Shown here one piece after another: positions 1-64,000 of a DNA stretch of 64,000 bases. Every line of letters begins with the position of its first letter. Position 1 is the stretch's first letter. A program made the position numbers and the translations under genes. The stretch is taken from positions 28,441 through 92,440 of the forward strand of contig JAIPJS010000007.1 of assembly GCA_021734025.1 (NCBI GenBank), in the 5' to 3' direction. This DNA is from Fidelibacterota bacterium. GTDB taxonomy: Bacteria > Fidelibacterota > JAANXI01. The notes under the pieces are model-generated. The model made no database searches. It saw only the letters and a program-made list of their open reading frames with translations, and was not told where the DNA came from.

Positions 1-330
1 TATAAAGGTATAGCGAGTAGCATTAATCTTAATCATCCCAGAGGGATCCCTGCGGGATAATCTTACTCTTACTCGATTCTACCTTGAAAAGCAGAAAGGA
101 AATGGGAGAAAGGAGAAAGGAACAGATTGAATATCCAACCGATGAATATCGCATGTCCAATGATGACGTGCCCGGCCTATACCCGCCTTGAAGGAAGAAT
201 GAAAAGTGCAGAAGGAAGAATGAAAAAAATCAACTAACAAAAGCGCAGCGAAAGCTGCGACAACAAACGATTACACGGTAACACGATGACACCCTAACAC
301 GTTGTTACTCGAACATTTGCAGACTTCGTA
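1..330. repeat. Mosaic intergenic repeat element, copy A (truncated by window edge). Order of modules: GGTATARG words, TAATCTTA words, near-palindrome cccagaGGGATCCCtgcggg (37-56), block TACTCTTACTCGATTCTACCTTGAAAAGC, GGAGAAAGG words, CAACTAACAA words, hairpin gcagcGAAAgctgc + GACAACAAAC (245-270), then TAACAC words.
   Basis: About 150 nt (1-150) aligns at roughly 85% identity to 23200-23360. The same module order recurs at 13046-13357. Read directly from the sequence. Confidence 0.6.
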
Positions 331-414
331 TATTTTCCCCATTGACTTTTGAAATGGACACAAGTAGACTGCTATTGTATTTAGTTTGTCGTTCGATCCT
401 TTTCGGAGGTACAC

Positions 415-1740
415 ATGGTGAAGCGATTTGTCGTTTTCGTACTAGCATTGTGTGGTGTGCTCATCTCTTCGGTAAGTTTTGCCCAGTTGGGAGAGCATCG
501 GCTCCCAGCCAACGCGGTGATCACTGGCATTGATTTTCACAATAGAAACCACGGAATCATCACAACAGCTGATTCATTGGTGTATCTCGTAAATGTTCAG
601 AACCAGGATTCCGTGAGATTCACACCGGTCAATGTACTGAATATGGCATACCCGGATTTCGCCTCTCTGATTGAAAATCCGGTTTGGTTGAATGATTCAA
701 CGGTCTTTATTACGACATACGAAGGCGTCGGTGGAGATAAGTATCTCAAAATGAGCCAGGATACGGGAAGAACGTGGCAGGAGGTTGCGTATTTCAGCGG
801 ACTGGATTATCCCGGTGAATATTATGCTGTGGGTGATAGTCTGTTGTTCTTTACTATCACGAGTGATGTCGTGGGAAGTATGGGTTTATATATCCTCGAT
901 ATATATGGTGAACAGGGCGATTGGAGGGATTTCCACGATATTTATTCCGGAGGTTTTACGCCTATCAATTCTGATACTGTTGTTTTTACAACGTTTACTG
1001 ACTCGCTAGCATTTTACTCAATTTCGAACGATAGTCTGTGGTTTGTGGAAACCGATCTGAAAAGTCCGCGAAACCGCTCTCCGCTTTTTAGACTCCTTGA
1101 ATATGCCGGCGACGATATATTAATCGGGTCAACATGGTGGCGGGATAGCCCGGACGAACCTGATTCTCTTTTTCGCAGTACCGATGGCGGTAAAACCTGG
1201 TCATTTGTCCTGGAAGGACGCCGATTTACATCGTTCAGTCAAACAAGGTATACCTGGATTGCTGATATTGGGAGTACCCTCCAGGTTTATCAATCCAGAA
1301 ACCAGGGGGGATGGTGGACTGAATTAACTTCAATTTCAGGAGGGAAAGCATTTGCGCCGTCGAGTCCGGTTTACTATTGGATTGGAGCGGATTCCGGGCG
1401 TGTCTATCAAATGTGGTATGGGCCAAATCGTGTCGAAAATTTAAAGAACAATTCATTGCCGCGATCAATTGAGATCAACGCCTATCCCAACCCGTTTAAC
1501 AGTTCGGTGACATTCCGGTTGCAGAACCTGGATCCGAACACGGATTATGACGTTCGCGTGTATAATCTATTGGGGCAACGGATACGCACCATCTTCACTG
1601 GGAATCCGGACAATGATGCGTTATCACTTCGCTGGGATGGGAAGGCCGCTGATGGAACCGCCGTCGGATCCGGTATCTATTTTATCCGGGTGCGGACGGA
1701 AGGATTCCGGATTCACCAGAAGATTTCGTTGGTTCGATAG
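415..1740 (+). CDS. Secreted BNR/Asp-box repeat protein with T9SS (Por) C-terminal sorting domain
   Basis: Signal peptide MVKRFVVFVLALCGVLISSVSFA. Asp-box motifs SQDTGRTW and STDGGKTW. C-terminal ~80 aa match the T9SS sorting-domain pattern (INAYPNPFN...YDVRVYNLLGQRI...ADGTAVGSGIYFIRV). GGAGG ribosome-binding site at 405-409. Confidence 0.7.
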   Translation: MVKRFVVFVLALCGVLISSVSFAQLGEHRLPANAVITGIDFHNRNHGIITTADSLVYLVNVQNQDSVRFTPVNVLNMAYPDFASLIENPVWLNDSTVFITTYEGVGGDKYLKMSQDTGRTWQEVAYFSGLDYPGEYYAVGDSLLFFTITSDVVGSMGLYILDIYGEQGDWRDFHDIYSGGFTPINSDTVVFTTFTDSLAFYSISNDSLWFVETDLKSPRNRSPLFRLLEYAGDDILIGSTWWRDSPDEPDSLFRSTDGGKTWSFVLEGRRFTSFSQTRYTWIADIGSTLQVYQSRNQGGWWTELTSISGGKAFAPSSPVYYWIGADSGRVYQMWYGPNRVENLKNNSLPRSIEINAYPNPFNSSVTFRLQNLDPNTDYDVRVYNLLGQRIRTIFTGNPDNDALSLRWDGKAADGTAVGSGIYFIRVRTEGFRIHQKISLVR

Positions 1741-1892
1741 GCGGGGAATTCCGGAAACGTTCTCTGCGAAAAAAACCGACTCCGCTATTTCATATCGATA
1801 AAAATTTTGTACATTAGTATGAAATTTATCACGGCTATCATATGGTATTACTTATCATTCTTTTGAACCAAAACTCGTACAGGTAGCGTTTC

Positions 1893-2588
1893 ATGTCCAG
1901 TCCGCAAAACTTTATTCCCGGTATATATAATTATTGCGACTATATCTGCGAAAAATGTGTATTTACCAATCGATGTTATCTCTACTGGTCAGAAAATGAT
2001 CCGGAAGCCGCTGATGAGGAAATTGAACTGAGCGCTACCGATCTGGAAGAGTTCATGGATGAGTTCGACGAAAATGTGTTCCGGAATCCGGATCCTGCCG
2101 ATGCTCTGGAGGATTTTGAACCGCCGGGGAGGTACCACCGGACGCACGGTGTGGTGGCGCCGGCCTATGAGATAATTGAAATTCTTGATCCGATTATGGA
2201 GAACCTGGCTGCCTCGAATCGTTATCCGGAGGAAATGACAAAAGCCATCGAATTGGTGCTGGAAAACTATCTGTTGATTTCGGTGAAATACTACCGCGCG
2301 ATCCATAACATCAGCTTTGACACCGGGGTCCATATCTCAGAGATGGAAGTATTTAAATATATGGATGCCGAAAAGATTCTGATGGCGGTAAAGGCGTTTC
2401 TCTGGAACCTTCGGAGCGGAATCGCAACACTGCGTGCCTTTATGCCGGGATACAATACCGAATTTACACAGGCGCTTCAGCTTAGCCATGAGATTGAGGA
2501 GCGCATCGACACCGATTTTCTGCCCGCCACCCGGATTATCCTGAGCCGGCACTCTCATTATTTCGACGACGAAGATCTGGAACCGTAA
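1893..2588 (+). CDS. Hypothetical acidic protein with N-terminal Cys cluster (CDYICEKCVFTNRC)
   Basis: Long ORF with a coding-like composition. No family recognised. Confidence 0.35.
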   Translation: MSSPQNFIPGIYNYCDYICEKCVFTNRCYLYWSENDPEAADEEIELSATDLEEFMDEFDENVFRNPDPADALEDFEPPGRYHRTHGVVAPAYEIIEILDPIMENLAASNRYPEEMTKAIELVLENYLLISVKYYRAIHNISFDTGVHISEMEVFKYMDAEKILMAVKAFLWNLRSGIATLRAFMPGYNTEFTQALQLSHEIEERIDTDFLPATRIILSRHSHYFDDEDLEP

Positions 2589-2953
2589 GTGTATTTCGTA
2601 CTGCGTATTGCGTAAAAGGCCTTAGTACAGCGTTTTAGAGGTATTATTGATAATATCATGAGTTTAGCGTTTTCAGCTCGTGGTCCGTGGTTAACCCTCT
2701 AATCGGCTTAACTATGGAGTAAAGGTCTTAACTATAACACTGTAACACTTTTCCAGCCTCCGGTTTCCGCACAACCTATTTACAATTCCCAGGTCGTTTG
2801 TAACCCATATCCGGTTTTTCTCTCTAATAAATAAAGCAAAGCAAATTGGTGTGGAAGTTGAATGACTCAATCGTATGGTGAATCCCATGGAAATGGTTAT
2901 ATTTATACCATAGATGAGATTGGGATAAAATATAACCAAATCGGGATACAGGG

Positions 2954-3550
2954 ATGAATGAACTATCGATTGAGGAAGAACGGGAGTTGGTTTCCCGCGC
3001 CAAAGAAGGCGACAAGAAGGCGCTGGCAAAGCTCGTGGATGCCTACCAGGAGCCGATTTATCACACGGCGCTCAAGATGACCAAAAACGAAGAAGATGCA
3101 GAGGATGTTTTACAGGAGACGTTTCTGACCATGGTGGAAAAGTTGTATCAATTTCGGGCCGATGCCCGCCTGTATACATGGCTCTACCGCATTGCGGTCA
3201 ACAATGTGTACAAGCGAACCCGGACAACCCAAAAACACGAAGCCATGGATATCGACGATCCGGACGTGCAGCAGATCCACGGTCAAAACCTGAGCGAGTG
3301 GCCGGAGACGGGCGAACTGTTAGGTGAGCGGGAATGGATTCGTGACGTGCTGGCCGATGCCCTCAACGAATTGCCGGAAAAGTACCGGACGATCTTTGTA
3401 CTCCGGGACATCCAGGGGCTCTCCATCAAAGAGACACAGAACATCCTGGACATCTCCGAGAGTAATGTGAAGGTCCGCCTGATGCGGGCCAGAAACTATC
3501 TGCGTGAACAGCTCTCCACATCATTGGAAGAGGGGGTGCATTATGAATAA
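2954..3550 (+). CDS. RNA polymerase ECF-type sigma-70 factor
   Basis: Region 2 and region 4 motifs: LVDAYQEPIYHTALKMTKNEEDAEDVLQETFL, YTWLYRIAVN, IFVLRDIQGLSIKETQNILDISESNVKVRLMRAR. Confidence 0.85.
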   Translation: MNELSIEEERELVSRAKEGDKKALAKLVDAYQEPIYHTALKMTKNEEDAEDVLQETFLTMVEKLYQFRADARLYTWLYRIAVNNVYKRTRTTQKHEAMDIDDPDVQQIHGQNLSEWPETGELLGEREWIRDVLADALNELPEKYRTIFVLRDIQGLSIKETQNILDISESNVKVRLMRARNYLREQLSTSLEEGVHYE

Positions 3551-3821
3551 ATCCCACAATCACCAACAGACGTTCCAGAAATTATGCGACGATATCAGCA
3601 CCGATATCGATGCCGAACTCTGCGATGAGGTGAAAGAACATCTGAAGGACTGTCCCGATTGTCAGGTGTATGTGGATACGCTCCGTGAGACGGTGTATCT
3701 CTACCGTGGTGCAGCAAAACAGGACGAGGATGAAGGTATCCCGGACGACGTATCGGATCGGCTGTTCAAGGTGCTGAAACTTGATAAAATCCGTGAAGAC
3801 ATAAAAGGAGACTCACTATGA
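3543..3821 (+). CDS. Anti-sigma factor, zf-HC2 type (H-x3-C-x2-C: HLKDCPDCQ)
   Basis: Its ATG overlaps the sigma-factor stop (ATGAATAA), the typical sigma/anti-sigma coupling. Small acidic protein carrying the HxxxCxxC motif. Confidence 0.6.
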   Translation: MNKSHNHQQTFQKLCDDISTDIDAELCDEVKEHLKDCPDCQVYVDTLRETVYLYRGAAKQDEDEGIPDDVSDRLFKVLKLDKIREDIKGDSL

Positions 3822-4018
3822 ATGAAAACACAACTGATCGCGTACTTCGTGTCATTATTGGACTGGTTCTTTTAGCGATTGGCATATTTGGATTACAGGG
3901 TACGCTGGCATGGATTCTTGGAATTGTCGGTGGTATCCTTGCGGTGACCGGACTCACCGGTTTTTGCCTGCTGTATAAGCTGCTCGGGATCTCTACAAAA
4001 AAGGCCACCGAAAAGTAG
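3818..4018 (+). CDS. DUF2892 (YgaP-like) small inner-membrane protein
   Basis: Two TM helices and the motif LTGLTGFCLLYKLLGIST. ATGA overlap with the stop of the upstream gene. Confidence 0.6.
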   Translation: MNENTTDRVLRVIIGLVLLAIGIFGLQGTLAWILGIVGGILAVTGLTGFCLLYKLLGISTKKATEK

Positions 4019-4099
4019 GACCGCTGAATGTTGAAGCAACTGACCAGACTGCAGGCGACGCAAAACTAACATCGACAAAGCATCGGGATTTCTGAGATA

Positions 4100-4462
4100 G
4101 TGGAAGAGACACGCTTTGCGCTAAGCACAAACGACTATAAAAATCTGTCCAATGATTCGTTTGGCCAGAGCCATTACTTTCAGGTCTATCGGATAACCGG
4201 TAACGACGAGGTGACGCTGGTCGATACCCTGGAAAATGTATTATTTATGCAGGCTTGTGACATCCAGGGGCGTGCCGAACATCTGCACGGGTTGCTCAGC
4301 GAAGTTCCCTATCTGATGGGGCACGGGTTTGAGGAGCAAATTCAACAAAAACTCACCAATTCGGGACACGTATTGATAGAAGTGAAGCCGGGGAAACTGG
4401 ATCATGTGTTGGAACAGATCAAAAACGGGGAATTGTTACCGGGTCAAACCAAAAGGAACTGA
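4100..4462 (+). CDS. NifB/NifX-family (dinitrogenase FeMo-cofactor-binding-like) small protein
   Basis: SFGQSHYFQVYRI matches the HFGxAxxFxIYE pattern of PF02579. About 120 aa. Confidence 0.5.
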   Translation: MEETRFALSTNDYKNLSNDSFGQSHYFQVYRITGNDEVTLVDTLENVLFMQACDIQGRAEHLHGLLSEVPYLMGHGFEEQIQQKLTNSGHVLIEVKPGKLDHVLEQIKNGELLPGQTKRN

Positions 4463-4467
4463 ATACA

Positions 4468-4977
4468 GTGAAATACTTGCAAAATCCATGGATTAAATTT
4501 TCCCTTGTCATTGTAGTGGCCGGATTATTCCTCTGGCAGGTAACGGGGAAAACGTCGGACGCAGCCAGCGCGGCGGATTTTACCCTGACGAACCAGCATG
4601 GCGAAGAGATTAGTCTCAGCGATTACCGGGGCGAGGTCGTCATCCTGGACTTTTGGGCAACCTGGTGTCCACCGTGTAAGGCCGAGATTCCCGGCTTTGT
4701 GGACCTGTACGAAAAATACGGAGACGAAAATCTGGAGATCATCGGGATATCTCTGGACCGGGATGGCTGGAACGCGGTTCGTCCTTTCCTGGAGGAATAC
4801 GACGTGAACTATCCGGTGGCGTTAGGCAATCAGCAATTGGTGGAGCAGTACGGGAATATTCGGAGTATACCTACAACGTTTGTCATTGGAAAAGACGGGG
4901 AAATCCGGCGGAAATATGTGGGCTTCCGGGAGGATGTAGTATTTGAGCAGGATTACCGCGAATTTGTTTCCGAATGA
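4468..4977 (+). CDS. TlpA/ResA-like thiol:disulfide oxidoreductase (thioredoxin fold, WCPPC)
   Basis: N-terminal TM/signal segment. WATWCPPCKAEIP active site. IIGISLD. Confidence 0.8.
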   Translation: MKYLQNPWIKFSLVIVVAGLFLWQVTGKTSDAASAADFTLTNQHGEEISLSDYRGEVVILDFWATWCPPCKAEIPGFVDLYEKYGDENLEIIGISLDRDGWNAVRPFLEEYDVNYPVALGNQQLVEQYGNIRSIPTTFVIGKDGEIRRKYVGFREDVVFEQDYREFVSE

Positions 4978-5033
4978 AATGTGAACGCTCTTGAGACGAT
5001 TTATATAACAATTCAACGGCAGTAAACGAACGA

Positions 5034-5078
5034 CAGGCGTAGATGTTGAAAACATTTACGCCTGTTCTCATTTTTAAT
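5034..5078 (+). terminator. Rho-independent terminator (stem acaggcgta/tacgcctgt followed by a T-run)
   Basis: Hairpin 5034-5066, then tctcattttt...ttttt. Confidence 0.5.
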
Positions 5079-5413
5079 AATAATTTTTGTCTTTTTCTCT
5101 TTGGGTATAATTAAACAGAACCCCAATCCACCGGATCGCCGGAAGGATATTTCCGGGAAATTGTTTATATTTTCAACAGCTGAGAACTGAGCACCCGTCC
5201 TAAAACGGTTTAAAGAGGAGGCTGGGCCCGGAGATAGGATTTGGATTACAATGAGATTGCTTCGGAATCAAAAAGCGTTATTTAAAAAGGGTTGGTACAA
5301 AATTTGAAGTTTTATTTACACAATTCAGACCATTTTTATTCCGGAGTCTTTATCACCGGGCCTGAAATTTTCGAGATGTAATACATTCAACGCCATGATG
5401 AAAGGAGCAAGTT

Positions 5414-6709
5414 ATGGCAAATATATTTGACAAGATGGCAGCCATCCGATCAGATATTTGCAGCGAACGAAGCCTGTTACTAACGGAAAAGGGCGATGAA
5501 CAACTGGATACCGTCACCGTGAAGCAAGCGCACGGCGGTATGCGCGGCGTAAAAGCGATGATCTGTGATACATCGCTAGTGGAGCCGGACAAGGGATTGA
5601 TAATCCGGGGCTACCCACTCCTGGAGATTAAAGATCTCTGGCCGGAAGATGTTTTTCTCCTGTTATTGACCGGGGAAAAGCCGACGGAGGAAGATCGGGC
5701 GGATCTGCTGAAGGAATATGATAAGCGCGCCGAGATACCCGATCACGTCTGGGATGTTCTGCGCGGGATGGCAAAAGACAGCCATCCGATGACCATGCTC
5801 AGCACCGGAATTATGGCACTGGAAAATGAGAGCGTGTTTGACGAGAAGTATAACGAAGGCGTGGAAAAGACCGATTACTGGAAGTACTACCTGGAAGATG
5901 CGTTGAATCTTCTGGCGAAACTACCCGGCCTGGCTGCGGGCATTTATAAAATCCGATTTGACAAAGGTGAGCCGGTTGGCTGGACAAAAGGGCTAGACTG
6001 GGGCGCCAATTATGCCAAGATGCTTGGCGTGTCGGACAAGGAAGACTTTACGGAACTTATGCGCCTCTACCTGATGTTCCACTGTGACCATGAAGGCGGT
6101 AACGTGTCGGCGAATACGTGCCACACGGTCGGATCAGCGCTGTCGAACGCGTATTACTCTGTTTCCGCAGGATTAAACGGTTTGGCTGGTTTCCTCCACG
6201 GGATGGCCAACCAGGAATGCCTGGGCTGGATACTGGAAGTCATGGATAAGTTCGACGGTACACCCAGTGAAGATCAGCTGCGCGATTTCGCCTGGGAAAC
6301 TCTGAAATCGGGTAAAGTAATTCCCGGATACGGACATGCCGTATTACGCGTAACCGACCCACGATTCAAGGGTTTTCTGGAATTCGGTAAAGAACATCTG
6401 CCCGAAGATCCGGTATTTAAAACAGTGCATCACGTCTATAACGTGGTGCCTGATGTGCTTAAGGAATTCTCCGAAGAGCGCGTGAAAGCCGGCAAAAATC
6501 CGATCGGTAATCCATGGCCAAACGTGGACGCCGGATCCGGATCACTGCTCTATCATTACGGATTAACGGAATTCTCGTACTACACCGTACTGTTCGGGAT
6601 CAGCCGGGCCATGGGGATGCTCTCGCAGCTCGTGCTAAACCGTGCACTCGGGGTTCCGATTACCCGTCCGAAATCGGTTGGGACAAATTACATCAAGAAT
6701 AACGTCTGA
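5414..6709 (+). CDS. gltA: Citrate synthase
   Basis: GGMRG, HCDHEGGNVS, LHGMANQ and the catalytic His/Asp context. 431 aa. Confidence 0.9.
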   Translation: MANIFDKMAAIRSDICSERSLLLTEKGDEQLDTVTVKQAHGGMRGVKAMICDTSLVEPDKGLIIRGYPLLEIKDLWPEDVFLLLLTGEKPTEEDRADLLKEYDKRAEIPDHVWDVLRGMAKDSHPMTMLSTGIMALENESVFDEKYNEGVEKTDYWKYYLEDALNLLAKLPGLAAGIYKIRFDKGEPVGWTKGLDWGANYAKMLGVSDKEDFTELMRLYLMFHCDHEGGNVSANTCHTVGSALSNAYYSVSAGLNGLAGFLHGMANQECLGWILEVMDKFDGTPSEDQLRDFAWETLKSGKVIPGYGHAVLRVTDPRFKGFLEFGKEHLPEDPVFKTVHHVYNVVPDVLKEFSEERVKAGKNPIGNPWPNVDAGSGSLLYHYGLTEFSYYTVLFGISRAMGMLSQLVLNRALGVPITRPKSVGTNYIKNNV

Positions 6710-6733
6710 CCGAAATCGAAATACGCTGGTACG

Positions 6734-6766
6734 AAAAAAGGCCGTCGCAAGGCGGCCTTTTTTTTA
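6734..6766 (+). terminator. Rho-independent terminator (ggccgtcgcaaggcggcc + T8)
   Basis: Perfect GC hairpin followed by tttttttt, immediately after the gltA stop. Confidence 0.7.
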
Positions 6767-6872
6767 TGTTTGCGGGGCAGGATTTATAGAAAATCCATCC
6801 TTCTGTTTTATTTCATGAAAATTAAATCCTAACTTCTATACGTTTTCAATGAAACTGGGATAACAGAATTAT

Positions 6873-7832
6873 GTGCTCTGTGCCAAAGCTCATATATGGT
6901 TTAAAATGAACAGGAATTCCTTTCTTACCAGCCTCCGGCAGCCTGCCGAAAAACTCAGCCTCTGGTTCCGACACCAGTTGTTCCCGGCATTCGGCTATGC
7001 GTTGAAAGATTTTTTCATCACCGACCGGGTGCCGAACCTGGCTGCCAGTCTGGCGTTTTTTACGCTGCTCTCGTTTATCCCGCTTGTCGTACTGATAACC
7101 GCAAGTTTCGGGTATGTGATGGAGAGCTCTGAAGTGGCATATCAACAGGTGTTGGACCTGTTGACCCAAATCGCACCGCATTCCGTCTCCAGTACCTTTC
7201 CAATGATTAACGAACTCATCTCCCTCCGGTTTACGGCCGGGTGGATTGGTGCATTGGTGTTGCTCTGGGCCGGCAGCCGGGTGTTTGATATCCTGGAATC
7301 TTCGCTGAACCGGGTCTGGACCCTGAGAGAAGATCGTCCGTTCCTGAAGAAGACCGGCTTAGCCCTGGTGCTCGTGCCGGGGATGGCGCTGTTCCTTGGG
7401 GCATCACTGGGATTATCCACGCTTTACAGTATTTCGCAAAAATTTGAGATCCCATGGCTGGATGTTCGGCTGGAAGATATTCCGGTGTTCTGGAATTTAA
7501 TCGGCAATCTTATTCCGATTATCGTGAGTGTGATGGGATTTTATATCGTATACCGGTTGATTGCCGCGGCAAAAGTGCATCCCAAAGATGCCCTCATCGG
7601 AGCGCTGACGGCTGGGCTTCTCTGGGAAATCATTAAGCGCGGTTACGACTATTGGGTTTCCAATATCTGGCAAGTCAGCGCGATTTTTGGTGGACTGGGG
7701 ACTCTGGCAGTGTTTGTCATCTGGGTGTACCTGTCGTGCATGATCCTCCTCTTCGGCGCCGAAGTGGCGTACAACTGGCAGCTGGTTGAGGAAGGCCGGG
7801 AGGACGATTACGGCTATTTTGATCCAGAGTGA
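6873..7832 (+). CDS. YihY/BrkB family membrane protein (alternative start at 6906)
   Basis: LAASLAFFTLLSFIPLVVLI. Multiple TM helices. C-terminal FGAEVAYNW. Confidence 0.7.
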   Translation: MLCAKAHIWFKMNRNSFLTSLRQPAEKLSLWFRHQLFPAFGYALKDFFITDRVPNLAASLAFFTLLSFIPLVVLITASFGYVMESSEVAYQQVLDLLTQIAPHSVSSTFPMINELISLRFTAGWIGALVLLWAGSRVFDILESSLNRVWTLREDRPFLKKTGLALVLVPGMALFLGASLGLSTLYSISQKFEIPWLDVRLEDIPVFWNLIGNLIPIIVSVMGFYIVYRLIAAAKVHPKDALIGALTAGLLWEIIKRGYDYWVSNIWQVSAIFGGLGTLAVFVIWVYLSCMILLFGAEVAYNWQLVEEGREDDYGYFDPE

Positions 7833-8098
7833 GTGTGGTGATACATTCCTATATGGTCACGGGACGCTTTCATAGGGATTAAAAATTTGATCGTGATGTT
7901 CAGTTAAAGCAGAGAAAGGAGAAGGGAGAAAGCAGAATGGAGCTATCCTGTATGTAATCGTTCATGGCTCTTTCCGGTCTCCTGTCTCCGATCTCCCCTA
8001 TATACCCTTATACCCAAATTCCTGGTTTTTTCCGATGTCAATCTGGAAACGTTTTTATATATTGCATGAAAAGAGGAGAACCCGGGAGGAGAACGACC
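7833..8098. repeat. Partial mosaic intergenic repeat: GAGAAAGGAGAAGGGAGAAAG words plus reverse-orientation cccctatatacccttataccc, which is the reverse complement of the GGTATAAGG words
   Basis: Word arrays match the modules of the elements at 1-330, 13046-13357 and 23171-23550. Confidence 0.4.
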
Positions 8099-8464
8099 AT
8101 GTACGGATTTTGTCATATCGAGATTCCTACCACAAATGTCGAAAAGTCAAAACAGTTTTATGAGCAGGTCTTCGGGTGGGATACCGAAAGCATACCGGAT
8201 ATGAATTATACGACGTTTACGCCTGAGGATGGGCCGGCCGGCGGATTTCGGACTGTCGACTCCATTGATGACTCCAAGGGTGTGCTGGTGTATATCCAGG
8301 TGGAAGAAATAGAGGAAATGTTGGATAAAATCGCTCAGCATGGTGGAGAAATTCTCAAGGAGAAGGATGCCGTCGCTGATATGGGATGGGAGGCGCACTT
8401 TGCCGATCCGTCCGGTGTCGTCATGGGTATTTGGGAGGCAAAGGAAGAGGCCGATTCCGAATAA
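8099..8464 (+). CDS. VOC (glyoxalase/bleomycin-resistance) family protein
   Basis: HIEIPTTNVEKSKQFYEQVFGW...GGEI. A ribosome-binding site (GGGAGGAG) precedes the ATG at 8099. Confidence 0.65.
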   Translation: MYGFCHIEIPTTNVEKSKQFYEQVFGWDTESIPDMNYTTFTPEDGPAGGFRTVDSIDDSKGVLVYIQVEEIEEMLDKIAQHGGEILKEKDAVADMGWEAHFADPSGVVMGIWEAKEEADSE

Positions 8465-8497
8465 ATCTTCCGGGCATGTGTAATTTGTAGCGATCGT

Positions 8498-8545
8498 ATC
8501 CCGCCAATCACTCGAATCCGGTTGGCGGGATTTTTATTGATTTTT
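8498..8545 (+). terminator. Rho-independent terminator (atcccgccaa...ttggcgggat + T-run)
   Basis: 10-bp stem followed by tttttattgatttttt. Confidence 0.55.
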
Positions 8546-8548
8546 TAC

Positions 8549-8568
8549 TTGACCGACCAGTCAGTCAA
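8549..8568 (+). promoter_or_regulatory. Candidate TetR operator: imperfect palindrome TTGACCGAC-cag-TCAGTCAA, 19 nt upstream of the tetR-like gene
   Basis: Inverted repeat read directly in the sequence. Its position suits autoregulation. Confidence 0.4.
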
Positions 8569-8586
8569 ATTTATATTGCTATCGTT

Positions 8587-9216
8587 ATGGTGCCCAAACG
8601 AGTCGATAAAGAAGCCCGAAGACGTACTATCCTCAACGCGGCTATGGAGATTTTCTCAAAGAAAGGGCTTGCGGGTACAACTATCCAGGAAATTGCTGAG
8701 CAGGCCGAGATAGGCAAGGGAACCGTCTACGAATACTTCGACAGTAAGGATGCTATCCTCGCTGGCGCCTTCGATTATCTTATGGAGGAAATGAGTTCAT
8801 TTTTTGTTCGGGAAATCCGGGGCGATATGTCACCGGAAGAAAAGCTCCGGAGTTTTTTCCAGGGTATGACACAATTTATGGGAAGCACCCACGGTGATGT
8901 CGCTGAAATGCTGCTTGTCTTCTGGGCTGAGGGTATTCTGGAAAGTCCGGTGAATAACGCAGGGGCGGTACCCGGGAGTTTTGATCTGGAATCGATATAC
9001 ACCGAGTACAGTGCCATTCTAACGGACATTATCAAAGAGGGAAAACGAACCGGCGATTTCCGGTCTGACGTTAACAGCGAACATCTGGCGGCCGCTATTA
9101 TCGGTTCGCTGGATGGGTTAATGCTGCAGTGGGTGATCTACCAGAAGGATTTTCCGTTGGAAAATATTGCTGAATCGTACGTGGATATGGTGTTGAAGGG
9201 GGTACAAGCGCAATGA
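8587..9216 (+). CDS. TetR/AcrR family transcriptional regulator
   Basis: Helix-turn-helix ILNAAMEIFSKKGLAGTTIQEIAEQAEIGKGTVYEYF. Confidence 0.85.
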   Translation: MVPKRVDKEARRRTILNAAMEIFSKKGLAGTTIQEIAEQAEIGKGTVYEYFDSKDAILAGAFDYLMEEMSSFFVREIRGDMSPEEKLRSFFQGMTQFMGSTHGDVAEMLLVFWAEGILESPVNNAGAVPGSFDLESIYTEYSAILTDIIKEGKRTGDFRSDVNSEHLAAAIIGSLDGLMLQWVIYQKDFPLENIAESYVDMVLKGVQAQ

Positions 9217-9287
9217 GGGATTTCCAGAGATTCGATGGGCTTCCCATCGCTGGGAGAAAATGTAATTTTTGGAACTGGAGTTCGATT

Positions 9288-10034
9288 ATGCAACGAGTTT
9301 TGTTGGGAATTGTGGTAACACTGGTTATGGTGGCAACGGTGACCGCCCAGCAGCCGGATGCCCGGGAGATTGTCCGGAAAATAGATCGGCTGTACCGGAG
9401 CGAGTCCAGTTATGCGGAGATGGAGATGCATATCGTCACGCCGCACTGGGAACGGACGCTGCGGATGAAAACCTGGACCCAGGGAACGGAGAAGACGTTT
9501 ATCCGGATTACCGCACCGAAAAAGGAAGCGGGTACGGCGACACTACGCATCGGGAACGAGATGTGGAATTTCTTGCCGAACACGAACAAGGTGATGAAAA
9601 TTCCGCCGTCGATGATGATGGGCTCCTGGATGGGATCGGATTTTACCAATGATGACCTGGTGAAGGAGTTTTCGTTGCTGGAAGATTATACCTTCGAACT
9701 TATTGACCCTGAAGATGCGGAAGACGGGTACCTCTACATTCAGGCCGAACCGAAGGACGGTACCCCCATCATCTGGGGCAAACAGATAATCAAAATCCGG
9801 GCGGAAGATTATATCCCGGTTCGGGAGGAATATTACGACGAGGGCGGCACTTTGATGCGGGTGATGAACTTTAAGGATATTACTACTTTCGACGGGAGGC
9901 AAATTCCGGCAGTGATGGAACTAATTCCGCAGGAGGAAGAAGGCAAAAGAACCGAGCTGCGGTATCTGGACGCCGAGTTCAACACCGACATCGATGACAA
10001 TATTTTTACCCTCCGCAACCTGCGCTCCTACTAA
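9288..10034 (+). CDS. LolA-like outer-membrane lipoprotein-sorting / DUF-type periplasmic protein associated with MacB-type ABC exporters
   Basis: Signal peptide MQRVLLGIVVTLVMVATVTAQQ. The motif block RITAPKKEAGTATLRIGNEMWNFLPNTNKVMKIP...GSDFTNDDL is typical of LolA_like proteins (PF17131). Sits in an operon with FtsX permeases. Confidence 0.6.
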   Translation: MQRVLLGIVVTLVMVATVTAQQPDAREIVRKIDRLYRSESSYAEMEMHIVTPHWERTLRMKTWTQGTEKTFIRITAPKKEAGTATLRIGNEMWNFLPNTNKVMKIPPSMMMGSWMGSDFTNDDLVKEFSLLEDYTFELIDPEDAEDGYLYIQAEPKDGTPIIWGKQIIKIRAEDYIPVREEYYDEGGTLMRVMNFKDITTFDGRQIPAVMELIPQEEEGKRTELRYLDAEFNTDIDDNIFTLRNLRSY

Positions 10035-10057
10035 TTGATAGAATACGGATAAATAAT

Positions 10058-10579
10058 GATTAAACACCGAAGTCACTGAAAAAAAATTAAACACTGAGAG
10101 ACACCGAGAAAACCACCGAAAAGCACTGAATATGACTGAATTGCTCTATCAGGATTTAACGAAGAAAATTCGGCAGGCGGCGTACGACGTCCACTCATAT
10201 TTTGGCGCCGGTTTTCTGGAAAAGGTGTACGAAAATGCATTGGTTTACGAGTTGAAAAAGTCGGGAGTATCCTGCATATCTCAGAGAAAGATAGACGTAT
10301 ATTACGAGGACAAAATCGTCGGAGAATATTATGCCGATATTTTAGTCGAGCGCAAAATTATAATCGAATTAAAGACGGTTGCAGATATCCAAAAAATCCA
10401 TTTGGCGCAATTGAAGAACTATTTGAAGGCTACGCAGTTCAAACTGGGATTATTGATCAATTTCGGTAGCAGTAAGTTACAGTTCAAACGAGTGGTCTTA
10501 TGAATCGGGCGGTTTTTACAAAGTTTTATTGTTTGTTTTGTGCTTTTCTCAGTGTTTTCGGTGTATTTCGGTGTTTAAT
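10058..10579. mobile_element. GxxExxY gene cassette flanked by inverted arrays of a degenerate approximately 10-bp repeat (AMCACYGARA). Left array 10058-10126 and right array 10540-10579.
   Basis: Left ATTAAACACCGAA...AACACTGAGA...AAAGCAC matches the reverse complement of the right gtgcttttctcagtgttttcggtgtatttcggtgtttaat. The enclosed gene is visibly AT-richer than its neighbours and interrupts the LolA-like/FtsX operon. Confidence 0.4.
10132..10503 (+). CDS. GxxExxY family protein (PD-(D/E)xK-like, TIGR04256-type)
   Basis: GEYYADILVERKIIIELK plus the overall about-123-aa pattern of the family. Confidence 0.75.
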   Translation: MTELLYQDLTKKIRQAAYDVHSYFGAGFLEKVYENALVYELKKSGVSCISQRKIDVYYEDKIVGEYYADILVERKIIIELKTVADIQKIHLAQLKNYLKATQFKLGLLINFGSSKLQFKRVVL

Positions 10580-10596
10580 ATGAGGGTACTCTAAAC

Positions 10597-11808
10597 ATGT
10601 TTAAAATTGCCTTCAGAAATATTTTCCGGCAGAAGCGCCGCACGATTCTGACCATGTTGACCATGTTCGGTGGTTTTGTGCTGTCGGCGTTTTCTATCGG
10701 ATATGCCGACGGGACCTATTCCTATATCATCGATCTGTTTACCCGGAATCAGATGGGACACGTCCAGATTCATCAGGGCAATTACCTGGACCGGCCTTCC
10801 CTGTATAAAACCATCGAAGATTACGTAAACGTAGGCGATACTGTTCAGGCCGTTGATCGGGTGCAGGAATGGGCGCCGCGACTCTATTCCTCGGGGCTGG
10901 CGTCAGTCGGAGATAAAACCGCCGGTGTACGCGCGATCGGCGTTGATCCGCAGCTGGAGCATGCGGCCACGGATTTCCGGGATAAGGTCAAACAGGGGCG
11001 CTACCTCTCGGACGAACCCTCCCACGAGGTGATGTTGGGTACAGGTCTCGCGGATATACTAAACGCTGAAGTCGGCGATACCACAGTCATCGTATCCCAG
11101 GGAGCTGACGGTTCCATCGCCAACGATCTGTACCACGTTGTGGGCATTGTCGACCGGGGCGACCAGATGGAAAATCGGACGGGCTATTTTCTCCATTTGA
11201 AGGATGCGCAGGAGCTGTTTGTCCTGCCGAACCAGGTACATGAGATCATCGTAGTCGCCAACAGTATCCATGGCGTCCGGGAGATAGCCAGAACCATCGA
11301 CGGCGCACTCAACAACGAAAACCTGCAGGTCAAACCGTGGATGGAGATCGCCAGAACCTTTTATAAAACCATGATGGCCGACCAGCAGGGGATGTGGATT
11401 ATGCTCTTCGTTATCATCCTCATCGTGGCCATTGGTGTATTGAATACGGTACTGATGTCCGTACTGGAACGGACCCGTGAGTACGGCGTGCTAAAAGCCA
11501 TGGGCACCCGGCCCAATGAGGTATTCAGAATGGTCCTGTACGAAGTGTCCATAATGGCCGTGTTTAGTGTGATACTCGGCGCATTGCTGGCTATAGGACT
11601 GAACTCCTATTTCTCCATTCACGGCATCCCGCTGCCCACGCCGCTGGACTGGGGTGGCATCCAGATCAATTGGATGTATACGGAGAACAGTCTGCGAAGT
11701 ATTACGCTACCGACAATCACCGTGATCATCACTGCGCTGATCGTCAGCGTTTTTCCCGCAATTAAGGCGGCGAGAATTGCACCGGCGCAAGCCATGAGAA
11801 TGCACTAG
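10597..11808 (+). CDS. ABC transporter permease, FtsX/MacB-like
   Basis: N-terminal FRNIFRQKRRTILTMLTM, a large periplasmic loop, and C-terminal FtsX helices. Confidence 0.85.
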   Translation: MFKIAFRNIFRQKRRTILTMLTMFGGFVLSAFSIGYADGTYSYIIDLFTRNQMGHVQIHQGNYLDRPSLYKTIEDYVNVGDTVQAVDRVQEWAPRLYSSGLASVGDKTAGVRAIGVDPQLEHAATDFRDKVKQGRYLSDEPSHEVMLGTGLADILNAEVGDTTVIVSQGADGSIANDLYHVVGIVDRGDQMENRTGYFLHLKDAQELFVLPNQVHEIIVVANSIHGVREIARTIDGALNNENLQVKPWMEIARTFYKTMMADQQGMWIMLFVIILIVAIGVLNTVLMSVLERTREYGVLKAMGTRPNEVFRMVLYEVSIMAVFSVILGALLAIGLNSYFSIHGIPLPTPLDWGGIQINWMYTENSLRSITLPTITVIITALIVSVFPAIKAARIAPAQAMRMH

Positions 11809-11818
11809 GGAATCGGAT

Positions 11819-13045
11819 ATGGGCATATTTATCAAACTGGCGTGGCGTAATCTCTTTCGGAATAGTCGCCGGACCATCCTGGCGAGTCTGGCCATCGGGG
11901 TGGGACTGGCGGCGCTAATCTTCACCGATGCGCTGGTCAAAGGCATGGAAGACAATATGATCCAGTCCGCCACTGCATCGTTTCTCGGCGAGGGACAAAT
12001 CCACCGGGAAGGCTACCGCAAAACCCAGGAAGTGGAAATGACCATCGCCAACCTGGACACGGTCATCCGGCAGCTGGACAATTCGGATATCGTGGCAGAA
12101 TACACCAGGCGAATGATGTCTTTCGGTATGGCGACCTCGCCGTCCAATGTGCAGGCTGTCAACATTGTGGGGGTGGATCCTGCGCAGGAACAGCCCCTCT
12201 CACAAATTGATGAAGCTGTTGTGGAGGGTAATTATTTTATAGGAAATAATTCCAGAGATATCCTGATCGGTAAAGAGCTGGCGGAAATTCTGAAGGTTGA
12301 GCTGGGCAAGCGCCTGGTGGTAACCCTGGCGGAGGCGGAAACCGGTGACCTGGTCCAGGAGATGTTTCGCATTTCCGGGATCTTCCGGTTCGGCATCGAT
12401 GAAATGGACCGTGGGATGGCGTTTATCCGTCTGCCCAAGGCGCAATCAATGTTGGGACTCCAGGGTGAAGCACACGAAATTGCTATTAAATTTTCGCAGC
12501 AGGGTATCGGGCAGGATCAGGATAATCCGTTCTGGAGGCAGTTCTCGAAATACGGCAACGAAGCCCTTGGATGGATCGAACTGCAGCCGCAACTGGCATC
12601 CATGATGGAATATTCCCGGTTCAGTACGTTCTTCGTTGGAATAATCCTGTTCGGCGTGGTGGTGCTCGGCATCATCAATACGCTGTTTATGTCGCTCCAT
12701 GAACGGATGTTTGAGTTTGGCGTTCTCAGGGCTGTTGGCACCAAACCGGTCGAAATGGGAAAACTTATCGTGTACGAGGCGGCGGCGCTCTCGGTGGTAA
12801 GTATTATAGTCGGTATAGTACTTGGTTATCTTATTACGTGGATTACCATGGTAAACGGCATCGACTATACCGGAATCCAGTTTGCCGGCGTCACCTTCCG
12901 GAAGATGCTCTATCCGGTGATGACTTGGCGCCAGTTCGTGGAATACCCGGTTTACGTATTCCTGTTCACGTCAATAACCGGACTCTATCCGGCTTGGTAT
13001 GCTGCCCGGATGCAGCCGGCGGAGGCGATGCGGAAAAGCTTCTGA
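11819..13045 (+). CDS. ABC transporter permease, FtsX/MacB-like (second copy)
   Basis: WRNLFRNSRRTILASLAIGVG. Same architecture as the first copy. Confidence 0.85.
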   Translation: MGIFIKLAWRNLFRNSRRTILASLAIGVGLAALIFTDALVKGMEDNMIQSATASFLGEGQIHREGYRKTQEVEMTIANLDTVIRQLDNSDIVAEYTRRMMSFGMATSPSNVQAVNIVGVDPAQEQPLSQIDEAVVEGNYFIGNNSRDILIGKELAEILKVELGKRLVVTLAEAETGDLVQEMFRISGIFRFGIDEMDRGMAFIRLPKAQSMLGLQGEAHEIAIKFSQQGIGQDQDNPFWRQFSKYGNEALGWIELQPQLASMMEYSRFSTFFVGIILFGVVVLGIINTLFMSLHERMFEFGVLRAVGTKPVEMGKLIVYEAAALSVVSIIVGIVLGYLITWITMVNGIDYTGIQFAGVTFRKMLYPVMTWRQFVEYPVYVFLFTSITGLYPAWYAARMQPAEAMRKSF

Positions 13046-13357
13046 AAAACGGGTATAAGGGTATATGGTATAGGATTATGTCGATTCCTAATCCTAATCT
13101 TAATCATAATCTTACTCTTAATCAGAATTGTTTAAGAGGGAAAGGCAGTATGTAGAAGGGGAAACTTGTTTGTTGTTTGTAGTCGGTTGTTGGTTGTAGG
13201 AAAAAATAGCAGTGCTTTGAAAGGAAATTGAATGCTTATTAATGATTTGCCTCAAAACAACTAACAACTAACAAAAAGCGGCTGAAGCCGCGACTACCAA
13301 CACTAAAACTATAACAACCCTTGAGCACTTTGACACTAAGTAAAGGATGTAAGGCTC
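13046..13357. repeat. Mosaic intergenic repeat element, copy C, inserted between the permease and ATPase genes. Contains GGTATAAGG words, TAATCCTAATCTTAATCATAATCTTACTCTTA, GGTTGTTGGTTG words, CAACTAACAACTAACAA, hairpin gcggcTGAAgccgc + GACTACCAAC, and CTATAACAA words.
   Basis: Same module order as copies A and B. Confidence 0.55.
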
Positions 13358-14062
13358 ATGACCTCATCACAAACCGACAACGTCATCGTCACAGATGGCG
13401 TGGAGAAGACCTACGAAGATAACGGCGTGGCTGTTCACGCTGTACGGGGGATCGATCTGACTATAAAAAAGGGCGAATTCACCGCCATCGTCGGTCCATC
13501 CGGTTCCGGGAAGACCACTTTTTTGAATGTCGTCTCCGGTCTGGATACCGCTTCGAAGGGCAAAATCTGGCTGGACGGGAATCTGGTTTCAGAGATGAGC
13601 GGGAAAGAGCTCTCCGACTTCCGCCGGGATCACATCGGGTTTATCTTCCAGGCGTACAATCTGATTCCGGTCCTCTCTGTGGAGGAGAACGTCGAGTATA
13701 TCATGTTGCTTCAGGGCGTGCCCAAGGAGAAACGCCATCACCGGGTCCTGGATATCCTCGGCCAGGTCGGGCTGTCCGGCTTCGAAGATCGACTCCCCAC
13801 AAAACTCTCCGGTGGACAGCAACAGCGCGTGGCAGTAGCCCGGGCGATGGTGGCGCAGCCCTCCATGATTCTCGCTGACGAGCCGACCGCCAACCTGGAT
13901 AGCGAGACAGGCTCCGAACTGCTGGACATGATGCGTGACCTGAACGAACAGACCGGCATGACCTTCGTCTTTTCAACCCACGACGAACTCATTATGGAGC
14001 GGGCCCGGCGGCTGGTCAGGCTCAAGGATGGCCAGGTGGACAGTGATGAAGTCCGGAGTTAA
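13358..14062 (+). CDS. ABC transporter ATP-binding protein (MacB/LolD-like)
   Basis: Walker A GPSGSGKTT. Signature LSGGQQQRVAVARA. Walker B ILADEPT. Confidence 0.9.
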   Translation: MTSSQTDNVIVTDGVEKTYEDNGVAVHAVRGIDLTIKKGEFTAIVGPSGSGKTTFLNVVSGLDTASKGKIWLDGNLVSEMSGKELSDFRRDHIGFIFQAYNLIPVLSVEENVEYIMLLQGVPKEKRHHRVLDILGQVGLSGFEDRLPTKLSGGQQQRVAVARAMVAQPSMILADEPTANLDSETGSELLDMMRDLNEQTGMTFVFSTHDELIMERARRLVRLKDGQVDSDEVRS

Positions 14063-14066
14063 AACT

Positions 14067-15320
14067 ATGATGCGCAGACCGCTCCTTCTGCTGCTAACAA
14101 TTCTTTTCCCAGCGATGGGAGGAGCTGTCGATGGCCTGGAGTTCAGCGGATACTATAAAAATTTTTTCGTGATTTTCAATCCGCCTGAGTACTACAGTGC
14201 TCCACCAGGGGTTCCGGAGCAAAAAGTCCGGGGCATGGTGACCAACCGGGTACGGTTGAAATTGTCGTATCAGTTCACCGACGGTGTCGGATTTCATGGC
14301 GCGTACAATTTCGTCCCCCGGGTTCAGGATCCGGGACTCTTCAATCAGTCAATGTTACTCTCCTCTAACGTGAATCCGGAACAGTATCGCGCGTTCGATT
14401 TGAACCGGAAGGTCTATCCGCACCGGGGGCAATCGCAAAGCGTCGGCCTGTATCAGAACCTGGATCGGGTATTCGTGAGCGTCGCGCTGGAGAACGCCGA
14501 CGTCTACATCGGACGCCAGGCCATTGCCTGGGGCAGCGCACGGGTGATTAATCCCACCGATATTATTGCACCGTTTACCTACGAGGAATTAGACACCGAG
14601 GAACGCACTGGTGTGGATGCCATCCGGGTTCGGATTCCCATCGGGTTCATGGGAGAATTTGACTTCGGGTATGTTGCCGGCGAAGATTTTGCCTTCGACG
14701 AAAGTGCCCTGTTTGCCAGGACGAAATTTTATGCCATGGAGACTGATGTCTCTCTGCTCCTGCTGGAGTTTCAGGAACATCTCCTGCTCGGCACGGATTT
14801 CGCCAGATCGCTGGGCGATGCCGGTTTCTGGTTAGAAGCGGCGTATGTGCTGAACAGCCCTTTCGATGATCTCACCTTTCAGAATGTGGATAACTATTTT
14901 CGCGGTTCCATGGGATTGGATTACAGCTTTACCGGGAAATCCTACGGCTTTATCGAATACCATTACAGCGAAGCCGGTATTAACGCTGAGCAGAATTACC
15001 TGGATCTCTTCTCAACTCCTGCGTATCGGGATGGCGCAGTTTATCTCCTGGGGAAAAGTTATATAGCGCCGGGTTTCACCTATCAATACACACCACTTAT
15101 CTCACTAACGGGCCAGGCACTGTACAACACCGGTGATCGCTCTGTTTTTCTGGCACCATCTCTGGAATATAATATTTCACAGAATGTCTACCTCGGCGCC
15201 GGCGCCTTCTTTGGCCTTGGTCGCCGACCTGAAATTTCCACAGAACGCATACCTCTTCTCCGCTCCGAATTCGGCGCCTACCCGGATATGTATTATACGT
15301 CGTTTCGGGTGTATTTCTGA
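14067..15320 (+). CDS. Outer-membrane beta-barrel protein (likely OM component of the ABC exporter; C-terminal F)
   Basis: Signal peptide MMRRPLLLLLTILFPAMGGAVDG. Alternating amphipathic strands. Terminal ...FRVYF. Confidence 0.5.
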   Translation: MMRRPLLLLLTILFPAMGGAVDGLEFSGYYKNFFVIFNPPEYYSAPPGVPEQKVRGMVTNRVRLKLSYQFTDGVGFHGAYNFVPRVQDPGLFNQSMLLSSNVNPEQYRAFDLNRKVYPHRGQSQSVGLYQNLDRVFVSVALENADVYIGRQAIAWGSARVINPTDIIAPFTYEELDTEERTGVDAIRVRIPIGFMGEFDFGYVAGEDFAFDESALFARTKFYAMETDVSLLLLEFQEHLLLGTDFARSLGDAGFWLEAAYVLNSPFDDLTFQNVDNYFRGSMGLDYSFTGKSYGFIEYHYSEAGINAEQNYLDLFSTPAYRDGAVYLLGKSYIAPGFTYQYTPLISLTGQALYNTGDRSVFLAPSLEYNISQNVYLGAGAFFGLGRRPEISTERIPLLRSEFGAYPDMYYTSFRVYF

Positions 15321-15529
15321 CTTCAGTGCTAGAGTGTTCAAGTGTTTTGGTGTTCGAGTTATTTCTTGATCTTACCCGTAATTTTAACTCTGTGGTCATC
15401 CGTTGTTTCTGCGTTCACCGACTTGTCGGGGACTGCGTGCTATTTTGCCGTTTTCACCTTGCCATTTTCCCGGATTTTCCCTATTTCTGTTTCCTGAATT
15501 TTCCACGCATTTAACAACTGAGAGAGACT
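15321..15529. repeat. Intergenic word-repeat spacer: GTGCTAGA-GTGTTCAA-GTGTTTTG-GTGTTCGA array, conserved motif CTGCGTTCA...TGTCGGGGACTGCGTGCTATTTT, and ATTTTCC word array
   Basis: Shares the GTGTTNAA octamer family with 37633-37769. The 23-nt motif recurs at 25174-25196. Confidence 0.4.
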
Positions 15530-18127
15530 ATGGCCTGCAATTATTCCAAGTACGATCAGCACCTAGAGCAAATGCTGTCGGAGATGCTAAATGACCAAAA
15601 TAGCTCCGGGCGGCAGCCCTTCGAACTGCCCGGGACACCAAGGCAGTATGCGCCGGACCGGGAGGTGGATGTTACCCACATTAAACTCACTCTGTCCTTT
15701 GAAATCAACAACCAAATCATGTTCGGCGAATGCGAAACACAATTTACCGCCATCCGGGACGATTTGTCGCGGTTAACGCTCGACGCGGCGGAAATGGAAA
15801 TCCGGTCGGTCCGCGATTCCGCCGGAACATCTCTGGAATTTGAGCACACCGGATCCAAACTTATTATTAATCTGCCAGAGAAGTTAGAGGCCGGAGGCGA
15901 GTCCACAGTTCTCGTCGAATACAAAGTGGTTGAACCCCGGCTGGGACTCTATTTCGTCCTCCCGGATGATGATTATCCGGACAAGCCGGTGCAGGTCTGG
16001 ACCCAGGGTCAGGATGAAGACTCCAAGTACTGGTTCCCGTGCTTCGATTATCCCAATGAAAAGGCCTCCAGCGAAATCATTGTCACCGTGGACGAAAAAT
16101 ATTTCGCGCTCTCCAACGGAAAACTCCTGGAGACGACTCATAATAAGGAATCCGGCGAGAAAACCTATCACTGGAAGCAGGAAATTCCTCACGTGTCATA
16201 CCTCATCAGTCTGGTGGTGGGCGAGTACGTGGAACACACCGATTATTACGAGGATATTCCTGTTTCTTATTATGTGGCACCCGGCATGGAAGAAGAGGGT
16301 GCACGCTCGTTCGGGAAGACGCCGGATATGGTCAAATTTTTCTCGGAGAAGCTGAATTTTAAATATCCGTACGAAAAATATGCCCAGATCGCTGTGGAAG
16401 ACTTTGTTTTCGGCGGGATGGAAAACACCACGGCGACCACCCAGACCGCGCTGACGCTCCATGACGAGCGGGCACACCTGGATTTTGAGAGTGAGCCGCT
16501 TGTAGCGCACGAACTGGCGCATCAGTGGTTCGGCGACCTGCTCACCTGTAAAGAATGGAACCATGCCTGGCTAAATGAGGGTTTTGCTACCTATTTCGAG
16601 GCGCTCTATCGAGAGCACGATAAGGGCGATGATGAGTTTCGGTACGCCCTGCATGAGAACGCCACCCGGTATTTTGGTGAGGATTCCAAAAAATATCGCC
16701 GGCCAATTGTGGTTGATAAATACCGGGAACCCATCGATGTGTTTGATCGGCATCTCTATGAAAAAGGTTCGCTGGTGCTTCACATGCTTCGATGCGAACT
16801 GGGTGACGAGACCTTTTGGGATGTAATGCACCATTACGTTACAAAGCACCAACAGCAGAATGTGGAGACCATTGATCTCATCCGGGCGATTGAGGATGTA
16901 ACCGGCCGTAATATGAAGAAATTTTTCGACCAGTGGGTATTCGGCGCCGGCTATCCTGAGCTGGAGGTGAATTACACCTGGAATCCGGATGAAAATGGCG
17001 ATTCGGGGACGGCAAAGGTCATTGTGAAACAGACACATGAAATCGAGGATGACACCCCGCTATTCGACTTTCCGGTGGAGATACGGTTTGTGCTGCCAAA
17101 GGATGAAGTCTCCGAGTCTCTCAGGATCAATGAAAAAGAACAGGTTTTCTATTTTAATCTTGAGCAGAAGCCGGAGCAGTTTCTGTTCGATCCGGAGTAC
17201 TGGATACTTAAGCAGACAAAACTCCAGGTGCCGCAGGAACTGCTGCTTTCCCAGTTGATGAACGCCACCGATGTAATGGCCCGGATAGATGCAGCGCAGG
17301 CGTTGAAAAAGGATCCGTCGGCAAAGGTCGTGGATGCGTTGGGGAAGGCATTGCAGGAGGAAGAATTTTGGGGGGTGCAGGCGGAAATCGCCAAGGTTCT
17401 GGGAGGAGTAAAAACGACCAGAGCACGAGACCATCTCATCTCCGCCTTAGATCTCGAGCACCCTAAGACCCGTCGGGCGGTAGTTCAGGCGCTGGGGAAT
17501 TACCATGATGCAGAGACGGCAGAGGCCTTGAGTCCGCTGGCGAAATCCGATCCCAGTTATTTCGTCGAATCGTCGGCCAATACATCACTGGGAAAAACCA
17601 GAGCGGATGGCGTGTATGAAATACTGAAGTCATCCCTTGGAAAAGAATCTTTTAATGAAGTTATTCGCTCCGGCGTCTTCAATGGGTTCGCCGAACTCAA
17701 AAATGATGAGGCGATCGGCGAATTAGTATCCTTCACTCAGCGAGGTAAATCTCCACTCGCCCGCGCAGCCGCTGCAGTTACTCTGGGAAAAATGGGCGAG
17801 GACGACGACACGGCAAAGCGGCGCCTGTTGGACCTGTTGACACCCGAAGAGCACTTCAGGGTGAAAATGAGTGTCCTGGCTGGATTACAGCATTTAAGTG
17901 ATCTTGGAACCGTAACCAAACTGAAGGATTACGCCGAACAGGAGGGTAACGGGATGCTGAAGCGGACGGCATTGTTAGCCGCCCGGACCATTCAAAAGGG
18001 CCAACAACAGAGCAAAGCCGTTAAGGAGCTTCAGGATGAGGTGGAGAAATTGCGGACGGAACGGATGTCACTGGTTGATCGGCTGGAAAAAATTGAATCA
18101 CAATTAAACAATGAAAAGGAGAAATAG
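15530..18127 (+). CDS. pepN: M1-family aminopeptidase N with C-terminal HEAT-repeat region and coiled coil
   Basis: GGMEN (FGGMENTTATT). HELAHQWFGD zinc motif with a downstream E (NEGFATY). The C-terminus has repeated ...ALG...A..AL.. HEAT-like units. Confidence 0.85.
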   Translation: MACNYSKYDQHLEQMLSEMLNDQNSSGRQPFELPGTPRQYAPDREVDVTHIKLTLSFEINNQIMFGECETQFTAIRDDLSRLTLDAAEMEIRSVRDSAGTSLEFEHTGSKLIINLPEKLEAGGESTVLVEYKVVEPRLGLYFVLPDDDYPDKPVQVWTQGQDEDSKYWFPCFDYPNEKASSEIIVTVDEKYFALSNGKLLETTHNKESGEKTYHWKQEIPHVSYLISLVVGEYVEHTDYYEDIPVSYYVAPGMEEEGARSFGKTPDMVKFFSEKLNFKYPYEKYAQIAVEDFVFGGMENTTATTQTALTLHDERAHLDFESEPLVAHELAHQWFGDLLTCKEWNHAWLNEGFATYFEALYREHDKGDDEFRYALHENATRYFGEDSKKYRRPIVVDKYREPIDVFDRHLYEKGSLVLHMLRCELGDETFWDVMHHYVTKHQQQNVETIDLIRAIEDVTGRNMKKFFDQWVFGAGYPELEVNYTWNPDENGDSGTAKVIVKQTHEIEDDTPLFDFPVEIRFVLPKDEVSESLRINEKEQVFYFNLEQKPEQFLFDPEYWILKQTKLQVPQELLLSQLMNATDVMARIDAAQALKKDPSAKVVDALGKALQEEEFWGVQAEIAKVLGGVKTTRARDHLISALDLEHPKTRRAVVQALGNYHDAETAEALSPLAKSDPSYFVESSANTSLGKTRADGVYEILKSSLGKESFNEVIRSGVFNGFAELKNDEAIGELVSFTQRGKSPLARAAAAVTLGKMGEDDDTAKRRLLDLLTPEEHFRVKMSVLAGLQHLSDLGTVTKLKDYAEQEGNGMLKRTALLAARTIQKGQQQSKAVKELQDEVEKLRTERMSLVDRLEKIESQLNNEKEK

Positions 18128-18130
18128 TTT

Positions 18131-18364
18131 ATGCGCATCAGCATCGAATATTGTAACGAGTGAAACTATCTCCCAAAAGCCGCCGGTCTGGCGGAAAACA
18201 TATTACAAACCTTCGGCACCCGGATTCAGGAACTGACCTTGCTGCCTTCCGGGGGAGGCGTCTTCGAAATCGAATTGAACGGAAGCCTGGAATATTCCAA
18301 GAAACAGACCGGATCGTTCCCAGGAGAAGATGCAATCATTGATATGATCCGCCAGCGGTTGTAA
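18131..18364 (+). CDS. selW: SelW/Rdx-family selenoprotein. The in-frame TGA at 18161-18163 is read as Sec (CxxU motif CNEU). Missed by the ORF track.
   Basis: Read-through translation gives MRISIEYCNEUNYLPKAAGLAENILQTFG...GGGVFEIELNGSLEYSKKQTGSFPGEDAIIDMIRQRL. bSECIS-like hairpin ccgcc-GGUCU-ggcgg at 18180-18194. Starts 3 nt after the pepN stop. Confidence 0.75.
18164..18200 (+). promoter_or_regulatory. Bacterial SECIS element (stem ccgcc/ggcgg, loop GGUCU) directing Sec insertion at UGA 18161
   Basis: The loop is identical to the apical loop of the E. coli fdhF SECIS (GGUCU, with the conserved G and U). The hairpin begins 17 nt after the UGA. Confidence 0.6.
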
Positions 18365-18702
18365 CTGATCGGAATCCGAAAAAAGTGAGTATACAATGCA
18401 TGGTACAGAGAGATAAAGGGTATGGGTATAGTCTTCCGCTTAAAGGCCGCGAAGCGGGTTTAAGCGGAAGATTATCGAAGATTCACCGGAGTAATCCGGT
18501 TCAAGATGGAACTCATAATTCCTGTTGAACCCGCTGTTCAGGGGGGATAGCACTCTATATTATTTTGTCCCGAATAATTCATCGCAATAAAAACCTGTTT
18601 CCTCCCCAGGCAGAAAAAAGCTGTTCACTCCAACCTCACGACGCATTATATTCTGGAGCCGAGGGGACACTTTTCTAAATTCTTACCGATCAATACTATT
18701 TC

Positions 18703-21700
18703 ATGGATCAACAACAGTTAGAACAGTTCCAGCGTAAAGATGTCCGCATACTATTTGTGGCTGTCGCCATAGCTCTGGTTTCCATTGTGGTCACCTGGGT
18801 CTATTTCGACGACGCATTTCCTGAGGCAAGTATCCGATTTGAGGTCGATAAAGAGGCGTCGGAGACTATCGGGCAGCAATTTCTCGAAACGCTGGGCTTT
18901 ACAATATCTCCCTATAAACATGCTTCGATTTTCGATTACGATAACCAGGCCAAAATCTATTTGGAGCGTACCCAGGGACTGGAAGAGACCAACGACTTGC
19001 TTTCCGGGTCTATACGAATCTGGCGGTGGAATCATCGCTGGTATCAGTCCAAAGAAAAGGAAGAATTTCAGGTTGCCGTCAGCCCGCGGGGTGCGATTAT
19101 ACGGTACGACCATGTGTTACCGGAAGATGCCGGAGACGCGCATCTGAGTGAGCGGGAGGCCCGTGCACTGGCTGAAGAGACGATGACCTCAACGCTGAGC
19201 AGATCGCTGACGAATTTGACCTTTTTGGAGCACGCCTCCGAAAAACTGCCGAACCGAACGGATCATACCTTTACCTGGCGACGTACCGATCTCATTTCTG
19301 GTGACTCAAATGCCGATTACCGATACGAAGTCACCATCAAGGGAGATGAATTCGGGGGATACCGGGAGTACCTGAAAGTCCCGGAGGCATGGTCGAGAGA
19401 ATACCAGCAGCTTCGATCGGCAAATAACACCACCGGACAGGTGGCGTCGTTCTTTTTATTATTGACCGTCCTCGTAATGCTCGTGGTCTTAATCCAGAAG
19501 TCCCGCCTTGGCGACATCAAATGGAAAACCGGCCTGAAATTCGGCGTGGTGGCGTTTGTGCTCATGCTGGCCAGCCAGCTGAATTCCCTGCCGATCACGC
19601 TATACAATTATTCCACAACCGATGCATACGGTGATTTTCTCACACAGGAGATCCTGCTCAGTCTGTTACAGGCACTTTTGGCTGGCGGTGGGATATTCTT
19701 CCTGACTGCGGCGGCCGAACCACTCTACCGGGAGCGCTACGGTGATAAACTCTCTGTAAGCAAGGCCTTCACCCTTCGCGGTATCAAAACGAAAAAATTC
19801 TTCATCGCTATCGTCGTCGGACTGGTGCTGACCTGTTTCTTTATGGCGTACCAGACGGTATTCTACCTCATATCTGCAAATCTCGGCGCCTGGTCACCGG
19901 CAGATATTCCGTATTCGGAGCTGTTGAACACGGCAATCCCCTGGATCTTTGTCCTGCTGATGGGATTTTTTCCCGCTGTATCAGAAGAATTTATCTCCCG
20001 GATGTTTTCCATCCCATTTCTGGAAAAATATTTAAAGGTCCGCTGGCTGGCGGTGCTTATTCCGGCGCTCATCTGGGGGTTCGGACACGCCGCTTACCCG
20101 AATCAGCCATTTTATATCCGCGGGCTGGAGGTCGGTGTGGCCGGCGTCATTATCGGATATGTAATGCTCCGATTCGGTATTGTCGCTGCGCTCATCTGGC
20201 ACTATACCGTCGATGCCCTTTATACGGCATTCCTCCTGTTCAGAAGCGGCGATCCGTACTTTATCGCCTCTGGCGCCATCTCCACCGGGATCTTCCTGAT
20301 TCCGTTGGTCATAGCAGGAATTTTTTATCTTCGTAACGGCGGATTCCTGCCGTCACAATCGCTGACAAACCAGGACGAAGGATCGGCCCCACCCAGACCA
20401 CCCAGTGAGCCAAAACAATTCGAAATACGGTATAACAAACTCTCGTATCGCAAAATCGGCATCGGAATTGTCGCCGGGTTAATTCTGTTTTCCGGTATTT
20501 TTCTGTCCAGCAAGAGCCCCACCGATTTCGTGAACGTAAAAATCAGCAAACAGGAAATTATCGAGGACGGACACCAGTGGCTCAAGTCCCGTACCGATTC
20601 GGCTGAGGCCTTCCGGCGAGCCGTAACCATGTCCTCAGGAAATCGCGCCCAGGTGTTGAAGTATCTTCTGGAGAATACCACCGTCGATTCTGCACAGATG
20701 GTGCTGGAGGATCTCCTCTATCCCGAGTACTGGCGGATTCGTTATTTCCACCCGCTGGAAAAGGAAGAGTACCGGCTGCATTACCACCCGGATACCGGCG
20801 AGTTGCTGGCGTTTCAGCACATTGTCTCAGAATCGACACCGGGCGATTCGCTTACGGAACTGGAGGCGCGGGATCGGGCATTTGCCTGGCTTGTTTCCAA
20901 TGATGTGGATACGAGTATGTACACGATCCGTAGCGTGGAGCAAAACGCCCGGCCAAATCGGCTGGACTACGAAATAACCTTCGAGGGGCGCGATTCGTTT
21001 TGGGCCAATATCGGGCAGGGAAAAGCACTCTTACGGATGTCCGTCACCGGCGGTGAAGTCGGTAAATTTATCCGGGATTATAAACTGCCGGAAGAGTGGC
21101 TCCGAACCCGGACAGCGCAAACACTGGGGCGGACGTTCCATAACATCGGCCGGATCGTGGTGCTGATACTTTTTGGCATCAGCGGCATTGTACTGCTCAT
21201 TGTCAAACTCAGAAATACGGACTCTTTTCAGTGGCGGCCAACAATTGTTATCGGAATTATCGTCGCTCTCCTGGTGGTGCTGACTCAGCTGAACCGCTGG
21301 AGCGTACTGGTGAGTGAATATACCACGACTATACCGTGGTCTCAGTTTCAGATCGGACTGGTTATTTCGCTGATTCTGGCAGGGATCGTGTACGGGGGGA
21401 TAATTCTGCTTGGTACGGCCCTGGCCCGTTTGTACTACCCCGGGAGCCTCCTGGCGTGGAAGGCGCCGGAACGGTATGTGTTTGCCAGAGATTCCCTGTT
21501 CACGGTGCTGATCGCGCTTTTGGGATTTGTTGGGTTGACCGAAATTCAATCCTGGATAAAACTCCAGTTTCCGGCACTGGCACTTTTTTCGACGGACACT
21601 ATTCCGACGTTTCTGAGCTCAACGATACCGGCATTCGGTGCCATTGGCAGCGCATTCACCCAGGGGTTATTGTATGCAGTAGGACTTGGACTATTCACCA

Positions 21701-22056
21701 TCATCTGGAATAAATATTTTAACCACGGATTGCTACGTTTCCTGTTGGTGGTGTTGGTTTTCCTCGCACTGGTGCCACCCCGGATGTTGACGTGGAGCGA
21801 ATGGGGGCTACAAGCACTGTTAACGCTGCTCCCACTTCTGTGGAGTGGCGCAATCTGGTGGTATTATATGCGCGATAATTACCTCTCCTATCTCATGATT
21901 CCCCTCTATTTGCTGGGACTAAGATTCGGATATGAACTCTACATGCAGAATGGTTCGGCCTATATCATTCATGGAATAGTGGTGTTTGCGATATTTTCGA
22001 TACTGTGGTTCTGGACACTTGCTGACGCCCTCAGGCACCGGGATGAAAACGGGTAG
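18703..22056 (+). CDS. Large internally duplicated membrane protein with CPBP (CAAX protease/Abi) intramembrane glutamic endopeptidase domain
   Basis: CPBP motifs EEFISR (EExxxR) and WGFGHAAY (FxxxH). Two repeats of [TM anchor - soluble PepSY-like segment (…LSEREARALAEE… / …LTELEARDRAFAW…) - polytopic TM block]. Confidence 0.6.
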   Translation: MDQQQLEQFQRKDVRILFVAVAIALVSIVVTWVYFDDAFPEASIRFEVDKEASETIGQQFLETLGFTISPYKHASIFDYDNQAKIYLERTQGLEETNDLLSGSIRIWRWNHRWYQSKEKEEFQVAVSPRGAIIRYDHVLPEDAGDAHLSEREARALAEETMTSTLSRSLTNLTFLEHASEKLPNRTDHTFTWRRTDLISGDSNADYRYEVTIKGDEFGGYREYLKVPEAWSREYQQLRSANNTTGQVASFFLLLTVLVMLVVLIQKSRLGDIKWKTGLKFGVVAFVLMLASQLNSLPITLYNYSTTDAYGDFLTQEILLSLLQALLAGGGIFFLTAAAEPLYRERYGDKLSVSKAFTLRGIKTKKFFIAIVVGLVLTCFFMAYQTVFYLISANLGAWSPADIPYSELLNTAIPWIFVLLMGFFPAVSEEFISRMFSIPFLEKYLKVRWLAVLIPALIWGFGHAAYPNQPFYIRGLEVGVAGVIIGYVMLRFGIVAALIWHYTVDALYTAFLLFRSGDPYFIASGAISTGIFLIPLVIAGIFYLRNGGFLPSQSLTNQDEGSAPPRPPSEPKQFEIRYNKLSYRKIGIGIVAGLILFSGIFLSSKSPTDFVNVKISKQEIIEDGHQWLKSRTDSAEAFRRAVTMSSGNRAQVLKYLLENTTVDSAQMVLEDLLYPEYWRIRYFHPLEKEEYRLHYHPDTGELLAFQHIVSESTPGDSLTELEARDRAFAWLVSNDVDTSMYTIRSVEQNARPNRLDYEITFEGRDSFWANIGQGKALLRMSVTGGEVGKFIRDYKLPEEWLRTRTAQTLGRTFHNIGRIVVLILFGISGIVLLIVKLRNTDSFQWRPTIVIGIIVALLVVLTQLNRWSVLVSEYTTTIPWSQFQIGLVISLILAGIVYGGIILLGTALARLYYPGSLLAWKAPERYVFARDSLFTVLIALLGFVGLTEIQSWIKLQFPALALFSTDTIPTFLSSTIPAFGAIGSAFTQGLLYAVGLGLFTIIWNKYFNHGLLRFLLVVLVFLALVPPRMLTWSEWGLQALLTLLPLLWSGAIWWYYMRDNYLSYLMIPLYLLGLRFGYELYMQNGSAYIIHGIVVFAIFSILWFWTLADALRHRDENG

Positions 22057-22270
22057 TCCAATCATCATGCAAAGAACGATTTTGCCAGAGATGGGAAACC
22101 TCGAGGGGCTTTTAATTTTTCTATACATATTTTTCCCGATATAACTAGTTAATTTTCTTAGATTTTCATATCTGAAATGATATGTTCCCAAGCGGGAATA
22201 AAAGTTGCACTCAGATTTCCAAAGAAGTTTATGACATCGTGAATGTCCAAATCCCCCCGGAGGTGCACCT

Positions 22271-23170
22271 GTGAATTGGTTGAATAAACTGATTGTTGGT
22301 ATGATGCCCCTGGCGCCGAATTTCCTGATAGGCCAGGTGGCAAAACGCTATATGGCCGGAGAGACGCTGGAGGATGGAATCCAGCAGGTCTATGATCTGA
22401 ATAATCGCGGTTTTCTCGGAACAATGGATGTACTCGGTGAGAGCATCACGAATAAAGCGGAGACCGAAAAACCGTTGCGACTATACAAGGAGTTAATCCG
22501 GGAGTTGGGGCAGCACCCGGAGATCCGCACCGGGATTTCGGTGAAACTGACCCAGCTGGGATTGAGTATCGATCCGGAGTTCTGCTGGGAAAATTTTCAT
22601 CAGATTATGGAGCTGGGCCGGGAGAGCGATCTCTTCATCCGAATAGATATGGAAGATTCCAGCGTCACCGAGGATACGCTACAAATCGTGGAACGGGCGC
22701 ATGCGGAATACAAAAAAATCGGAGCCGTCATTCAGGCCTATCTTCACCGCTCAGCGGAAGACATGCATCGGCTGCTGGAGCAGGATATCAACGTCCGGCT
22801 CTGCAAGGGGATTTATAAGGAACCCCCGTCAATCGCATTCCAGGGAAAAGAAGAGGTTCGACAAAACTTCATTAAACTCGGGAAGATCTATCTGGACAAT
22901 GGTGGATATATCGGGCTTGCCACCCATGATGAGTTTTTGATCGATCATTTCCGGACCTATATCGATAATAAAGATATTTCTGAGGATAAATACGAATACC
23001 AGGCATTGTTAGGAGTGCCGGTCGAGCATATCCTCGAGCCGCTGGTGGATGAAGGGAAAACCGTTCGGATTTACGTACCGTTCGGCGAGGATTGGTACGC
23101 ATACAGTTCCCGCCGCCTAAAGGAAAATCCCGACATTGCCGGATACGTGGTGAAGGACTTTTTTAAGTGA
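22271..23170 (+). CDS. Proline dehydrogenase (PRODH family)
   Basis: About 300 aa with conserved blocks MDVLGE, IRIDMEDS, VRLCKGIYKE, GLATHDE, LLGV. GTG start. Confidence 0.8.
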   Translation: MNWLNKLIVGMMPLAPNFLIGQVAKRYMAGETLEDGIQQVYDLNNRGFLGTMDVLGESITNKAETEKPLRLYKELIRELGQHPEIRTGISVKLTQLGLSIDPEFCWENFHQIMELGRESDLFIRIDMEDSSVTEDTLQIVERAHAEYKKIGAVIQAYLHRSAEDMHRLLEQDINVRLCKGIYKEPPSIAFQGKEEVRQNFIKLGKIYLDNGGYIGLATHDEFLIDHFRTYIDNKDISEDKYEYQALLGVPVEHILEPLVDEGKTVRIYVPFGEDWYAYSSRRLKENPDIAGYVVKDFFK

Positions 23171-23550
23171 TGAAACCGGTAACGGGGTATAAGGTATAGG
23201 GGTATAAGGGTATAGAGAGTAGGGTTTTTCTTAATCTTCCCATAGGGATCCCTTTGGGATAATCATAATCTTACTCTTACTCGATTCTACCTTGAAAAGC
23301 TGAATGGAAATGGGAGAAAGGTGCAGGGAGAAGGGAGAACGGAACAGATTGAATATCCAATTTTCTAGTTCACAACACAATAGGAGAAAGTTGTTGGTAG
23401 TAACCGCTTCAGCGGTTTTTCGTTTTGAATGAAGAGCATAGAATGAAAACAACGAACAAAAGCGCGGCTAAACCAGTCGTGAGCTTGGTCGAACGAGCCG
23501 CGACTACCAACGATAATACCATAACTTAAACTCTATAACACCGGAGTAAC
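23171..23550. repeat. Mosaic intergenic repeat element, copy B (complete): GGTATAAGG array, TTAATCTT, palindrome cccataGGGATCCCtttggg, TACTCTTACTCGATTCTACCTTGAAAAGC, GGAGAAGGG words, hairpin aaccgcTTCAgcggtt, hairpin cgcggct...agccgcg + GACTACCAAC, TAACAC words
   Basis: Approximately 85% identical over about 150 nt to 1-150. Shares modules with 13046-13357. Confidence 0.6.
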
Positions 23551-24807
23551 ATGCGTGATCCCATCCTAACCCCCACATTTTTCGAACGCAATCGAGAGAA
23601 GTTCATCGCCAGGATGGAAGAGCAGAGCATTGCTGTCTTCCATGCAGCGACGCCGGTCGTAAACAGCGTGGACCAGTTCCATCAATTCCGGCAGTCCAGC
23701 GACTTCTTTTATTTTACCGGACTGGAAAAGCCGGGTTGTATCCTGATGATGCATCCGGAGGATGCCAAAGGAAAGACGACAACATTGTTTATTCCGCAAC
23801 CGGACCCGTCCAAAGAGGTCTGGGAAGGCACCATGCTGGACAAGGAGACCGCCGAAGAAATCAGTGGTATCGACGCCAAATACATCCAATGGGAAAAAAG
23901 TTTTGAAGATACGTTCATCCACGCTCAGCGGGACAGGGAGGTACTCTACGCGGATTACGATGACCTGGGGTTCAAATATGGGACGTCAAAAAATGTCGCC
24001 TTTGTCGGGAAAGTCCGCAAATCTCTCCCGGCGCTGGATATCGTAAAGGTGGGTAAAATCACTCACGATCTCCGTCGGATTAAGCAGCCGGAAGAGATCC
24101 AGCTGATCGAGCAGGCCATAGAAATCACTGGGAAGGCGCTGGAAGCTATCTGGAAACGGTTATCTCCGGGAGTCATGGAATATGAGCTGGAAGCGGAACT
24201 AGCCTATCATTGCATCGCAAACAACGCCCGCCGGTATGCGTACGAGCCGATTATCGCGTCAGGGATTAACGCGGCTACACTCCACTACATCGACAACTCC
24301 AAACAGGTAAATGATGGCGAACTGCTCCTGACTGACGTAGGAGCAGAGTACTCCCACTACTGTGCAGATATCACGAGAACAGTTCCGGTGAACGGTACTT
24401 TTACCGATCGGCAACGGGAGATCTATGAAGCCGTATTATCGGTTGAAAAGACAATCATTGAATCGGTGAAGCCTGGCGTGAAGATGAAGGAACTAAACGC
24501 GGAGGCCAAAGATATGCTTGGCGATCGGTTAATGGATTTGGAACTCATCGGTGATAAGGAGGAGACCGGGAAATATTATATGCACTCCATTGGCCATTTC
24601 CTGGGCTTGGATACTCATGACGTAGGCAGCACCAAGCCACCGCTGGAGCCGGGCAATATACTCACTATTGAGCCGGGGATTTATGTCCAGGAAGAACAAC
24701 TCGGTGTTCGTATCGAGGACGACGTACTTGTTACCGAAGACGGTTGCCGTGTACTGTCTGAAGACATCCCCAAAGATGTGGAGGCGGTTGAGTCACAGGC
24801 AGGATAA
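23551..24807 (+). CDS. pepP: Xaa-Pro aminopeptidase (M24B)
   Basis: Metal ligands in the context DVGAEYSHYCADITRT, HSIGHFLGLDTHD, ILTIEPGIY and VRIEDDVLVT. Confidence 0.85.
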   Translation: MRDPILTPTFFERNREKFIARMEEQSIAVFHAATPVVNSVDQFHQFRQSSDFFYFTGLEKPGCILMMHPEDAKGKTTTLFIPQPDPSKEVWEGTMLDKETAEEISGIDAKYIQWEKSFEDTFIHAQRDREVLYADYDDLGFKYGTSKNVAFVGKVRKSLPALDIVKVGKITHDLRRIKQPEEIQLIEQAIEITGKALEAIWKRLSPGVMEYELEAELAYHCIANNARRYAYEPIIASGINAATLHYIDNSKQVNDGELLLTDVGAEYSHYCADITRTVPVNGTFTDRQREIYEAVLSVEKTIIESVKPGVKMKELNAEAKDMLGDRLMDLELIGDKEETGKYYMHSIGHFLGLDTHDVGSTKPPLEPGNILTIEPGIYVQEEQLGVRIEDDVLVTEDGCRVLSEDIPKDVEAVESQAG

Positions 24808-25203
24808 AAGAATAGCACGCAGATACACGCTGAAAAAACGGATTATCACAGATAAAACTAAGTTTTCTGATAAGAATAAACCTGAACAGATGAAGTTGGT
24901 TTTGGCATTATTCTTTTTACTTGCAAATTCCCGGGGCGAGCGCCTGGAATTCCGGCAATCTCTATAGCGGGTTTGTGACAAAAAAAGTATGTACAACAGG
25001 ATATCCACCTGCAACAGCATATCCTGAACAGTCTGGTGTCAATAAATATGAGTAGCCCCGCCATTCATGGCGGGGAATGGAATGCCGTTTCTATTTGGGG
25101 GCTTCAGCCCCCAATGTTGCTTAGTGATCGCAGAATCACTCTGCGTTCATCCGTTTTTTCGCGAACTCCGGCCTGTCGGGGGCTGCGTGCTATTCTTTAG
25201 AGG

Positions 25204-25725
25204 TTATTCTTCACCCTCGCCGGCAGCCGGAGCGCCCTGACGTTGTCCAAGTTCCTTGTCCAGCATGTACAAGCCGCTTTTGTCATCACCGATGATGTTC
25301 AGTTTGTCAAGAATGCCCTTAAACAATGTTTCCTCTTCCACCTGCTCGTCCAGATACCAATGCATAAAGTTATAGGTGCTGTAGTCCTTCTCTTCCAGGG
25401 AGACATCCACAATTTCGTGAATAGCTTTGGTGTTTTGCCTTTCCTGCTCCAGGGCATTCTCAAAAGTCGAGCCGAACGATTCAAATTTCACCGGCGGCTT
25501 TTCAATCTCAGGCGCAACGGCATGTCCGTCCATGTCGTTCACGTAGTGGAAAATCCGCATGCCGTGTTCCCGCTCTTCATTGGACTGTGCGACAAAGAAG
25601 TGGGCAGCGCCTTCGTAGCCCTGGGTATCGCACCAGGACGCCAGCGCGAGATAATAATGCGAAGCATAAAATTCCTTTGCGATTTGATCATTGAGCAACG
25701 CTTCAATTTTATCAGAAATCATCAA
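25204..25725 (-). CDS. ftn: Ferritin (non-haem, Ftn-type)
   Basis: Ferroxidase-centre residues in FYASHYYLALASW, SNEEREHGMRIF and EQE. Confidence 0.8.
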   Translation of the reverse strand: MMISDKIEALLNDQIAKEFYASHYYLALASWCDTQGYEGAAHFFVAQSNEEREHGMRIFHYVNDMDGHAVAPEIEKPPVKFESFGSTFENALEQERQNTKAIHEIVDVSLEEKDYSTYNFMHWYLDEQVEEETLFKGILDKLNIIGDDKSGLYMLDKELGQRQGAPAAGEGEE

Positions 25726-25830
25726 TTTCCTCCTCTTGGTAAAGATTATCTTCCAACGGTCTTAATATAATTAACAGAAATTTGAATATCAGTTGAAAGG
25801 TGGAGTAAGATTACCCCAGGGAGATGGAGA

Positions 25831-28800
25831 TCAGCCATTCTCTCCGGCGAGCCGTGCCATCTGCAGCAAATAAAACCGGAGCAGTGTCTGTTCCTCCTGG
25901 TCCAGCGCCTGCTCTTCAATTTTGACCAGGCGCTCCACGTCCCGGAGCGCGCGGATTACATCCACCGGTACCTCGGAAACGTTTTCCGGGATCTGGGTGA
26001 GATATTGCACCACGGTGTGTAAAAATTGTCGCATGGAGTCGTCCTGCACATTTTTCAGCAGATCGGTCACCTGTGAGCCCAGACGGACCGCTTGAGTGGG
26101 ATCGCTGGTAAACCGGGATCCACCGGCGTCCTCGTGCTGGGTCAGTGTCTGGATGGCATGTGCCAGCTCCACAAATCGTTCCACCTGCTCGCGGATCGGT
26201 TCGCCAACCAGGTTCCATGTTTTCGCGCGCCATTCCCTGATACGGCCTGGCATCCGGAGCAGGTCTTCCATGTGAACCTGCCACTTTCCGTTGGAGCGCC
26301 CGGCTGATTTCCTCTTTGGAATAAGTGATTCCAGAGAAGTGTTGAACAGGTCAGGCTGGAGAAGTACGGCGAGATCCGGGCGGAAGAACTGGAGGAGTTC
26401 CAGATTAAAGCCGTTCCCGGTGAAAAATTCATCCGGATCGAGTCCCTGACGCCGTAACAACTCTTTTTGCAGCGGTCTGATATACTGCTGCATGGCCGCG
26501 TAATCCTCATGCAGAGCGGAGAATGCCGAATTGCTGGCCGGAAAGAGTGGCTCCATCTGGCCGATGTATTTGAGTTCGGTATCCTGATAAATTCGGAGCG
26601 TGTGAAGAATATCGTACACCGGCAGTTGCGGGAGGATATGTTTCCGGATTTGCGCCAGTCCCTCGTTGTCACTTGTGCGGGAGTCCTGGAATTCCCGGAG
26701 TGCCCGGAAGAGTCCGGTAGTCAGCTGATTAATGCCCAGTACCATAGTCTGGGAACGATTGTGCCCGATAGCACGGAGCAGGCTGCCGTGTTGCGAAAGC
26801 GGGAGGGTTTGAGCAATCTTTTGAACGATCTGCTGTCCCACGTTTTCGTCGCTGTCACGGCTGGGACGAACCACCGGGCGATCCCTGAGTGAGGGCGTGG
26901 TTCGCGCGATGAAATAGGAGATTACGTGAATGCCGACCACATCTTCCGGCCGTCCGTACAGGATCTGCCGGAAGTTATTGGTCATGAGATCCGTTAATTC
27001 CTCGTACACCGGATTCTGGTGGCCCCGCGTCAGCATCTCCAGATCCTGGGCGCCGCGTTCTTTGAATTCCAGGCGGGTATTGACGAGTGGCTCGGAGGCA
27101 CGCGCCAGTTTTTCTTCGTATGACTGCTGGGATTTCGTCACGTGGTGAAAGAGCTCGATTCGCTGGTTATTGGTCAGTGACCGCAGCCGTTCAAATACAT
27201 TACTTTGGAACGTCCGAAACTCGCCACCGGCCCAGACACCCCGGAGTGGACTCCGCGCATACGCGAGACTCCGGCGCCCGGCTTCCGAGAGGTTGCGTTT
27301 GAGCTGTAGCGCATCCGGGCGCGATATCTCAGTTGATGGCAATCCGGCATTGCCGTCGAAATAGCCACCCTGGCGTTGCATCGGTTCGCCGCTGCCCAGT
27401 TTCATCCGGATGTTCCCGACCAGGCCGTGGTTTGTAAGCCAGCGCATGGCGCGGTGCTTGGCCTCCTTGTACAGCTCGGCTCCGGCCAATTGGCTCATCT
27501 GCTGGCTCAGATCCGACCCGGCCACGAACAGCTCGCAGACCATCTCGCTGAATCGCTGAATTTGAGACTGGTCGAGCTTCCGGCTGTGTCCGGCGTAATC
27601 CCACACGCTGTCCAGATACGACTCCAGATTGTGCACTGTATCCACATCCTCGAAAAGCGGCACCACCTTAATTCGCGGAAGGTCGAGTCCGGGATTGTCC
27701 CGCAGGACTTCATCGCGACGGGACCGGAGCTTTCGTTCCAAAGATATGAACGCCTCCGGTTCGTCGGACATGCTGATCTGCAACGCCATCACCAGGCCGG
27801 GATGCCCGTACTTCCCGGCGATCTCGTTGATTTCGGTGATGTTGTGCACCGTGGCATCGATGGCAAACTGGTCCTGTGCCAGGATCATTTTTTGGTGAAT
27901 GCGCGGGGTTAACACGAAGCGTTTCAGGATATCCCGGTATGTACCGGCCTTAAGAGCCACCGCCGGATCCTCGAGGTGTTGCTCCAATACGTCGAGATTT
28001 TTCCGTAGCGTCTTCCGCAATCGCTGGTTCAGCGCAAAATAGTATTCCAGGTTTTCCCGGCGCTGATCCCGGAGTTTACGCATCTTGCGCTCTAACCGAT
28101 CATTATGTTGCCAGAGCGCCCTGACCGGATCCCTGGCCAGCCGGAGTCGCATTCCGAGTTTCCGGAGTTTGCCCGGTTGCACGCCGAACGGTAACACCTG
28201 CTGGTAGCGCTTTTCCAACTGATTGGTCAGCGATGTGATTTCATTCAGCAGGTCCCAGAATTCGCGCTTACTGGCATCCAGCCTCCGGATGTCATCCAGG
28301 AGTTCTGTGGAAATTTCTATGGTTTTATCCCGTTCCGAAAGAGATTGTAATATCCCCGAAAGTTGGGAAACGTTCTCCAGCAGGGCGGCCGCCGCCAGAC
28401 GGTGTCCCTGTCCCGATGGCCGGGTACTGCCGTCCCAGTCACCCCAGAAGGAGAGCAACAGCGGCATATCCAGGTTATACCGGAGCCGGGCATACTCCTC
28501 AGTGCCGACCATCATGCGCAGATCGTTCACCAGTTCGCTCATCTCCTCCCTGGAAAGCAGCGGCACATTTGTGCCCAGATATTCTTCGATGAGTTCGTCC
28601 GAAATTTCGTCCGGTCGGTGCTCAGGAATCCGCTCCCCGTTGAGTAGACTTTGAAACAGTTTGTTCGCCAGTATATCCACCTTCAGCGAGTTCATCTGCG
28701 TGGGATGGACGGTCCGGTCGAACATCCGATTCCTGAAATTTTCTTCTTTGGAATCCAGAGATGTCGGGATTAACTCACGTTCGAGTTGTTTGAGAACGGA

Positions 28801-31461
28801 TTCCTTATTCCGACTGGTTGTTTGTGACACCAGCGATTGGGCCATCTCCATTCTGTCTTTGAATTGTGTCGTCAGCGTTTCAAGTCGCTCCGGGAGATGA
28901 GACCGGGAAAAAATAGCCGCGTACCGCTCGGTATCGATTTCTCTGGAAAATTTCCGAAGCTCTCCGGCTATTTTTTCTTTGGAAAGCGTGGCGAGTCTCG
29001 CGGATAGTTCATTCCAGCGGTTTGCAGCATGATCGAAATGATTGGAACCGGGAGATTTCCGAACCGGCGGCGGAAGCGGTTCCCTGCTATAATTGGCGGC
29101 TTCTTCGCTGATAAGCCGGTTGAGGTCGATCAGTACCCGCCGGGCTTTATGCCGGAGTTCTTCCGCAGGATCAGCGCCGCCCAGGGTGAGGCGGAAGCTC
29201 TTGCGCGCCAGATCGAACCCTTCGGATGTTCTCGCAAAAGTGGTGAGCGGAACCAGGCCGATACCGCGGGTGGCCAGACCGATACCCAGCCAGTCCAGCG
29301 AGATGCCCGCGGGCAATTCGTCGATGGTGAGGTGCGGGTACATGGCGCCCTGCGGTGCACGGATACGAATGCCAAACGGATTCCGTTCTTCCGGCAGCGC
29401 TTCATGAGCATCCAACAGCGCCTGGAGGCGATCGTGTAAAATAGTATTCCTCATTTGCCAGAATTGACGTATATCTTCCTCGTGATTCCGGTAAAACAGG
29501 GAAGCGATGAGCACGGCAAATGTGTTCGGTACGATGCCGGCATTCATTGTGCTAAACCGCGCGAGAATCTCTTTGTCAGGGATATGTGCTACGGCCAACC
29601 GCGCACCGGCAAAGCAGTCGGTTTTGGAAAGGGAGTGAACGGTTATCAGGTTCCGGAGCTGGCTCGCCCGGATATGACCGCTCCGTTTAAGATCCTTCGC
29701 CAGGGCACGCATCGTTGGCGGACCGTTGAGAGATTCCATCGGGCCAAGATTTTCGTAAGCCAGGTCGTCAATCACGGTGATATCGTGGCTGAGTAGCCAC
29801 CGGAGCAGAAGTTTGACTTCTGAGGATTCGAATACCCTGCCGCTGGCGTTATGCGGATTGTTAAGGACAAATGCGCCGTACTCCCGCCATTCCGGATCAG
29901 CTTCCAGTTTTCCTCTGATATGATCGATGATGGCGCGGGCATCCAATGTCAGATTTTCACCCAGAGATACCGCCTCCACAGAGGGGAAGCAGTGCTCGTA
30001 CGTCCAGCTCAGGTCCGGTACCACGGCTTCACGAATTCCGCAGTGGAATCCCAGGAGACTCAACGCTGTCCTCGCAGAGCCGCTGACGACAGCGGCTGAT
30101 TCGGATTCGTATTCCGGATGATGCCGTAAGAACTGACTCAGCAGACTTTCGGTGATCTCTCCGGCGCTGAAACCGGGGTTACCGTGAACATATTTTTCAA
30201 CGATTTCATGTCGATCCATTCCCATGAGCGGATCGGAAATACCTGCATCCTCCGGGAGTACGGAGCGTCCCAAACGATCGCTGGTATCAGCCAGCCGCTC
30301 AACAAGCGATTCCGCCTTTGCCGCTCGACTTTCTACTATGTCTTGAATCCTGCTACCAAATCGTTCTGCCACTTCTGCTGTATATTCAAATTCTGTGATC
30401 GATGACGGATCAGCGACTTGCTTTTGACTATTTTCCTCTGATTCAGGTCCTCCGGAATCTCCTGAAAAAGCTCGTTCAATCTGTGTGGTGAGGAGGACGA
30501 TTTCCGCTCCGGAGGGCGTGCCCTTGAGCTGGAAGTGAATGGTCTCGAACAGTTTCACAAATTCCGCGTAGCCGGCGACGATGTTGAGAGAATCCGCGGT
30601 TATGGAAGAATGAATGGCAGATGGAGAGATGAACCGCAGCACCTGGTTCAGCATACCCGCTTCTCTGGCCAAAGAATGATGATTCAGCGCATCGTTCATC
30701 TCGATGAAAAACAGAGGATAGTCGAGGCTCATCCGGCGAAGTTCCCGGCGGACGCTTTCGCTATGAATCCTGAATAGCACCAGAAAGTGCGGTGATTCCG
30801 GAAGTGAGTTAAAGTGTGCAGAGAGAGTATCGAGGAGTTTTAACTCATCCGCTGGCGTTTGCGGGAATACCAGATTATCAAAGCTTGTCAGATGTTTCGG
30901 TATGGTATTGCCATGGGCAAATATGTACGCTGGCGTCTGGATGAGTGTGCGCGAAAGCGCATGAAACAGCACCCGCATATTTTCCTGTTGCCCACCGGCG
31001 CTGAATACGATTTCCCGGGGTTCGGATTCTCCGCCCAGACCGTAATCCAGTCCTTCTCGCTGGTGGTCCTCAAGCCAGCCCCGGACCAGTTCGGCGAGCC
31101 GGTTGGGTTTTTTTCCGGAGTAGCCACCTCTGGGGATATATTGGACGCTCTGTTCCATCGCCTCATACAGAAGCCGGAGTGTGGATTCATCGGTCTCTTC
31201 CCACAGAGTATTTTCTAGTGATCCCCTGAGCGCATCACCGTTCTGATGCCGGACATTTTTCGGTAAACCGGACACCAATGAGGCATATATATCCAGAAGT
31301 CGGCTGTCGTATACCGGATGACCGATATGGAAATTGACCTTTTTCTCCGCCGGGACGGGCGCGTTTGCTGTGGTCTCACTGATATCCGAGACCTTGACGG
31401 CCTTGAGCGGCCGAAGGCGAAAATATTCCAACGAACCGGGTGTAGTGGATGGTTGGTTCAT
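25831..31461 (-). CDS. Giant 1876-aa multidomain protein: unknown N-terminal region, PLP-dependent aminotransferase (fold type I)-like domain, and C-terminal divergent PEP-carboxylase-like region
   Basis: Aminotransferase motifs NNPHNASG (NPxNPTG-like), IDDLAYENL (DxAY), HSLSKTDCFAGARLA (SxSKxxxxxGxRxG with Lys). PEPC-like blocks ISMSDEP (ISMA/T), KVVPLFEDVD (VPLFET), EMVCELFVAGSDLSQQ...LAGAELYKEA (MVMIGYSDSxKDxG...W.LYKAQ), HGLVGNIRMKLGSGEPMQRQGG (G-rich loop), GVWAGGEFRTFQSN (GGLRVTEQGE). Continuous ORF with no frameshift. Confidence 0.6.
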   Translation of the reverse strand: MNQPSTTPGSLEYFRLRPLKAVKVSDISETTANAPVPAEKKVNFHIGHPVYDSRLLDIYASLVSGLPKNVRHQNGDALRGSLENTLWEETDESTLRLLYEAMEQSVQYIPRGGYSGKKPNRLAELVRGWLEDHQREGLDYGLGGESEPREIVFSAGGQQENMRVLFHALSRTLIQTPAYIFAHGNTIPKHLTSFDNLVFPQTPADELKLLDTLSAHFNSLPESPHFLVLFRIHSESVRRELRRMSLDYPLFFIEMNDALNHHSLAREAGMLNQVLRFISPSAIHSSITADSLNIVAGYAEFVKLFETIHFQLKGTPSGAEIVLLTTQIERAFSGDSGGPESEENSQKQVADPSSITEFEYTAEVAERFGSRIQDIVESRAAKAESLVERLADTSDRLGRSVLPEDAGISDPLMGMDRHEIVEKYVHGNPGFSAGEITESLLSQFLRHHPEYESESAAVVSGSARTALSLLGFHCGIREAVVPDLSWTYEHCFPSVEAVSLGENLTLDARAIIDHIRGKLEADPEWREYGAFVLNNPHNASGRVFESSEVKLLLRWLLSHDITVIDDLAYENLGPMESLNGPPTMRALAKDLKRSGHIRASQLRNLITVHSLSKTDCFAGARLAVAHIPDKEILARFSTMNAGIVPNTFAVLIASLFYRNHEEDIRQFWQMRNTILHDRLQALLDAHEALPEERNPFGIRIRAPQGAMYPHLTIDELPAGISLDWLGIGLATRGIGLVPLTTFARTSEGFDLARKSFRLTLGGADPAEELRHKARRVLIDLNRLISEEAANYSREPLPPPVRKSPGSNHFDHAANRWNELSARLATLSKEKIAGELRKFSREIDTERYAAIFSRSHLPERLETLTTQFKDRMEMAQSLVSQTTSRNKESVLKQLERELIPTSLDSKEENFRNRMFDRTVHPTQMNSLKVDILANKLFQSLLNGERIPEHRPDEISDELIEEYLGTNVPLLSREEMSELVNDLRMMVGTEEYARLRYNLDMPLLLSFWGDWDGSTRPSGQGHRLAAAALLENVSQLSGILQSLSERDKTIEISTELLDDIRRLDASKREFWDLLNEITSLTNQLEKRYQQVLPFGVQPGKLRKLGMRLRLARDPVRALWQHNDRLERKMRKLRDQRRENLEYYFALNQRLRKTLRKNLDVLEQHLEDPAVALKAGTYRDILKRFVLTPRIHQKMILAQDQFAIDATVHNITEINEIAGKYGHPGLVMALQISMSDEPEAFISLERKLRSRRDEVLRDNPGLDLPRIKVVPLFEDVDTVHNLESYLDSVWDYAGHSRKLDQSQIQRFSEMVCELFVAGSDLSQQMSQLAGAELYKEAKHRAMRWLTNHGLVGNIRMKLGSGEPMQRQGGYFDGNAGLPSTEISRPDALQLKRNLSEAGRRSLAYARSPLRGVWAGGEFRTFQSNVFERLRSLTNNQRIELFHHVTKSQQSYEEKLARASEPLVNTRLEFKERGAQDLEMLTRGHQNPVYEELTDLMTNNFRQILYGRPEDVVGIHVISYFIARTTPSLRDRPVVRPSRDSDENVGQQIVQKIAQTLPLSQHGSLLRAIGHNRSQTMVLGINQLTTGLFRALREFQDSRTSDNEGLAQIRKHILPQLPVYDILHTLRIYQDTELKYIGQMEPLFPASNSAFSALHEDYAAMQQYIRPLQKELLRRQGLDPDEFFTGNGFNLELLQFFRPDLAVLLQPDLFNTSLESLIPKRKSAGRSNGKWQVHMEDLLRMPGRIREWRAKTWNLVGEPIREQVERFVELAHAIQTLTQHEDAGGSRFTSDPTQAVRLGSQVTDLLKNVQDDSMRQFLHTVVQYLTQIPENVSEVPVDVIRALRDVERLVKIEEQALDQEEQTLLRFYLLQMARLAGENG

Positions 31462-31510
31462 CTGACTTTACTAAGTAATTTGGTTTAAAGAGGTTCAGAC
31501 CGAGCCGACA

Positions 31511-32491
31511 TTATTCGGCCGTATCGGAAGTTTTGTCCTTTCCCACGGATTGCCCGAGATTCTGCATGAGATTCCGCAGGGTTTGCATGAGCGGTGTCTC
31601 TTCGTCAAAATCCTTGGAGGAGAGCGAAACCACGGTTTTGGCGTTCTTTAGGTTCTGGCTGGCTTCCGCGAGCCGGGCGATTTGCGGCGTCAGCATCAGC
31701 AGCTCCGGATTCTCCCTGAACAGTTCAACTTCCTTCGCGTCCAGCTCGAACTGCATCTTCCGGCGCTCGATGTCTTCCTTCACGCGCTTGGTCTCCAGCG
31801 CCGATTCCCGATCTTCCTTCTGCTCCTGCAAGTCGAGTTTTTCCATGGAAAGTTTGTGCTCCGAACGGGCAATTTCCTCGTCCGCTTTGATCCGCGACTG
31901 GGCGGCGGTGATACGCGCTTCCTGTTCCGTAACTTCGGTCTGTTCCTTGATGCGGGCGGACTCGCGCTGACGCATGGCCGTGGCTATCTCCTCATCGACC
32001 GGTTCAATGGCCTGCACGGTGACGGAGATCACCTCCAGCCCCAGTTCTTCGACCCGGTCTCCAATCTGTTCATCCAGATAGCGGAACAGTTTTTCCGTGG
32101 TAAGCTCTTCGATTTCGTGGTTCTCGGTAAATGCCCGCACTTTGGACTGCAAGAGCAATTCGAACTCACCCGCCGCCTGGGACACGGCATCTTCCTGCCA
32201 TCCGCCGGCACGCACCAGCGCCGGCAGGTGATCCTGGTCGGCAGCTACCGAGGCAGATAACTTGACAAACACCGCCAGTTTTCCGGTGGCTTCGGCTTCA
32301 ATCTCCAGAACGGATGAGTGGACATGCGTTGGTAGTGCAAGCGAAAAGTGCCGTGGATAAATCGGCATACGGCGACGACTTATGTCACCGTCGGATTCCC
32401 CGAGCACAATTTGATCCGGACGACGAATCCGGTATTCGAACAGCACCACAATAAGGATAATCGCAACAACTATCGCAATGCTCAATTCCAT
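31511..32491 (-). CDS. SPFH/band-7 (flotillin-like) membrane protein with long coiled coil
   Basis: N-terminal TM helix. PHB-domain-like segment. Extended E/K/R-rich heptad region. Confidence 0.7.
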   Translation of the reverse strand: MELSIAIVVAIILIVVLFEYRIRRPDQIVLGESDGDISRRRMPIYPRHFSLALPTHVHSSVLEIEAEATGKLAVFVKLSASVAADQDHLPALVRAGGWQEDAVSQAAGEFELLLQSKVRAFTENHEIEELTTEKLFRYLDEQIGDRVEELGLEVISVTVQAIEPVDEEIATAMRQRESARIKEQTEVTEQEARITAAQSRIKADEEIARSEHKLSMEKLDLQEQKEDRESALETKRVKEDIERRKMQFELDAKEVELFRENPELLMLTPQIARLAEASQNLKNAKTVVSLSSKDFDEETPLMQTLRNLMQNLGQSVGKDKTSDTAE

Positions 32492-32707
32492 GGAAAATTC
32501 TCCTCACCATTAAACATGCTTCAAAAATAATTACGCAAAATCAAAATCCGCTTGAAACTACCGATATTTCTGTTATTTGTACACAGTTTTTCCACCGATT
32601 TTTGCGGAAGTTTCCAAAGATTCCGGAGATATTAGGAGTTGATTGTCTCCTCCACGACGGATAACGTTTTTTCTAGTGAAAAGTCAAGATAGAAACAAAT
32701 CCAACCG

Positions 32708-33247
32708 ATGCGCGAAAAATTAAGTATTCCGAGATTTGTACCGGACCGAAATCTACCTGAATATACCTTTATACCGGGAGAGGCTCCCCACCCCATAAAT
32801 GATCCTGAAGGACATTCCTATGGGAAGCCGGAACCCTCACCGGCATCACTTGATCCCGGAAATTGGAAACAATCCGGTTCTTATCTCTTTGGGATCGATC
32901 TGTTCAACCATGGCTTTTACTGGGAAGCACACGAGGAGTGGGAGGGATTGTGGCATGCGACAGGGCATACCACCGGCGCCGGGGATTTCCTGAAGGGACT
33001 CATTAAACTCGCAGCGGCCGGTGTAAAGATGCGCCAGCGGAATGAACATGGCAAAACGAAGCATTCCGGTGATGCGGGTGAAATTTTCAGGAATTTCCAG
33101 GAGAGGGGCATCGAAAAGTACGTCGGACTTTCACTGCAAACATTAGTGGAGTTTGCCAGAGATATTGGCGGACATCCGGACCTTGACAGCCAGCCGGATC
33201 CCTGGGAGCCGAAACCAATCTTTACAGAGCGATTGCTCCCGCAATGA
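32708..33247 (+). CDS. DUF309 domain protein
   Basis: GIDLFNHGFYWEAHEEWEGLWH is the DUF309 signature. Confidence 0.6.
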   Translation: MREKLSIPRFVPDRNLPEYTFIPGEAPHPINDPEGHSYGKPEPSPASLDPGNWKQSGSYLFGIDLFNHGFYWEAHEEWEGLWHATGHTTGAGDFLKGLIKLAAAGVKMRQRNEHGKTKHSGDAGEIFRNFQERGIEKYVGLSLQTLVEFARDIGGHPDLDSQPDPWEPKPIFTERLLPQ

Positions 33248-33348
33248 GTTTTCCGGAATACAATTCCGGACTGTTTCCTTGATTGCAATGCGAAATGATG
33301 TCTACTTTGTTTCATTAATTGATCGAAAGTGAAGATGAAGGAGGATTT

Positions 33349-34323
33349 ATGGAGTACACTTATTTAGGTCGTACCGGATTGCAGGTCAGCCGACTCTGTC
33401 TTGGCACAATGAATTTTGGACCACATACCAGCGAAGAAGACAGCTTTGCCATTATGAACCGGGCGCGGGAACTGGGAATCAACTTTTTCGATACCGCTAA
33501 TGTTTACGGCTGGAGCAAAGGGAAAGGCACCACGGAAAGGATTATTGGTAAATGGTTGGCGGAAGATTCTTCCCGACGTGATGAAATTGTGCTCGCTTCC
33601 AAGGTATACGGATCCATGGCGGACGGCGGCCCCAACGATGGGGGACTTTCCGCATATCATATCAAAAAAGCATGCGAGGACAGTCTCCGGCGGCTCCGGA
33701 CGGACCACCTGGATTTGTACCAGATGCACCACATCGATCGAAACACGCCGTGGGAGGAGATCTGGCAGGCCATGGAACAGTTGGTACGGGAAGGCAAGGT
33801 GTTGTACGTTGGCAGCAGCAATTTCCCGGGATGGAACATCGCCAAAGCACAGGAACTGGCATCCAAACGCAATTTTATGGGATTGGTGTCTGAGCAGAGT
33901 ATTTACAACCTGGGAAATCGGAACATCGAACTGGAAGTGATTCCCGCCTGTCAGGAATACGGATTGGGACTCATCCCGTGGAGCCCATTGAACAGCGGTA
34001 TGCTCGCCGGAGGAATGTCGGAAGTCTCTGAAGGCCGCCGTACCACCGATCGCGCGAAAAATTGGTTTGAGCCGCATAAAGAGGCACTGAAAGAGTACGA
34101 GACCTTTTGCGCAGAACTCGGAGAACATCCGGCGGTAGTTGCGCTGGCATGGCTCCAGGATCGGCCTGCCGTGACCGCACCGATTGTCGGTCCACGGACA
34201 TTAGAACAGTTGGAGTCGTCCGCCAGGGCGCTGGATTTTAAATTCAACGACGATATCCGCGAAAAACTGGACGAGATCTGGCCGGGACCCGGAGGCACTG
34301 CACCGGAAGCGTATGCGTGGTAA
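33349..34323 (+). CDS. Aldo/keto reductase
   Basis: MEYTYLGRTGLQVSRLCLGTMNFG, FFDTANVYG, the Lys/His context, and GAAGGAGGA ribosome-binding site. Confidence 0.85.
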   Translation: MEYTYLGRTGLQVSRLCLGTMNFGPHTSEEDSFAIMNRARELGINFFDTANVYGWSKGKGTTERIIGKWLAEDSSRRDEIVLASKVYGSMADGGPNDGGLSAYHIKKACEDSLRRLRTDHLDLYQMHHIDRNTPWEEIWQAMEQLVREGKVLYVGSSNFPGWNIAKAQELASKRNFMGLVSEQSIYNLGNRNIELEVIPACQEYGLGLIPWSPLNSGMLAGGMSEVSEGRRTTDRAKNWFEPHKEALKEYETFCAELGEHPAVVALAWLQDRPAVTAPIVGPRTLEQLESSARALDFKFNDDIREKLDEIWPGPGGTAPEAYAW

Positions 34324-34417
34324 CGACAAAGACAGCGGATGGCCGCTTGAAGCGCTATTCTCGGAATTTATGTTAACATGCTATATAATGAATAGCCCCG
34401 GGCTTCAGCCCGGGGTA

Positions 34418-35380
34418 TTATATGCGCCGCTCCGCATATTCCCTATATCGTTCAAACACCTCTTCCGATGACTCACTCAACTCGTCCTCCGGCGTATATT
34501 CCGTTCCATTAACTCCTGCCACCATCGCTTCGATACATTCGACAACGTCAGAGTGATAACCGCCTTCAAGCAGACCAAACAGTTCGTTTCCCAGCGACGC
34601 GATCCGCTTTCCGAATTCATGGTAACCCGATTGTGAATAATTGAGATTCAGCAGCGAATCTTGATGGTAGCCATCGAATCCGGCTGAGATGCCGATGACA
34701 TCCGGATCGAACGATTCAATTACCGGCAGCATCCGGTCGGTAAAATCCAGCAAAACGTCGTCCCCGCTGTTCTCAGGGACTGGCATATTGTAATGAAGGC
34801 CTTCGGCAGTGTTTTCACCCCGATGGTCCACTGTCACGTCGTATCCGGCGGCGGGATCGTGTCCGAGGTAAAAATACGGATAGGCGAATTCCTGATGGAT
34901 TGAGATGAACAGGATTTCGCCGGCATTGAAAAAGATGTGATCAGTGCCGTCGCCCTGGTGTCCGTCGATATCGAAAATACAGACCCGCTTACCATCATTG
35001 GACAGCATACGGGAGACGATTGCGATGTTGTTGAGAAAGCAGAATCCCTTGGCAGTGTCTTCAGTGGCATGGTGTCCCGGCGGCCGGGTACACGCGAAGT
35101 GCCCCTCACGAGCGGCTTTGGCGGCCAGCATCACAGACTTGAGCGCCGCCGGATAGGTAACGCTGTCGGTGAAGACTTCCGCAAGCATCCGGTTGTGCTT
35201 TCCAGCCGACTCAATCTTTTCCAGGTGATCCGAAGAATGCACTAATTTTGCCAAAGATTCGGCATCCAATTCAGGAACGACTTTCCGTCCAATTCGACGA
35301 ACGCCCTCGAGCCGATATGGGCCCTCAGGGACTTCGTTGCCCTTGTATTCTCTGGAGGATTTAGTATATATGACGTCCAT
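34418..35380 (-). CDS. Histone deacetylase-family (acetoin-utilisation AcuC / acetylpolyamine amidohydrolase-like) protein
   Basis: PGHHA, FCFLNN, IFDIDGHQGDGT. Start chosen at MDVIYTK (35380); a longer ORF extends to 35485. Confidence 0.8.
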   Translation of the reverse strand: MDVIYTKSSREYKGNEVPEGPYRLEGVRRIGRKVVPELDAESLAKLVHSSDHLEKIESAGKHNRMLAEVFTDSVTYPAALKSVMLAAKAAREGHFACTRPPGHHATEDTAKGFCFLNNIAIVSRMLSNDGKRVCIFDIDGHQGDGTDHIFFNAGEILFISIHQEFAYPYFYLGHDPAAGYDVTVDHRGENTAEGLHYNMPVPENSGDDVLLDFTDRMLPVIESFDPDVIGISAGFDGYHQDSLLNLNYSQSGYHEFGKRIASLGNELFGLLEGGYHSDVVECIEAMVAGVNGTEYTPEDELSESSEEVFERYREYAERRI

Positions 35381-35505
35381 ATTTTCCTGTTTTTGGTGCA
35401 ATGTAGATGTTAGCGCGGTTTCCCGCAACTTTGACACAGTGATTTCCCAGTGAAAGAAACCTGCTCTCTTTTGTATATTCTCCAAATTCCAGTTGGGAGA
35501 AAAGT

Positions 35506-35967
35506 ATGACCGATCTGAAAAAGTTAATTCACGATTTAGGCGACCAGCCGCATACCAGCGAGCAGTGGCACGACTGGTACAATCAGTTCCGTTCGAAGAC
35601 GGCGCTTGAACCGCACGATGTGACCCTGGAGGAGATCAGCGCCGACCGAATAGTCCTGCGCATGGAAATCGGGGACCACGCGCTACAGCCGTACGGTCTG
35701 CTCCACGGGGGCATGAGTATGATGCTGGCAGAATCGGCGGCAAGCATCCACGCCTGCTGGGATGTGGACCTCCGGAAACGGGTACCCGTTGGCATCGAGA
35801 TCAACGGTTCGCATCTGCGGCCGGCTACCGAAGGCGCTGTCCGGGTGGTGGGAGAGGTTATCAGGAAGAGCCGGACGCTGGTACATCATCACGTAGAAAT
35901 TATTCACGAGGAGACGGGGAAGGTCCTGTCGACGGTGCGGATGACGAATTTGTATAAGAAGATGTAA
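35506..35967 (+). CDS. PaaI/4HBT hotdog-fold thioesterase
   Basis: LHGGMSMMLAESAASIHA core motif. About 150 aa. Confidence 0.7.
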   Translation: MTDLKKLIHDLGDQPHTSEQWHDWYNQFRSKTALEPHDVTLEEISADRIVLRMEIGDHALQPYGLLHGGMSMMLAESAASIHACWDVDLRKRVPVGIEINGSHLRPATEGAVRVVGEVIRKSRTLVHHHVEIIHEETGKVLSTVRMTNLYKKM

Positions 35968-35995
35968 TAGAACACAGAATTTCACAAAAACGACG

Positions 35996-36152
35996 GACTA
36001 GAATACCAGTCATTCCGACAGGATACAAGTCGTTTAGGGAGGAAAGGGATGGCTCTATTACCCGGGTAAAACTAGTCATTCCGACCGAGCGTCAGTGAGC
36101 GGAGGAATCTGGTAATTCACCCTCTATGAATTCTTAATACGACTGGTATTCT
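35996..36152. mobile_element. MITE-like element (~157 bp) bounded by 13-14-bp terminal inverted repeats TAGAATACCAGTC / GACTGGTATTCTA, containing two direct copies of TAGTCATTCCGAC
   Basis: Inverted repeats read directly. Non-coding. Lies in a convergent intergenic spacer. Confidence 0.35.
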
Positions 36153-36219
36153 AATCTATGGGAAACAAAACCGTCGGCGACCCTGCTACGGCGGGGATCA
36201 CCGACGGGAGATTAGTTTT

Positions 36220-36282
36220 GCCTCGCAATGAGATTGCGAGGCTTAAATATTTATCTCATAGCCTTGGAATCTTATTCCAAGG
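36220..36282. terminator. Pair of perfect hairpins in the convergent spacer (gcctcgcaat-gag-attgcgaggc at 36220-36242; ccttggaat-ctt-attccaagg at 36262-36282), likely bidirectional terminators for the thioesterase gene (+) and sucB (-)
   Basis: 10-bp and 9-bp perfect stems flanked by A/T-rich tracts. Confidence 0.4.
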
Positions 36283-36327
36283 CGGGTATTATTTACGCAG
36301 TACGTAATATGCAATACTCAATACGTG

Positions 36328-37632
36328 TCACACGTCCAGCAGCATCCTCGACGGAGCCTCGATGAGTTCCTTCACCCGCACCAGGAATTGCACGGAGTCC
36401 TTGCCGTCGATCAGGCGGTGATCATAGGACATCGCCACATACATCATCGGGCGGACAACCACTTCACCGTCGATGGCTACCGGACGATCTTCGATCTTAT
36501 GGAGGCCAAGGATGGCCGACTGCGGTGCGTTGATAATCGGTGTAGACATGAGTGATCCGAAGACGCCGCCGTTGGAAATGGTGAACGTACCGCCGCGCAT
36601 CTCTTCGATGTCCAATTTGTTGTTGCGCGCCCGATCCGCCAACTCGTTGACCTTCTGCTCAATCTGAGCAAACGAGAGTTTGTCTGCATTCCTTATGACC
36701 GGCACTACTAACCCACGATCAGTGGAGACGGCCATGGCGATGTCGGCGTATTTGTGGTAGACGATTTCGTTGCCGTCGATTTTGGCGTTCACCACCGGGA
36801 ACTCCTGCAGTGCCAGAGCGCACGCCCTGGTAAAAAACGACATAAAGCCGAGTCGCACGCCGTGTTTCTCCTCGAATTGCTCCTTGTGCTCGGCGCGCAC
36901 CTGTTTTACCGCCGACATGTCAACTTCATTGAAGGTCGTGAGCATGGCCGCGTCATTCTGGGCATTGACCAGGCGATCAGCGATAGTGCGGCGCAGCGTG
37001 GACATCCGCTTACGTTCCACTTCCCGCTCACCGGTGAACTGTTCAGGCCGGACAGCCTTTGATGCTGTTTCTTTGGCGGGCTTCGATTTCTTCTGAGTCT
37101 CTTTTTCCTCTGAAGGTTGTGCCTTTTCCGAATCTTTTACTGCGCGCTGTGCATCGGCCTTGGTAATTTTCCCGCCGATACCGGTACCCTTCACGCCGCT
37201 GGGATCGATCCCGGCCTCTTTCAGAACATTGGAGGCAACGGGTGAAACGCGGACTCCTTCAGAGGTCGGTTCTTCTGTCTCTTCCTCAGCTTCCTGTGGT
37301 TCCTCCTCAGGCTCTTTCGGTGATTCTTCTTCCGCCTCTTGAGGCTCCTCGGTTTTTTCTGGCTCAGGTTCTTCTTCGGCGGTGTCTTCGCCTTCTCCCT
37401 CCGTATCTATGACGGCGAGGACATCCCCGACTGAGACGGTGTCATCGGTCTGCGCCTTGATTTGGAGCGTACCCGCTTTATCCGAAGGGACCTCGAACGA
37501 GGCTTTGTCGGACTCGATCTCGCAGATCACATCGTCCACGTCTACATATTCGCCATCTTGCTTCAGCCACTCGGCTACTACGACTTCGCTGATGGATTCG
37601 CCAACTTCCGGTACCGTAATCTCGTGTTTCAT
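36328..37632 (-). CDS. sucB: Dihydrolipoyllysine-residue succinyltransferase (2-oxoglutarate dehydrogenase E2)
   Basis: Lipoyl domain ([14 protein letters not shown]). Acidic P/E-rich linker. Catalytic domain with DHRLIDG. Adjacent to sucA. Confidence 0.9.
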
Positions 37633-37769
37633 TCTTTACCAGTGTTTAAGTGTTGAAGTGTTAGAGTGTTCAAGTAGTTGCGTGTCATGTGCTCATAATT
37701 CTCATTCGATATTAAAGAGGTCCTGCATACTTTAACACCTGAACACTATAACACTCTAGCACTGTTTTA
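37633..37769. repeat. Inverted arrays of degenerate octamers between sucA and sucB: GTGTTTAA-GTGTTGAA-GTGTTAGA-GTGTTCAA ... TTAACAC-CTGAACAC-TATAACAC-TCTAGCAC
   Basis: The two arrays are reverse complements of each other around a ~60-nt unique core. Confidence 0.5.
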
Positions 37770-40559
37770 TTATGTTTTCTCCGCCACAACTTTCCCGTTG
37801 CCGTTCCCGGGGGCTTTCACCCCTTCGTTTTCGGTGTTGAACGCCCGGTTGATGATGCTCTCCTGTTCCTTTGCATGCTGCTTGTGAAATCCTGTGGCAG
37901 GGGAGGCGCTGTTCCGCCGGGCCACCAGGCCGAGCTCCACCAGATCAAACTTTCGACAAAGATAGGCCCACGCGCCCATATTTTCCGGCTCCTCCTGGAC
38001 CCAGATGTAGCGTTCGACATTCTTGTATTTGTCAAAGATTTTGGTGAGCTGCTTCTCCGGCAACGGATAGAGTTGCTCCATCCGGATTATTGCCACGTCG
38101 TTCCGGCTTTCTTCTTCCTGACGCTCCAGGAGATCGTAATAGACCTTACCCGAGCAGAGGAGCAGCGATTTTACTTCACTGGGATCGGCGAATTTGTCGT
38201 CGATGACTTCCTTGAAGCCGCCGGTTGTGAGGTCTTCCAATGGACTGATGCATTTCGGATGCCTCAGCAAACTTTTCGGGGTATACACAACAAGCGGAAT
38301 CCGGAAGGGATATGCCATATGTCGGCGGAGCATGTGGAACAGGTTCGCTGGCGTCGTGGGGTTAATTACCTGCCAATTGTTGTTCGCCGATAGTTCCAGG
38401 AAGCGCTCGATTCTCGCTGAAGAATGTTCGGGGCCCTGCCCCTCATATCCGTGGGGGAGATACAGTACCAAGCCGTTGGAGCGATTCCACTTGGCTTCCG
38501 AGGCGCTGATATATTGATCAACGATAATTTGTGCGCCGTTATAAAAGTCGCCGAACTGTGCCTCCCAGATAGTGAGCCCTTCAGGTGTGGCGCAGGCATA
38601 TCCGTATTCGAATCCCATAACGCCATACTCGTTGAGTGGCGAGTTATGAATCCGGAACGGCGCCTGGTCATCCGACAGGTTATTCAGCGGGACATAGCGT
38701 TCTTCGGCGTCCCGGCTCAACAATACGGCGTGACGATGTGAAAAGGTGCCACGCTCGGCATCCTGGCCGGTCAGCCGGATGGGGACATTTTCAGTTAACA
38801 ATGATGCATATGCCAATTGTTCAGCCAACGCCCAGTCGAGGGTTTTCTTCTCAGTCAGTCGTTCTTTTGCGGAGCCGTACAGTCGTTTAATTTTCCGGAA
38901 GAGATCCATGTCCTCCGGTACGGTAAAGATCTTTTCTCCCAGCGATAGAAGGGTAGACTCATCCACACCTGTCTCGGGGGAAGAAGTCAGTGACTTCTCC
39001 TGGGGACGCCGCTGATCTTCACAAGAGGAGAGTGCATCGTCCGTGAAGGGTGGACCAATCTGCTTGTCCTCTTTGGCCTCACTCAGATGCTCTTCCAGCA
39101 TCTGACGGAATTCCTCTTCCATCTCCTCGGCGATACCCTTCTCCACAGTACCGGCTTCCAGCAGCTTGTTGTTGTAGATTTCTCTGGGATCGGGATGCTG
39201 CTCTATGATTTCGTAGAGTTTCGGCTGGGTAAACCGGGGCTCGTCGGCTTCGTTGTGTCCGTATTTCCGGTAGCCCAGCAGATCGATAAATACATCCGTG
39301 TTGAACTTCTGGCGATATTCCATGGCCATCTGGATGGCGAACACTACGGCTTCGGCGTCATCGGCGTTCACGTGAAAGACCGGCGACAGTGTTACCTTAG
39401 CCACGTCCGTGCAATAGGTGCTGGAGCGGCCCTGGAGATAATTAGTGGTGAAGCCGACCTGGTTGTTAATTACCAGATGGATGGTGCCGCCAGTGCGGTA
39501 GCCGTCCAACAACGACATCTGGATGACTTCGTACACCACACCTTGTCCGGCGATGGCGGCGTCACCGTGAATGAGAATCGGGACTACTTTGTCGATATCA
39601 TCGTTAAACAGATTGTCAATCTTGGAGCGGGACATGCCTTCTACCACGGGATCAACGGATTCAAGGTGCGACGGATTCGGCGCCAGATTAATCCGGACTT
39701 CTTTGCCGGATTGCGTTGTGACATCGCTGGTATATCCCAGATGATATTTGACATCGCCCTCGAACACCGAATCCTGATAGGCTGCGCCTTCGAATTCGCT
39801 GAAGATCTCCTCGTACGATTTGTCCATGATATTAGCGAGCACGTTGAGCCGGCCGCGATGTGCCATTCCGAGGACAACCTCCTCCACGCCGAGTTCGGCG
39901 CCTTTTTCCAGCACCGCATCCAGCCCGGGAATCAGCGTTTCGCCACCGGACAGGGCAAATCGTTTTTGTCCCACATATTTGGTGTGGAGAAAGTTTTCGA
40001 AGACCACCGCCTGATTCAATTTGTGGAGAATCCGGCGTTTTTCTTCCGGTGCGAAGTCCGGCAGATTTCGGCTGGACTCCATCTTATCCTGGAGCCACTG
40101 GACTTTCTCCGGCTCCCGGATGAAGCGATACTCCGCGCCGATGGAACGGCAATAGGTGGTTTTGAGATGGTCGATGATTTCCCGGAGCGTGGCCGGGCCA
40201 ATGCCAATTTCGTGGCCGGCCTGAAAGGTGGTATCCAGATCCTCTTCGGTGAGGCCGAAATTTTCGATATCCAGGGTCGGGGAGTATTTCCGCCGCTCCC
40301 GGACCGGATTGGTCTTGGTGAACAGATGGCCCCGTCGACGGTAGCCGCTGATCAGGTTGAGCACCAGGCGTTCTTTTTCCGCCGCTTCCGGTATGTCGAG
40401 CTGCGTTTCGCCGCTCTGCTGGGCGAATTCATATCCGGCAAAGAAGTCCCGCCACTCCTCCCTGACCGAGTCGGGATCTTCCCGGTAATCGTCATAGAGC
40501 CCTTCGATATAGTCGGGATGGGCGTTATGCAAAAATGAAAAATCTTCTATATCACTCAT
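37770..40559 (-). CDS. sucA: 2-oxoglutarate dehydrogenase E1 component
   Basis: 929 aa. Signature LGYRKYGHNEADEP plus a TPP-binding region. Confidence 0.9.
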   Translation of the reverse strand: MSDIEDFSFLHNAHPDYIEGLYDDYREDPDSVREEWRDFFAGYEFAQQSGETQLDIPEAAEKERLVLNLISGYRRRGHLFTKTNPVRERRKYSPTLDIENFGLTEEDLDTTFQAGHEIGIGPATLREIIDHLKTTYCRSIGAEYRFIREPEKVQWLQDKMESSRNLPDFAPEEKRRILHKLNQAVVFENFLHTKYVGQKRFALSGGETLIPGLDAVLEKGAELGVEEVVLGMAHRGRLNVLANIMDKSYEEIFSEFEGAAYQDSVFEGDVKYHLGYTSDVTTQSGKEVRINLAPNPSHLESVDPVVEGMSRSKIDNLFNDDIDKVVPILIHGDAAIAGQGVVYEVIQMSLLDGYRTGGTIHLVINNQVGFTTNYLQGRSSTYCTDVAKVTLSPVFHVNADDAEAVVFAIQMAMEYRQKFNTDVFIDLLGYRKYGHNEADEPRFTQPKLYEIIEQHPDPREIYNNKLLEAGTVEKGIAEEMEEEFRQMLEEHLSEAKEDKQIGPPFTDDALSSCEDQRRPQEKSLTSSPETGVDESTLLSLGEKIFTVPEDMDLFRKIKRLYGSAKERLTEKKTLDWALAEQLAYASLLTENVPIRLTGQDAERGTFSHRHAVLLSRDAEERYVPLNNLSDDQAPFRIHNSPLNEYGVMGFEYGYACATPEGLTIWEAQFGDFYNGAQIIVDQYISASEAKWNRSNGLVLYLPHGYEGQGPEHSSARIERFLELSANNNWQVINPTTPANLFHMLRRHMAYPFRIPLVVYTPKSLLRHPKCISPLEDLTTGGFKEVIDDKFADPSEVKSLLLCSGKVYYDLLERQEEESRNDVAIIRMEQLYPLPEKQLTKIFDKYKNVERYIWVQEEPENMGAWAYLCRKFDLVELGLVARRNSASPATGFHKQHAKEQESIINRAFNTENEGVKAPGNGNGKVVAEKT

Positions 40560-40904
40560 GTGGTTTGTCCGATACCGTTTATGATAAGTATTGGGCTGCA
40601 GTGGGTATGGATTCGACTGAAACCGGGAAATTGGAACGGCTGATACCGGTGAATAGGGTGAATAATTGTTGCAGCCATCGATCTGGTTGTAAGTTCATTT
40701 AATCTGTCTTTATTATTGTTGCTGATGAAGCTAACTCTCCGGATCAATAAAGTCAATTCCTGAAGCCTATTGTTGCAGGGAAATGAGGCTCCCTATTGTT
40801 AATGGTCGCACCTGGGAAGGAGCTCCCGAGTCCACCTTAGCTTCGCAACCTCATTGCGAGGTGAACCCTTTGCGCCGGTCCACTTATTTCGTATAATCAA
40901 AAGG

Positions 40905-41642
40905 ATGAATACAACTACCGAACAAACCTTTTCTTCCAAAGATGCCGCCCGCCAGCACGTCTGGGATACACTGGAGAATGAGAAAGCCGCGCGATTTCCG
41001 TTCCCGCCACACGACCGGATTCCGAATTTTGCCGGCGCCAAAGAAGCGGCACAACGGCTGATGAATTCTCCGGCGATGGAAGATATCGAGAGCATAAAAA
41101 TCAATCCGGATGCTCCCCAGCGATATGTGCGGGAGATGGCCCTCCGTCGCGGCATTACAGTGTATATGCCAACGCCGAGGCTCCGGGCCGGATTCAAGCG
41201 GTTTGATCCGAACGCGATCCCCGAAGATAAATATTCCGAGGCTGCCAGCTTGAGCAAAGGGGAACAATACGCCGAATCAATCAGCCTGGAACGCTTACCG
41301 CAGATGGATTTGATCGTTGCTGGTTCGGTGGCGGTGACTGCCGATGGGAAACGCTGCGGCAAGGGGCACGGTTACAGCGATCTGGAATATGCTATTTTAC
41401 TTGAACTGGGCCACAAGCCGGTTCCGGTGGTGACCACAGTGCATCCGATTCAGATTGCGGAAGATTTCCCCACCGAGGCTCACGATATCCCGCTCTCCCT
41501 GCTAGTTACTCCTGAGGAAATAATTGAGGTTCCGAATCCACCGGGAGCGCCAGCAAGGCTCGAATGGTCTTCCCTGACTGAGCAGGATTTGGAGGAGATG
41601 CCGGTACTGCGTGAGTTAAAGGATCAGGCCTACAATGGCTGA
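40905..41642 (+). CDS. 5-formyltetrahydrofolate cyclo-ligase family protein
   Basis: GSVAVTADGKRCGKGHGYSD/LE and the overall MTHFS-like layout. Stop overlaps the next gene. Confidence 0.7.
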   Translation: MNTTTEQTFSSKDAARQHVWDTLENEKAARFPFPPHDRIPNFAGAKEAAQRLMNSPAMEDIESIKINPDAPQRYVREMALRRGITVYMPTPRLRAGFKRFDPNAIPEDKYSEAASLSKGEQYAESISLERLPQMDLIVAGSVAVTADGKRCGKGHGYSDLEYAILLELGHKPVPVVTTVHPIQIAEDFPTEAHDIPLSLLVTPEEIIEVPNPPGAPARLEWSSLTEQDLEEMPVLRELKDQAYNG

Positions 41643-42486
41643 CAAATCCAAACGGTTGTTTCTGAATTTTCCCGGCGAATTTTTTGTGGATTCCACCTGT
41701 ATAAACTGTGATGCATGTCGTCAAATAGCGCCTGAGACCTTTGCCGAGGCGGAAGACTATGCGTATGTAAAAGCACAGCCTTCTACCGATGAGGAGGAAA
41801 GGCGCGCACTCCGGGCGTTGATTTCCTGTCCCACCGGCTCCATCGGGACTGTGCAGCCTAATAATGCCGCGGAAGTTATTAGCGATTTTCCGTTGCGGCT
41901 GGACGAGGGCGTGCACTATTGTGGCTTTAACTCCAGGGAGAGTGCTGGCGGGAATAGCTATTTCATCGAGCATGCCGGCGGCAACTGGCTGGTGGATGCA
42001 CCGCGTTTCCACCGGCATCTGGTGGGGGAATTCGCAAAACGCGGCGGGGTCGATTTTATCTTTTTATCCAGCTGGGATTTTTCTGAAACGGCGGCGCAAT
42101 ATGCCAGGGAGTTTGACGCGCAACGCATCGCATATGCAGGGGACGACCCGGATGTACCGGATGCTGAGGTGATAATCAGAGGAAAGGAGCCGGTCGAATT
42201 CCTCCCGGATTTCCGTATTATACCATCTTCCGGCAATCGTCAAATGCTGCTCCTGGAGAATCGATATCTGTTCACCGGAGACCTGTTCTGGTGGGTGCCG
42301 TATCGGGAAAAATTGAAAGTGCCTGAGCATATTCTACAATCAGGAGATGAACAGCTTCTCACATCGCTGGGACAGTTGGCTTCGTTGGCGTTTGAATATG
42401 TGTTACCGGCGCACGGCCATCGGGTGAAACGATCGGCGGAGGAAATGGAGGACAGGCTCCAATCCCTTATCCATCGAATCTCGTGA
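41635..42486 (+). CDS. Ferredoxin-domain (Cx2Cx2C...CP) protein fused to an MBL-fold-like domain
   Basis: CINCDACRQIAPETF...CPTGSI. C-terminal LPAHGH. Confidence 0.45.
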   Translation: MADKSKRLFLNFPGEFFVDSTCINCDACRQIAPETFAEAEDYAYVKAQPSTDEEERRALRALISCPTGSIGTVQPNNAAEVISDFPLRLDEGVHYCGFNSRESAGGNSYFIEHAGGNWLVDAPRFHRHLVGEFAKRGGVDFIFLSSWDFSETAAQYAREFDAQRIAYAGDDPDVPDAEVIIRGKEPVEFLPDFRIIPSSGNRQMLLLENRYLFTGDLFWWVPYREKLKVPEHILQSGDEQLLTSLGQLASLAFEYVLPAHGHRVKRSAEEMEDRLQSLIHRIS

Positions 42487-42831
42487 AGTTGTAAACGGCT
42501 TGCACCATCGCTGGGAGGATAAATCGCGGCGCAGCATTTAAAAAGTAGCCTAAAAATACAAGAAATACTTAATTTTATATTTAATAATTGCGTAATTCAC
42601 CGAAACTGATCCAACAAAATTTACATCCGTAAAGTTTTTTCAATTTGTATTTGAATTTCTAGGGGTACCGCCGTTATATTCGAAAACCTGACGAACCTGA
42701 TGGGTGCAAGACTGATCGATTACATATCGATTTCATAGGCACCCCGCCCTGAAAATTTGGCGGAAACACTATATTACATAGTGCGCCTCCCCGGGAGGCG
42801 GTGCTATATAGATGGAGAATTGATTGTGTCT

Positions 42832-45800
42832 ATGAAATTTGGAAATGGTAAAACCAGTATCTCCAAGCCTTTATACGAGATGCCGTTCGAGCGCTCCAAT
42901 TGTGGTGTCGGCGTCCTTGTCAACCTCAAAGGCGAAAAAACTCACCAACTGATCCAAGATGGATTTACCCTTTTAGAGAACCTTGACCACCGTGGCGCGC
43001 GGGGTGCGGAAGAGAAAACAGGCGACGGTGCCGGTATCCTGTTGCAGAAGCCGCACGAATTTTTTCAGTCCGAAGTGGATGGACTGGGTGACTTCGACTC
43101 CTACGGCGTGGGTATGGTCTTTTTACCCAGAGATCCGCATCTGAACTCGGAAATCCGGCTGTTAATCGAGGATTGTATCAGAGATGAAAACCTCCGCCTT
43201 ATATCCTGGCGGGAGGTGCCCACGGATAATGCGGATCTCGGTAAAAGTGCGCTGGATACTGAACCGCACGTGGTACAATTTTTCGTGGAACCAAAAGAAG
43301 ACCTGTCGCCCGGAGAATTGGATTCGCGGCTGTATGTCTTGCGCCGGGTCATCGAAAATGCGGCGGTGGAGCGCAAGCCCCGTAGTAGCGAACATTTTTA
43401 TATCTGTTCGCTGGATCGTCGAAAGATCGTATATAAAGGATTATTAACGGTCAGCCAGCTGTCACAGTACTATCCCGAACTTTCGGACGAAAAAATGAAG
43501 TCCAAATTAGTACTGGTGCATTCCAGGTTCAGTACCAATACGCTGGGCTCATGGAAGCTGGCCCATCCATATCGTGCCATCTTGCATAACGGGGAAATCA
43601 ACACTGTGCGCGGCAACATTAACTGGATGCGGGCCCGGGAGCACGCGCTGAGTAATCCGACGTTCGGCGACGACATCGAAAAGATTAAGCCAATTACCAC
43701 AGACAAACAGAGCGATACTGCGGTCCTGGATAATGTGTTAGAGCTCCTGGTTGAGAGCGGCCGAAGCCTGCCGCACGCGTTACGTCTGTTAGTGCCCGAG
43801 GCCTGGAGCAAGGATCCGCTGATGGATGAGAGCCGGAAGGCGTGGTACGATTATCACTCTACGATGATGGAACCGTGGGACGGCCCGGCGCTTGTGGCGT
43901 TCACCGACGGGAATCTGGTCGGTTCAATTCTGGATCGAAACGGGCTGCGTCCGGCGCGGTATTACATCACCACTGACGATCAGTTTATTATGGCAAGCGA
44001 AGCCGGCGTGCTGGATACGCCGCCGGAGAAGATCGCCGAAACCGGCCGGCTGAAGCCGGGACAGATGCTTCTGGTTGATCCGGACAAGGGTGGGATTATC
44101 CCGGACGAAGAGGTGTTCGCCAACCTCACTGACGATAAATACATTCAATGGCTAAATGAGAACCGGGTGAAACTCCACAACCTGATGGAGGAATCGGAGG
44201 TTCCCACCCCCGAATTCGACTTTAATCGACTGACTGAGTATCAGCGGGTATTCGGCTATACCGAAGAGGATCTCCACCGGTTTATCATCCCAATGGCTCA
44301 GGATGGAAAGGATCCCGTGGGGGCGATGGGGAACGACACGCCACTCAGCGTGCTCTCCAACAGGAACAAGACGATCTTTTCGTATTTTAAGCAGCTCTTC
44401 GCCCAGGTATCGAATCCGCCTATCGATTATATCCGGGAAAACCTGGTTACTTCCATTGAGAGTCATATCGGGAAAAAGGGCAACCTCCTGGACGAAAGTC
44501 CGGATCACTGTCGGCAGCTGCATCTGAACTCGCCGATTCTGACAGATAAGGCGCTCGATACCATCCGGAATATGAATACCAATGGGATTAAATCGCACAC
44601 CATCGATTGTTCCTATCCCAATGGGATGACTCTGGGTGAAGGAATTCGTCATATTCGCGAGGAGGCGGTCCAGGCCATCAGGGACGGATACGAAATTCTC
44701 ATCCTCTCGGATAAGCAAATTAATAAGGACAGAATTCCGGTACCGAGTCTGCTTCTCATCGGCGGGATTCACCATTATCTGATCCGCAAGAGCCTGCGGT
44801 CGGAGGTCGGGTTGGTGCTCGAAACCGGTGATCCTACCGATGTGCATCACTTCTGTACGCTCATCGGATACGGCGCAGACGCCATTAATCCGTATCTGGC
44901 CTACGCCAGTATCCGGCAGATCATTCATGATGAGACTTTCGATATGACCGGCGAACTGGCGCTGAACCAGTATCGCAAAGCGGTGGAGGACGGCATCCAG
45001 AAAGTGATGTCCAAGATGGGGATCTCCACGCTGGAAAGCTACAAGGGCGCACAAATTTTCGAGATTGTCGGAATTAATAACTACGTGGTGGACGAATATT
45101 TTGAAGGCACGGTTTCCCGTATCGAGGGTATGGGCTTCAAGGAAATCGAGCGCGATATCCAGGAACGCCACGACATGGCTTATCACAGCCGGATGGCTGG
45201 CAGCACTGACCTGGATCAGGAGGGCGAATACTACTGGCGGCGGGACGGTGAGTACCACCAGTGGAATCCCATGACGCTGGGCCGGTTACAGCATTCTGCG
45301 CGCTCCAACAATTATAATGTATATAAACAATTCGCCAGAGAAATCAACGAGCAGGAGAACCAGCTCCAGACGCTCCGCGGTATGCTGCGATTTGATCCGG
45401 ATAAAATGCAGTCCATTCCGCTGGAAGAAGTGGAGCCGGTGGAGTCGATTTTCCCCAGGTTCTTCAGCAGTTCCATGTCCTTCGGTTCATTGAGCAAAGA
45501 GGTGCATGAGACGCTGGCTATTGCCATGAACCGGATCGGCGGTCGCGCCGGATCCGGGGAGGGCGGTGAAGAGGTCGAGCGATTCGATACCGAGAGAGAG
45601 TGCCGGATTAAGCAGGTAGCCAGCGGCCGGTTTGGCGTAACTATCGATTATCTGCAACACGGTACGGACATCGAAATCAAGATGGCGCAGGGTTCCAAGC
45701 CTGGCGAAGGCGGTCAGCTGCCAGGGCGGAAGGTGAACGAAGTGATCGCCAGGGTGCGGTATACCACACCTGGCGTCGGGCTTATCTCACCGCCGCCGCA

Positions 45801-47418
45801 TCACGACATTTATTCCATAGAAGATTTGGCGCAGCTGATTCACGATCTGAAGTGCGCCAATCCGGATGCCAATATTCATGTGAAACTGGTGGCCGGGGCC
45901 GGTGTCGGTACCATCGCCGCGGGTGTGGCCAAGGCGAAAGCCGATGCCATCCTGATCAGCGGTCAGTCCGGCGGAACGGGCGCCTCGGCCAAGACGTCGA
46001 TTAAGTCCGCCGGTGTTCCGTGGGAACTGGGTTTGTCCGAAGCACACCAGATGTTGATGAGCACCAACCTCCGGTCCCGCGTCAGACTCCGTGTCGACGG
46101 CGGACTCAAAACCGGTCGGGACATTGCCATCGCAGCTATGCTGGGTGCGGAAGAATACGGATTCGGAACGGCTTCACTGGTCGTAACCGGGTGTGTGATG
46201 CTCAGGAAATGCCATACTAACACGTGTTCGGTTGGGGTTGCAACGCAGAATCCGGAACTCCGGAAACGCTTCCCCGGCAAACCGGAACACGTCATCAACT
46301 ATATGACGTTTATGGCGCAGGAAGTCCGCGAGATCCTGGCATCGCTTGGTTTGAGAACCATGGATGAACTGATTGGGCGGTCAGATATGCTGATGCAGCG
46401 GGAAACCGACCACCCCAGGGCGAGAAAACTGGATCTCTCCCCGGTTATGAATCAACCCGAGTCGACCGATACCCCCAGGAAGGTGCGCGAGCAGGAGCAT
46501 CATCTGGAACGGCAGCTGGATAACGAATTCTTTGAGCAGGTTCAGCCGGCCATCGAGCACGGTGAACCGGTGACTATTGAATCCAGGATAACCAACCGTC
46601 ACCGGACGGTCGGGTCCATGCTTAGTTCGAGGATCGCCAAGAAATACGGTCTCGACGGGCTGCCGGACGATACTATTAGTATCCGACTGACCGGATCGGC
46701 TGGCCAGAGCTTTGGGGCATTTTTATCGCATGGTGTCACAATGCACCTGGAGGGTGATGCCAACGATTACGTGGGTAAAGGCCTCTCAGGCGGAAAATTG
46801 GTTGTCAGTACGTCGCCGAACGTTCCGTATCGCGGTTACAAAAATATTATCATTGGAAATGTGGCGCTCTACGGTGCTATCCGCGGCGAGGCGTATTTCA
46901 ACGGGACAGCCGGTGAGCGGTTTGGCGTCAGGAACTCGGGTGTGAAAGCCGTGGTTGAAGGCGTTGGCGACCATGCTTGCGAATACATGACAGGTGGAGT
47001 TGTTGTAATACTGAGCGATACGGGACGGAACTTTGGTGCCGGAATGAGTGGGGGAGAAGCATTTGTGCTGGACGAGTCCGGAGTCTTCGATAAGAAATTG
47101 AACACCGAAATGGTACATACTACGCCCGTGACGGAAGAACGGGATATCACACTCCTGAGGCGGATGATCGAAAATCATTTAATCTATACCAACAGTCTCC
47201 GGGCCAAAGAGATCCTGGACGACTGGGACAATTTTCTCGGGAAATTCATCAAGGTAATTCCGGATGCGTATGAAGCTGTGGTCCGGGATGAACTCCGGAA
47301 GGGGAACGATATTCGGGTGACGCCGCCGCCGCTTCCGCAGGCCTCCCGGATGACCAAGCGGGATGTTTCCGACGATCAGTTCGAAGAGATGAAGCTGGCG
47401 GATGAGGTTGTGGAGTGA
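42832..47418 (+). CDS. gltB: Glutamate synthase large subunit
   Basis: N-terminal amidotransferase Cys (CGVGVL). FMN and GXGXG-domain motifs. About 1530 aa. Confidence 0.9.
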   Translation: MKFGNGKTSISKPLYEMPFERSNCGVGVLVNLKGEKTHQLIQDGFTLLENLDHRGARGAEEKTGDGAGILLQKPHEFFQSEVDGLGDFDSYGVGMVFLPRDPHLNSEIRLLIEDCIRDENLRLISWREVPTDNADLGKSALDTEPHVVQFFVEPKEDLSPGELDSRLYVLRRVIENAAVERKPRSSEHFYICSLDRRKIVYKGLLTVSQLSQYYPELSDEKMKSKLVLVHSRFSTNTLGSWKLAHPYRAILHNGEINTVRGNINWMRAREHALSNPTFGDDIEKIKPITTDKQSDTAVLDNVLELLVESGRSLPHALRLLVPEAWSKDPLMDESRKAWYDYHSTMMEPWDGPALVAFTDGNLVGSILDRNGLRPARYYITTDDQFIMASEAGVLDTPPEKIAETGRLKPGQMLLVDPDKGGIIPDEEVFANLTDDKYIQWLNENRVKLHNLMEESEVPTPEFDFNRLTEYQRVFGYTEEDLHRFIIPMAQDGKDPVGAMGNDTPLSVLSNRNKTIFSYFKQLFAQVSNPPIDYIRENLVTSIESHIGKKGNLLDESPDHCRQLHLNSPILTDKALDTIRNMNTNGIKSHTIDCSYPNGMTLGEGIRHIREEAVQAIRDGYEILILSDKQINKDRIPVPSLLLIGGIHHYLIRKSLRSEVGLVLETGDPTDVHHFCTLIGYGADAINPYLAYASIRQIIHDETFDMTGELALNQYRKAVEDGIQKVMSKMGISTLESYKGAQIFEIVGINNYVVDEYFEGTVSRIEGMGFKEIERDIQERHDMAYHSRMAGSTDLDQEGEYYWRRDGEYHQWNPMTLGRLQHSARSNNYNVYKQFAREINEQENQLQTLRGMLRFDPDKMQSIPLEEVEPVESIFPRFFSSSMSFGSLSKEVHETLAIAMNRIGGRAGSGEGGEEVERFDTERECRIKQVASGRFGVTIDYLQHGTDIEIKMAQGSKPGEGGQLPGRKVNEVIARVRYTTPGVGLISPPPHHDIYSIEDLAQLIHDLKCANPDANIHVKLVAGAGVGTIAAGVAKAKADAILISGQSGGTGASAKTSIKSAGVPWELGLSEAHQMLMSTNLRSRVRLRVDGGLKTGRDIAIAAMLGAEEYGFGTASLVVTGCVMLRKCHTNTCSVGVATQNPELRKRFPGKPEHVINYMTFMAQEVREILASLGLRTMDELIGRSDMLMQRETDHPRARKLDLSPVMNQPESTDTPRKVREQEHHLERQLDNEFFEQVQPAIEHGEPVTIESRITNRHRTVGSMLSSRIAKKYGLDGLPDDTISIRLTGSAGQSFGAFLSHGVTMHLEGDANDYVGKGLSGGKLVVSTSPNVPYRGYKNIIIGNVALYGAIRGEAYFNGTAGERFGVRNSGVKAVVEGVGDHACEYMTGGVVVILSDTGRNFGAGMSGGEAFVLDESGVFDKKLNTEMVHTTPVTEERDITLLRRMIENHLIYTNSLRAKEILDDWDNFLGKFIKVIPDAYEAVVRDELRKGNDIRVTPPPLPQASRMTKRDVSDDQFEEMKLADEVVE

Positions 47419-47633
47419 AAAATGAGATATGAGGTATAGGGTATAAGGAGTAAAATGATTGGAGACCGGAGCCGGAAACCGGAGGCAGGAAACTTGATAC
47501 TTGAAACTGGTAACTTAGGAACAGAGGACACAGGCCACTCGACATTTGACGACTTTTACCTAAACACTTGAACACATGAACACTTTAATACTAAAGTATT
47601 TGAAAAAATTGAGAGACGGACGGAACAACTGAT
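47419..47633. repeat. Mosaic word-repeat spacer between gltB and gltD (GAGGTATAGGGTATAAGGAG; AAACACTTGAACACATGAACACTTTAATAC)
   Basis: Same word families as the other mosaic elements. Confidence 0.45.
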
Positions 47634-49121
47634 ATGAGCGAAAAACACCCGGATGGATATCTGAAGCATCCGCGGATCAAGATAAAAAAGCGGGACCCCG
47701 AAGAGCGGAAACAGGATTACTCCCACATTTGGGCTCCCGACTGGGATGAACAGCAGCTGCGGGATCAGGGGGAGCGCTGCATGGATTGCGGTGTGCCGAC
47801 CTGTATGGGCGGGTGTCCTATTGGAAACCTGATCCCCGACTGGAACGATCTGGTTTACCGGAGTGACTGGAAACAGGCGCTGAAGATGCTCCATGCCACG
47901 AATAATTTTCCGGAATTTACCGGTTATACGTGTCCGGCGCCGTGCGAGGACAGCTGTGTTCTTGCCATCAACGACGATCCGGTCACCATTAAAAATATTG
48001 AGCGGGCTATCTATGATCGTGGCTGGGAGGAAGGCTGGATTAAACCGCAGCCGCCGAAGACCCGGACCGGGAAACACGTGGCCGTCATAGGCAGCGGGCC
48101 GGCTGGCCTTGCCGCGGCTCAGCAGTTGAACCGAGCCGGCCATCATGTGACGGTCTACGAACGGGATGATGTGATCGGTGGATTGATGAGTTACGGGATC
48201 CCCGACTTTAAGTTTGCCAAAGAACTCGTGGCGCGCCGGGTAAATATCCTTATCGAAGAGGGGATCGAGTTCAAGATCAATACAGAAGTCGGCGTGGATC
48301 TACCCACAGAGGATGTTTTCAACGAGTACGACGCCACATGCATCGCCATCGGCGCCCAACGGCAACGGGATGTCCGGATCCCCGGCCGGGAGCTGGACGG
48401 TATCCATTTCGCCATGGAGTATCTCATTGAAGAGAACCGCCGCCAAAACGGCAAGGCCGTTGATAAGGACATCTCTGCCAAAGATATGAACGTGGTCGTA
48501 CTCGGCGGCGGTGATACCGGCGCCGACTGTGTGGCGACTGCTCATCGCCAGGGCGCGAAACAGGTGGTACAGATCAGTATTAATCCGCGGCGGCCGCTGG
48601 ATCGCTCCGTGGATACGCCGTGGCCGTTTCAGCCGCTGATTTACCGGAAAACGTATGCCCAGGAAGAGGGCGGCAAGGAAGAATTCAGTTTGAATACGCT
48701 CGGATTCACCGATATCGATAACGACGGCCGGGTGGATCACCTCCACGCCGAAAAGGTCGAATGGACCTACGATGAAAACCGGCGCCGTATCGATAAAACC
48801 ACATTGGAGCCAAATCTCCATATACCTGCGGACCTGGTTCTGGTTGCTATAGGATTTTCGGGACCGCAGTCCGGCCCGTTTGCGGAGAGCGGGTTCGAAT
48901 TCAATGATAACGGCACCTTCACTACCGACGACAATATGATGACCTCGGTGGAGGGCGTATTTTCTGCTGGTGATGCCCATCTCGGACAATCGCTGGTCGT
49001 GTGGGCAATCGGGGAAGGCCGGGATGCCGCCAGAAATATCGACAAATATTTGATGGGCGAGACTCATCTGCCGAGTAGTCTGCGGACGGCCAACCCGCCG
49101 GTGAACCGGCAATTTCGGTAA
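47634..49121 (+). CDS. gltD: Glutamate synthase small subunit (NADPH)
   Basis: N-terminal Fe-S Cys cluster CMDCGVPTC. FAD/NAD GxGxxG motifs (VIGSGPAGL, VVVLGGGDTGADC). Confidence 0.9.
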   Translation: MSEKHPDGYLKHPRIKIKKRDPEERKQDYSHIWAPDWDEQQLRDQGERCMDCGVPTCMGGCPIGNLIPDWNDLVYRSDWKQALKMLHATNNFPEFTGYTCPAPCEDSCVLAINDDPVTIKNIERAIYDRGWEEGWIKPQPPKTRTGKHVAVIGSGPAGLAAAQQLNRAGHHVTVYERDDVIGGLMSYGIPDFKFAKELVARRVNILIEEGIEFKINTEVGVDLPTEDVFNEYDATCIAIGAQRQRDVRIPGRELDGIHFAMEYLIEENRRQNGKAVDKDISAKDMNVVVLGGGDTGADCVATAHRQGAKQVVQISINPRRPLDRSVDTPWPFQPLIYRKTYAQEEGGKEEFSLNTLGFTDIDNDGRVDHLHAEKVEWTYDENRRRIDKTTLEPNLHIPADLVLVAIGFSGPQSGPFAESGFEFNDNGTFTTDDNMMTSVEGVFSAGDAHLGQSLVVWAIGEGRDAARNIDKYLMGETHLPSSLRTANPPVNRQFR

Positions 49122-49239
49122 ACCCAAATTGTGAAAACCTACCTGATACACCTCAAGGTGTGACTTTTATCATTGGATTTCTCTTTGGATAGGCGATAAA
49201 ATATCTTTGATGTAGTAAACCCGTAAATCAGGCACAGCC

Positions 49240-50325
49240 ATGAAGAACTTTATCTGTTTTGTCATATGTGTTGCTATTGCTACGCAGTGTTTTGGCGCGG
49301 AGACCAACATTGCTGTTATGGAATTCGATGCGAAGGGAGTACCGGCAACCGAGGCAAGTGCCCTCTCAGATCGATTGCGAACCGAGTTGTTCCTCACCGG
49401 CGAATTCAAGGTGGTAGAGCGCGGTATGATGGAGACCATTTTCCAGGAACAGAATTTTCAACTGTCCGGCTGTACTTCAACCGAATGCCTGGTAGAGGTC
49501 GGTCGCGTGTTGGGCGTGGAGAAGATGGTTGGCGGAAGTGTTAGCCGGGTTGGGAATACGTTTTCGATTGCCGCACGATTTGTCAACGTGGAATCGGCTG
49601 AAATTACCGGGGTGGCGACCTACGATTATGAAGGCCAGATCGACGGATTGCTCCGAAACGGGATGAAAGCCGTCGCGCATGAACTTGCCGGCCAGACATT
49701 TGTGGAGCCACCCCAACCGGAACCCATACCGGAGCCGATTCCGACGGCAACGCCCCAAAAATCCAGTTCACTCCCGCATTATCCGTGGCAAACGTTGGTG
49801 ATGCTGGAAACGGATAAAAATCTGGAAGAAAATATAACCGAGCCGTCCGGCGAAAACCTGATTTATACCACCCGATACCTCTCCCGATTTTTTGGTTTGG
49901 GATCATTTACAGTCCGCCCGGCTGTGACACTCGGCTATTTTCGACAACAGGTAGACCACACTAATGAATACTTCGGGTTTAATAGCTACGAACAGGATGT
50001 ATATATGGGCTTGGCCGAATTGCAGGTCAGGTTCGAAGAACCCGATTTTAGTTTTGGAGTATTCGGGGGGATCGGCCCGGGCTATTATAAATATACGACC
50101 TTTCAATACGGTGATTTCGCAATGGAAGATGAAAATGTCGGGCCGACCTATACCTCCGGATTTGAGGCCTCGGTCAATATCCTCTTTATTCAATTGGTCG
50201 GACAAGTACGATATCTATATACCCCCGGGATTGAACATGAAATGCTTTTTCCTTCCATCGGATTTCAAACCCGGAGTGCTTTTCTCAGTTTCCTCCCATG
50301 GGTCCCGTTGTTGAGAAATTTGTAG
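49240..50325 (+). CDS. Lipoprotein with CsgG-like N-terminal domain and C-terminal beta-rich domain
   Basis: IAVMEFDAKG...FKVVERGMMETIFQEQNFQLSG...GVEKMVGGSV...ARFVNVESAEI matches the CsgG/HfaB-fold pattern. Signal peptide with Cys. Confidence 0.4.
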   Translation: MKNFICFVICVAIATQCFGAETNIAVMEFDAKGVPATEASALSDRLRTELFLTGEFKVVERGMMETIFQEQNFQLSGCTSTECLVEVGRVLGVEKMVGGSVSRVGNTFSIAARFVNVESAEITGVATYDYEGQIDGLLRNGMKAVAHELAGQTFVEPPQPEPIPEPIPTATPQKSSSLPHYPWQTLVMLETDKNLEENITEPSGENLIYTTRYLSRFFGLGSFTVRPAVTLGYFRQQVDHTNEYFGFNSYEQDVYMGLAELQVRFEEPDFSFGVFGGIGPGYYKYTTFQYGDFAMEDENVGPTYTSGFEASVNILFIQLVGQVRYLYTPGIEHEMLFPSIGFQTRSAFLSFLPWVPLLRNL

Positions 50326-50464
50326 CACCCTTCTCCGGGTAAACAATCTTTTTTGTTATGATTCCAGGGATGTGATTTTGCATATCACCCGTTATATTTT
50401 GTTTTGAAATGGGTTGGAATGGTTTTTAACACAATAATGAATTCAATAAAAACAGAGGAAAATC

Positions 50465-51397
50465 ATGGCACGGTTGTATCAGGATAACAGTTTAAGCATC
50501 GGACACACGCCACTGGTTCGTATCAACAGATTGGCAGATGGAGTGGACGCAAAAATTTATGGCAAGGTGGAAGGCCGGAATCCCGCCTATTCCGTGAAGT
50601 GTCGTATAGCCGCCAACATGATTTGGGATGCTGAAGAACGCGGACTTATTACTGATAAAACGACTGTGATTGAACCAACCAGCGGGAATACCGGGATTGG
50701 GCTGGCATACGTTTGCGCCGCAAGAGGAATTCCGCTGATTCTGACCATGCCGGAAACTTTGAATGAAGAGCGCCGGAAAATGATGCATGCGTTTGGCGCG
50801 GAGCTGATTTTAACGGACGGCGATCAAGGTATGCGTGGGTCAATTGATAAAGCGGAAGAGATTCTGAATTCCGATCCGGATAAATATTTTATGCCGAATC
50901 AGTTCGAAAATCCTGCCAACCCGGACATTCACCAAAAAACCACCGGGCCGGAAATCTGGGAAGACACGGACGGAGAAATCGATATACTGATAGCGGGTGT
51001 TGGGACCGGCGGCACCATCACCGGAATCAGCCGATTCATCAAACACGACCAGGGAAAACAGATCCAGTCCGTCGCGGTGGAGCCGGCCGGATCGCCGGTA
51101 TTGTCCGGCGGGGAACCCGGGTCCCATAAGATTCCGGGCATTGGCGCTGGATTCAAGCCGGAGATTCTGGACGTGGATGTCGTTGATGAAGTCGTGACTA
51201 TTGATGACGAAACGGCCTGGAGCACTGCCAGAGATCTTGCTCAGAAGGAAGGAATTATCGTCGGGATTTCCAGCGGCGCCGCTATGGCTGCAGCGCTAAA
51301 CGTGGCTGCCAGAGAAGGAAATGCCGGCAAAACCATTGTCACAATTCTCCCCGATTCGGGCGAACGCTATCTTTCTACACCGCTGTTCGACAAATAG
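50465..51397 (+). CDS. cysK: Cysteine synthase A (O-acetylserine sulfhydrylase)
   Basis: PLP-Lys in [29 protein letters not shown]. Confidence 0.9.
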
Positions 51398-51535
51398 GTT
51401 TTCACCGGTAGTATTCACTATATTTTGCGTGGTATTGCCTTTATGGCTGGCGGATAAAGAATACTCTGCATCCCTCTCCACCTAAAAAACGATTTGATGA
51501 AAACGCCAGCGCGACGGTACCGTCTGGATTCCGCA

Positions 51536-52699
51536 TTATCTGTCCCAGGAAGAGAAAAGTTGTTCCCATCTGGGGGCCATCCGGGTCCAGTCGAATTCTC
51601 CCGCAATATCTCTGAAGTGAATATTCCGGGTGCCCTCGAGCCTGGTAAGCGCAAATTTCAACTTGCGATATAAGTCACGATCAGAGGTGTACAGGTTTTG
51701 GCCTTGACGGGCTTCCGGTACGTATTCCGGATAGACGAGCCGCTTTGGAAACAGCGGATAGCACCGGCAGTAAAGTGCCTCTAAAGCCGCAATGCCGAAA
51801 AATTCATGCTGTGCAGTACTAAGAACAATATCGGCGTGATGGAGCAGTTCGGCGTACCGTGCCCATTCTTCGGCGTATCCCCAGTGAAGGATATGGCCGG
51901 AGAGACGCTCCCTGGCGGTATCAAAAATTGCCGGATAATCTTCGAATCGTTCTCCGCAAACAATCAAATTAAACGGGATCTCGTCCTCAGCCAGCTGAAA
52001 GAGACTCCTGAAAAACAGCTCTGGATTTTTGTCGTGCTCCCACCGTTGATTCCAGAGAATGGTACCGGCATCGGATTCATTGGATGGAGGTGATACGGAA
52101 TCAAAGCGTTGCAGGTCAAGGCCGAGCGGCATCACAATCGATTTTGACCGGATTCGCTGGACGAGCTCCCGCGGTTTATAATCCACGAATCGCTGGTAGA
52201 ACTCCGGAATGGCTTCCAGGAAATCCCGGAGGTGAAATGCGGAATTGAAGTAAACCCGATCCGCCGCCATCGCCGACTGAATATTCATATGGGCAAAAGT
52301 GAGATCCCGCTCCCTCTTATCCCGGAACGGATAGGTTAGTTGGTTTTCATGGAAGTAAAGCAGCCAGGTCCATTGTGACGGAGAATCCATCAAACCCCGG
52401 AGCGCTGACAGATGAGTGAAATCAGAGGCGAAGATAATCCCCGGCTCCAGCTGCTCCTTCCGGATAACATCCGCGTAGTATTGCGCTGACCTGTGCATCC
52501 GCCATTTCCAGTGGTGAGGGGACATGGGAAGGATCCGGAAGGGCCAATCCAGGTGATTTTTCAACCCCTGGAGAAACTCCTTGTGGGAGCCACCGAAAAA
52601 CGGTTCGAGTCCATAGATGGGCCGGGACACTTTCTGCTCCTGAAATTTCGTTGCGAGTGAAATCTCTGGAACCTTACTATTTTCCGGAGTATTATTCAA
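51536..52699 (-). CDS. DUF3524 + glycosyltransferase family 1 protein (GTDC1 / tRNA-queuosine mannosyltransferase-like)
   Basis: N-terminal LEPFFGGSHKEFL resembles the GTDC1 EAFYGGSHKQL block. C-terminal GT1 fold. Confidence 0.55.
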   Translation of the reverse strand: MNNTPENSKVPEISLATKFQEQKVSRPIYGLEPFFGGSHKEFLQGLKNHLDWPFRILPMSPHHWKWRMHRSAQYYADVIRKEQLEPGIIFASDFTHLSALRGLMDSPSQWTWLLYFHENQLTYPFRDKRERDLTFAHMNIQSAMAADRVYFNSAFHLRDFLEAIPEFYQRFVDYKPRELVQRIRSKSIVMPLGLDLQRFDSVSPPSNESDAGTILWNQRWEHDKNPELFFRSLFQLAEDEIPFNLIVCGERFEDYPAIFDTARERLSGHILHWGYAEEWARYAELLHHADIVLSTAQHEFFGIAALEALYCRCYPLFPKRLVYPEYVPEARQGQNLYTSDRDLYRKLKFALTRLEGTRNIHFRDIAGEFDWTRMAPRWEQLFSSWDR

Positions 52700-53115
52700 A
52701 CCTTTCCTGCGGGAAGAGGGAATAGGGGTATAAGGGTATATGGTATGAGAACAGGAGTGTTAAAGTGTTACTTGTGTTATCGTTAAAAAGAACATGCATC
52801 GAGCGTACTCAATCCTATATCCAAAATGTATCGTCTGTTGGTGGTTCCCTCTTTAGAGGGGTGATCGGGAAAAACGAAAAATTTAGAATGAAAAAGGTGG
52901 TCGTTGGTTGTTGTGGGAAACTTTCCTTCCCGGGATTGCATCAGTATTATAAATATTAAGGATTCGCAATAAATCTCAACAACAAACAAAAGGGATTAAA
53001 AGGGAGATTAGGATTAAGAAGGTGTACAACGATAACACTGTAGCACTATAACACCTTAACACCCTAACACGGTCTTTTCGCATTACGTACTACTTACCAA
53101 TAAAACATTAAATAC
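52700..53115. repeat. Mosaic intergenic repeat region carrying modules in both orientations (GGGGTATAAGGGTATATGGTATGAG; GTGTTAAAGTGTTACTTGTGTTATCG; reverse complement of the TAATCTTA array; GATAACACTGTAGCACTATAACACCTTAACACCCTAACAC)
   Basis: Word arrays match copies A, B and C. Lies between divergent genes. Confidence 0.5.
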
Positions 53116-54204
53116 ATGCTCATGATTTTCATAATGCTACTGCTCAATCTTACGATTAACGGAATTTCCATGGATAGCACTGTACACTCGACATCACCGG
53201 CCCATCACACTGAGAACGGCTTCCGGAATCCGTATTCTACCTGGGAAGACCATGGATTCCGGGATATGCTCAAATGGAGTTTCAGCGATAAGCCAGAGAT
53301 TCCGGAAACCTATACGCTCCCGTGGGTTGAAAATAATCTTTCCTTCCTTGGAGAAAACAGTAGTCCGTCCTATACCTGGATAGGCCACGCTACATTCCTC
53401 ATCGAAATCGATGGTAAGACGATATTGACCGATCCGTTTTTCTCCGACCGTGCGAGTCCGGTGCAATGGGCCGGCCCAAAGCGAATGGTGCCGCCTGCTT
53501 TACCACTCGAGGACCTGCCGCCAATCGATTTTGTAGTGATTTCCCATAACCACTATGATCACCTGGATTATCACACTGTCAAATATTTAGCAGACCGGGG
53601 CAGCCACTTTATCGTGCCACTGGAAATGGATAAATGGTTCCGGGGCCACGGGATGCCGAATGTTACTGCTCTGGACTGGTGGCAGCGTTTTTCCAATGAT
53701 GGTCTTACATTTCATGCGACTCCGGCACAGCATTTTTGTGCCCGAACGCCGTTCGACCGGAATGACGTTCTCTGGGCCAGTTGGGTGATCGAATCGACTG
53801 ATCATGTCTGCTACTTCGCCGGGGATACCGGTTATTTTCCAGGATTCAAAGAAATCGCAAATCGTTTCCCCGCGATTGATGTCGCGCTCCTCCCAATCGG
53901 CGCCTATGCGCCCCGGTGGTTTATGGGGCCAGTGCATCTTGATCCGTCGCAGGCTGTGCAGGTTTTTACCGACCTGGGGGCAGAATATGCGATTGCCATG
54001 CACTGGGGCACGATTAAACTGACAGACGAAGCCATGGACGAACCACCAATCCTGCTGAAAGAATCCTTGAAATCTGCGGGGATCCCTTCTGAGCGATTTC
54101 CCGTGTTTGCCCACGGTGAAACCAGGAGGATGATGGAAGAAGGATGGCGTATACTGCAGGGTACTGAGGCGCAGAAAACTCTCAGGAATTTTTCCCTCCC
54201 CTAA
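53116..54204 (+). CDS. MBL-fold metallo-hydrolase (NAPE-PLD-like)
   Basis: VVISHNHYDHLD (HxHxDH). Downstream His/Asp ligands. Confidence 0.75.
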   Translation: MLMIFIMLLLNLTINGISMDSTVHSTSPAHHTENGFRNPYSTWEDHGFRDMLKWSFSDKPEIPETYTLPWVENNLSFLGENSSPSYTWIGHATFLIEIDGKTILTDPFFSDRASPVQWAGPKRMVPPALPLEDLPPIDFVVISHNHYDHLDYHTVKYLADRGSHFIVPLEMDKWFRGHGMPNVTALDWWQRFSNDGLTFHATPAQHFCARTPFDRNDVLWASWVIESTDHVCYFAGDTGYFPGFKEIANRFPAIDVALLPIGAYAPRWFMGPVHLDPSQAVQVFTDLGAEYAIAMHWGTIKLTDEAMDEPPILLKESLKSAGIPSERFPVFAHGETRRMMEEGWRILQGTEAQKTLRNFSLP

Positions 54205-54470
54205 AGGTTACAGGCGTTTTCAAAACCGGTAATACACCACGATAATCTCTCTTAATTATGAGAAATGAGAGCGTTGTTCTCATCTTATTTTATGAATGAG
54301 AGCCGAAGTCACATTTTGATATAATGCCCATATATCAGTAGTTGTAAAATATTTCAACACTCCTGGCATCAAATTTGTAAAATAATTAAACGACCTTCTT
54401 TTTTTATCGCCGGTTTTGATACTTATCCCGGCAGTCTCTGTTAAAGCATACAAGTGAAAATGAGGATTCA

Positions 54471-54908
54471 ATGAGCCAGGATTTCAAGCGTCGGACTATA
54501 GTAAACTGGTTGCTCGGAGGGGGAGTAATTGCGTGGCTGAGCGCAATATTTTTCCCGGTATTAAAATACCTCCAACCGCCGAGTATTCCGGAAGCGGTGG
54601 TTTCTTCGGTCAAGGCTGCAACTGTTAATGAACTAGCAAATAACTCCAGTAAAATATTCAAATTCGGAAATAAACCGGGCCTCTTGATCAAGACGCCTGC
54701 AGGAGAGTGGCGTGCTTTTACGGCCATCTGTACCCATTTGGATTGCATTGTCCAATATCGGGACGACCTGGAGCATATCTGGTGTGCCTGTCATAACGGC
54801 CATTACGATCTGCAGGGGCGTAATATCTCCGGACCGCCACCCAGACCGCTGGAAGAATACGACGTTAATATTCAGGGAAAAGACGTCTACGTATCGAAAA
54901 GGACGTAA
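54471..54908 (+). CDS. Rieske [2Fe-2S] protein of a bc/b6f-type complex
   Basis: CTHLDC and CACHNGHY boxes. N-terminal TM helix. Confidence 0.85.
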
Positions 54909-54916
54909 ATATATTA

Positions 54917-55980
54917 TGAAAGAGTCAATTCTAAGTTGGTTAAAAAACAGATATCCCGTTGATTCCGTCACGGAATTTGCCCAAAAGAAAAAGGTGCCTC
55001 TGTTTCAGGGGACTATCTGGTATTACTTCGGCGGAATCACCCTCTTTTTGTTCCTGATTCAGGTTGCGACCGGCATTTTACTCCTGTTTTACTACCGGAC
55101 CGGTGCCGACCAGGCGTATGAGAGTGTGAAGTTTTTAATGACAAAAGTCCATTTCGGCTGGTTGATCCGCTCTATTCACAGCTGGGCGGCGAATTTGATG
55201 GTGCTCTCTGCCTTTATCCATATGTTCAGCGTCTTTTTTACGCGGGCGTATCGTAAACCACGGGAACTGACCTGGATAACGGGGATGGTGTTATTCCTGC
55301 TGGCTATGGCATTTGGATTTAGTGGCTACCTGCTCCCATGGAATGAGTTAGCTTTTTTCGCGACTAAAGTCGGGACCGATATCGTCGGCGCTGTGCCGTT
55401 CGTAGGAGATTTTCTGCTCACCCTGTTACGCGGCGGGAGCGACGTGACCGGGGCTACGCTTTCACGCTTTTTCGGATTTCATGTAGCGCTGTTTCCGGGA
55501 ATTTTTACTCTCTTCCTAGTTATACATCTTGCGTTTGTCCAGGTCCAGGGTATGAGTAAGCCCATCGGTGCCAAAGAGGAAGAGCTGAAAACGATGCCGT
55601 TTTTTCCGAATTTTGTTTTGCGGGATCTTCTTATCTGGCTCATCGTGCTCAACGTACTGGCCATCCTGGCCGTCTTCTTTCCCTGGGAGCTCGGAGCAAA
55701 GGCTGATCCCTTCGTTCCAGCGCCAGCGGGCATCCGCCCGGAATGGTATTTTATGTTTATGTTCCAAACGCTCAAGATGTTGCCCGCACACATCGCTGGG
55801 CTCGAAGGAGAAACCGTTGGCGTCATGGCGTTTGCTATCGCAGGTATTTTTTGGATTTTGATTCCGTTTTTCGATCGCTCCTCCCAGCGGGGACATAAAT
55901 CGAAACTGTTAACGTACATAGGAATAATTGTCGTCATCTTCATTCTCGTCATGACAATTTTAGGATATACGCTCTCATGA
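54917..55980 (+). CDS. Cytochrome b (fused b6 / subunit IV type)
   Basis: Haem-ligand His pairs in polytopic helices. PEWY-like region [11 protein letters not shown]. Confidence 0.8.
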
Positions 55981-57233
55981 AACGAATACTCATTGTCACT
56001 GTATTGAGCCTGTTATTTGTATCAATCGCTTCCGGTCAACAGGAGGAAGAAATAAATACCTGCGCTGACTGTCATGAGATGATGGGGGCGCCCTACGATA
56101 GTATCGTCCATGCGCAATCCCAGGATATCCATGCCCAGAAGGATGTGACCTGTGCCGATTGTCATGGCGGGGATCCGACTACGATGGATTTTGAGGCAGC
56201 GAAGGCGCCGGAAACAAGATTTCGCGGGAAACCCGATCCCGCGGAAATTCCGGATCTTTGTGGATCGTGTCATGCTGATCCGGAATATATGCGCCAGTTT
56301 GATCCGGGATTGGCGGTCGACCAGCTCGCGAAATACTGGACGAGTCGTCACGGAGAGAAACTCCGGGAGGGGGATGCGAAAGTTGCTGAGTGCGCGAGCT
56401 GTCACGGTGCCCATGGTGTGCTGCCGGTAGACGATCCCCGCTCGCCGGTATATCCAACACGGGTCCCGGAAACATGCAACACCTGCCACGGCAATTCACA
56501 GTACATGGCTGAATACAATATTCCAACGGACCAGTACGAAGAATTCGCCGGGAGTGTGCACGGGCAAGCACTTCTCGAGAACAAGGATATCGGTGCGCCG
56601 GCATGTAATGACTGTCACGGAAATCACGGCGCTACTCCTCCGGGGATAGTTTCCATATCCCGGGTGTGCGGAACATGCCATATCAATAATATGGATCTGT
56701 TTCAGGAAAGTAAGCATGAGCCGATCTTCGACATGATGGATCTGCCTGAGTGCGAAACGTGCCATGGAAATCACGGGGTCCAACATCCCACCGATGCGAT
56801 GATTGGCACCGGGGAGGAATCTGTCTGCCTGAATTGTCACGGCGAAGGAGACAGCGGCTATAAAATGGCGGCAGCCATGTCTGAGTCTATCGACTCCCTG
56901 AAAATGGTCTACGATTCGGCTGAAGTCATGATTCAGCGAGCTGAAGAGAAAGATATGGGGGTCAGCGATCTGGAGTATTCCCTGCGGGAAGTTCGCCAGT
57001 CATTGATTCAAACCCGTACAATGATCCACAGTTTTGACGTATCCAGGGTTGAGGAGATAGAAAATGAAGGGCTGTCCGTGGGACAAGAAATTATCCGTTC
57101 AGCCAGGGAGCTTATTGATGAATTTTACTACCGACGAAAAGGGTTGGGGATTTTTACTCTGGTCATCACACTCGTTGTGATTGCACTTTATCTGAAGATA
57201 CGACATATGGAACAGCAAAAACCTTCCGATTAA
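55977..57233 (+). CDS. Multihaem c-type cytochrome (9 CxxCH) with C-terminal TM anchor
   Basis: Nine CxxCH motifs were counted. Signal peptide. C-terminal hydrophobic helix. Stop/start overlap with cytochrome b. Confidence 0.8.
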
Positions 57234-57326
57234 TTTTAAATAGACCCGGGATTCCGGGACTCGCATTGTTCTGCATTTCTAAAATGCCGGCTCAAGAGCC
57301 GAACCGGCAATAACAATGAAGGAAAC

Positions 57327-58976
57327 ATGGGCGACGACGCACCGGATTATCAGGATCTGGCTCGTGAACTCTCCACCCTCCGTACGATGGTGGAAAAGGT
57401 GCATGAGCGCGTCCGCCGGCTTGAACGAGCCGCAGGATTCAGGCCAGGGCAGATAACAACTCCTGAACAACCGAGATCAACGGAAGCGGAGGCTTTGGCC
57501 GGGACGCCTTCCGCCCCTAAAATTAGTCTTGAACAGCGTATCGGAGAATATTGGTTTGCCCAGGCCGGGATCGTAATCTTCATATTAGGACTTATTTTTC
57601 TGATCAGCTATACGTTTACCGAGTTCCGTCCATTTTGGCAAGCAGTCACAGGTTACGGGATCACGTTTTTGATCTTTGGCCTTTCCCGGCTGATGCAAAA
57701 GCGGTTCACCTTTTTGTCGGAGATCCTTTTTCCGGGCAGTTTGCTCTTATTGTACTATGTGACCCTGCGACTCCATTTTTTCCATGCGGAGCCAATTATA
57801 TCGAATAAGGCGATCGCCCTTACGCTCTTGTTAATCATTCTTGGCATCCAGCTCCGGATTACCTGGCAAAAGGATTCACAGTTATTAGCGTTTATGCCGG
57901 TACTTCTTGGCTTCTTAACGGCATTGTTGAGTGATACTCATCATTTTGCACTTATCCTGATTGTGGCAACAGCTGTTGTGGCAGCACTACTCTTTTCGAT
58001 CAAACATTGGCAGATATTTGGAATTGCTAGCATAGGTTTTACCTATGTATCATTCTTGATATATCTCTTAAATAACCCCATTCTCGGAAAAGAGATTCAA
58101 TTACTCCCCCGGCATGACTGGATGCTAGTGTACCTCGTGGCTACACTGATTGTTTTCACCTTGGTCAGTTTCCGTCCCCGGGTCAATGAGTATCTAACCC
58201 GTGTAACCCGGATTGCCCTTACTACCGTAAATTCCAGTGGATTTTATCTCGTGGCGCTGCTAGTGACCTTTCACTTTTTTCATCAGAATTTAGCGTTCTG
58301 GAATTTTGTTTTTGCTGGAGTGCTGTTTGCTATCGCCACAGCTCACTGGACAATCCGACAGAGTAAGTATTCGACCTCTTTCTATGCGAGCTTTAGTTAC
58401 ATTGCGTTAACTATCGGTATACTATCCGCAGCCGAAGCTCCCGATATTTTCCTGTATTTAGTATGGCAAAGTGCGATTGTTATCGGGACAGCGATTTGGT
58501 TCAAATCCGGTATAATCATCTGGGCGAATATGGGAATTTATTTGATTGTTCTCCTTGCCTATCTGTTCGTACCGGCGGAATCAGGGATGGTGAATGTCCA
58601 TTTTGCCATTGTTGCATTTTTCAGCGAACGCTTGCTGACTGTAGGAACGGTGCGGATTAAAAAGACCCCGGTTTTCTTCCATTACATATACGTGTTTACG
58701 GGATATGCTATGCTTGTTTACGGTTTAGCCCTCCTTTTACCGCCAGGTTACGTGAGTATGTTTTGGTTTATTGTGTCCGCCGGTATCATGGCCGTGGGAT
58801 ATGTATTGGATCTGCGATATTATAAGTGGATTGGTTTCAGCAGCATCGTTGCACCTGTATTCCGGATCTTTATTATTGATTTGGCCGCACTTGAGCCGAT
58901 TTATCGGGTTTTCTCCTTTGTGGCCATCGGAGCCGGCCTGATGGCTATCGCGATATTTTATACGCGAAAAGGGTGA
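57327..58976 (+). CDS. Polytopic integral membrane protein (DUF2339-like) with N-terminal cytoplasmic coiled coil
   Basis: About 14 hydrophobic helices following a charged N-terminus. No catalytic motif recognised. Confidence 0.45.
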   Translation: MGDDAPDYQDLARELSTLRTMVEKVHERVRRLERAAGFRPGQITTPEQPRSTEAEALAGTPSAPKISLEQRIGEYWFAQAGIVIFILGLIFLISYTFTEFRPFWQAVTGYGITFLIFGLSRLMQKRFTFLSEILFPGSLLLLYYVTLRLHFFHAEPIISNKAIALTLLLIILGIQLRITWQKDSQLLAFMPVLLGFLTALLSDTHHFALILIVATAVVAALLFSIKHWQIFGIASIGFTYVSFLIYLLNNPILGKEIQLLPRHDWMLVYLVATLIVFTLVSFRPRVNEYLTRVTRIALTTVNSSGFYLVALLVTFHFFHQNLAFWNFVFAGVLFAIATAHWTIRQSKYSTSFYASFSYIALTIGILSAAEAPDIFLYLVWQSAIVIGTAIWFKSGIIIWANMGIYLIVLLAYLFVPAESGMVNVHFAIVAFFSERLLTVGTVRIKKTPVFFHYIYVFTGYAMLVYGLALLLPPGYVSMFWFIVSAGIMAVGYVLDLRYYKWIGFSSIVAPVFRIFIIDLAALEPIYRVFSFVAIGAGLMAIAIFYTRKG

Positions 58977-59391
58977 CTTTCCCGGAAATGAGCATCAATC
59001 GGATTTCGTTGAAAAAATTTACTTTCCCTGTTGTGATGTCACGGATTTTCGTTGAATTAGTCAACGTAGGGGAAAGAAGTCCAATTATTGAGAAAAGTTT
59101 GAAACCGATTTCCTATTTGTAAAAAATAGTGTTGATATTTTCAACAATTCTGCCTAAAAAGATAAGAACCCACAGGGGTTCTGCGAATTCTGCCCTTGGC
59201 ACATTATTTGAAACATTATATTGCGTAATGAGAAGACAACAGTACAGTCAAATATTGGATTGTTGGCGGCAGACTTGCTGTTGCTCTCGAAGAATGCAAC
59301 CAATTTTTGCCGGAGATCGGTTCTGACCATTGATGTTTGGAATCCGATTTCTGGCAATTTTGTATCTTTTCAATTTGAAGGGGGATTTTTA

Positions 59392-61149
59392 ATGAAAAGG
59401 TTGCCTCTAATTTTAATTCTCGCACTCGGTTTTGTGGTTGCAGGTCTGGTCAGCTGTGAAAAAGAGAAGATCGTTGAAGCTGAACCGGCCATCAAAGTCA
59501 CCGAAGTTGTTGCGTCTGATACCATGGTTACCCAGGGTAAGACGGTAACGCTGACAGCAACACTCGAAACCGATGAAGAAGTCGACGCGGCATCCATTGA
59601 ACTGAAATGGTTTGCGGCGAACGGCGAATTCGTAGGACACGTCAGTGAAGGTGATACCGTGACCTGGAAAGCGCCGGCGGAAGATGGCGTTTATCGGGTG
59701 ACTGTCCACGCCACCGACGGAGAAAATATCGCCATCGGTATGCGGGATCTGGGTGTAAACGAATATGCACCTTCCGCAGATGTCTACTATGTCGGCGATG
59801 AAGCTTGTGGCCAGTGTCATGGCGATACGCACACGGATTGGGCTGAAACGGGCCATGCCGATGCGTGGGCCAGCCTGCAGAGCAGTGGGCATCCCGCACC
59901 GTATTGCGAACCGTGCCATACAGTTAATCAGGTGGATACCGACGGCAATTCCGGCTACGATGAAGTACCGACAGCGAAGTTCGTTGATGTGCAGTGTGAA
60001 AGCTGTCACGGACCCGGTAGTGACCACATTAGCGGTCCATCCGCTGATAACATCACAAGCCAGGAAGCAATTTTAGCTGAAGAAACCTGTGCGGTCTGTC
60101 ATGAAGGCGGGCACCATCCGTATCATGAACAGTGGACAGAATCGGCTCACAACTTTGATCCGGCTACCGCTGCTCATGGAGCTGGTGCACGTTCGTACTG
60201 CCAGCCGTGCCATAGCGGAACCGGTTTTGTCGAAGCGTTTGACGATGAATACACCGATCTGTATGCAAACGCCGAAAACAAGATGGGCATCACGTGTGGT
60301 GTTTGCCATGATTCACACAATAGCGACAATGTCGGACAGTTGAGAACGGTTGCGTCGTACGAATTCCTCGGCGGTGAAGTTGCCGATGAAGGCGGCGCAG
60401 GTCAGCTCTGTGTTCAGTGTCACCATGCACGTCATGATGGCGAAGAACAGATTCCGGCAGGCGACGAACACTTTGGGCCGCACGGTTCGACCCAGGGTGA
60501 TGTTGTTTACGGAACCACTGGTTATGAAGAAGTTGCACCTGATTTTCAGTTCGCCAGCACCGGTCACGGTCTGGTGGAAGACGCTTGTGCAGCATGTCAC
60601 GTCTACATGACCGAATATGATGAGACGACGGACTTCGCCAATGTGGGACATACATTTGAACCGCGTGTCGAATCCTGTAGCCAGTGTCACGGATCGGATA
60701 TCACCGATTCCTTCAGAGATATTCAGGCCAAGAACGATTTCGATAACGACAATTCCATCGAACCCGTTCAGGATGAAGTGGAAGGTCTGATCCATCTGCT
60801 GGCCGTCAAACTGGTGGAATATGACAACGCGAATAACGGCGGGAAATATCTTGACAATCCTGACCCGAACGCTGACGGTTTCCTGACCACGGTTATGGAT
60901 TCCATTAACAATACCTACACAGACAGTACCGAGTCTGGTGCCGTTGAACTTCGTAAAGGGGGTTTCAACCTCTTCTATGCGTATGACGACGGAAGCACGG
61001 GTATCCATAATCCGGCGTATGTCATTCAGTTGCTGCAGCAGAGTGTGCTGTATTACGATCCAAACGCATTTGATGATGGCGGATTGCTGGTTGGAGGAAA
61101 AGCCACCACTCTTGGTGCAGCCGACCGGATTACCACAGCGATGCAATAG
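59392..61149 (+). CDS. Multihaem c-type cytochrome lipoprotein (9 CxxCH)
   Basis: Lipoprotein signal ...GLVSC. Nine CxxCH motifs. Ribosome-binding site GAAGGGGGA. Confidence 0.8.
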   Translation: MKRLPLILILALGFVVAGLVSCEKEKIVEAEPAIKVTEVVASDTMVTQGKTVTLTATLETDEEVDAASIELKWFAANGEFVGHVSEGDTVTWKAPAEDGVYRVTVHATDGENIAIGMRDLGVNEYAPSADVYYVGDEACGQCHGDTHTDWAETGHADAWASLQSSGHPAPYCEPCHTVNQVDTDGNSGYDEVPTAKFVDVQCESCHGPGSDHISGPSADNITSQEAILAEETCAVCHEGGHHPYHEQWTESAHNFDPATAAHGAGARSYCQPCHSGTGFVEAFDDEYTDLYANAENKMGITCGVCHDSHNSDNVGQLRTVASYEFLGGEVADEGGAGQLCVQCHHARHDGEEQIPAGDEHFGPHGSTQGDVVYGTTGYEEVAPDFQFASTGHGLVEDACAACHVYMTEYDETTDFANVGHTFEPRVESCSQCHGSDITDSFRDIQAKNDFDNDNSIEPVQDEVEGLIHLLAVKLVEYDNANNGGKYLDNPDPNADGFLTTVMDSINNTYTDSTESGAVELRKGGFNLFYAYDDGSTGIHNPAYVIQLLQQSVLYYDPNAFDDGGLLVGGKATTLGAADRITTAMQ

Positions 61150-61290
61150 CGGCATACTGTAGTTTCTGAGTGAACGAGAAATAAGAATTTTAGGGGGGCA
61201 GCACTTTTAAGAGCCCCCCTAAAATTTAATTTGGATGACGAATAACAAATTCCATGGCAGGATAAGTAAACAGGAATCCGGGACTACGAT

Positions 61291-62499
61291 TTGAGGACAA
61301 TTATGAGAAAGAACGGACTTGTATTCGTGTTGGCGCTGCTGGTGTTGCTGCCTATAATCGGGCAGGCCCAATCCGGGTTTTCCGGTGCGTATATCGGAAA
61401 GTTTACAACCCAGGAACGGGGGGCCGATGACGGGGCAACAGAACAGCAAATGCGTCTGTATAATCGTATCCTGTTACAGTATGAACCATCAGAAAATTTT
61501 GCATTAAAAACAGCACTGAGACGCGCAGACTATTTTCAGGAAAGTATCGGGAATACGCATCTGTACTATGCGTATGCCGACTGGGCTGTCACCCAAAATA
61601 TTGGAGTGATGGTTGGCCGGCAATATCCCTATAACAAGATGATCCGGCGGGCAATTGATGGACTCAGCCTGGATTGGCAGGTGATGCCGCACTGGTCGAT
61701 TGAAGGCATTTGGGGACTGTACACTCCGTACGATCGGGCCGGTTTAATCGAGAACCCGGAAGATGAGCACGGATATTACATGGGACTACGGTACACCGGG
61801 AATGAGAACTCCACGCTTCGGGCGTCCGGATATCAGCAGGTGAGCCAGGGACGGATTTTAAATTTCGCTGGAATGGACGGACGCTATGCCGATCTCTGGG
61901 GAATAAATTTGTACGGATTTTTTAAATATAATATCACACAAAATTTTGTACAGGAGGCAGAGGGACAGCTCCGGCGTCAGTTCGGTGAAAATTTCTCGGT
62001 TTCCGCCGCATATAAATACCGGGATCCGAATTTCGACCTGCCGGAATGGTACTGGCAGTTTGCCGTCGAGCCTTATACGAATGTCAGGGCGGGATTTGAT
62101 TGGTTTCTGACTCGTACCGGAAGTCTTTCTCTGGAATATTTTACCCGGATGATGACGGATGAAACCATCCGGCGATACAAATTGGGATGGGTTGCCTCCG
62201 ACTGGACAGCCGGAGTAGTCTATGCGGCCAACGAGGATGGCACATCAGAAGAATGGAACGCTTACGGCAGCATCCAGCATCGCTTCGGAAAAAGTCTGTT
62301 AGTGGGCGCTGGCGTTGATTACTTTGATTATGTCTTTAACGAAACGTATGAAGAACCGCTCAATGCGTTCGGTTCCAATGTTTTTGCACGGTATCGGTTT
62401 GGGAATGCCTTAACAACGGGCCTGCGGCTGTATTATTTAACCAATCCGCAATATTCCAATGACGTCCGGCTGTTGGGTGAACTCAGTTACCAGTTCTAG
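61291..62499 (+). CDS. Outer-membrane beta-barrel protein (porin-like, terminal F) embedded in the cytochrome cluster
   Basis: Signal peptide. Aromatic-rich alternating strands. C-terminal ...LSYQF. Confidence 0.55.
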   Translation: MRTIMRKNGLVFVLALLVLLPIIGQAQSGFSGAYIGKFTTQERGADDGATEQQMRLYNRILLQYEPSENFALKTALRRADYFQESIGNTHLYYAYADWAVTQNIGVMVGRQYPYNKMIRRAIDGLSLDWQVMPHWSIEGIWGLYTPYDRAGLIENPEDEHGYYMGLRYTGNENSTLRASGYQQVSQGRILNFAGMDGRYADLWGINLYGFFKYNITQNFVQEAEGQLRRQFGENFSVSAAYKYRDPNFDLPEWYWQFAVEPYTNVRAGFDWFLTRTGSLSLEYFTRMMTDETIRRYKLGWVASDWTAGVVYAANEDGTSEEWNAYGSIQHRFGKSLLVGAGVDYFDYVFNETYEEPLNAFGSNVFARYRFGNALTTGLRLYYLTNPQYSNDVRLLGELSYQF

Positions 62500-62515
62500 G
62501 AAGGTGAAAGCGCAT

Positions 62516-63391
62516 ATGAAAATTCTTGTACAGGTTTGCTTGCTGGTACTTTTCCCGTTGACGCTTGTCTTCGGCGCCTCCGATGGCGATACAACGAATT
62601 TTGAATTTTCGCATAAGTACCATAACGAAATGGGACTCGGCGACTGCTCTACATGTCATATGAGTGCCACCGAAAGCACCACCGGCACTGATGATTTACT
62701 CCCCAACGCAGAAACCTGCACCATGTGCCATGGCGATGCGGTGACTCCACCGACAAATCTCAAGCGTATCACAGATTATCAGACAATTTTTTCGCACAAG
62801 CGCCACGCGGTAGATGAGGAAATTGAGTGCAGTTCATGCCATGAAGGTATTCTCGAGGATGAGGCAATTACAGCTGATCATCTGCCAACGATGAACGACT
62901 GCTATTCCTGCCATATGGAGGATGTGAAGCAGGTGCCGGAAGATTGTGGAATGTGCCACGGTCCGGAAGAGCGGTTAACGCCGAAAACCCATACCGCGAC
63001 CTGGGAAAATTATCACGGTATGAAGGTGAGCAGTACCGGAAACCGGGGAGAGTGCGCTACCTGTCACGTAGAGGAATCGTTCTGCCAGGATTGCCATTTT
63101 GGCGATAATGTGGTGCAGCAGACCCATCCCACGAACTGGGAGTATACGCACGGGATTGAAGCACGCCGGCAATCCACGGATTGTAGCACATGCCACGAGA
63201 GCAAACAATTTTGTGCGGATTGCCATCAGGCCAATCTGGTGATGCCGATTACACACTCGGTACCGAGTTGGGCAACGAAAGCAGGCGGAGGCCGTCACGC
63301 GGAGGAAGCCACCATGGATATAGATAATTGCGCATCATGCCACACGAATCCGGCAGACGATCCTACCTGCCTGGAATGCCATAGTAATTAG
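62516..63391 (+). CDS. Multihaem c-type cytochrome (11 CxxCH)
   Basis: Signal peptide. Eleven CxxCH motifs. Confidence 0.8.
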   Translation: MKILVQVCLLVLFPLTLVFGASDGDTTNFEFSHKYHNEMGLGDCSTCHMSATESTTGTDDLLPNAETCTMCHGDAVTPPTNLKRITDYQTIFSHKRHAVDEEIECSSCHEGILEDEAITADHLPTMNDCYSCHMEDVKQVPEDCGMCHGPEERLTPKTHTATWENYHGMKVSSTGNRGECATCHVEESFCQDCHFGDNVVQQTHPTNWEYTHGIEARRQSTDCSTCHESKQFCADCHQANLVMPITHSVPSWATKAGGGRHAEEATMDIDNCASCHTNPADDPTCLECHSN

Positions 63392-63407
63392 AATGAGAGG
63401 GCTCTTC

Positions 63408-64000
63408 ATGAAGATTTTTCGGTTTCTTAGGATTGCGATTGCGGGGATCCTCTGTGTGGCTGTGGTATTATCCTGCAGCGAAGAGAAATCTCCCACCGAT
63501 ATTGCAACGCATCCCCAGGGATGGAATGACGTAAACTCAGAGGTGTTTCACGGCGAGAAAGTTGCCGCGAATCACGGTATAGATAACTGTATGACCTGCC
63601 ACGGTGAAACTCTGGATGAAGGGGGCGAAAGCGGCGTGGCCTGTACTGATTGTCACAATTCCGGTCAGGTAGAGCAGAAAGCGACGCATAATGTTCGTGT
63701 TCAGCAACTAGGCTGGGAAATTGAAACCTGTACGTATTGCCACGGATCGGATTACACTGGCAACGAGATAACGGAAGATTGCACCACCTGCCATACTCGG
63801 GAGGCAGGACCTGAAGCCTGTAATACCTGCCACGGTGATTTTGACGCCGAGGGCGAGCTGACCAAGCAGGACATCGCACCGCCGCCGGCACTCCGCGGCG
63901 AAACCGGACCGGTGTATGCAGGCGTCGGTCTGCATCAATTCCATTTGGATAAAGGCTTAACCTGTATCGGGTGCCATGCCGATGATGTAGATCATTTTGA
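63408..64000 (+). CDS. Multihaem c-type cytochrome lipoprotein (partial, runs off window; at least 6 CxxCH)
   Basis: ATG at 63408. Signal ...VLSCS. CMTCH, CTDCH, CTYCH, CTTCH, CNTCH, CIGCH. Confidence 0.7.
   Translation, partial: MKIFRFLRIAIAGILCVAVVLSCSEEKSPTDIATHPQGWNDVNSEVFHGEKVAANHGIDNCMTCHGETLDEGGESGVACTDCHNSGQVEQKATHNVRVQQLGWEIETCTYCHGSDYTGNEITEDCTTCHTREAGPEACNTCHGDFDAEGELTKQDIAPPPALRGETGPVYAGVGLHQFHLDKGLTCIGCHADDVDHF

Follow-up and report, generated by a model that had tools for sequence, protein, structure and literature searches.

The giant gene of the window, by which we mean the whole 64,000-nucleotide stretch of DNA that was analysed, encodes in one open reading frame a class I aminotransferase domain and a highly divergent homologue of archaeal-type PEP carboxylase (PEPC). 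It lies directly behind a gene for a membrane-anchored SPFH protein. The best explanation of this locus is, in our judgement, a three-module PEP carboxylase/aspartate-type aminotransferase fusion in an SPFH operon, and we give it about an even chance of being correct. The original prediction had described a single-ORF fusion of a fold-type-I PLP aminotransferase with a highly divergent PEPC-like region, and this architecture was upheld by the PF00155 match, Foldseek, hhalign and a bridging homologue. All the motifs quoted there were found in the translation in the relative positions given, and they are invariant or nearly invariant across 120 homologues which are 45-60% identical. The coordinates are collected in Table 1. 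According to the family alignments, all three modules are dense in invariant residues.

Table 1. Location of the giant gene, its modules and motifs, and its neighbours in the window.
Feature	Protein residues	Window positions	Strand	Remarks
Whole gene	1-1876	25831..31461	(-)	ATG start; 1876 aa; from ORF list and translation
Module order, N to C				probable pseudo-aminotransferase, aminotransferase, PEPC-like module; from translation and full-length homologues at 45-60% identity
N-domain	1-340	30442..31461	(-)	probable degenerate large domain of a fold-type-I PLP enzyme, without Schiff-base lysine
Linker	341-410	30232..30441	(-)	weakly conserved; disordered part, then long helix 355-401; pLDDT < 50 at 337-361 and 395-405 (AF2 model)
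Class I aminotransferase domain	~411-790	29092..30231	(-)	PF00155, Foldseek, hhalign
NNPHNASG	534-541			aminotransferase motif
DDLAY	565-569			aminotransferase motif
SLSK	610-613			aminotransferase motif
Helical linker	791-900	28762..29091	(-)	variable, low conservation; modelled part (888-900) helical
PEPC-like module	~901-1876	25834..28761	(-)	whole fold of archaeal-type PEPC, enlarged by helical insertions (~450 aa)
TVHPTQ, catalytic-His motif	H919	28696..28713	(-)	compare PEPC TAHPTE, archaeal-type TQHPD; invariant in family
ISMS	1229-1232			PEPC-type motif
VVPLFE, metal-ligand Glu motif	1266-1271 (E1271)	27649..27666	(-)	aligned with PEPC VAPLFE, archaeal-type IIPLVE
AGSDLSQQ, metal-ligand Asp motif	1314-1321 (D1317)	27499..27522	(-)	aligned with PEPC GYSDSAKD, archaeal-type ARSDTAMS
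ELYKEA	1329-1334			PEPC-type motif
KLGSGEPMQRQGG, glycine-rich mobile loop	1354-1366 (R1363)	27364..27402	(-)	aligned with FHGRGGSIGRGG, archaeal-type LGCGSLPFRGH
GGEFRTFQ	1412-1419			PEPC-type motif
SPFH/Band_7 partner		31511..32491	(-)	326 aa; one N-terminal membrane helix, coiled-coil tail; upstream of giant gene
Ferritin gene		25204..25725	(-)	downstream of giant gene
sucAB		36328-40694
gltBD		42739-49121

The aminotransferase hallmarks that had been noticed in the central region were borne out by profile and fold comparisons. PF00155 matched residues 440-771 with 49.3 bits (cut-off 19.7, E=5.5e-13). Foldseek aligned the domain with many solved class I aminotransferase structures (E ~1e-15, target-normalised TM-score 0.65-0.71), and hhalign against the canonical aminotransferase profile gave a probability of 96.9% (E=1.9e-10). 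PF00155 was the sole match when the whole protein and its separate N- and C-terminal parts were scanned against Pfam and NCBIfam, and searches of PDB sequences with the family profile and with the single sequence returned aminotransferases only. The residues that contact PLP and the alpha-carboxylate are all kept, with K613 (the Schiff-base lysine), D566/Y569, N538, R621 and R757 invariant in 39 sequences.

W486, S610/S612 and R464 are also invariant in this domain. In the hhalign alignment R464 is positioned at the lysine of the GAKQ-type aminotransferase profile, so that an arginine stands in place of the lysine. This site presumably corresponds to Lys109 of the GxKQAL motif (numbered as in pig AspAT), which we take to bind the distal carboxylate in subgroup Ib AspAT. 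The domain shares its PLP ligands and the alpha-carboxylate arginine with subgroup Ib AspAT and related class I enzymes (Thermus thermophilus AspAT, MppQ and the kynurenine aminotransferase BNA3), and by the alignment R464 would give it a basic residue at their GAKQ site as well. It differs from these enzymes in that the segment normally found at their N-terminus is missing (PF00155 aligns from model position 50 onwards), in having arginine instead of the distal-carboxylate lysine, in not being free-standing and probably in being paired with an internal pseudo-domain instead of a second copy of itself. Judged by its sequence, the aminotransferase module looks catalytically intact and similar to the subgroup Ib aspartate aminotransferases, and it enters the best explanation as such.

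The N-terminal ~400 residues had been left unassigned. Most of this region is now probably accounted for by a degenerate second aminotransferase domain, as suggested by weak profile matches and the pattern of the AF2 model. Residues 1-800 were modelled as one rigid body (pLDDT 87, pTM 0.85), in which the order of strands and helices of the N-domain parallels that of the aminotransferase large domain with an offset of ~300-330 residues. We compared the N-domain by hhalign with the aminotransferase domain of the family itself and with the canonical aminotransferase profile and obtained weak matches in both. The three matches to elements of the large domain are collinear and in register (P = 0.019, 0.05 and 0.14). 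Because of the pTM value, the secondary-structure pattern and these in-register matches, the N-terminal ~340 residues are probably a pseudo-aminotransferase that lacks the lysine and would pair with the aminotransferase domain as a pseudo-dimer within one chain. The N-domain had no match in Pfam, its profile gave nothing credible among PDB sequences, and the Foldseek matches of the 1-800 model were confined to the true aminotransferase domain, so the fold of the N-domain was not picked up. Invariant motifs of this domain are NFHIG(N/H)P (43-49), Y108-x-P-R-G-G, NDAPNHxSxAREA (256-268) and QLKGTP.

For the PEPC-like region, the predicted homology held in Foldseek, in hhalign against the archaeal-type profile and through a distant relative, whereas direct Pfam and HMM searches did not detect it. 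The window protein had no match to PF14010, which matched three of 13 family members weakly (best E=0.0086), and none to PF00311, which matched one of the 13 (E=6.1e-4). The family profile found no PEPC among PDB sequences, and with the single sequence of E. coli Ppc hhalign reached no better than E=0.12. With the Pfam and HMM searches alone, the refuting condition named in the original prediction (no significant profile hits) would almost have applied. The picture changed with the profile of archaeal-type PEPC, against which hhalign gave 83.8% probability (E=7.9e-6) over 439 columns, with TPRI, PLxED, SD, the G-loop, TFQS, RDR and RAI as common motifs; against bacterial/plant-type PEPC it gave P=6e-4 over just 117 columns. 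The bridging relative P0257 matches the family with E=9e-20 and PF14010 with 32.8 bits (gathering cut-off 25). When the model of the module was searched with Foldseek, the best 50 matches listed were all PEPCs. Of the 59 columns that are strongly conserved in archaeal-type PEPC, 27 are identical in the fusion family, which also speaks for the relationship. Homology to archaeal-type PEPC was therefore found both by profile-profile comparison and by similarity of the whole fold. The structure model of this module also has long helical insertions and coiled-coil-like segments.

The original prediction had cautioned that several catalytic residues are substituted. This is true relative to bacterial/plant-type PEPC (PF00311; E. 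coli Ppc, maize, Flaveria C4), in which H579, R581 and K546 (E. coli numbering; GRGG loop and SDSAKD) are basic, whereas the fusion has L1355, S1357 and Q1320. It is not true relative to the archaeal type, whose pattern matches and in which these positions are non-basic as well (3ODM). The entire catalytic motif set of archaeal-type PEPC (His, TPRI, the PLxED Glu, the SD Asp, the Gly-loop Arg, TFQS, RDR, RAI and the C-terminal Gly) is present and invariant in the family. The catalytic roles of H138, E506, D543 and R587 of E. coli PEPC are established, and these residues align with H919, E1271, D1317 and R1363, all of them invariant. Also invariant in the family are WGDWDG (1006-1011), TPRIHQ (1185-1190), the G-loop (1356-1366), TFQS (1417-1420), R1526/R1528, R1563 and the C-terminal GENG.

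Residues in the C-terminal half were mapped by profile alignments rather than by structural superposition. In these alignments TFQS corresponds to TEQG of PEPC and TFQS of the archaeal type, and RAI (1563-1565) to the RAI of both. A placement of the PEPC motif LRAIPW at residues 1403-1420 was dropped, as the profile alignment favours the TFQS and RAI assignments. In the structure model, every PEPC-type motif is found where a predicted barrel strand ends on its C-terminal side, and pLDDT drops below 50 in the Gly loop, as expected of a mobile loop.

The flotillin-like gene, which had been mentioned only in passing, proved to be the one strictly conserved partner of the giant gene. It was directly upstream on the same strand at all 73 loci with upstream DNA, from several phyla, and likewise at L001-L004, while every other neighbour varies. 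In the window, 49 nt separate its stop codon from the start of the giant gene. The protein matched PF01145 with 33.6 bits (cut-off 23.6, E=5.2e-8) and had no match in NCBIfam or among PDB sequences; its N-terminus is hydrophobic over residues 1-19 (Kyte-Doolittle mean 2.69), with RIRR next in the sequence. PADLOC gave no defence-system match for either gene. The arrangement is similar to the stomatin-NfeD, HflK/C-FtsH and flotillin operons, in which a membrane-anchored SPFH gene also has a dedicated partner. Known partners of this kind are proteases or NfeD-type proteins, and we know of no 1876-aa metabolic enzyme described as a fixed SPFH partner. The ferritin and gltBD/TCA genes were located in the window as described. 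The proximity of gltBD and the TCA genes had been taken as metabolic support and carries no weight, being lineage-specific. We rejected a functional tie to gltBD, sucAB or ferritin because it is only in the lineage of the window that they lie next to the giant gene.

In the fusion that we favour, module 1, a degenerate and lysine-less aminotransferase large domain, would pair with module 2 and so take over the part of the second subunit on which fold-type-I PLP enzymes depend. Module 3 would be a complete, enlarged derivative of archaeal-type PEPC in which the metal site, the phosphate-binding Arg residues, the mobile Gly loop and the catalytic His are all preserved, and it would convert PEP and bicarbonate into oxaloacetate. 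Module 2 would then transaminate the unstable oxaloacetate to aspartate, with glutamate as the probable amino donor. The net reaction on one polypeptide would be PEP + HCO3- + Glu -> Asp + 2-oxoglutarate + Pi. The giant gene and the gene for the single-pass SPFH (flotillin/stomatin-like) protein would form a two-gene operon, and the SPFH domain, predicted on the cytoplasmic side, probably holds the enzyme at the membrane or organises it there. What the analysis itself shows is the architecture, the homologies, the conserved residues and the linkage of the two genes; the substrates, the coupling of both reactions, the pseudo-dimer and an interaction with the SPFH protein are deduced from these.

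The PEP-to-aspartate channel of the original prediction is still something that we infer, and R464, a residue of the aspartate-aminotransferase type, adds some support to it. The genome paper of Melioribacter roseus lists Pyc, Pck and Mae and no PEPC, so that in this species the protein would count as a PEPC homologue overlooked so far. Aspartate inhibits known PEPCs, and for this reason a direct fusion with a domain that forms aspartate would be mechanistically awkward if the allosteric site were still present. We propose tentatively, as a possibility that we take seriously and would not yet bet on, that the family is a fifth PEPC class. It would combine PEP carboxylation with transamination to aspartate, carry a built-in pseudo-subunit and work as a membrane metabolon on or in an SPFH assembly.

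It is rather unlikely, in our estimate, that the PEPC-derived barrel was neo-functionalised. In that case it would still bind a metal together with a phospho-enol or 2-oxo acid but catalyse another reaction, for instance (de)carboxylation of another substrate or hydrolysis or transfer of oxaloacetate or PEP, and the aminotransferase would use the resulting product, which means that the end product would not be aspartate. Just 27 of the 59 strongly conserved columns of archaeal-type PEPC are identical in the fusion family. Among the altered positions are FRQLM (FAIDT in the family), PPE (NQL), E74 and P78 (archaeal-type PEPC numbering). The family also has invariant motifs of its own without a PEPC counterpart, WGDWDGSxRPSGQGH and HNDRLE, and these together with the ~450 extra residues mean that the chemistry could have shifted. 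The gene is also linked exclusively to that of an SPFH membrane protein, which is not known for housekeeping PEPCs and points in the same direction. Melioribacter roseus is reported to possess Pyc and Pck, beside which an extra anaplerotic route is not obviously required. However, the residues of PEPC chemistry (the His, the Glu/Asp metal pair, the Gly-loop Arg, the RDR/RAI arginines and TFQS) are all invariant, and an arginine at the dicarboxylate-recognition position of the aminotransferase fits oxaloacetate and aspartate.

We consider it improbable that the PEPC-like module is non-catalytic and serves as an allosteric sensor or scaffold, which would bind, for example, PEP, aspartate or malate and either regulate the aminotransferase or build a large SPFH-bound assembly. 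Such a role would agree with the missing direct Pfam PEPC match of the window protein, with a pseudo-enzyme domain probably being present already at the N-terminus, and with helical insertions and coiled-coil-like segments in a protein whose partner is an SPFH scaffold. Dead domains, however, usually lose their catalytic residues. Here no part of the protein is more conserved than the C-terminal half (49-67% identity vs 40-54% for the N-terminal 800 residues), and its invariant residues cluster exactly on the catalytic motifs where the barrel strands end; both metal ligands and the catalytic His are among them. Since the residues fit the archaeal-type pattern, a dead PEPC domain is less likely than first feared.

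An assembly chimera, a worry of the original prediction, or a two-gene read-through has next to no chance of being the explanation, because, of the 120 best homologues, 119 are full length and stem from independent contigs that represent many samples and phyla, and relatives occur across 323 species-level genomes (Ignavibacteriota, Calditrichota, KSB1, Acidobacteriota and Marinimicrobia). Nothing was found in favour of such an artefact, although P0148, a 994-aa 'C-terminal only' protein, at first resembled a split version. We rejected it as a stand-alone protein and regard it as a truncation, since its 90% cluster includes a 1891-aa member. At least 300 full-length homologues (~1850-1900 aa) share one fixed architecture, and annotation pipelines name the family merely 'PLP-dependent aminotransferase'. 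Cultured hosts include Melioribacter, Rosettibacter primus and Caldithrix abyssi; the C. abyssi record examined is a metagenome-assembled genome.

In aspartate-forming C4 photosynthesis and in general anaplerosis, PEPC and then aspartate aminotransferase act as separate enzymes, and the two-step chemistry proposed for the fusion is identical. To our knowledge, the two are separate proteins in every described case. The original prediction knew of no such fusion, and our literature search for an aminotransferase-PEPC fusion, for PEPC-like domains and for an SPFH link likewise found nothing relevant. Four PEPC types are distinguished in a review of the PEP-pyruvate-oxaloacetate node, which lists no fusion with an aminotransferase and gives atPEPC as a free-standing protein of 55-60 kDa (PMC8100219). 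Compared with the archaeal-type enzyme (PF14010; Clostridium perfringens, PDB 3ODM), the module of the fusion is not free-standing: it comprises ~975 aa, of which ~450 are inserted, and it is placed behind two aminotransferase-type domains. It also falls below Pfam detection, and several positions conserved in atPEPC are changed.

The recognised PEPCs fall into four types, all free-standing, and the enzyme is among the best studied in carbon fixation and anaplerosis. We see in the protein described here a possible route from PEP and CO2 to aspartate that has not been recognised before. Because of the label 'PLP-dependent aminotransferase', metabolic reconstructions of these widespread sediment, hot-spring and ocean lineages miss a PEPC homologue. 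If active, the fusion would be a natural case of substrate channelling around unstable oxaloacetate, and its internal pseudo-subunit would resolve the mismatch of a dimeric enzyme fused to a tetrameric one. The function of bacterial SPFH scaffolds is a long-standing question, for which the strict pairing offers a concrete and testable candidate client. If the pairing is what we propose, this would be the first SPFH scaffold dedicated to a central-metabolic enzyme. Since cultured hosts exist, the predictions are directly testable. If they are true, a significant route of anaplerosis or dark CO2 fixation would have escaped annotation in Ignavibacteriota, Calditrichota, Marinimicrobia and some Acidobacteriota.

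The ATG-started ORF at the locus encodes a giant protein of 1876 aa (ORF list and translation). Every motif that the original prediction had listed for it was located in the translation, and the flotillin-like (SPFH/Band_7), ferritin and gltBD/TCA neighbours it had named were found in the window. The nearest database match is a partial, 100% identical protein whose source is a Candidatus Marinimicrobia MAG and whose only label is 'pyridoxal phosphate-dependent aminotransferase'; for the SPFH protein of the window, the name given in that lineage is 'hypothetical protein'. The window also encodes an Rce1-like CAAX protease with a weak YcdB/YcdC-repeat match, unusually large for its family and kept in a close relative (L001). 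The proline dehydrogenase gene is clustered with the two aminopeptidase genes, a grouping that suggests catabolism of peptides and proline near the giant gene in the Marinimicrobia lineage concerned.

Features of the giant gene, its product and its surroundings (PEPC, PEP carboxylase)
Feature	Position	Strand	Counterpart or remark
Giant gene	25831..31461	-	1876 aa
SPFH/Band_7 gene	31511..32491	-	same strand as giant gene, 49 nt upstream
Ferritin	25204..25725	-	downstream of giant gene
sucB/sucA and gltB/gltD			5-18 kb from giant gene
CAAX protease protein	18703-22056	+	1117 aa
Proline dehydrogenase, aminopeptidase P (M24), M1 aminopeptidase with HEAT repeats	22271-24807 and 15515-18127	+
NNPHNASG	aa 534-541		giant protein
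DDLAY	aa 565-569		giant protein
SLSK	aa 610-613		giant protein
ISMS	aa 1229-1232		giant protein
VVPLFE	aa 1266-1271		giant protein
AGSDLSQQ	aa 1314-1321		giant protein
ELYKEA	aa 1329-1334		giant protein
KLGSGEPMQRQGG	aa 1354-1366		giant protein
GGEFRTFQ	aa 1412-1419		giant protein
His	H919		PEPC H138
TPRIHQ	R1187/H1189		PEPC R396 strand; archaeal-type TPRI
Glu	E1271		PEPC E506, metal ligand
Asp	D1317		PEPC D543, metal ligand
Arg	R1363		PEPC R587, mobile Gly loop
TFQS	1417-1420		PEPC TEQG; archaeal-type TFQS
RDRP	R1526/R1528		PEPC GSRP; archaeal-type RDR
LRAI	R1563		PEPC LRAIPW Arg; archaeal-type PRAI
Terminal Gly			PEPC terminal Gly

The aminotransferase domain (aa ~411-790) matches PF00155 at aa 440-771 (49.3 bits, cut-off 19.7, E=5.5e-13), and all 39 sequences compared keep W486, N538, D566, Y569, S610, S612, K613, R621 and R757 unchanged, which bears out the predicted aminotransferase. 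With the AlphaFold2 model of aa 1-800 (pLDDT 87.0, pTM 0.85), Foldseek returned many class I aminotransferases (E ~1e-15, target-normalised TM-score 0.65-0.71). In hhalign, a canonical aminotransferase profile (96.9% probability, E=1.9e-10) lined the invariants up with the PYW, NPxN, DExY, SxSK, GxR and C-terminal Arg motifs, and invariant R464 with the Lys of 'GAKQAL', which in subgroup Ib aspartate aminotransferases binds the distal carboxylate of Asp/Glu. From this conservation, the profile and fold matches and the position of R464, the domain looks catalytically competent and fit for dicarboxylic substrates. Downstream of the giant gene, at a distance of a few kb, 8 loci (L018:6781-9141, L063:8198-9415 and 6 more) encode a canonical 405-aa class I aminotransferase, sometimes in two copies, whose GAKQ motif is typical of subgroup Ib.

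The N-terminal domain (aa 1-340) had no match in Pfam or PDB sequences. It is modelled as an alpha/beta fold with strands and helices at 151-155, 157-172, 178-183, 206-219, 225-229, 235-247, 250-254, 274-278, 292-297 and 299-312, whose order mirrors that in the large domain of the aminotransferase (456-460 ... 630-640), with a shift that stays at ~300-330 residues. By hhalign we observed three weak matches that are independent, collinear and in register with the large-domain elements: aa 152-171 with the 'S-G-A-K-Q-A-L' strand and helix (P=0.019), aa 194-253 with the NPxN-to-DExY region (P=0.05) and aa 286-309 with the GxRxGY strand and helix (P=0.14). There is no Lys at the Schiff-base Lys equivalent. 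Since fold-type-I enzymes are obligate dimers, and the pTM of the model would imply fixed packing of the two domains, the N-terminal domain is probably a degenerate aminotransferase copy standing in for the second subunit. This probable pseudo-aminotransferase domain is a new finding.

Neither PF00311 nor PF14010 (archaeal-type PEPC) matched the giant protein even at E<=10 in the Pfam profile search, and the HMM of its homologues (the family) found no PEPC among PDB sequences. The PEPC-like assignment of the C-terminal module (aa ~901-1876) thus failed in direct profile search, but fold and profile-profile evidence upheld it. The best 50 structural matches listed by Foldseek for the confident AlphaFold2 model of aa 888-1876 (pLDDT 82.9, pTM 0.85) were all PEPCs (E=1e-9 to 1e-7). 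Against a bacterial-type profile of 12 sequences (E. coli ppc and plasmid-borne ppc genes), hhalign aligned aa 1229-1366 with E. coli 474-590 (P=6e-4), and the best matches of the flanking segments were collinear (TVHPT/TAHPT, H138; LQKELLRR/LQAELLHR). An 11-sequence archaeal-type profile aligned over 439 columns (83.8% probability, E=7.9e-6). Three of 13 family members match PF14010, weakly, and 1/13 matches PF00311 (E=6e-4). The protein P0257 matches the family (HMMER E=4.6e-22; hhalign 99.2% probability, E=9e-20, 658 columns) and exceeds the PF14010 gathering score (32.8 bits, E=3.6e-8), and the profile of the family plus P0257 matches exactly one PDB sequence, the archaeal-type 3odm_A (E=3.4e-4). 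Therefore, homology of the module to PEPC, specifically to the archaeal-type branch, is established.

P0257 (L097:6001-9117, Logan SRR22387790) is a free-standing PEPC-like protein of 1038 aa that bridges archaeal-type PEPC and the fused module. It carries TFHPSQ, VVPLFEDE, AGSDSSKR and KLGTGETLFRQMG and ends in TLG; its gene neighbours are Mur-ligase-like, ATP-grasp and MetRS genes, with no adjoining SPFH or aminotransferase gene. It may represent a 'long' PEPC clade that was the source of the fusion.

The functional roles of the E. coli PEPC residues are established. Residue equivalences came from the bacterial-type, archaeal-type and 3odm_A profile alignments, and the listed family residues are invariant. 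In the model each motif lies just past a predicted beta-strand (914-917, 1003-1008, 1182-1189, 1226-1230, 1265-1270, 1310-1313, 1351-1355), and the Gly loop 1357-1365 has pLDDT <50, in line with a mobile lid. Substituted catalytic residues had been pointed out, and E. coli H579, R581 and K546 are indeed L1355, S1357 and Q1320; the archaeal-type enzyme, which is active, likewise lacks basic residues at these positions ('LGCGSLPFRGH', 'ARSDTAMSYG'). Only 27 of the 59 strongly conserved archaeal-type columns are identical in the family, FRQLM and PPE are altered, and the module has ~450 additional residues with invariant motifs of its own, such as WGDWDGSxRPSGQGH. These features weigh against simply calling it a PEPC, and a neo-functionalised PEPC-derived barrel with different chemistry is a possible, though less favoured, reading beside the invariant PEPC residues. 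A non-catalytic sensor or scaffold, set against the same residues, appears unlikely.

A recent review of the PEP-pyruvate-oxaloacetate node (PMC8100219) counts four types of PEPC, each a free-standing protein, and the M. roseus genome paper gives Pyc, Pck and Mae and no PEPC (PMC3534657). Full-text literature search found no aminotransferase-PEPC fusion, PEPC-like fused domain or SPFH link, and public annotation calls the family PLP-dependent aminotransferase. Because the giant protein misses the formal profile tests of both PEPC Pfam families and lacks the size and architecture of archaeal-type PEPC, we place it in neither family and treat it as a new variant, fused and enlarged, that stems from the archaeal-type lineage.

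A search of 5.8 billion proteins gave at least 300 homologues; 119 of the 120 best are full length (1848-1904 aa), with 45-60% identity across 99-100% of the query. Scanning one genome per GTDB species, we found relatives in 323 genomes of Ignavibacteriota (including Melioribacter and cultured Rosettibacter primus), Calditrichota (including a Caldithrix abyssi MAG), KSB1, Acidobacteriota (Bryobacteraceae, Solibacteraceae) and others. In exhaustive HMMER of 1.84 billion representatives, the C-terminal profile hit only 242 proteins at E<=0.001, and all but one of the 150 best matches listed belong to the family or its fragments. The giant gene is a conserved family of fixed architecture, and the full-length homologues and 323 genomes contradict the chimera once considered; an artefact is extremely improbable. 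P0148 (994 aa, L098:412-3396), a candidate free-standing C-terminal protein, was rejected because its 90% cluster holds a 1891-aa member. Its gene call lies near the contig start, with an unrelated ORF upstream; mis-assembly or truncation is its most likely origin, as opposed to a fusion split in nature.

Upstream DNA is present in 73 of 80 loci retrieved from different species, and in every one of these 73 an SPFH gene immediately precedes the giant gene in the same orientation. These SPFH proteins share 42-57% identity, and the gap from SPFH match end to giant gene start is 2-503 nt (<120 nt in most loci). The arrangement recurs in loci of a close relative of the window's organism (L001), Ignavibacteriae, Bryobacterales and Caldithrix. 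Clustering all flanking ORFs gave no other conserved neighbour, the next commonest being OsmC (12/81 loci). The flotillin-like neighbour is therefore the sole partner conserved across phyla, while sucAB, gltBD and ferritin are confined to the window's own lineage, so the metabolic meaning once given to that context does not hold. This conserved partnership is also new. At its N-terminus the SPFH protein has a single hydrophobic helix with RIRR just after it; under the positive-inside rule, its SPFH domain and coiled coil would then be cytoplasmic. No membrane segment is present in the giant protein.

The variable genes beside the pair (among others at L039:8315-8746, L055:355-1056 and in the L003 and L004 flanks) are often stress-related, none kept across phyla: ferritin in the window and L001, OsmC, PspC (8 loci), a MarR regulator (9 loci), DJ-1/PfpI in Caldithrix, and pirin with YceI in Bryobacterales. 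This could be coincidence or a hint of a stress-linked role. In Ignavibacteriae bacterium HGW-3 (L002:12574-13637) two short ORFs with glutamate-synthase domains (PF01645, 220 aa; GXGXG, 80 aa) come after the giant gene, whose end the first overlaps; they may be pieces of gltB or small proteins like GltB.

The fusion and its domain-level interpretation were right as originally predicted, and the function proposed for it is plausible and has gained some support. Given the domain identities, conserved catalytic residues, fixed architecture and gene linkage, we propose a putative bifunctional PEP carboxylase/aspartate-type aminotransferase that would couple both steps in the net reaction PEP + HCO3- + Glu -> Asp + 2-oxoglutarate + Pi. 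With the internal pseudo-subunit, a 'dimeric' aminotransferase could be joined to an oligomeric PEPC and no cross-linking would result, and the SPFH partner may contact the enzyme and tether or organise it at the membrane.

Follow-up and report, generated by a model that had tools for sequence, protein, structure and literature searches.

Between the sucA and sucB genes of the window, i.e. the whole stretch of 64,000 nt of DNA that was analysed, there is a spacer of 137 nt (37633-37769, minus strand) that contains two inverted arrays of octamers, and the question raised by this locus is whether such an element forms part of the control of the operon or rather belongs to a family of repeats that extends beyond it. 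The two ORFs flanking the spacer are both encoded on the minus strand. By domain annotation, sucA (37770-40559, minus strand) codes for a protein of 929 aa with 2-oxoglutarate dehydrogenase E1 domains, and sucB (36328-37632, minus strand) for a protein of 434 aa with Biotin_lipoyl, E3_binding and 2-oxoacid_dh domains, the latter being named E2 succinyltransferase by NCBI. The NCBI MAG contig and a Logan assembly agree at every position of the spacer.

In this spacer, four GTGTTNNN units face four inverted units across a central core of 51 nt, and in mRNA sense the order is UAAUAA-AA, CAGUGCUAGAGUGUUAUAGUGUUCAGGUGUUAAAGUA, the 51-nt core, UACUUGAACACUCUAACACUUCAACACUUAAACACUG and GUAAAGA-AUG. 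The 5′ arm, CAGUGCUAGAGUGUUAUAGUGUUCAGGUGUUAAAGUA (37728-37764, minus strand), begins 5 nt past the sucA stop, itself a tandem UAAUAA, and carries one GUGCU and three GUGUU cores with a period of 8, found on the minus strand at 37734-37762 as three GTGTT cores plus one GTGCT variant. Its first 15 nt, CAGTGCTAGAGTGTT, also open an array located past another stop codon at 15325-15339. The 3′ arm, UACUUGAACACUCUAACACUUCAACACUUAAACACUG (37640-37676, minus strand), carries four AACAC cores, which appear on the plus strand at 37642-37670 as four perfect GTGTT cores, again with a period of 8. Taking both arms together, one core in eight is thus GUGCU and the other seven are of the GUGUU type. The four AACAC cores span positions -9 to -42 relative to sucB, the last of them stopping 9 nt and the base of the stem 7 nt 5′ of the sucB AUG, and the 7 unpaired nucleotides between hairpin and AUG, GUAAAGA (37633-37639, minus strand), contain no Shine-Dalgarno-like motif. 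The region between the arms (37677-37727, minus strand) is non-repetitive, and self-BLAST within the 64-kb window found no second copy of it. In unit notation, a GU arm (GUGUUNNN)x4 just past the sucA stop is opposed to an AC arm (NNNAACAC)x4 near the sucB AUG; as RNA, the AACAC array may also be written (AACACNNN)4 and the GUGUU array (GUGUUNNN)4.

An inverted-repeat search returns the same two arms (37640-37676 and 37728-37764), each of 37 nt, 76% complementary and 51 nt apart. With respect to its predicted secondary structure, the minus-strand spacer RNA folds at -36.5 kcal/mol as compared to a mean of -24.1 kcal/mol for shuffled sequences (z = -3.71), with none of 200 shuffles being as stable, and the opposite strand yields an equally stable fold. 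The predicted stem is a series of helices of 6-7 bp in which the four AACAC cores pair with the GUGUU arm and which are separated by 2x2 internal loops; only the cores pair, because the 3-nt spacers (N3) of the two arms are not complementary. Taken alone, the tandem arms cannot fold, and the AACAC array is G-poor and contains one ACA motif per unit. Both the inverted arrays of the spacer and the hairpin that they form are therefore real and non-random, and the sequence-only reading, which had described inverted octamer arrays forming an imperfect stem-loop at this place and had proposed a fold prediction as a check, was right in this respect.

The same reading had also considered the hairpin as a built-in control feature of sucAB, and this part of it does not stand up to a comparison with relatives, the absence of the element from related genomes having been named beforehand as evidence against it. 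In the relatives L204, L203 (in which the neighbouring genes are the same as in the window), L206 and L123, whose SucB proteins are 75%, 74%, 69% and 65% identical, respectively, to the one encoded here, the sucA-sucB spacer is 20, 20, 18 and 24 nt long and contains no octamer array. Since these spacers are short and free of arrays, the Marinimicrobia lineage of the window has gained about 125 nt, and since none of the four relatives compared has the element between sucA and sucB, any function at this place is dispensable. By this comparison, the sucAB hairpin is a lineage-specific add-on and not part of a conserved or core control of sucAB. Spacers of only 18-24 nt further imply that sucA and sucB are co-transcribed by default. 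A TAAA is present on each side of the element, with an offset of 1 nt and in an A-rich context, which makes it a candidate, if weak, target duplication; a clean empty site could not be reconstructed from the relatives' spacers compared. In a distant relative (L196), a different octamer hairpin made up of GCAAAG units is found in the sucA-sucB spacer. For sucAB itself the outcome is thus deflating, as the hairpin is a late add-on and no conserved device for balancing E1 and E2.

Comparison of the arms with each other and with orthologous arrays reveals which part of the octamer is kept. The cores of the two sucAB arms are identical at 19/20 positions, as opposed to 4/12 for N3, which corresponds to chance level (Fisher's exact test, p = 4e-4). 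As the cores match and N3 is random, the arms are not recent inverted copies of each other; and as the N3 of the two arms are non-complementary, there is no sign of the stem being maintained. Likewise, the arrays between gltB and gltD in the window and in the relative L208 agree at 19/20 core positions and 2/9 N3 positions, their flanks being unalignable, and the arrays 5′ of a gene for an MBL-fold hydrolase in the window and in L206 agree at 15/15 and 3/6 positions, respectively. On these alignments, the conserved entity is the 5-nt core itself.

The element also has company within the window. The motif GTGTTNNNGTGTT, with at most one mismatch allowed, occurs 24 times, compared to an expectation of 2.3 and to no more than 8 in any of 100 shuffles, and at least seven further arrays, every one of them intergenic, are found besides the one in sucAB, which confirms the suggestion that the spacer holds another copy of a dispersed family. 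On the plus strand, an array at 272-300 follows a GC hairpin and has AACAC sense for the downstream gene 415-1740, about 115 nt 5′ of its start; a short array of 2 units at about 2731-2749 has AACAC sense in the spacer 5′ of an ECF sigma factor gene; an array at about 15325-15358, the one opening with CAGTGCTAGAGTGTT, has GTGTT sense and lies 5 nt past the stop of the gene 14028-15320; and the array in the gltB-gltD spacer at 47563-47591, to which the one in L208 is orthologous, has AACAC sense 43 nt 5′ of a gltD-like start. A degenerate intergenic array is located near 13296-13340. The minus strand carries an array of 3 units at 52757-52780 that has AACAC sense with respect to a glycosyltransferase gene on the same strand (51536-52699), and the plus strand one of 5 units (one of them with GCAC) at 53034-53070 with AACAC sense 5′ of the MBL-fold hydrolase gene. 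Together they make up a wide GTGTT-first pair, of which the former is the left arm; as a single hairpin this pair was rejected, its fold having a z of only -1.55. At the orthologous sites of the MBL-fold gene an array is present in three of six genomes, i.e. in the window, in L206 and, in a shorter version, in L211, and is absent from L208, L209 and L210. The family sites named in the sequence-only reading are all real, with coordinates slightly off (they are located at 15326-15354, 47563-47591, 52757-52780 and 53034-53070), and those at 272-300, at 2736-2748 and the degenerate one near 13296-13340 had been missed. The window is also rich in other families of short tandem repeats. Annotation of the window's proteins revealed neither a transposase nor an insertion sequence, nor was a RAYT gene seen there.

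To assess the spread of the family, one genome per species was scanned for four perfect units in 185,579 species genomes, the core being fixed as GTGTT, so that all counts given here cover this core. At least 120 loci with four perfect units were found, compared to an estimated expectation of about one by chance. Among the matches listed, and judged by record titles, 84 come from Bacteroidota and allied FCB phyla, namely 72 from Bacteroidota (about 33 of them from Saprospiraceae), 6 from Balneolota/Rhodothermota, 5 from Calditrichota and 1 from Ignavibacteria, the others being scattered. By these counts, the octamer arrays are evidently a family with many members both in this genome and throughout the FCB group. 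Elsewhere, its hairpins are often inverted repeats that match perfectly even in their spacers, and several copies from Saprospiraceae have a similar inner palindrome. In viral contigs no inverted pairs were found, and many of the viral matches are one coding repeat. A search of the literature found no description of GTGTT/AACAC octamer arrays, of their polarity, of their adjacency to starts and stops, or of their spread in the FCB group.

The arrays obey strict rules of orientation. Polarity was counted for those arrays in the listed genome loci that consist of 4-12 units and have an inverted partner at most 300 nt away. In 35 unique pairs (51 arms; pairs by our own count) among the matches listed, the order is GTGTT and then AACAC, and the reverse order does not occur at all; the gap between the arms in these 35 pairs elsewhere, again among the matches listed, is 8-186 nt. 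The stability of the hairpin is no explanation for this polarity, because either order of the arms gives the same helix. Pairs are found in all four arrangements of the flanking genes (++ 5, -- 5, +- 3, -+ 3). In turn, the neighbourhood of genes was assessed by counting an ATG that opens an ORF of 100 aa or more at most 20 nt downstream of an array, and the stop of an ORF of at least 100 codons at most 20 nt upstream of it. For the arrays in the listed loci, such an ATG follows in 36/181 cases when the array is read as AACAC and in 5/181 cases when it is read as GTGTT (p = 8e-7), and such a stop precedes in 35/181 cases in the GTGTT reading and in 7/181 cases in the AACAC reading (p = 1.5e-5). 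Lone arrays in the listed loci agree with this (27:6 near starts and 19:10 near stops, Fisher's exact test, p = 2e-4), and in viral contigs the rule for start codons likewise holds (10 vs 1), though without hairpin pairs. The sucAB element follows both rules, with its GU arm 5 nt past the stop and its AACAC end 9 nt before the AUG. Two further candidate regularities did not generalise. Circularisation of the mRNA by a 5′ AACAC and a 3′ GTGTT array around one gene fits only 2/50 genes and is no general rule; the operon 13358-15320 and the gene 10132-10503 do resemble such a flanking. A conserved CAGTG terminus, seen in window arrays and in L208, L070 and L094, is found in 9/184 arrays compared to 3% of internal spacers and is not general either.

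An array that ends 0-20 nt 5′ of an ATG leaves no space for a promoter and therefore lies within the mRNA leader. The fixed orientation beside start and stop codons suggests that the arrays act in the mRNA, and together with the alignments of the cores it indicates that they form part of transcripts, as leaders and trailers whose cores are constrained in sequence. For arrays that lie at a spacer's edges, the start/stop rule and the GTGTT-first rule are mathematically equivalent, giving the same orientations whatever the arrangement of the genes, so that orientation alone cannot separate their causes: it is compatible with a function in RNA, with a filter against GUG/UUG-rich arrays in leaders, and with an intrinsic polarity of the element. 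In favour of a rule at the level of RNA are the viral leaders without hairpins, the distances of 0-20 nt and the conservation of the cores.

The reading which we prefer, tentatively and at somewhat less than an even chance, is that the AACAC array serves as a G-poor leader for sucB, a gene without a Shine-Dalgarno sequence, and that the GUGUU array masks this leader in the hairpin. The ribosomes of Bacteroidia work without Shine-Dalgarno pairing, and mRNA structure as well as upstream A residues tune initiation (PMC6847099, PMC7797042). In Salmonella, ACA motifs or CA-rich elements 5′ of start codons are translational enhancers, which are silenced by pairing with the small RNA GcvB (PMC3879156). 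At sucB, the AACAC array, being rich in ACA motifs and unable to fold alone, might aid the start of ribosomes, and the GU-rich array, which is transcribed earlier, might lock this leader into the imperfect hairpin of about -36 kcal/mol. Opening of the hairpin would then gate initiation at sucB and in this way set the output of sucB relative to that of sucA, with initiation at sucB being loosely coupled to the translation of sucA. The same stem-loop could also protect the sucA segment of the transcript from 3′ exonucleases.

A model of accessibility gives an idea of the size of such an effect. Opening the region from -20 to +12 of sucB costs 7.9 kcal/mol with the hairpin, 6.4 kcal/mol when a ribosome occupies the sucA stop and 6.5 kcal/mol when the 5′ arm is shuffled, i.e. 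the modelled effect of the hairpin on the start region of sucB is only about 1.5 kcal/mol, the array being masked far more than the AUG. Any effect would, according to this model, come mainly from the masking of the array, and the coupling to sucA translation would be weak. Melting of the base of the stem by a ribosome, i.e. translational coupling, was for this value of about 1.5 kcal/mol dropped as the main claim and is retained as a minor component. Marinimicrobia are not Bacteroidia, and their partial use of Shine-Dalgarno sequences counts against the preferred reading. In its favour, a Shine-Dalgarno-like motif precedes only about 18 of 43 genes in the window, and neither sucA nor sucB is among these. 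A T9SS sorting domain encoded in the window agrees with the FCB superphylum, to which Candidatus Marinimicrobia belongs.

In its widest form, the idea would be that FCB bacteria and some phages share an undescribed cis-code in which AACAC arrays are Shine-Dalgarno-free enhancers at starts and GUGUU arrays are silencers after stops, acting by hairpins in cis or as small RNAs from 3′-UTRs in trans, and in this form it is unlikely to be correct. In such a code, the polarity with the GU arm first could prevent the exposure of C-rich unpaired RNA during transcription.

The strongest competitor of a masked leader, which has a substantial chance of being correct even if it is itself doubtful, is that the spacer contains repeat DNA, selfish or neutral, which plays no part at sucAB, being either a MITE-like insertion or a tandem repeat locally expanded in a short spacer, and that the orientation is set by a filter, whereby GUG/UUG-rich arrays prone to pairing are purged from leaders and G-poor AACAC arrays are tolerated. 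The absence of the element from four relatives with spacers of 18-24 nt fits this, as do the coming and going of arrays between relatives (three of six genomes at the MBL-fold site), the perfect inverted repeats elsewhere and the similar inner palindromes of Saprospiraceae, which are reminiscent of dispersed elements, and the abundance of other short tandem-repeat families in the window. The possible direct repeat of 4 nt (TAAA) that flanks the sucAB element points in the same direction, although in its A-rich context it is weak evidence. However, neutral decay would be expected to hit cores and N3 equally, whereas the cores were kept and N3 was randomised, not only when the sucAB arms are compared with each other (p = 4e-4) but also at two orthologous sites. 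Moreover, the 51-nt core has no second copy in the 64 kb, no transposase was seen among the annotated proteins of the window, and a filter acting on leaders leaves the bias of GTGTT arrays after stops (35 vs 7 among the matches listed) unexplained.

Less probable, and in our view unlikely, is a REP-like operon hairpin that blocks 3′ exonucleases or provides a site for RNase III and thus gives sucA and sucB different half-lives. REP/BIME elements between cistrons work as mRNA-stabilising stem-loops, e.g. between malE and malF of Escherichia coli. A stable and statistically supported stem-loop without a U-tract just past the sucA stop would suit such a role, and so would the presence of family hairpins in all four arrangements of flanking genes, convergent pairs included. 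It does not explain, however, why lone arrays that cannot fold obey the same rules of orientation, nor why it is the cores and not the pairing that are conserved.

That the arrays are bound as double-stranded DNA by a nucleoid or regulatory protein is very unlikely, as to our knowledge there is no candidate protein, as the orientation follows start and stop codons at 0-20 nt and hence points to the transcript, and as a period of 8 bp would, by our own inference, put successive sites on different faces of the helix. What speaks for such sites is the conservation of the cores and an architecture that matches the octanucleotides of Geobacter metallireducens for which they were proposed, with four tandem octamers, pairs on opposite strands at variable distance, and a position also between the genes of operons (PMC2700814). 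Finally, it is highly improbable that the spacer acts as an intrinsic terminator or attenuator or that its core contains a promoter for sucB, in spite of the strong hairpin between the two genes, since there is no U-tract 3′ of the stem, which is followed by GUAAAGAAUG, a scan of the minus strand of the spacer gave no terminator-like or promoter-like site, and the spacers of 18-24 nt in relatives imply co-transcription by default.

The pattern of the family is more interesting than the case of sucAB, with a possible link to initiation without Shine-Dalgarno sequences. It is still under study how lineages of the Bacteroidota select and adjust their translation starts when Shine-Dalgarno pairing is not used, and the octamers provide a countable and repeated module which stands in one orientation before starts and with its complementary partner after stops, and whose cores are kept across species although their surroundings drift. 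Should the arrays enhance translation or gate it, they would be ready-made parts for tuning and would add a new case of tandem repeats in regulation; should they have no such role, the polarity of 35 to 0 among the matches listed still calls for an explanation, e.g. by a process that generates or filters repeats. Cultured carriers, which include Gracilimonas mengyeensis DSM 21985 with a hairpin at L094 1544-1635, Ohtaekwangia kribbensis with one at L120 2682-2780, and Catalinimonas, make the question of the octamer arrays testable.

Among known systems, the multicopy intergenic sites of G. metallireducens (Aklujkar et al. 2009, PMC2700814) resemble the sucAB element in having four tandem octamers per site (GTTGCTYN), in forming pairs on opposite strands at variable distance, here represented by 4 + 4 units with a gap of 51 nt, and in their heptamer class lying between the operon genes proB and proA, just as the sucAB array lies between operon genes. 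They differ by their core sequence (here GTGTT/GTGCT), by the phylum and by insertion sequences at a fixed distance, none of which was seen in the window. Their authors considered them to be DNA sites for an unidentified global regulator (IHF/HU) and reported no rule of orientation with respect to starts and stops.

A second precedent are the TAACTGA heptamers of Beggiatoaceae, cyanobacteria and some Bacteroidetes (MacGregor 2015, PMC4679880) and the cyanobacterial STRR, which are mostly intergenic short tandem repeats. TAACTGA repeats stand in forward orientation directly 5′ of start codons and have a patchy taxonomy that includes Bacteroidetes, both of which recall the octamer arrays, and the features of the TAACTGA/STRR/LSSR class, i.e. 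a head-to-tail arrangement above chance in intergenic DNA and a forward orientation near starts, are all found here. Unlike the octamers, they have a period of 7 and not 8, the whole unit is conserved instead of a 5-nt core with a variable 3-nt spacer, and inverted repeats are limited to one in 170 sets, whereas hairpin pairs are common in the octamer family. Both these precedents, the Geobacter sites and the TAACTGA repeats, are functionally uncharacterised.

The REP/BIME/REPIN elements of proteobacteria are, like the octamer hairpins, dispersed intergenic palindromes which often lie within operons and form hairpins in mRNA that alter the stability of segments. REP units are, however, single palindromes of 20-40 nt with a GTAG head that are mobilised by RAYT, in contrast to arms made up of tandem octamers, so that the sucAB element does not belong to them. 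With MITEs it shares terminal inverted repeats (the 37-nt arms, 76% complementary), and it differs in that its internal part has no further copy within the 64-kb window. No Rfam family reached its gathering score in the window and none was found in the spacer at permissive E-values, the best sub-threshold matches being precursors of plant and animal miRNAs with 18-25 bits compared to thresholds of 70-100.

With respect to a possible way of working, the system that comes closest is that of enhancers silenced by GcvB, a small RNA whose pairing segment is reportedly G/U-rich. At sucB, by sequence and predicted fold, ACA motifs 5′ of the start are likewise complementary to a G/U-rich segment. In the Salmonella system (PMC3879156), silencing comes from a small RNA of its own, which acts in trans together with Hfq, and the enhancers are not tandem octamers, whereas here the complementary arm lies in cis within one spacer; what the two have in common is a G-poor sequence with ACA motifs near a start codon that is, or in the case of sucB might be, neutralised by pairing.

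The element in the spacer between sucA and sucB starts immediately after the end of sucA, which is closed by two tandem in-frame stop codons (TAATAA, window positions 37767-37772). An octamer hairpin is also found in the sucA-sucB spacer of a distant relative (locus L196, 2372-2500) whose SucB is 43% identical, where GCAAAG units on the 5' side stand opposite CTTTGC units on the 3' side; its repeat is a different and unrelated one. Among the Saprospiraceae/Lewinellaceae, several of the hairpins formed by GTGTT arrays (loci L039, L066, L112, L034, L013 and L070) have in common a similar inner sequence, approximately GGGCGYTYCGCTCTTGGCA, as judged by eye, which in L066 is itself palindromic. The likeness of these hairpin interiors suggests a dispersed element family in this clade. 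Many of the viral matches represent one and the same (GTGTTCTG)n coding repeat within an ORF of about 311 aa that is unrelated to the leader arrays (L223, L224, L227, L229, L235, L236, L238, L245, L246 and others), with all of the contigs concerned deriving from a single metagenome (3300045988).

Inverted arrays with a period of about 10 nt are also present on both sides (10035-10131 and 10504-10596) of a gene coding for a PD-(D/E)XK (PDDEXK_3) protein of 123 aa (10132-10503). As the AACACCGA/CACTGAGA units upstream are complementary to the TCAGTGTT/TCGGTGT units downstream, the whole gene could, judging from its flanks, be enclosed in a long-range stem.

In the long intergenic regions of the window, a composite of distinct short tandem-repeat families recurs in constant order, at 1-414, 13046-13357 and 23171-23550 and, in partial form, at 47419-47633 and 52700-53115. 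It begins with GGGTATAAG units and continues with TAATCTTA units; after a small hairpin come GGGAGAAAG units, TTGTTGG and then ACAACTA units, a GC hairpin and, ahead of the following gene, AACAC units. Individual arrays are built from just two to three of the four bases, and positions 1-138 and 23203-23360 are 79% identical across 158 nt. Because GC-rich hairpins at 243-262, 13275-13292 and 23470-23520 have an A-tract on their 5' side and lack a T-tract on their 3' side with respect to the plus strand, they resemble intrinsic terminators for minus-strand transcription only, although the genes on both sides of them are encoded on the plus strand.

The window further contains a cluster of genes for cytochrome b and several multihaem cytochromes c (54712-63391) with Cytochrome_C7, Paired_CXXCH and MtrC/MtrF-like domains, and the same cluster is carried by the two relatives represented by loci L208 and L209.

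With respect to sequences downstream of genes, CGTATTG/GTACTGC heptamer arrays directly 3' of the stop codons of gene 1893-2588 (2589-2615) and of sucB (36290-36327) constitute a further GT-rich trailer family. In addition, a 58-nt repeat that includes a small hairpin is found downstream of genes in two 83% identical copies (15387-15444 and 25138-25194), the first of which comes after the GTGTT array at 15326-15354 in a layout like that of a 3' UTR-derived small RNA.

Follow-up and report, generated by a model that had tools for sequence, protein, structure and literature searches.

A candidate porin-cytochrome conduit linked to two quinone-pool modules in an uncultured Marinimicrobia (Fidelibacterota) bacterium

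The last part of the window—the whole 64-kb stretch of DNA analysed here—carries a run of eight genes for a Rieske/cytochrome b pair, multihaem cytochromes, and an outer-membrane barrel. The host is an uncultured Marinimicrobia (Fidelibacterota) bacterium known from metagenomes only; identical proteins carry the Candidatus Marinimicrobia label in NCBI, in line with the FCB-group host proposed in a first-pass annotation of the DNA. The gene order and all gene positions of that annotation were recovered, with every gene on the plus strand:

54364..54377, plus strand: sigma-54-type -24/-12 motif TGGCATCAAATTTG, 5' of the Rieske gene
54471..54908, plus strand: Rieske 2Fe-2S subunit, 145 aa (PF00355, E 7e-13)
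54916..55980, plus strand: cytochrome b, 354 aa (PF00033, E 1e-52; PF00032, E 2e-12)
55977..57233, plus strand: MHC1, nonahaem cytochrome c, 418 aa, 9 CxxCH
57327..58976, plus strand: DUF2339 polytopic membrane protein, 549 aa (PF10101, E 2e-10)
59130..59146, plus strand: palindrome TGTTGATATTTTCAACA, conserved across the intergenic alignment of four relatives
59197..59210, plus strand: sigma-54-type -24/-12 motif TGGCACATTATTTG, 5' of MHC2, in an invariant alignment block
59392..61149, plus strand: MHC2, nonahaem lipoprotein, 585 aa, 9 CxxCH, lipobox LVSC then EKEK
61303..62499, plus strand: outer-membrane beta-barrel, 398 aa including the signal peptide, ending SYQF
62516..63391, plus strand: MHC3 cytochrome, 291 aa, 11 CxxCH, Sec signal
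63408..64000, plus strand: MHC4 haem lipoprotein, lipobox LSC then SEEK, cut at the window end

The suspicion that the cluster continues beyond the window proved correct—a public Marinimicrobia MAG containing the same contig supplies the remainder of MHC4, the multihaem lipoprotein that had been seen to run off the end, together with two more genes. The full cluster comprises ten genes, of which the window carries the first eight. At its full length of 244 aa, MHC4 has six CxxCH motifs and one CxxxCH (seven haems); it is followed by MHC5, a tetrahaem, c554-like cytochrome of 191 aa, and by a last gene encoding 668 aa in which 11 haem motifs are fused to a cytochrome b domain (the CbcL-like protein). 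Unrelated genes for CNNM, GAPDH, and PhoU lie downstream. Four distinct relative loci, with barrels that share 51-62% identity with the one in the window, have all ten genes in the same order and the same haem counts (9, 9, 11, 7, 4, and 11). The CbcL-like gene is split in two in one relative (L004), and in two other lineages (L025 and L045) the gene families are linked in different orders.

Two conserved motifs, assigned to the sigma-54 type by sequence, head the two halves of the cluster. In the 64-kb window their common pattern, TGGCAY-N4-TTTG, has just two occurrences (0.29 expected; 2 of 100 shuffles reach two), and it is found at both equivalent positions in every clade relative, the block around TGGCACATTATTTG being invariant where the intergenic alignment is otherwise 47% identical. 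The palindrome TGTTGATATTTTCAACA lies some 60 nt 5' of the second -24 element and may be the site of an activator or regulator; it has two window matches at ≤1 mismatch where 0.17 are expected. The cluster may be read as two putative operons that would connect the quinone pool with the cell surface—unit 1, consisting of the genes for the Rieske protein, cytochrome b, MHC1, and DUF2339 protein, and unit 2, consisting of those for MHC2, the barrel, MHC3, MHC4, MHC5, and the CbcL-like protein.

Unit 1 is predicted to encode a b6-type Rieske/cytochrome b complex in which the c-type subunit is a membrane-anchored nonahaem cytochrome. The Rieske protein has a Tat-like (twin-arginine) KRR N-terminus and a single TM segment, and it carries CTHLDC and CACH motifs; its best NCBIfam matches are b6f-type Rieske models, with scores under their cut-offs. 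In the cytochrome b, a b6-like N-terminal part is fused to a subunit-IV-like part, with seven hydrophobic (TM) segments, His pairs at 88/102 and 189/204, and a PEWY motif; the protein has no Cys and therefore no haem ci site, and its NCBIfam scores of 229 bits for cytochrome b6 and 209 bits for ExtP are both under cut-off. The MHC1 and cytochrome b genes share 4 nt at their start/stop junction. This overlap, the nine haems, and the C-terminal anchor (a TM segment) of MHC1 agree with the first-pass annotation; the protein has nine CxxCH motifs, a Sec signal, and a helical stalk. MHC1 is presumably the third subunit of the complex, replacing cytochrome c1 or f: of the 43 metagenomic relatives for which the sequence extends 2 kb or more upstream, all have the Rieske gene as a neighbour and 42 have cytochrome b. 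The CbcL-like protein has a paralogous c-domain, 28% identical to MHC1 (E 1e-29). The fourth gene, recorded earlier as a 14-TM membrane protein, belongs to the DUF2339 family; a crude hydropathy scan gives about 14 hydrophobic segments behind a coiled-coil-like cytoplasmic N-terminus. This gene keeps its position in all clade relatives and adjoins the Rieske-cytochrome b-MHC1 trio at four other metagenomic loci. The trio itself is widespread. Of 12 trio loci flanked by 5 kb or more in both directions, only 2 have the barrel family, so the trio may be a complex III of general use and not one reserved for a conduit. The earlier suggestion of a bc-type module directly fused to the conduit holds as genetic linkage, but not as fusion or exclusivity, given that the trio stands beside the barrel in a minority of lineages.

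The barrel is the centre of unit 2. Its ORF, read from TTG 61291, encodes 402 aa ending in F (SYQF), as first annotated, and public records start it at ATG 61303, giving 398 aa. The number of strands had been proposed as a check, and the structure model shows 22 in ~376 mature residues, with a longest strand-free stretch of 17 residues and with neither a plug domain nor a long constriction loop; the wide lumen that results makes a protein partner inside the barrel plausible. The barrel matched no Pfam family, porin families included (a null that would cover the MtrB/PioB family if the library contains it), and a profile search of 1.84 billion representatives recovered a family of 93 representative sequences of ~400 aa, with named members in Calditrichia, Fidelibacterota, KSB1, and Ignavibacteriales. 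The barrel neighbourhoods that we examined, at seven loci (L008, L009, L013, L014, L015, L025, and L045) and in the clade itself, cover FCB-type lineages as well as Desulfuromonas. In every one, the gene directly after the barrel homologue encodes an MHC3 homologue (10-14 haems), most also have a multihaem lipoprotein cytochrome, and several have a c554-like tetrahaem cytochrome.

A generic porin, belonging to a family found apart from cytochromes, had been named as the outcome that would speak against a conduit; in the neighbourhoods examined, distant lineages included, the barrel never occurs without them. It is very improbable that an ordinary diffusion porin has come by chance to lie near unrelated periplasmic electron carriers, considering that the barrel-MHC3 pairing is invariant in these neighbourhoods, across very distant lineages and despite rearranged surroundings, that the barrel family is narrow for the size of the collection searched, and that a promoter motif is common to both units. 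Further evidence comes from Desulfuromonas carbonis, where a porin (404 aa), a 10-haem cytochrome (273 aa), an 18-haem lipoprotein, and a 10-haem OmcA/MtrC-like lipoprotein are encoded in this order. The barrel profile aligns with the D. carbonis porin over 371 columns (hhalign 99.6%, E 2e-24; HMM 152 bits), and the MHC3 family HMM scores 107 bits on the 10-haem periplasmic cytochrome; the two pairs are homologous and share the same gene order. The barrel is, in our reading, the porin component of a conduit rather than a generic porin, and MHC3, for which the structure model is poor (pLDDT 64), is a candidate haem wire within it, in the position of OmaB or MtrA.

Two lipoproteins are predicted for the outer face. 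MHC2, whose likely start is 59392 rather than the upstream TTG of a longer ORF, is the 9-haem lipoprotein of the first-pass annotation; it joins an Ig/PKD-like N-terminal domain (a borderline PKD match, 23.3 bits) to a nonahaem core resembling OcwA (PDB 6I5B; matched at E 1.3e-12 over residues 130-438 and again in the C-terminal helices). OcwA, a protein with two high-spin haems, is the nonahaem surface terminal reductase of Thermincola and also reduces nitrite and hydroxylamine (PMC6703420); by this likeness, MHC2 is a candidate surface terminal reductase. MHC4 is the putative outer-membrane cytochrome in the OmcB position, with homologous lipoprotein cytochromes following the MHC3 homologue in a Calditrichaeota-named MAG and a Bacteroidetes-named protein cluster (E 3e-25 and 2e-19).

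These features might also suggest a reductase for a soluble compound—selenite, tellurite, nitrite, hydroxylamine, or a sulfur species—with no trans-membrane wire, the barrel serving as a substrate uptake channel and an OcwA/NrfA-like MHC2 acting as the catalyst in the periplasm or at the surface. [quoted passage not shown] On the contrary, Ext-specific NCBIfam models score far under cut-off, and the barrel matches no porin family, the phosphate-porin type included. A 22-strand barrel without a constriction loop would also make a poor selective channel, and its invariant partner is MHC3, not MHC2, the MHC2 type being absent or replaced in L008 and L014. A nitrite or sulfite reductase system had likewise been raised at first annotation as an alternative home for these cytochromes, yet CxxCK is absent from the cluster proteins, no reductase gene that could be a partner lies downstream of the cluster, and there is no rhodanese, molybdopterin, or sirohaem partner gene. 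We therefore regard a soluble-compound reductase as unlikely.

We consider it probable that the cluster encodes a Pcc-type conduit fed by two quinol modules and passing electrons outward to an extracellular acceptor. Electrons from quinol would enter either the Rieske/cytochrome b-MHC1 complex, which with a Q-cycle would be energy-conserving, or the CbcL-like protein, a putative second quinone-pool module of the CbcL/MtoC type. Both modules would deliver to MHC5, acting as a tetrahaem c554-like periplasmic shuttle, and MHC5 to MHC3 threading the 22-strand plug-less barrel; MHC3 would then pass electrons to MHC4 (seven haems) and MHC2 (nine haems) on the outer face, and these to an extracellular acceptor, for example an Fe(III) or Mn(IV) oxide, a humic substance, or a partner cell. 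Some observations fit this route poorly. The acceptor of a Rieske/cytochrome b complex must have a fairly high potential, which low-potential iron minerals match badly; by analogy, an OcwA-like protein may act on nitrite and hydroxylamine as well (PMC6703420), and the closest bc-linked porin cluster, Ext, bears on selenite and tellurite rather than Fe(III) reduction (PMC5877670).

The same hardware could instead carry electrons inward, the source being extracellular Fe(II), a reduced mineral, a cathode, or a partner cell, with the CbcL/MtoC-like protein as quinone reductase and the Rieske/cytochrome b complex running uphill or feeding a terminal oxidase. The literature does not set CbcL/MtrH/MtoC homologues of Fe(III) reducers apart from those of Fe(II) oxidisers and concludes that the family may act both ways (PMC6295460), and Mtr/Mto/Pio-type porin-cytochrome conduits run in both directions (PMC6295460, PMC4245776). 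A division into uphill and downhill branches would be in keeping with the presence of two different quinone-pool modules in the cluster, and hypABFCD hydrogenase maturation genes directly follow the cluster in several relatives. Inward flow nevertheless seems doubtful to us: there are no carbon-fixation or terminal oxidase genes in or near the cluster, the window has genes for citrate synthase and 2-oxoglutarate dehydrogenase E1/E2, typical of a respiring heterotroph, and MHC2 resembles a terminal reductase. Moreover, the closest homologous porin-cytochrome pair found is that of Desulfuromonas, a group of Fe(III)- and sulfur-reducing bacteria.

Compared with known systems, the outward conduit that we favour differs from Ext in several of its parts. 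All Ext models score under cut-off here (ExtP 209 against 290, ExtM 23 against 800, and ExtKL 17 against 250); the cytochrome b is fused with its subunit-IV part, whereas ExtP and ExtQ are separate; and the rhodanese (ExtH) and selenoprotein of Ext are absent, while the DUF2339 and CbcL-like genes present here are missing from Ext. ExtI weakly resembles phosphate porins, whereas the barrel is unrelated to Pfam porins. The last gene of the cluster resembles the CbcL/MtrH/MtoC family in combining a multihaem c domain (11 CxxCH) with an FdnI/HydC-like cytochrome b of ~5 TM segments, and in adjoining an outer-membrane conduit, as in several published cases (PMC6295460), although it has 11 haem motifs against nine in the known family. 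A 2018 survey of this family covered 15 phyla, Marinimicrobia not among them (PMC6295460). Like OcwA of Thermincola potens, MHC2 has nine CxxCH motifs, aligned from the first haem motif to the C-terminal helices, and is predicted to be the last redox protein at the cell surface; OcwA, however, has a Gram-positive host and no lipid anchor, whereas MHC2 is a diderm lipoprotein with an extra Ig/PKD-like domain and a barrel as neighbour.

The proposed arrangement of a ~300-aa haem-dense cytochrome in a barrel, passing electrons to a surface lipoprotein cytochrome, also recalls MtrCAB of Shewanella. MtrB in 6R2Q has 26 strands. The barrel here has 22 strands in 398 aa against an MtrB chain of ~650 residues (PDB 6R2Q), and MHC3 carries 11 haems in 291 aa against 10 in 333 aa for MtrA; on the DmsE/MtrA decahaem model, MHC3 reaches 18.5 bits where the cut-off is 192, and none of the ten proteins reaches the cut-off of 209 on the OmcA/MtrC family model, the sole match being MHC5 with 26 bits.

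The Geobacter-type Pcc architecture recognised at first reading gains support from the barrel-MHC3 pairing, the Desulfuromonas homology, and the lack of reductase signs. As judged by sequence, the link to Pcc runs through the Desulfuromonas cluster, itself uncharacterised. Pcc systems pair a porin of 18-22 trans-membrane motifs with a periplasmic cytochrome of 5-14 haems, and their outer-membrane cytochromes often bear atypical haem motifs (PMC4245776). In likeness to ombB-omaB-omcB, the ~400-aa barrel here falls within 18-22 strands, an 11-haem Sec-exported cytochrome directly follows, and there are lipoprotein multihaem cytochromes, one with an atypical CxxxCH. OmbB-like Pcc clusters were earlier reported in Ignavibacteria, another FCB lineage (PMC7399161), and our literature search found no paper in which either Pcc or extracellular electron transfer is tied to Marinimicrobia or Fidelibacterota, and no report of a conduit with the present set of parts. 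Beyond the Pcc plan, the cluster adds a gene for an OcwA-like nonahaem lipoprotein upstream of the barrel, along with two inner-membrane quinone modules and a periplasmic shuttle in one cluster. The type of conduit is familiar from Geobacter; what is new here, as far as the literature search shows, is the phylum and the set of parts.

An open reading frame listing and motif counts recovered, on the + strand, every gene that the first-pass annotation had read as a candidate porin-cytochrome electron conduit joined to a Rieske/cytochrome b module. Together with two more past the window end, the genes fall into two units—unit 1, encoding a Rieske protein, cytochrome b, a multihaem cytochrome c (MHC1) and a DUF2339 protein, and unit 2, encoding MHC2, an outer-membrane beta-barrel as the proposed porin, three further multihaem cytochromes (MHC3, MHC4, and MHC5) and a CbcL-like protein. 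Rieske, cytochrome b, and DUF2339 were assigned with Pfam and NCBIfam, and transmembrane (TM) segments were counted with a simple hydropathy scan.

Features of the cluster within the window
54364-54377: sigma-54-type motif, ~95 nt before the Rieske gene begins
54471-54908, + strand: Rieske protein, 145 aa; KRR N-terminus, one TM segment, CTHLDC...CACH
54916-55980, + strand: cytochrome b, 354 aa; b6-like and subunit-IV-like parts, 7 hydrophobic segments
55977-57233, + strand: MHC1, 418 aa; 9 CxxCH, Sec signal, C-terminal TM segment
57327-58976, + strand: DUF2339 protein, 549 aa; ~14 TM segments
59197-59210: sigma-54-type motif, ~180 nt before MHC2 begins
59392-61149, + strand: MHC2, 585 aa; 9 CxxCH, lipobox LVSC
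61303-62499, + strand: barrel, 398 aa, ending SYQF; a 402-aa ORF begins at an upstream TTG
62516-63391, + strand: MHC3, 291 aa; 11 CxxCH, Sec signal
63408 onwards, past the window end, + strand: MHC4; lipobox LSC

The expectation that the cluster continues beyond the window was borne out on the extended contig, which supplied three more parts: the rest of MHC4 (244 aa in full, with 6 CxxCH and 1 CxxxCH), MHC5 (191 aa, a c554-family cytochrome with four haems; PF13435, E 1e-18), and the CbcL-like protein (668 aa, with 11 CxxCH and an FdnI/HydC-like cytochrome b domain). A gap of ~780 nt follows the CbcL-like gene, and because genes for CNNM, GAPDH, a metallo-beta-lactamase-fold protein, and PhoU come next, we count ten genes in the cluster. 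The signs proposed for a periplasmic nitrite or sulfite reductase system were both absent: no cluster protein has a CxxCK motif, and no reductase partner gene comes after the cluster. Contig JAIPHM010000021.1 of NCBI assembly GCA_021735205.1 encodes MHC1 and MHC3 without a single residue changed, and proteins identical to the barrel and MHC3 carry the label Candidatus Marinimicrobia. Elsewhere in the window (415-1740 and 25831-31461, - strand) lie a 441-aa protein with a T9SS sorting domain, which fits an FCB-group host, and a very large ORF of 1876 aa whose sole recognized domain is an aminotransferase.

In the four close relatives among the loci of homologues that we collected (L004–L007), the CbcL-like gene, with its b domain of HydC type, is followed by hypA, hypB, hypF, hypC, and hypD (from 16201 in L004, 15905 in L005, 17109 in L006, and 16571 in L007), with a GAPDH gene in between in L006 and L007. 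We dropped these hydrogenase maturation genes as a candidate part of the cluster because the window's own genome has CNNM, GAPDH, and PhoU in their place. In L004 the CbcL-like protein is itself split into a cytochrome c gene with 8 CxxCH (13682-14539) and a cytochrome b gene (14676-15602), reflecting either natural fission or an assembly frameshift.

The 64-kb window holds exactly two copies of TGGCAY-N4-TTTG, a motif in line with the -24/-12 consensus for sigma-54, one before each unit (chance expectation 0.29; 2 of 100 shuffles reached two copies). Both positions are kept in all clade relatives (L004–L007 and L010), whose intergenic regions are otherwise ~47% identical, a pattern that suggests two RpoN-dependent, co-regulated operons. 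No convincing intrinsic terminator was found between the units, nor any Rfam RNA family in 53000-64000. A conserved palindrome, TGTTGATATTTTCAACA (59130-59146), precedes the second motif by about 60 nt, and a one-mismatch copy at 5162-5178 precedes the citrate synthase gene (5414-6709); a common regulator could read both sites.

The first genes of unit 1 carry the hallmarks of a bc1/b6f-type complex—Rieske ligand motifs, two cytochrome b His pairs (88/102 and 189/204), and a Qo-site PEWY (RPEWYF)—with no Cys in cytochrome b and a b6-like 14-residue spacing in the second pair (189/204). The third gene, instead of a monohaem cytochrome c1 or cytochrome f, encodes the C-terminally anchored nonahaem cytochrome MHC1, its start overlapping the stop of cytochrome b. 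Scanning metagenomes with an MHC1 alignment returned at least 322 candidate relatives, from which we kept 80 that were 40–51% identical over their full length and searched their loci with HMMs of the cluster proteins. Where at least 2 kb of upstream sequence was available, Rieske and cytochrome b genes adjoined MHC1 in 43 and 42 of 43 loci, respectively. Other partners were sparser: the barrel family lay nearby in two (L025 and L045, with the same families in other gene orders) of the 12 loci that extended 5 kb or more in each direction, and CbcL-like, MHC5-like, and DUF2339 genes were near MHC1 in 10, 13, and 4 of the 80. Among four long loci sampled (L068, L073, L088, and L093), several neighbors were again multihaem cytochromes, and no oxidase appeared among the neighbor genes scanned. 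Because Rieske was constant and the barrel was not, we conclude from gene content that the Rieske–cytochrome b–MHC1 trio, an obligate unit of three genes present on hundreds of environmental contigs, is a widespread complex-III variant joined to the barrel in some lineages only; the link between the two is real but modular.

Two long metagenome contigs held another arrangement: upstream of Rieske, cytochrome b, MHC1, DUF2339, and CbcL-like genes, L029 (2990-6188) and L037 (2758-5988) encode a ~360-aa 10-haem cytochrome followed by a 700–730-aa haem-free protein without a Pfam family, a pair that may represent a different outer-membrane conduit, perhaps with an MtrB-like barrel, on the same inner-membrane modules.

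The Rieske/cytochrome b–nonahaem module raises the testable question of whether extracellular electron transfer can be coupled to a Q-cycle. It is a possible, if doubtful, extension of these data that the trio forms a distinct and widespread class of complex III feeding multihaem cytochrome networks, Pcc-wired (that is, joined to a Geobacter-type porin-cytochrome conduit) here and in at least two other lineages, under shared sigma-54 control; we know of no study of it as such a class. If this were true, extracellular electron transfer would be coupled to a proton-motive Q-cycle, unlike the CymA, ImcH, and CbcL routes of model organisms, and mineral or interspecies respiration would extend to a widespread uncultured phylum.

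We then considered the barrel, whose strand number the first-pass annotation had proposed to predict. An AF2 model built on the close-family alignment (pLDDT 78) has 22 DSSP strands in ~376 mature residues, with no strand-free stretch longer than 17 residues and neither a plug domain nor a long constriction loop; a signal peptide and a terminal F mark the two ends of the protein. By the standard geometry formula, we infer a C-alpha radius of ~20 Å for 22 strands, and an unplugged lumen of that width is plausibly filled by a partner protein. The close family is small: clustering at 90% identity gives 18 groups, all sharing 51% identity or more with the query and, where named, assigned to Marinimicrobia. 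A profile search of 1.84 billion representatives widened this to 93 related barrels of ~400 aa, with named members in Calditrichia, Fidelibacterota, KSB1, and Ignavibacteriales. The barrel profile had no meaningful match in the PDB, a word-indexed search with the broad alignment added next to nothing, and a scan of GTDB genomes with the narrow alignment returned one locus, already among those collected.

The neighborhoods of these homologues bear on whether the barrel is simply a generic porin living without cytochrome partners, as had been allowed for at the outset. We examined the four close relatives (L004–L007), two loci with distant barrels (L008 and L009), two found via MHC3 homologues (L014, from a MAG named Calditrichaeota, and L015, from a protein cluster named Bacteroidetes), the metagenomic L025 and L045 found via MHC1, and L013 of Desulfuromonas carbonis. 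In all of them an MHC3 homologue with 10–14 haems comes directly after the barrel homologue, as in the window, where the MHC3 gene begins 16 nt past the barrel gene; this co-occurrence contradicts the generic-porin reading. An MHC4-homologous lipoprotein cytochrome comes next in L009, L014, L015, L025, and L045, and an MHC5-homologous c554-like tetrahaem cytochrome is nearby in L008, L009, L015, and L045. The AF2 model of MHC3 is of low confidence (pLDDT 64, below 50 in the C-terminal half), and its Foldseek matches (ActA of alternative complex III, E 0.02) are uninformative as to an MtrA-like rod.

Two neighborhoods showed further peculiarities. In L014, large multihaem cytochromes (1-615 and 3507-6293) bear the T9SS C-terminal sorting domain Por_Secre_tail, which suggests T9SS-exported surface cytochromes beside the barrel–MHC3 pair. 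In L008, the distant barrel is preceded by a lipoprotein cytochrome (8568-10004) that is split into a 62-aa ORF with the lipobox and 1 haem motif and a 412-aa ORF with 8 haem motifs, which could reflect a frameshift or recoding event.

The D. carbonis locus has the omb-oma-omc arrangement: a haem-free protein of 404 aa, which has a signal peptide and ends in F, is followed by a 273-aa 10-haem cytochrome and a 1029-aa 18-haem lipoprotein, with an 877-aa lipoprotein as the fourth gene (120 bits to the OmcA/MtrC model, cut-off 209). The barrel-family profile aligned with the 404-aa protein from end to end (hhalign 99.6%, E 2e-24, 371 columns; HMM 152 bits), and the MHC3-family profile matched the 10-haem cytochrome with 107 bits.

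Among the remaining cytochromes, MHC2 matched OcwA (PDB 6I5B; phmmer E 1.3e-12), the match beginning at the first haem motif and reaching the C-terminal helices, with aligned stretches at MHC2 residues 130-438 and 533-550; nine haem motifs in OcwA order and the C-terminal helical bundle are shared. Unlike OcwA, MHC2 has a lipid anchor and, by a borderline match, an Ig/PKD-like N-terminal domain. OcwA serves Thermincola potens as a nonahaem terminal reductase at the cell surface; it is a structural relative of NrfA, c554, and MccA with two high-spin haems, and reduces iron oxides and shuttles as well as nitrite and hydroxylamine (PMC6703420). The CbcL-like protein has the CbcL/MtrH/MtoC architecture, an N-terminal multihaem c domain and a C-terminal HydC/FdnI-like b domain (as defined in PMC6295460), with five hydrophobic segments after the c domain and matches to PF01292 (70.8 bits) and TIGR01583 (57 bits) at residues 417-630. 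MHC1 is a paralogue of its c domain (28% identity, E 1e-29). In both MHC2 (CEKE) and MHC4 (CSEE), acidic residues follow the lipidated Cys, a character kept in relatives. The surface-export signal of Bacteroidota lipoproteins resembles such a stretch, and by analogy we treat it as a lead only.

Taken together, the best reading of the gene content is a Pcc-type outer-membrane conduit supplied by two quinone-pool modules. The barrel, MHC3, and MHC4 would form the conduit, the OcwA-like MHC2 would act as an additional surface cytochrome, and MHC5 would serve as a tetrahaem shuttle feeding the conduit from the Rieske/cytochrome b–MHC1 module and from the CbcL-like protein. We favor outward electron flow, with respiration of an extracellular acceptor, because genes for citrate synthase and for components of 2-oxoglutarate dehydrogenase lie in the window, as expected of a respiring heterotroph, because MHC2 resembles a terminal reductase, and because the closest homologous barrel–MHC3 pair found is in Desulfuromonas, whose members reduce Fe(III) and sulfur. 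These same points make inward electron uptake by the same conduit improbable in our view, even with the CbcL/MtoC family proposed to work in both directions (PMC6295460). Reduction of a soluble oxyanion by the cluster has a precedent in the Geobacter Ext cluster and a possible chemical basis in the nitrite and hydroxylamine side activities of OcwA; we judge it quite unlikely.

Marinimicrobia are uncultured bacteria that abound in oxygen-poor waters and sediments, with respiratory options known from genomes only. For the phylum, also named Fidelibacterota, we found nothing relevant in the literature on multihaem cytochromes, porin-cytochrome systems, or extracellular electron transfer. A conserved, self-contained route from quinone pool to cell surface would add respiration of metal oxides, humic substances, or partner cells, or electron uptake, to the possible roles of these bacteria. 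The cluster would also offer a compact test case in which every stage is encoded together, from the alternative pair of quinone modules through the shuttle and the barrel wire to two candidate surface cytochromes, one of the OcwA type characterized so far in a Gram-positive organism only. Putative porin-cytochrome clusters have already been predicted in many phyla, and the present case, drawn from genomes alone, is an incremental advance rather than a new principle.

Among known systems, the cluster most resembles the Pcc clusters, in which porins with 18–22 trans-membrane motifs accompany periplasmic cytochromes with 5–14 haems and outer-membrane cytochromes often with atypical CX3-15CH motifs, at identities down to 8% (Shi et al. 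2014, PMC4245776); OmbB-like clusters were reported earlier from Ignavibacteria (PMC7399161). The barrel has 22 strands, a signal peptide, and a C-terminal F; the adjoining MHC3 has 11 CxxCH and a Sec signal; and MHC4, with its one CxxxCH, and MHC2 are lipoprotein cytochromes that are candidates for surface placement. The likeness to Geobacter Pcc is drawn from published description, and the homology match, as indirect support, is to the D. carbonis pair. The HMM comparison with MtrABC that the first-pass annotation had proposed gave no such correspondence, as the MtrA and MtrC/OmcA models all stayed below cut-off: the MtrA/DmsE model TIGR03508 scored 18.5 bits for MHC3 and 57.7 bits for MHC1 (cut-off 192), and the MtrC/OmcA model TIGR03507 matched MHC5 alone (26 bits, cut-off 209). 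Nor does the barrel, with 398 aa, 22 strands, and no Pfam match, look like a member of the MtrB/PioB family of MtrCAB, MtoAB, and PioAB; the MtrB chain in 6R2Q has ~650 residues and forms a 26-stranded barrel. This kind of system is already known, and Rieske/cytochrome b joined to a porin and multihaem cytochromes has a precedent in Geobacter extHIJKLMNOPQS. With that cluster ours has only the general architecture in common: the Ext equivalog models fell short (ExtP 209 of 290 bits, ExtM 23 of 800, ExtKL 17 of 250), the cluster lacks a rhodanese (ExtH-type) gene, and no porin family was matched by the barrel, whereas ExtI is phosphate-porin-like. What would set the present cluster apart is its host phylum, its apparently shared sigma-54-type promoters, and a predicted combination of parts in which a bc complex having a nonahaem subunit is encoded together with DUF2339, an OcwA-like lipoprotein, a Pcc core, a shuttle of c554 type, and a CbcL-like protein.
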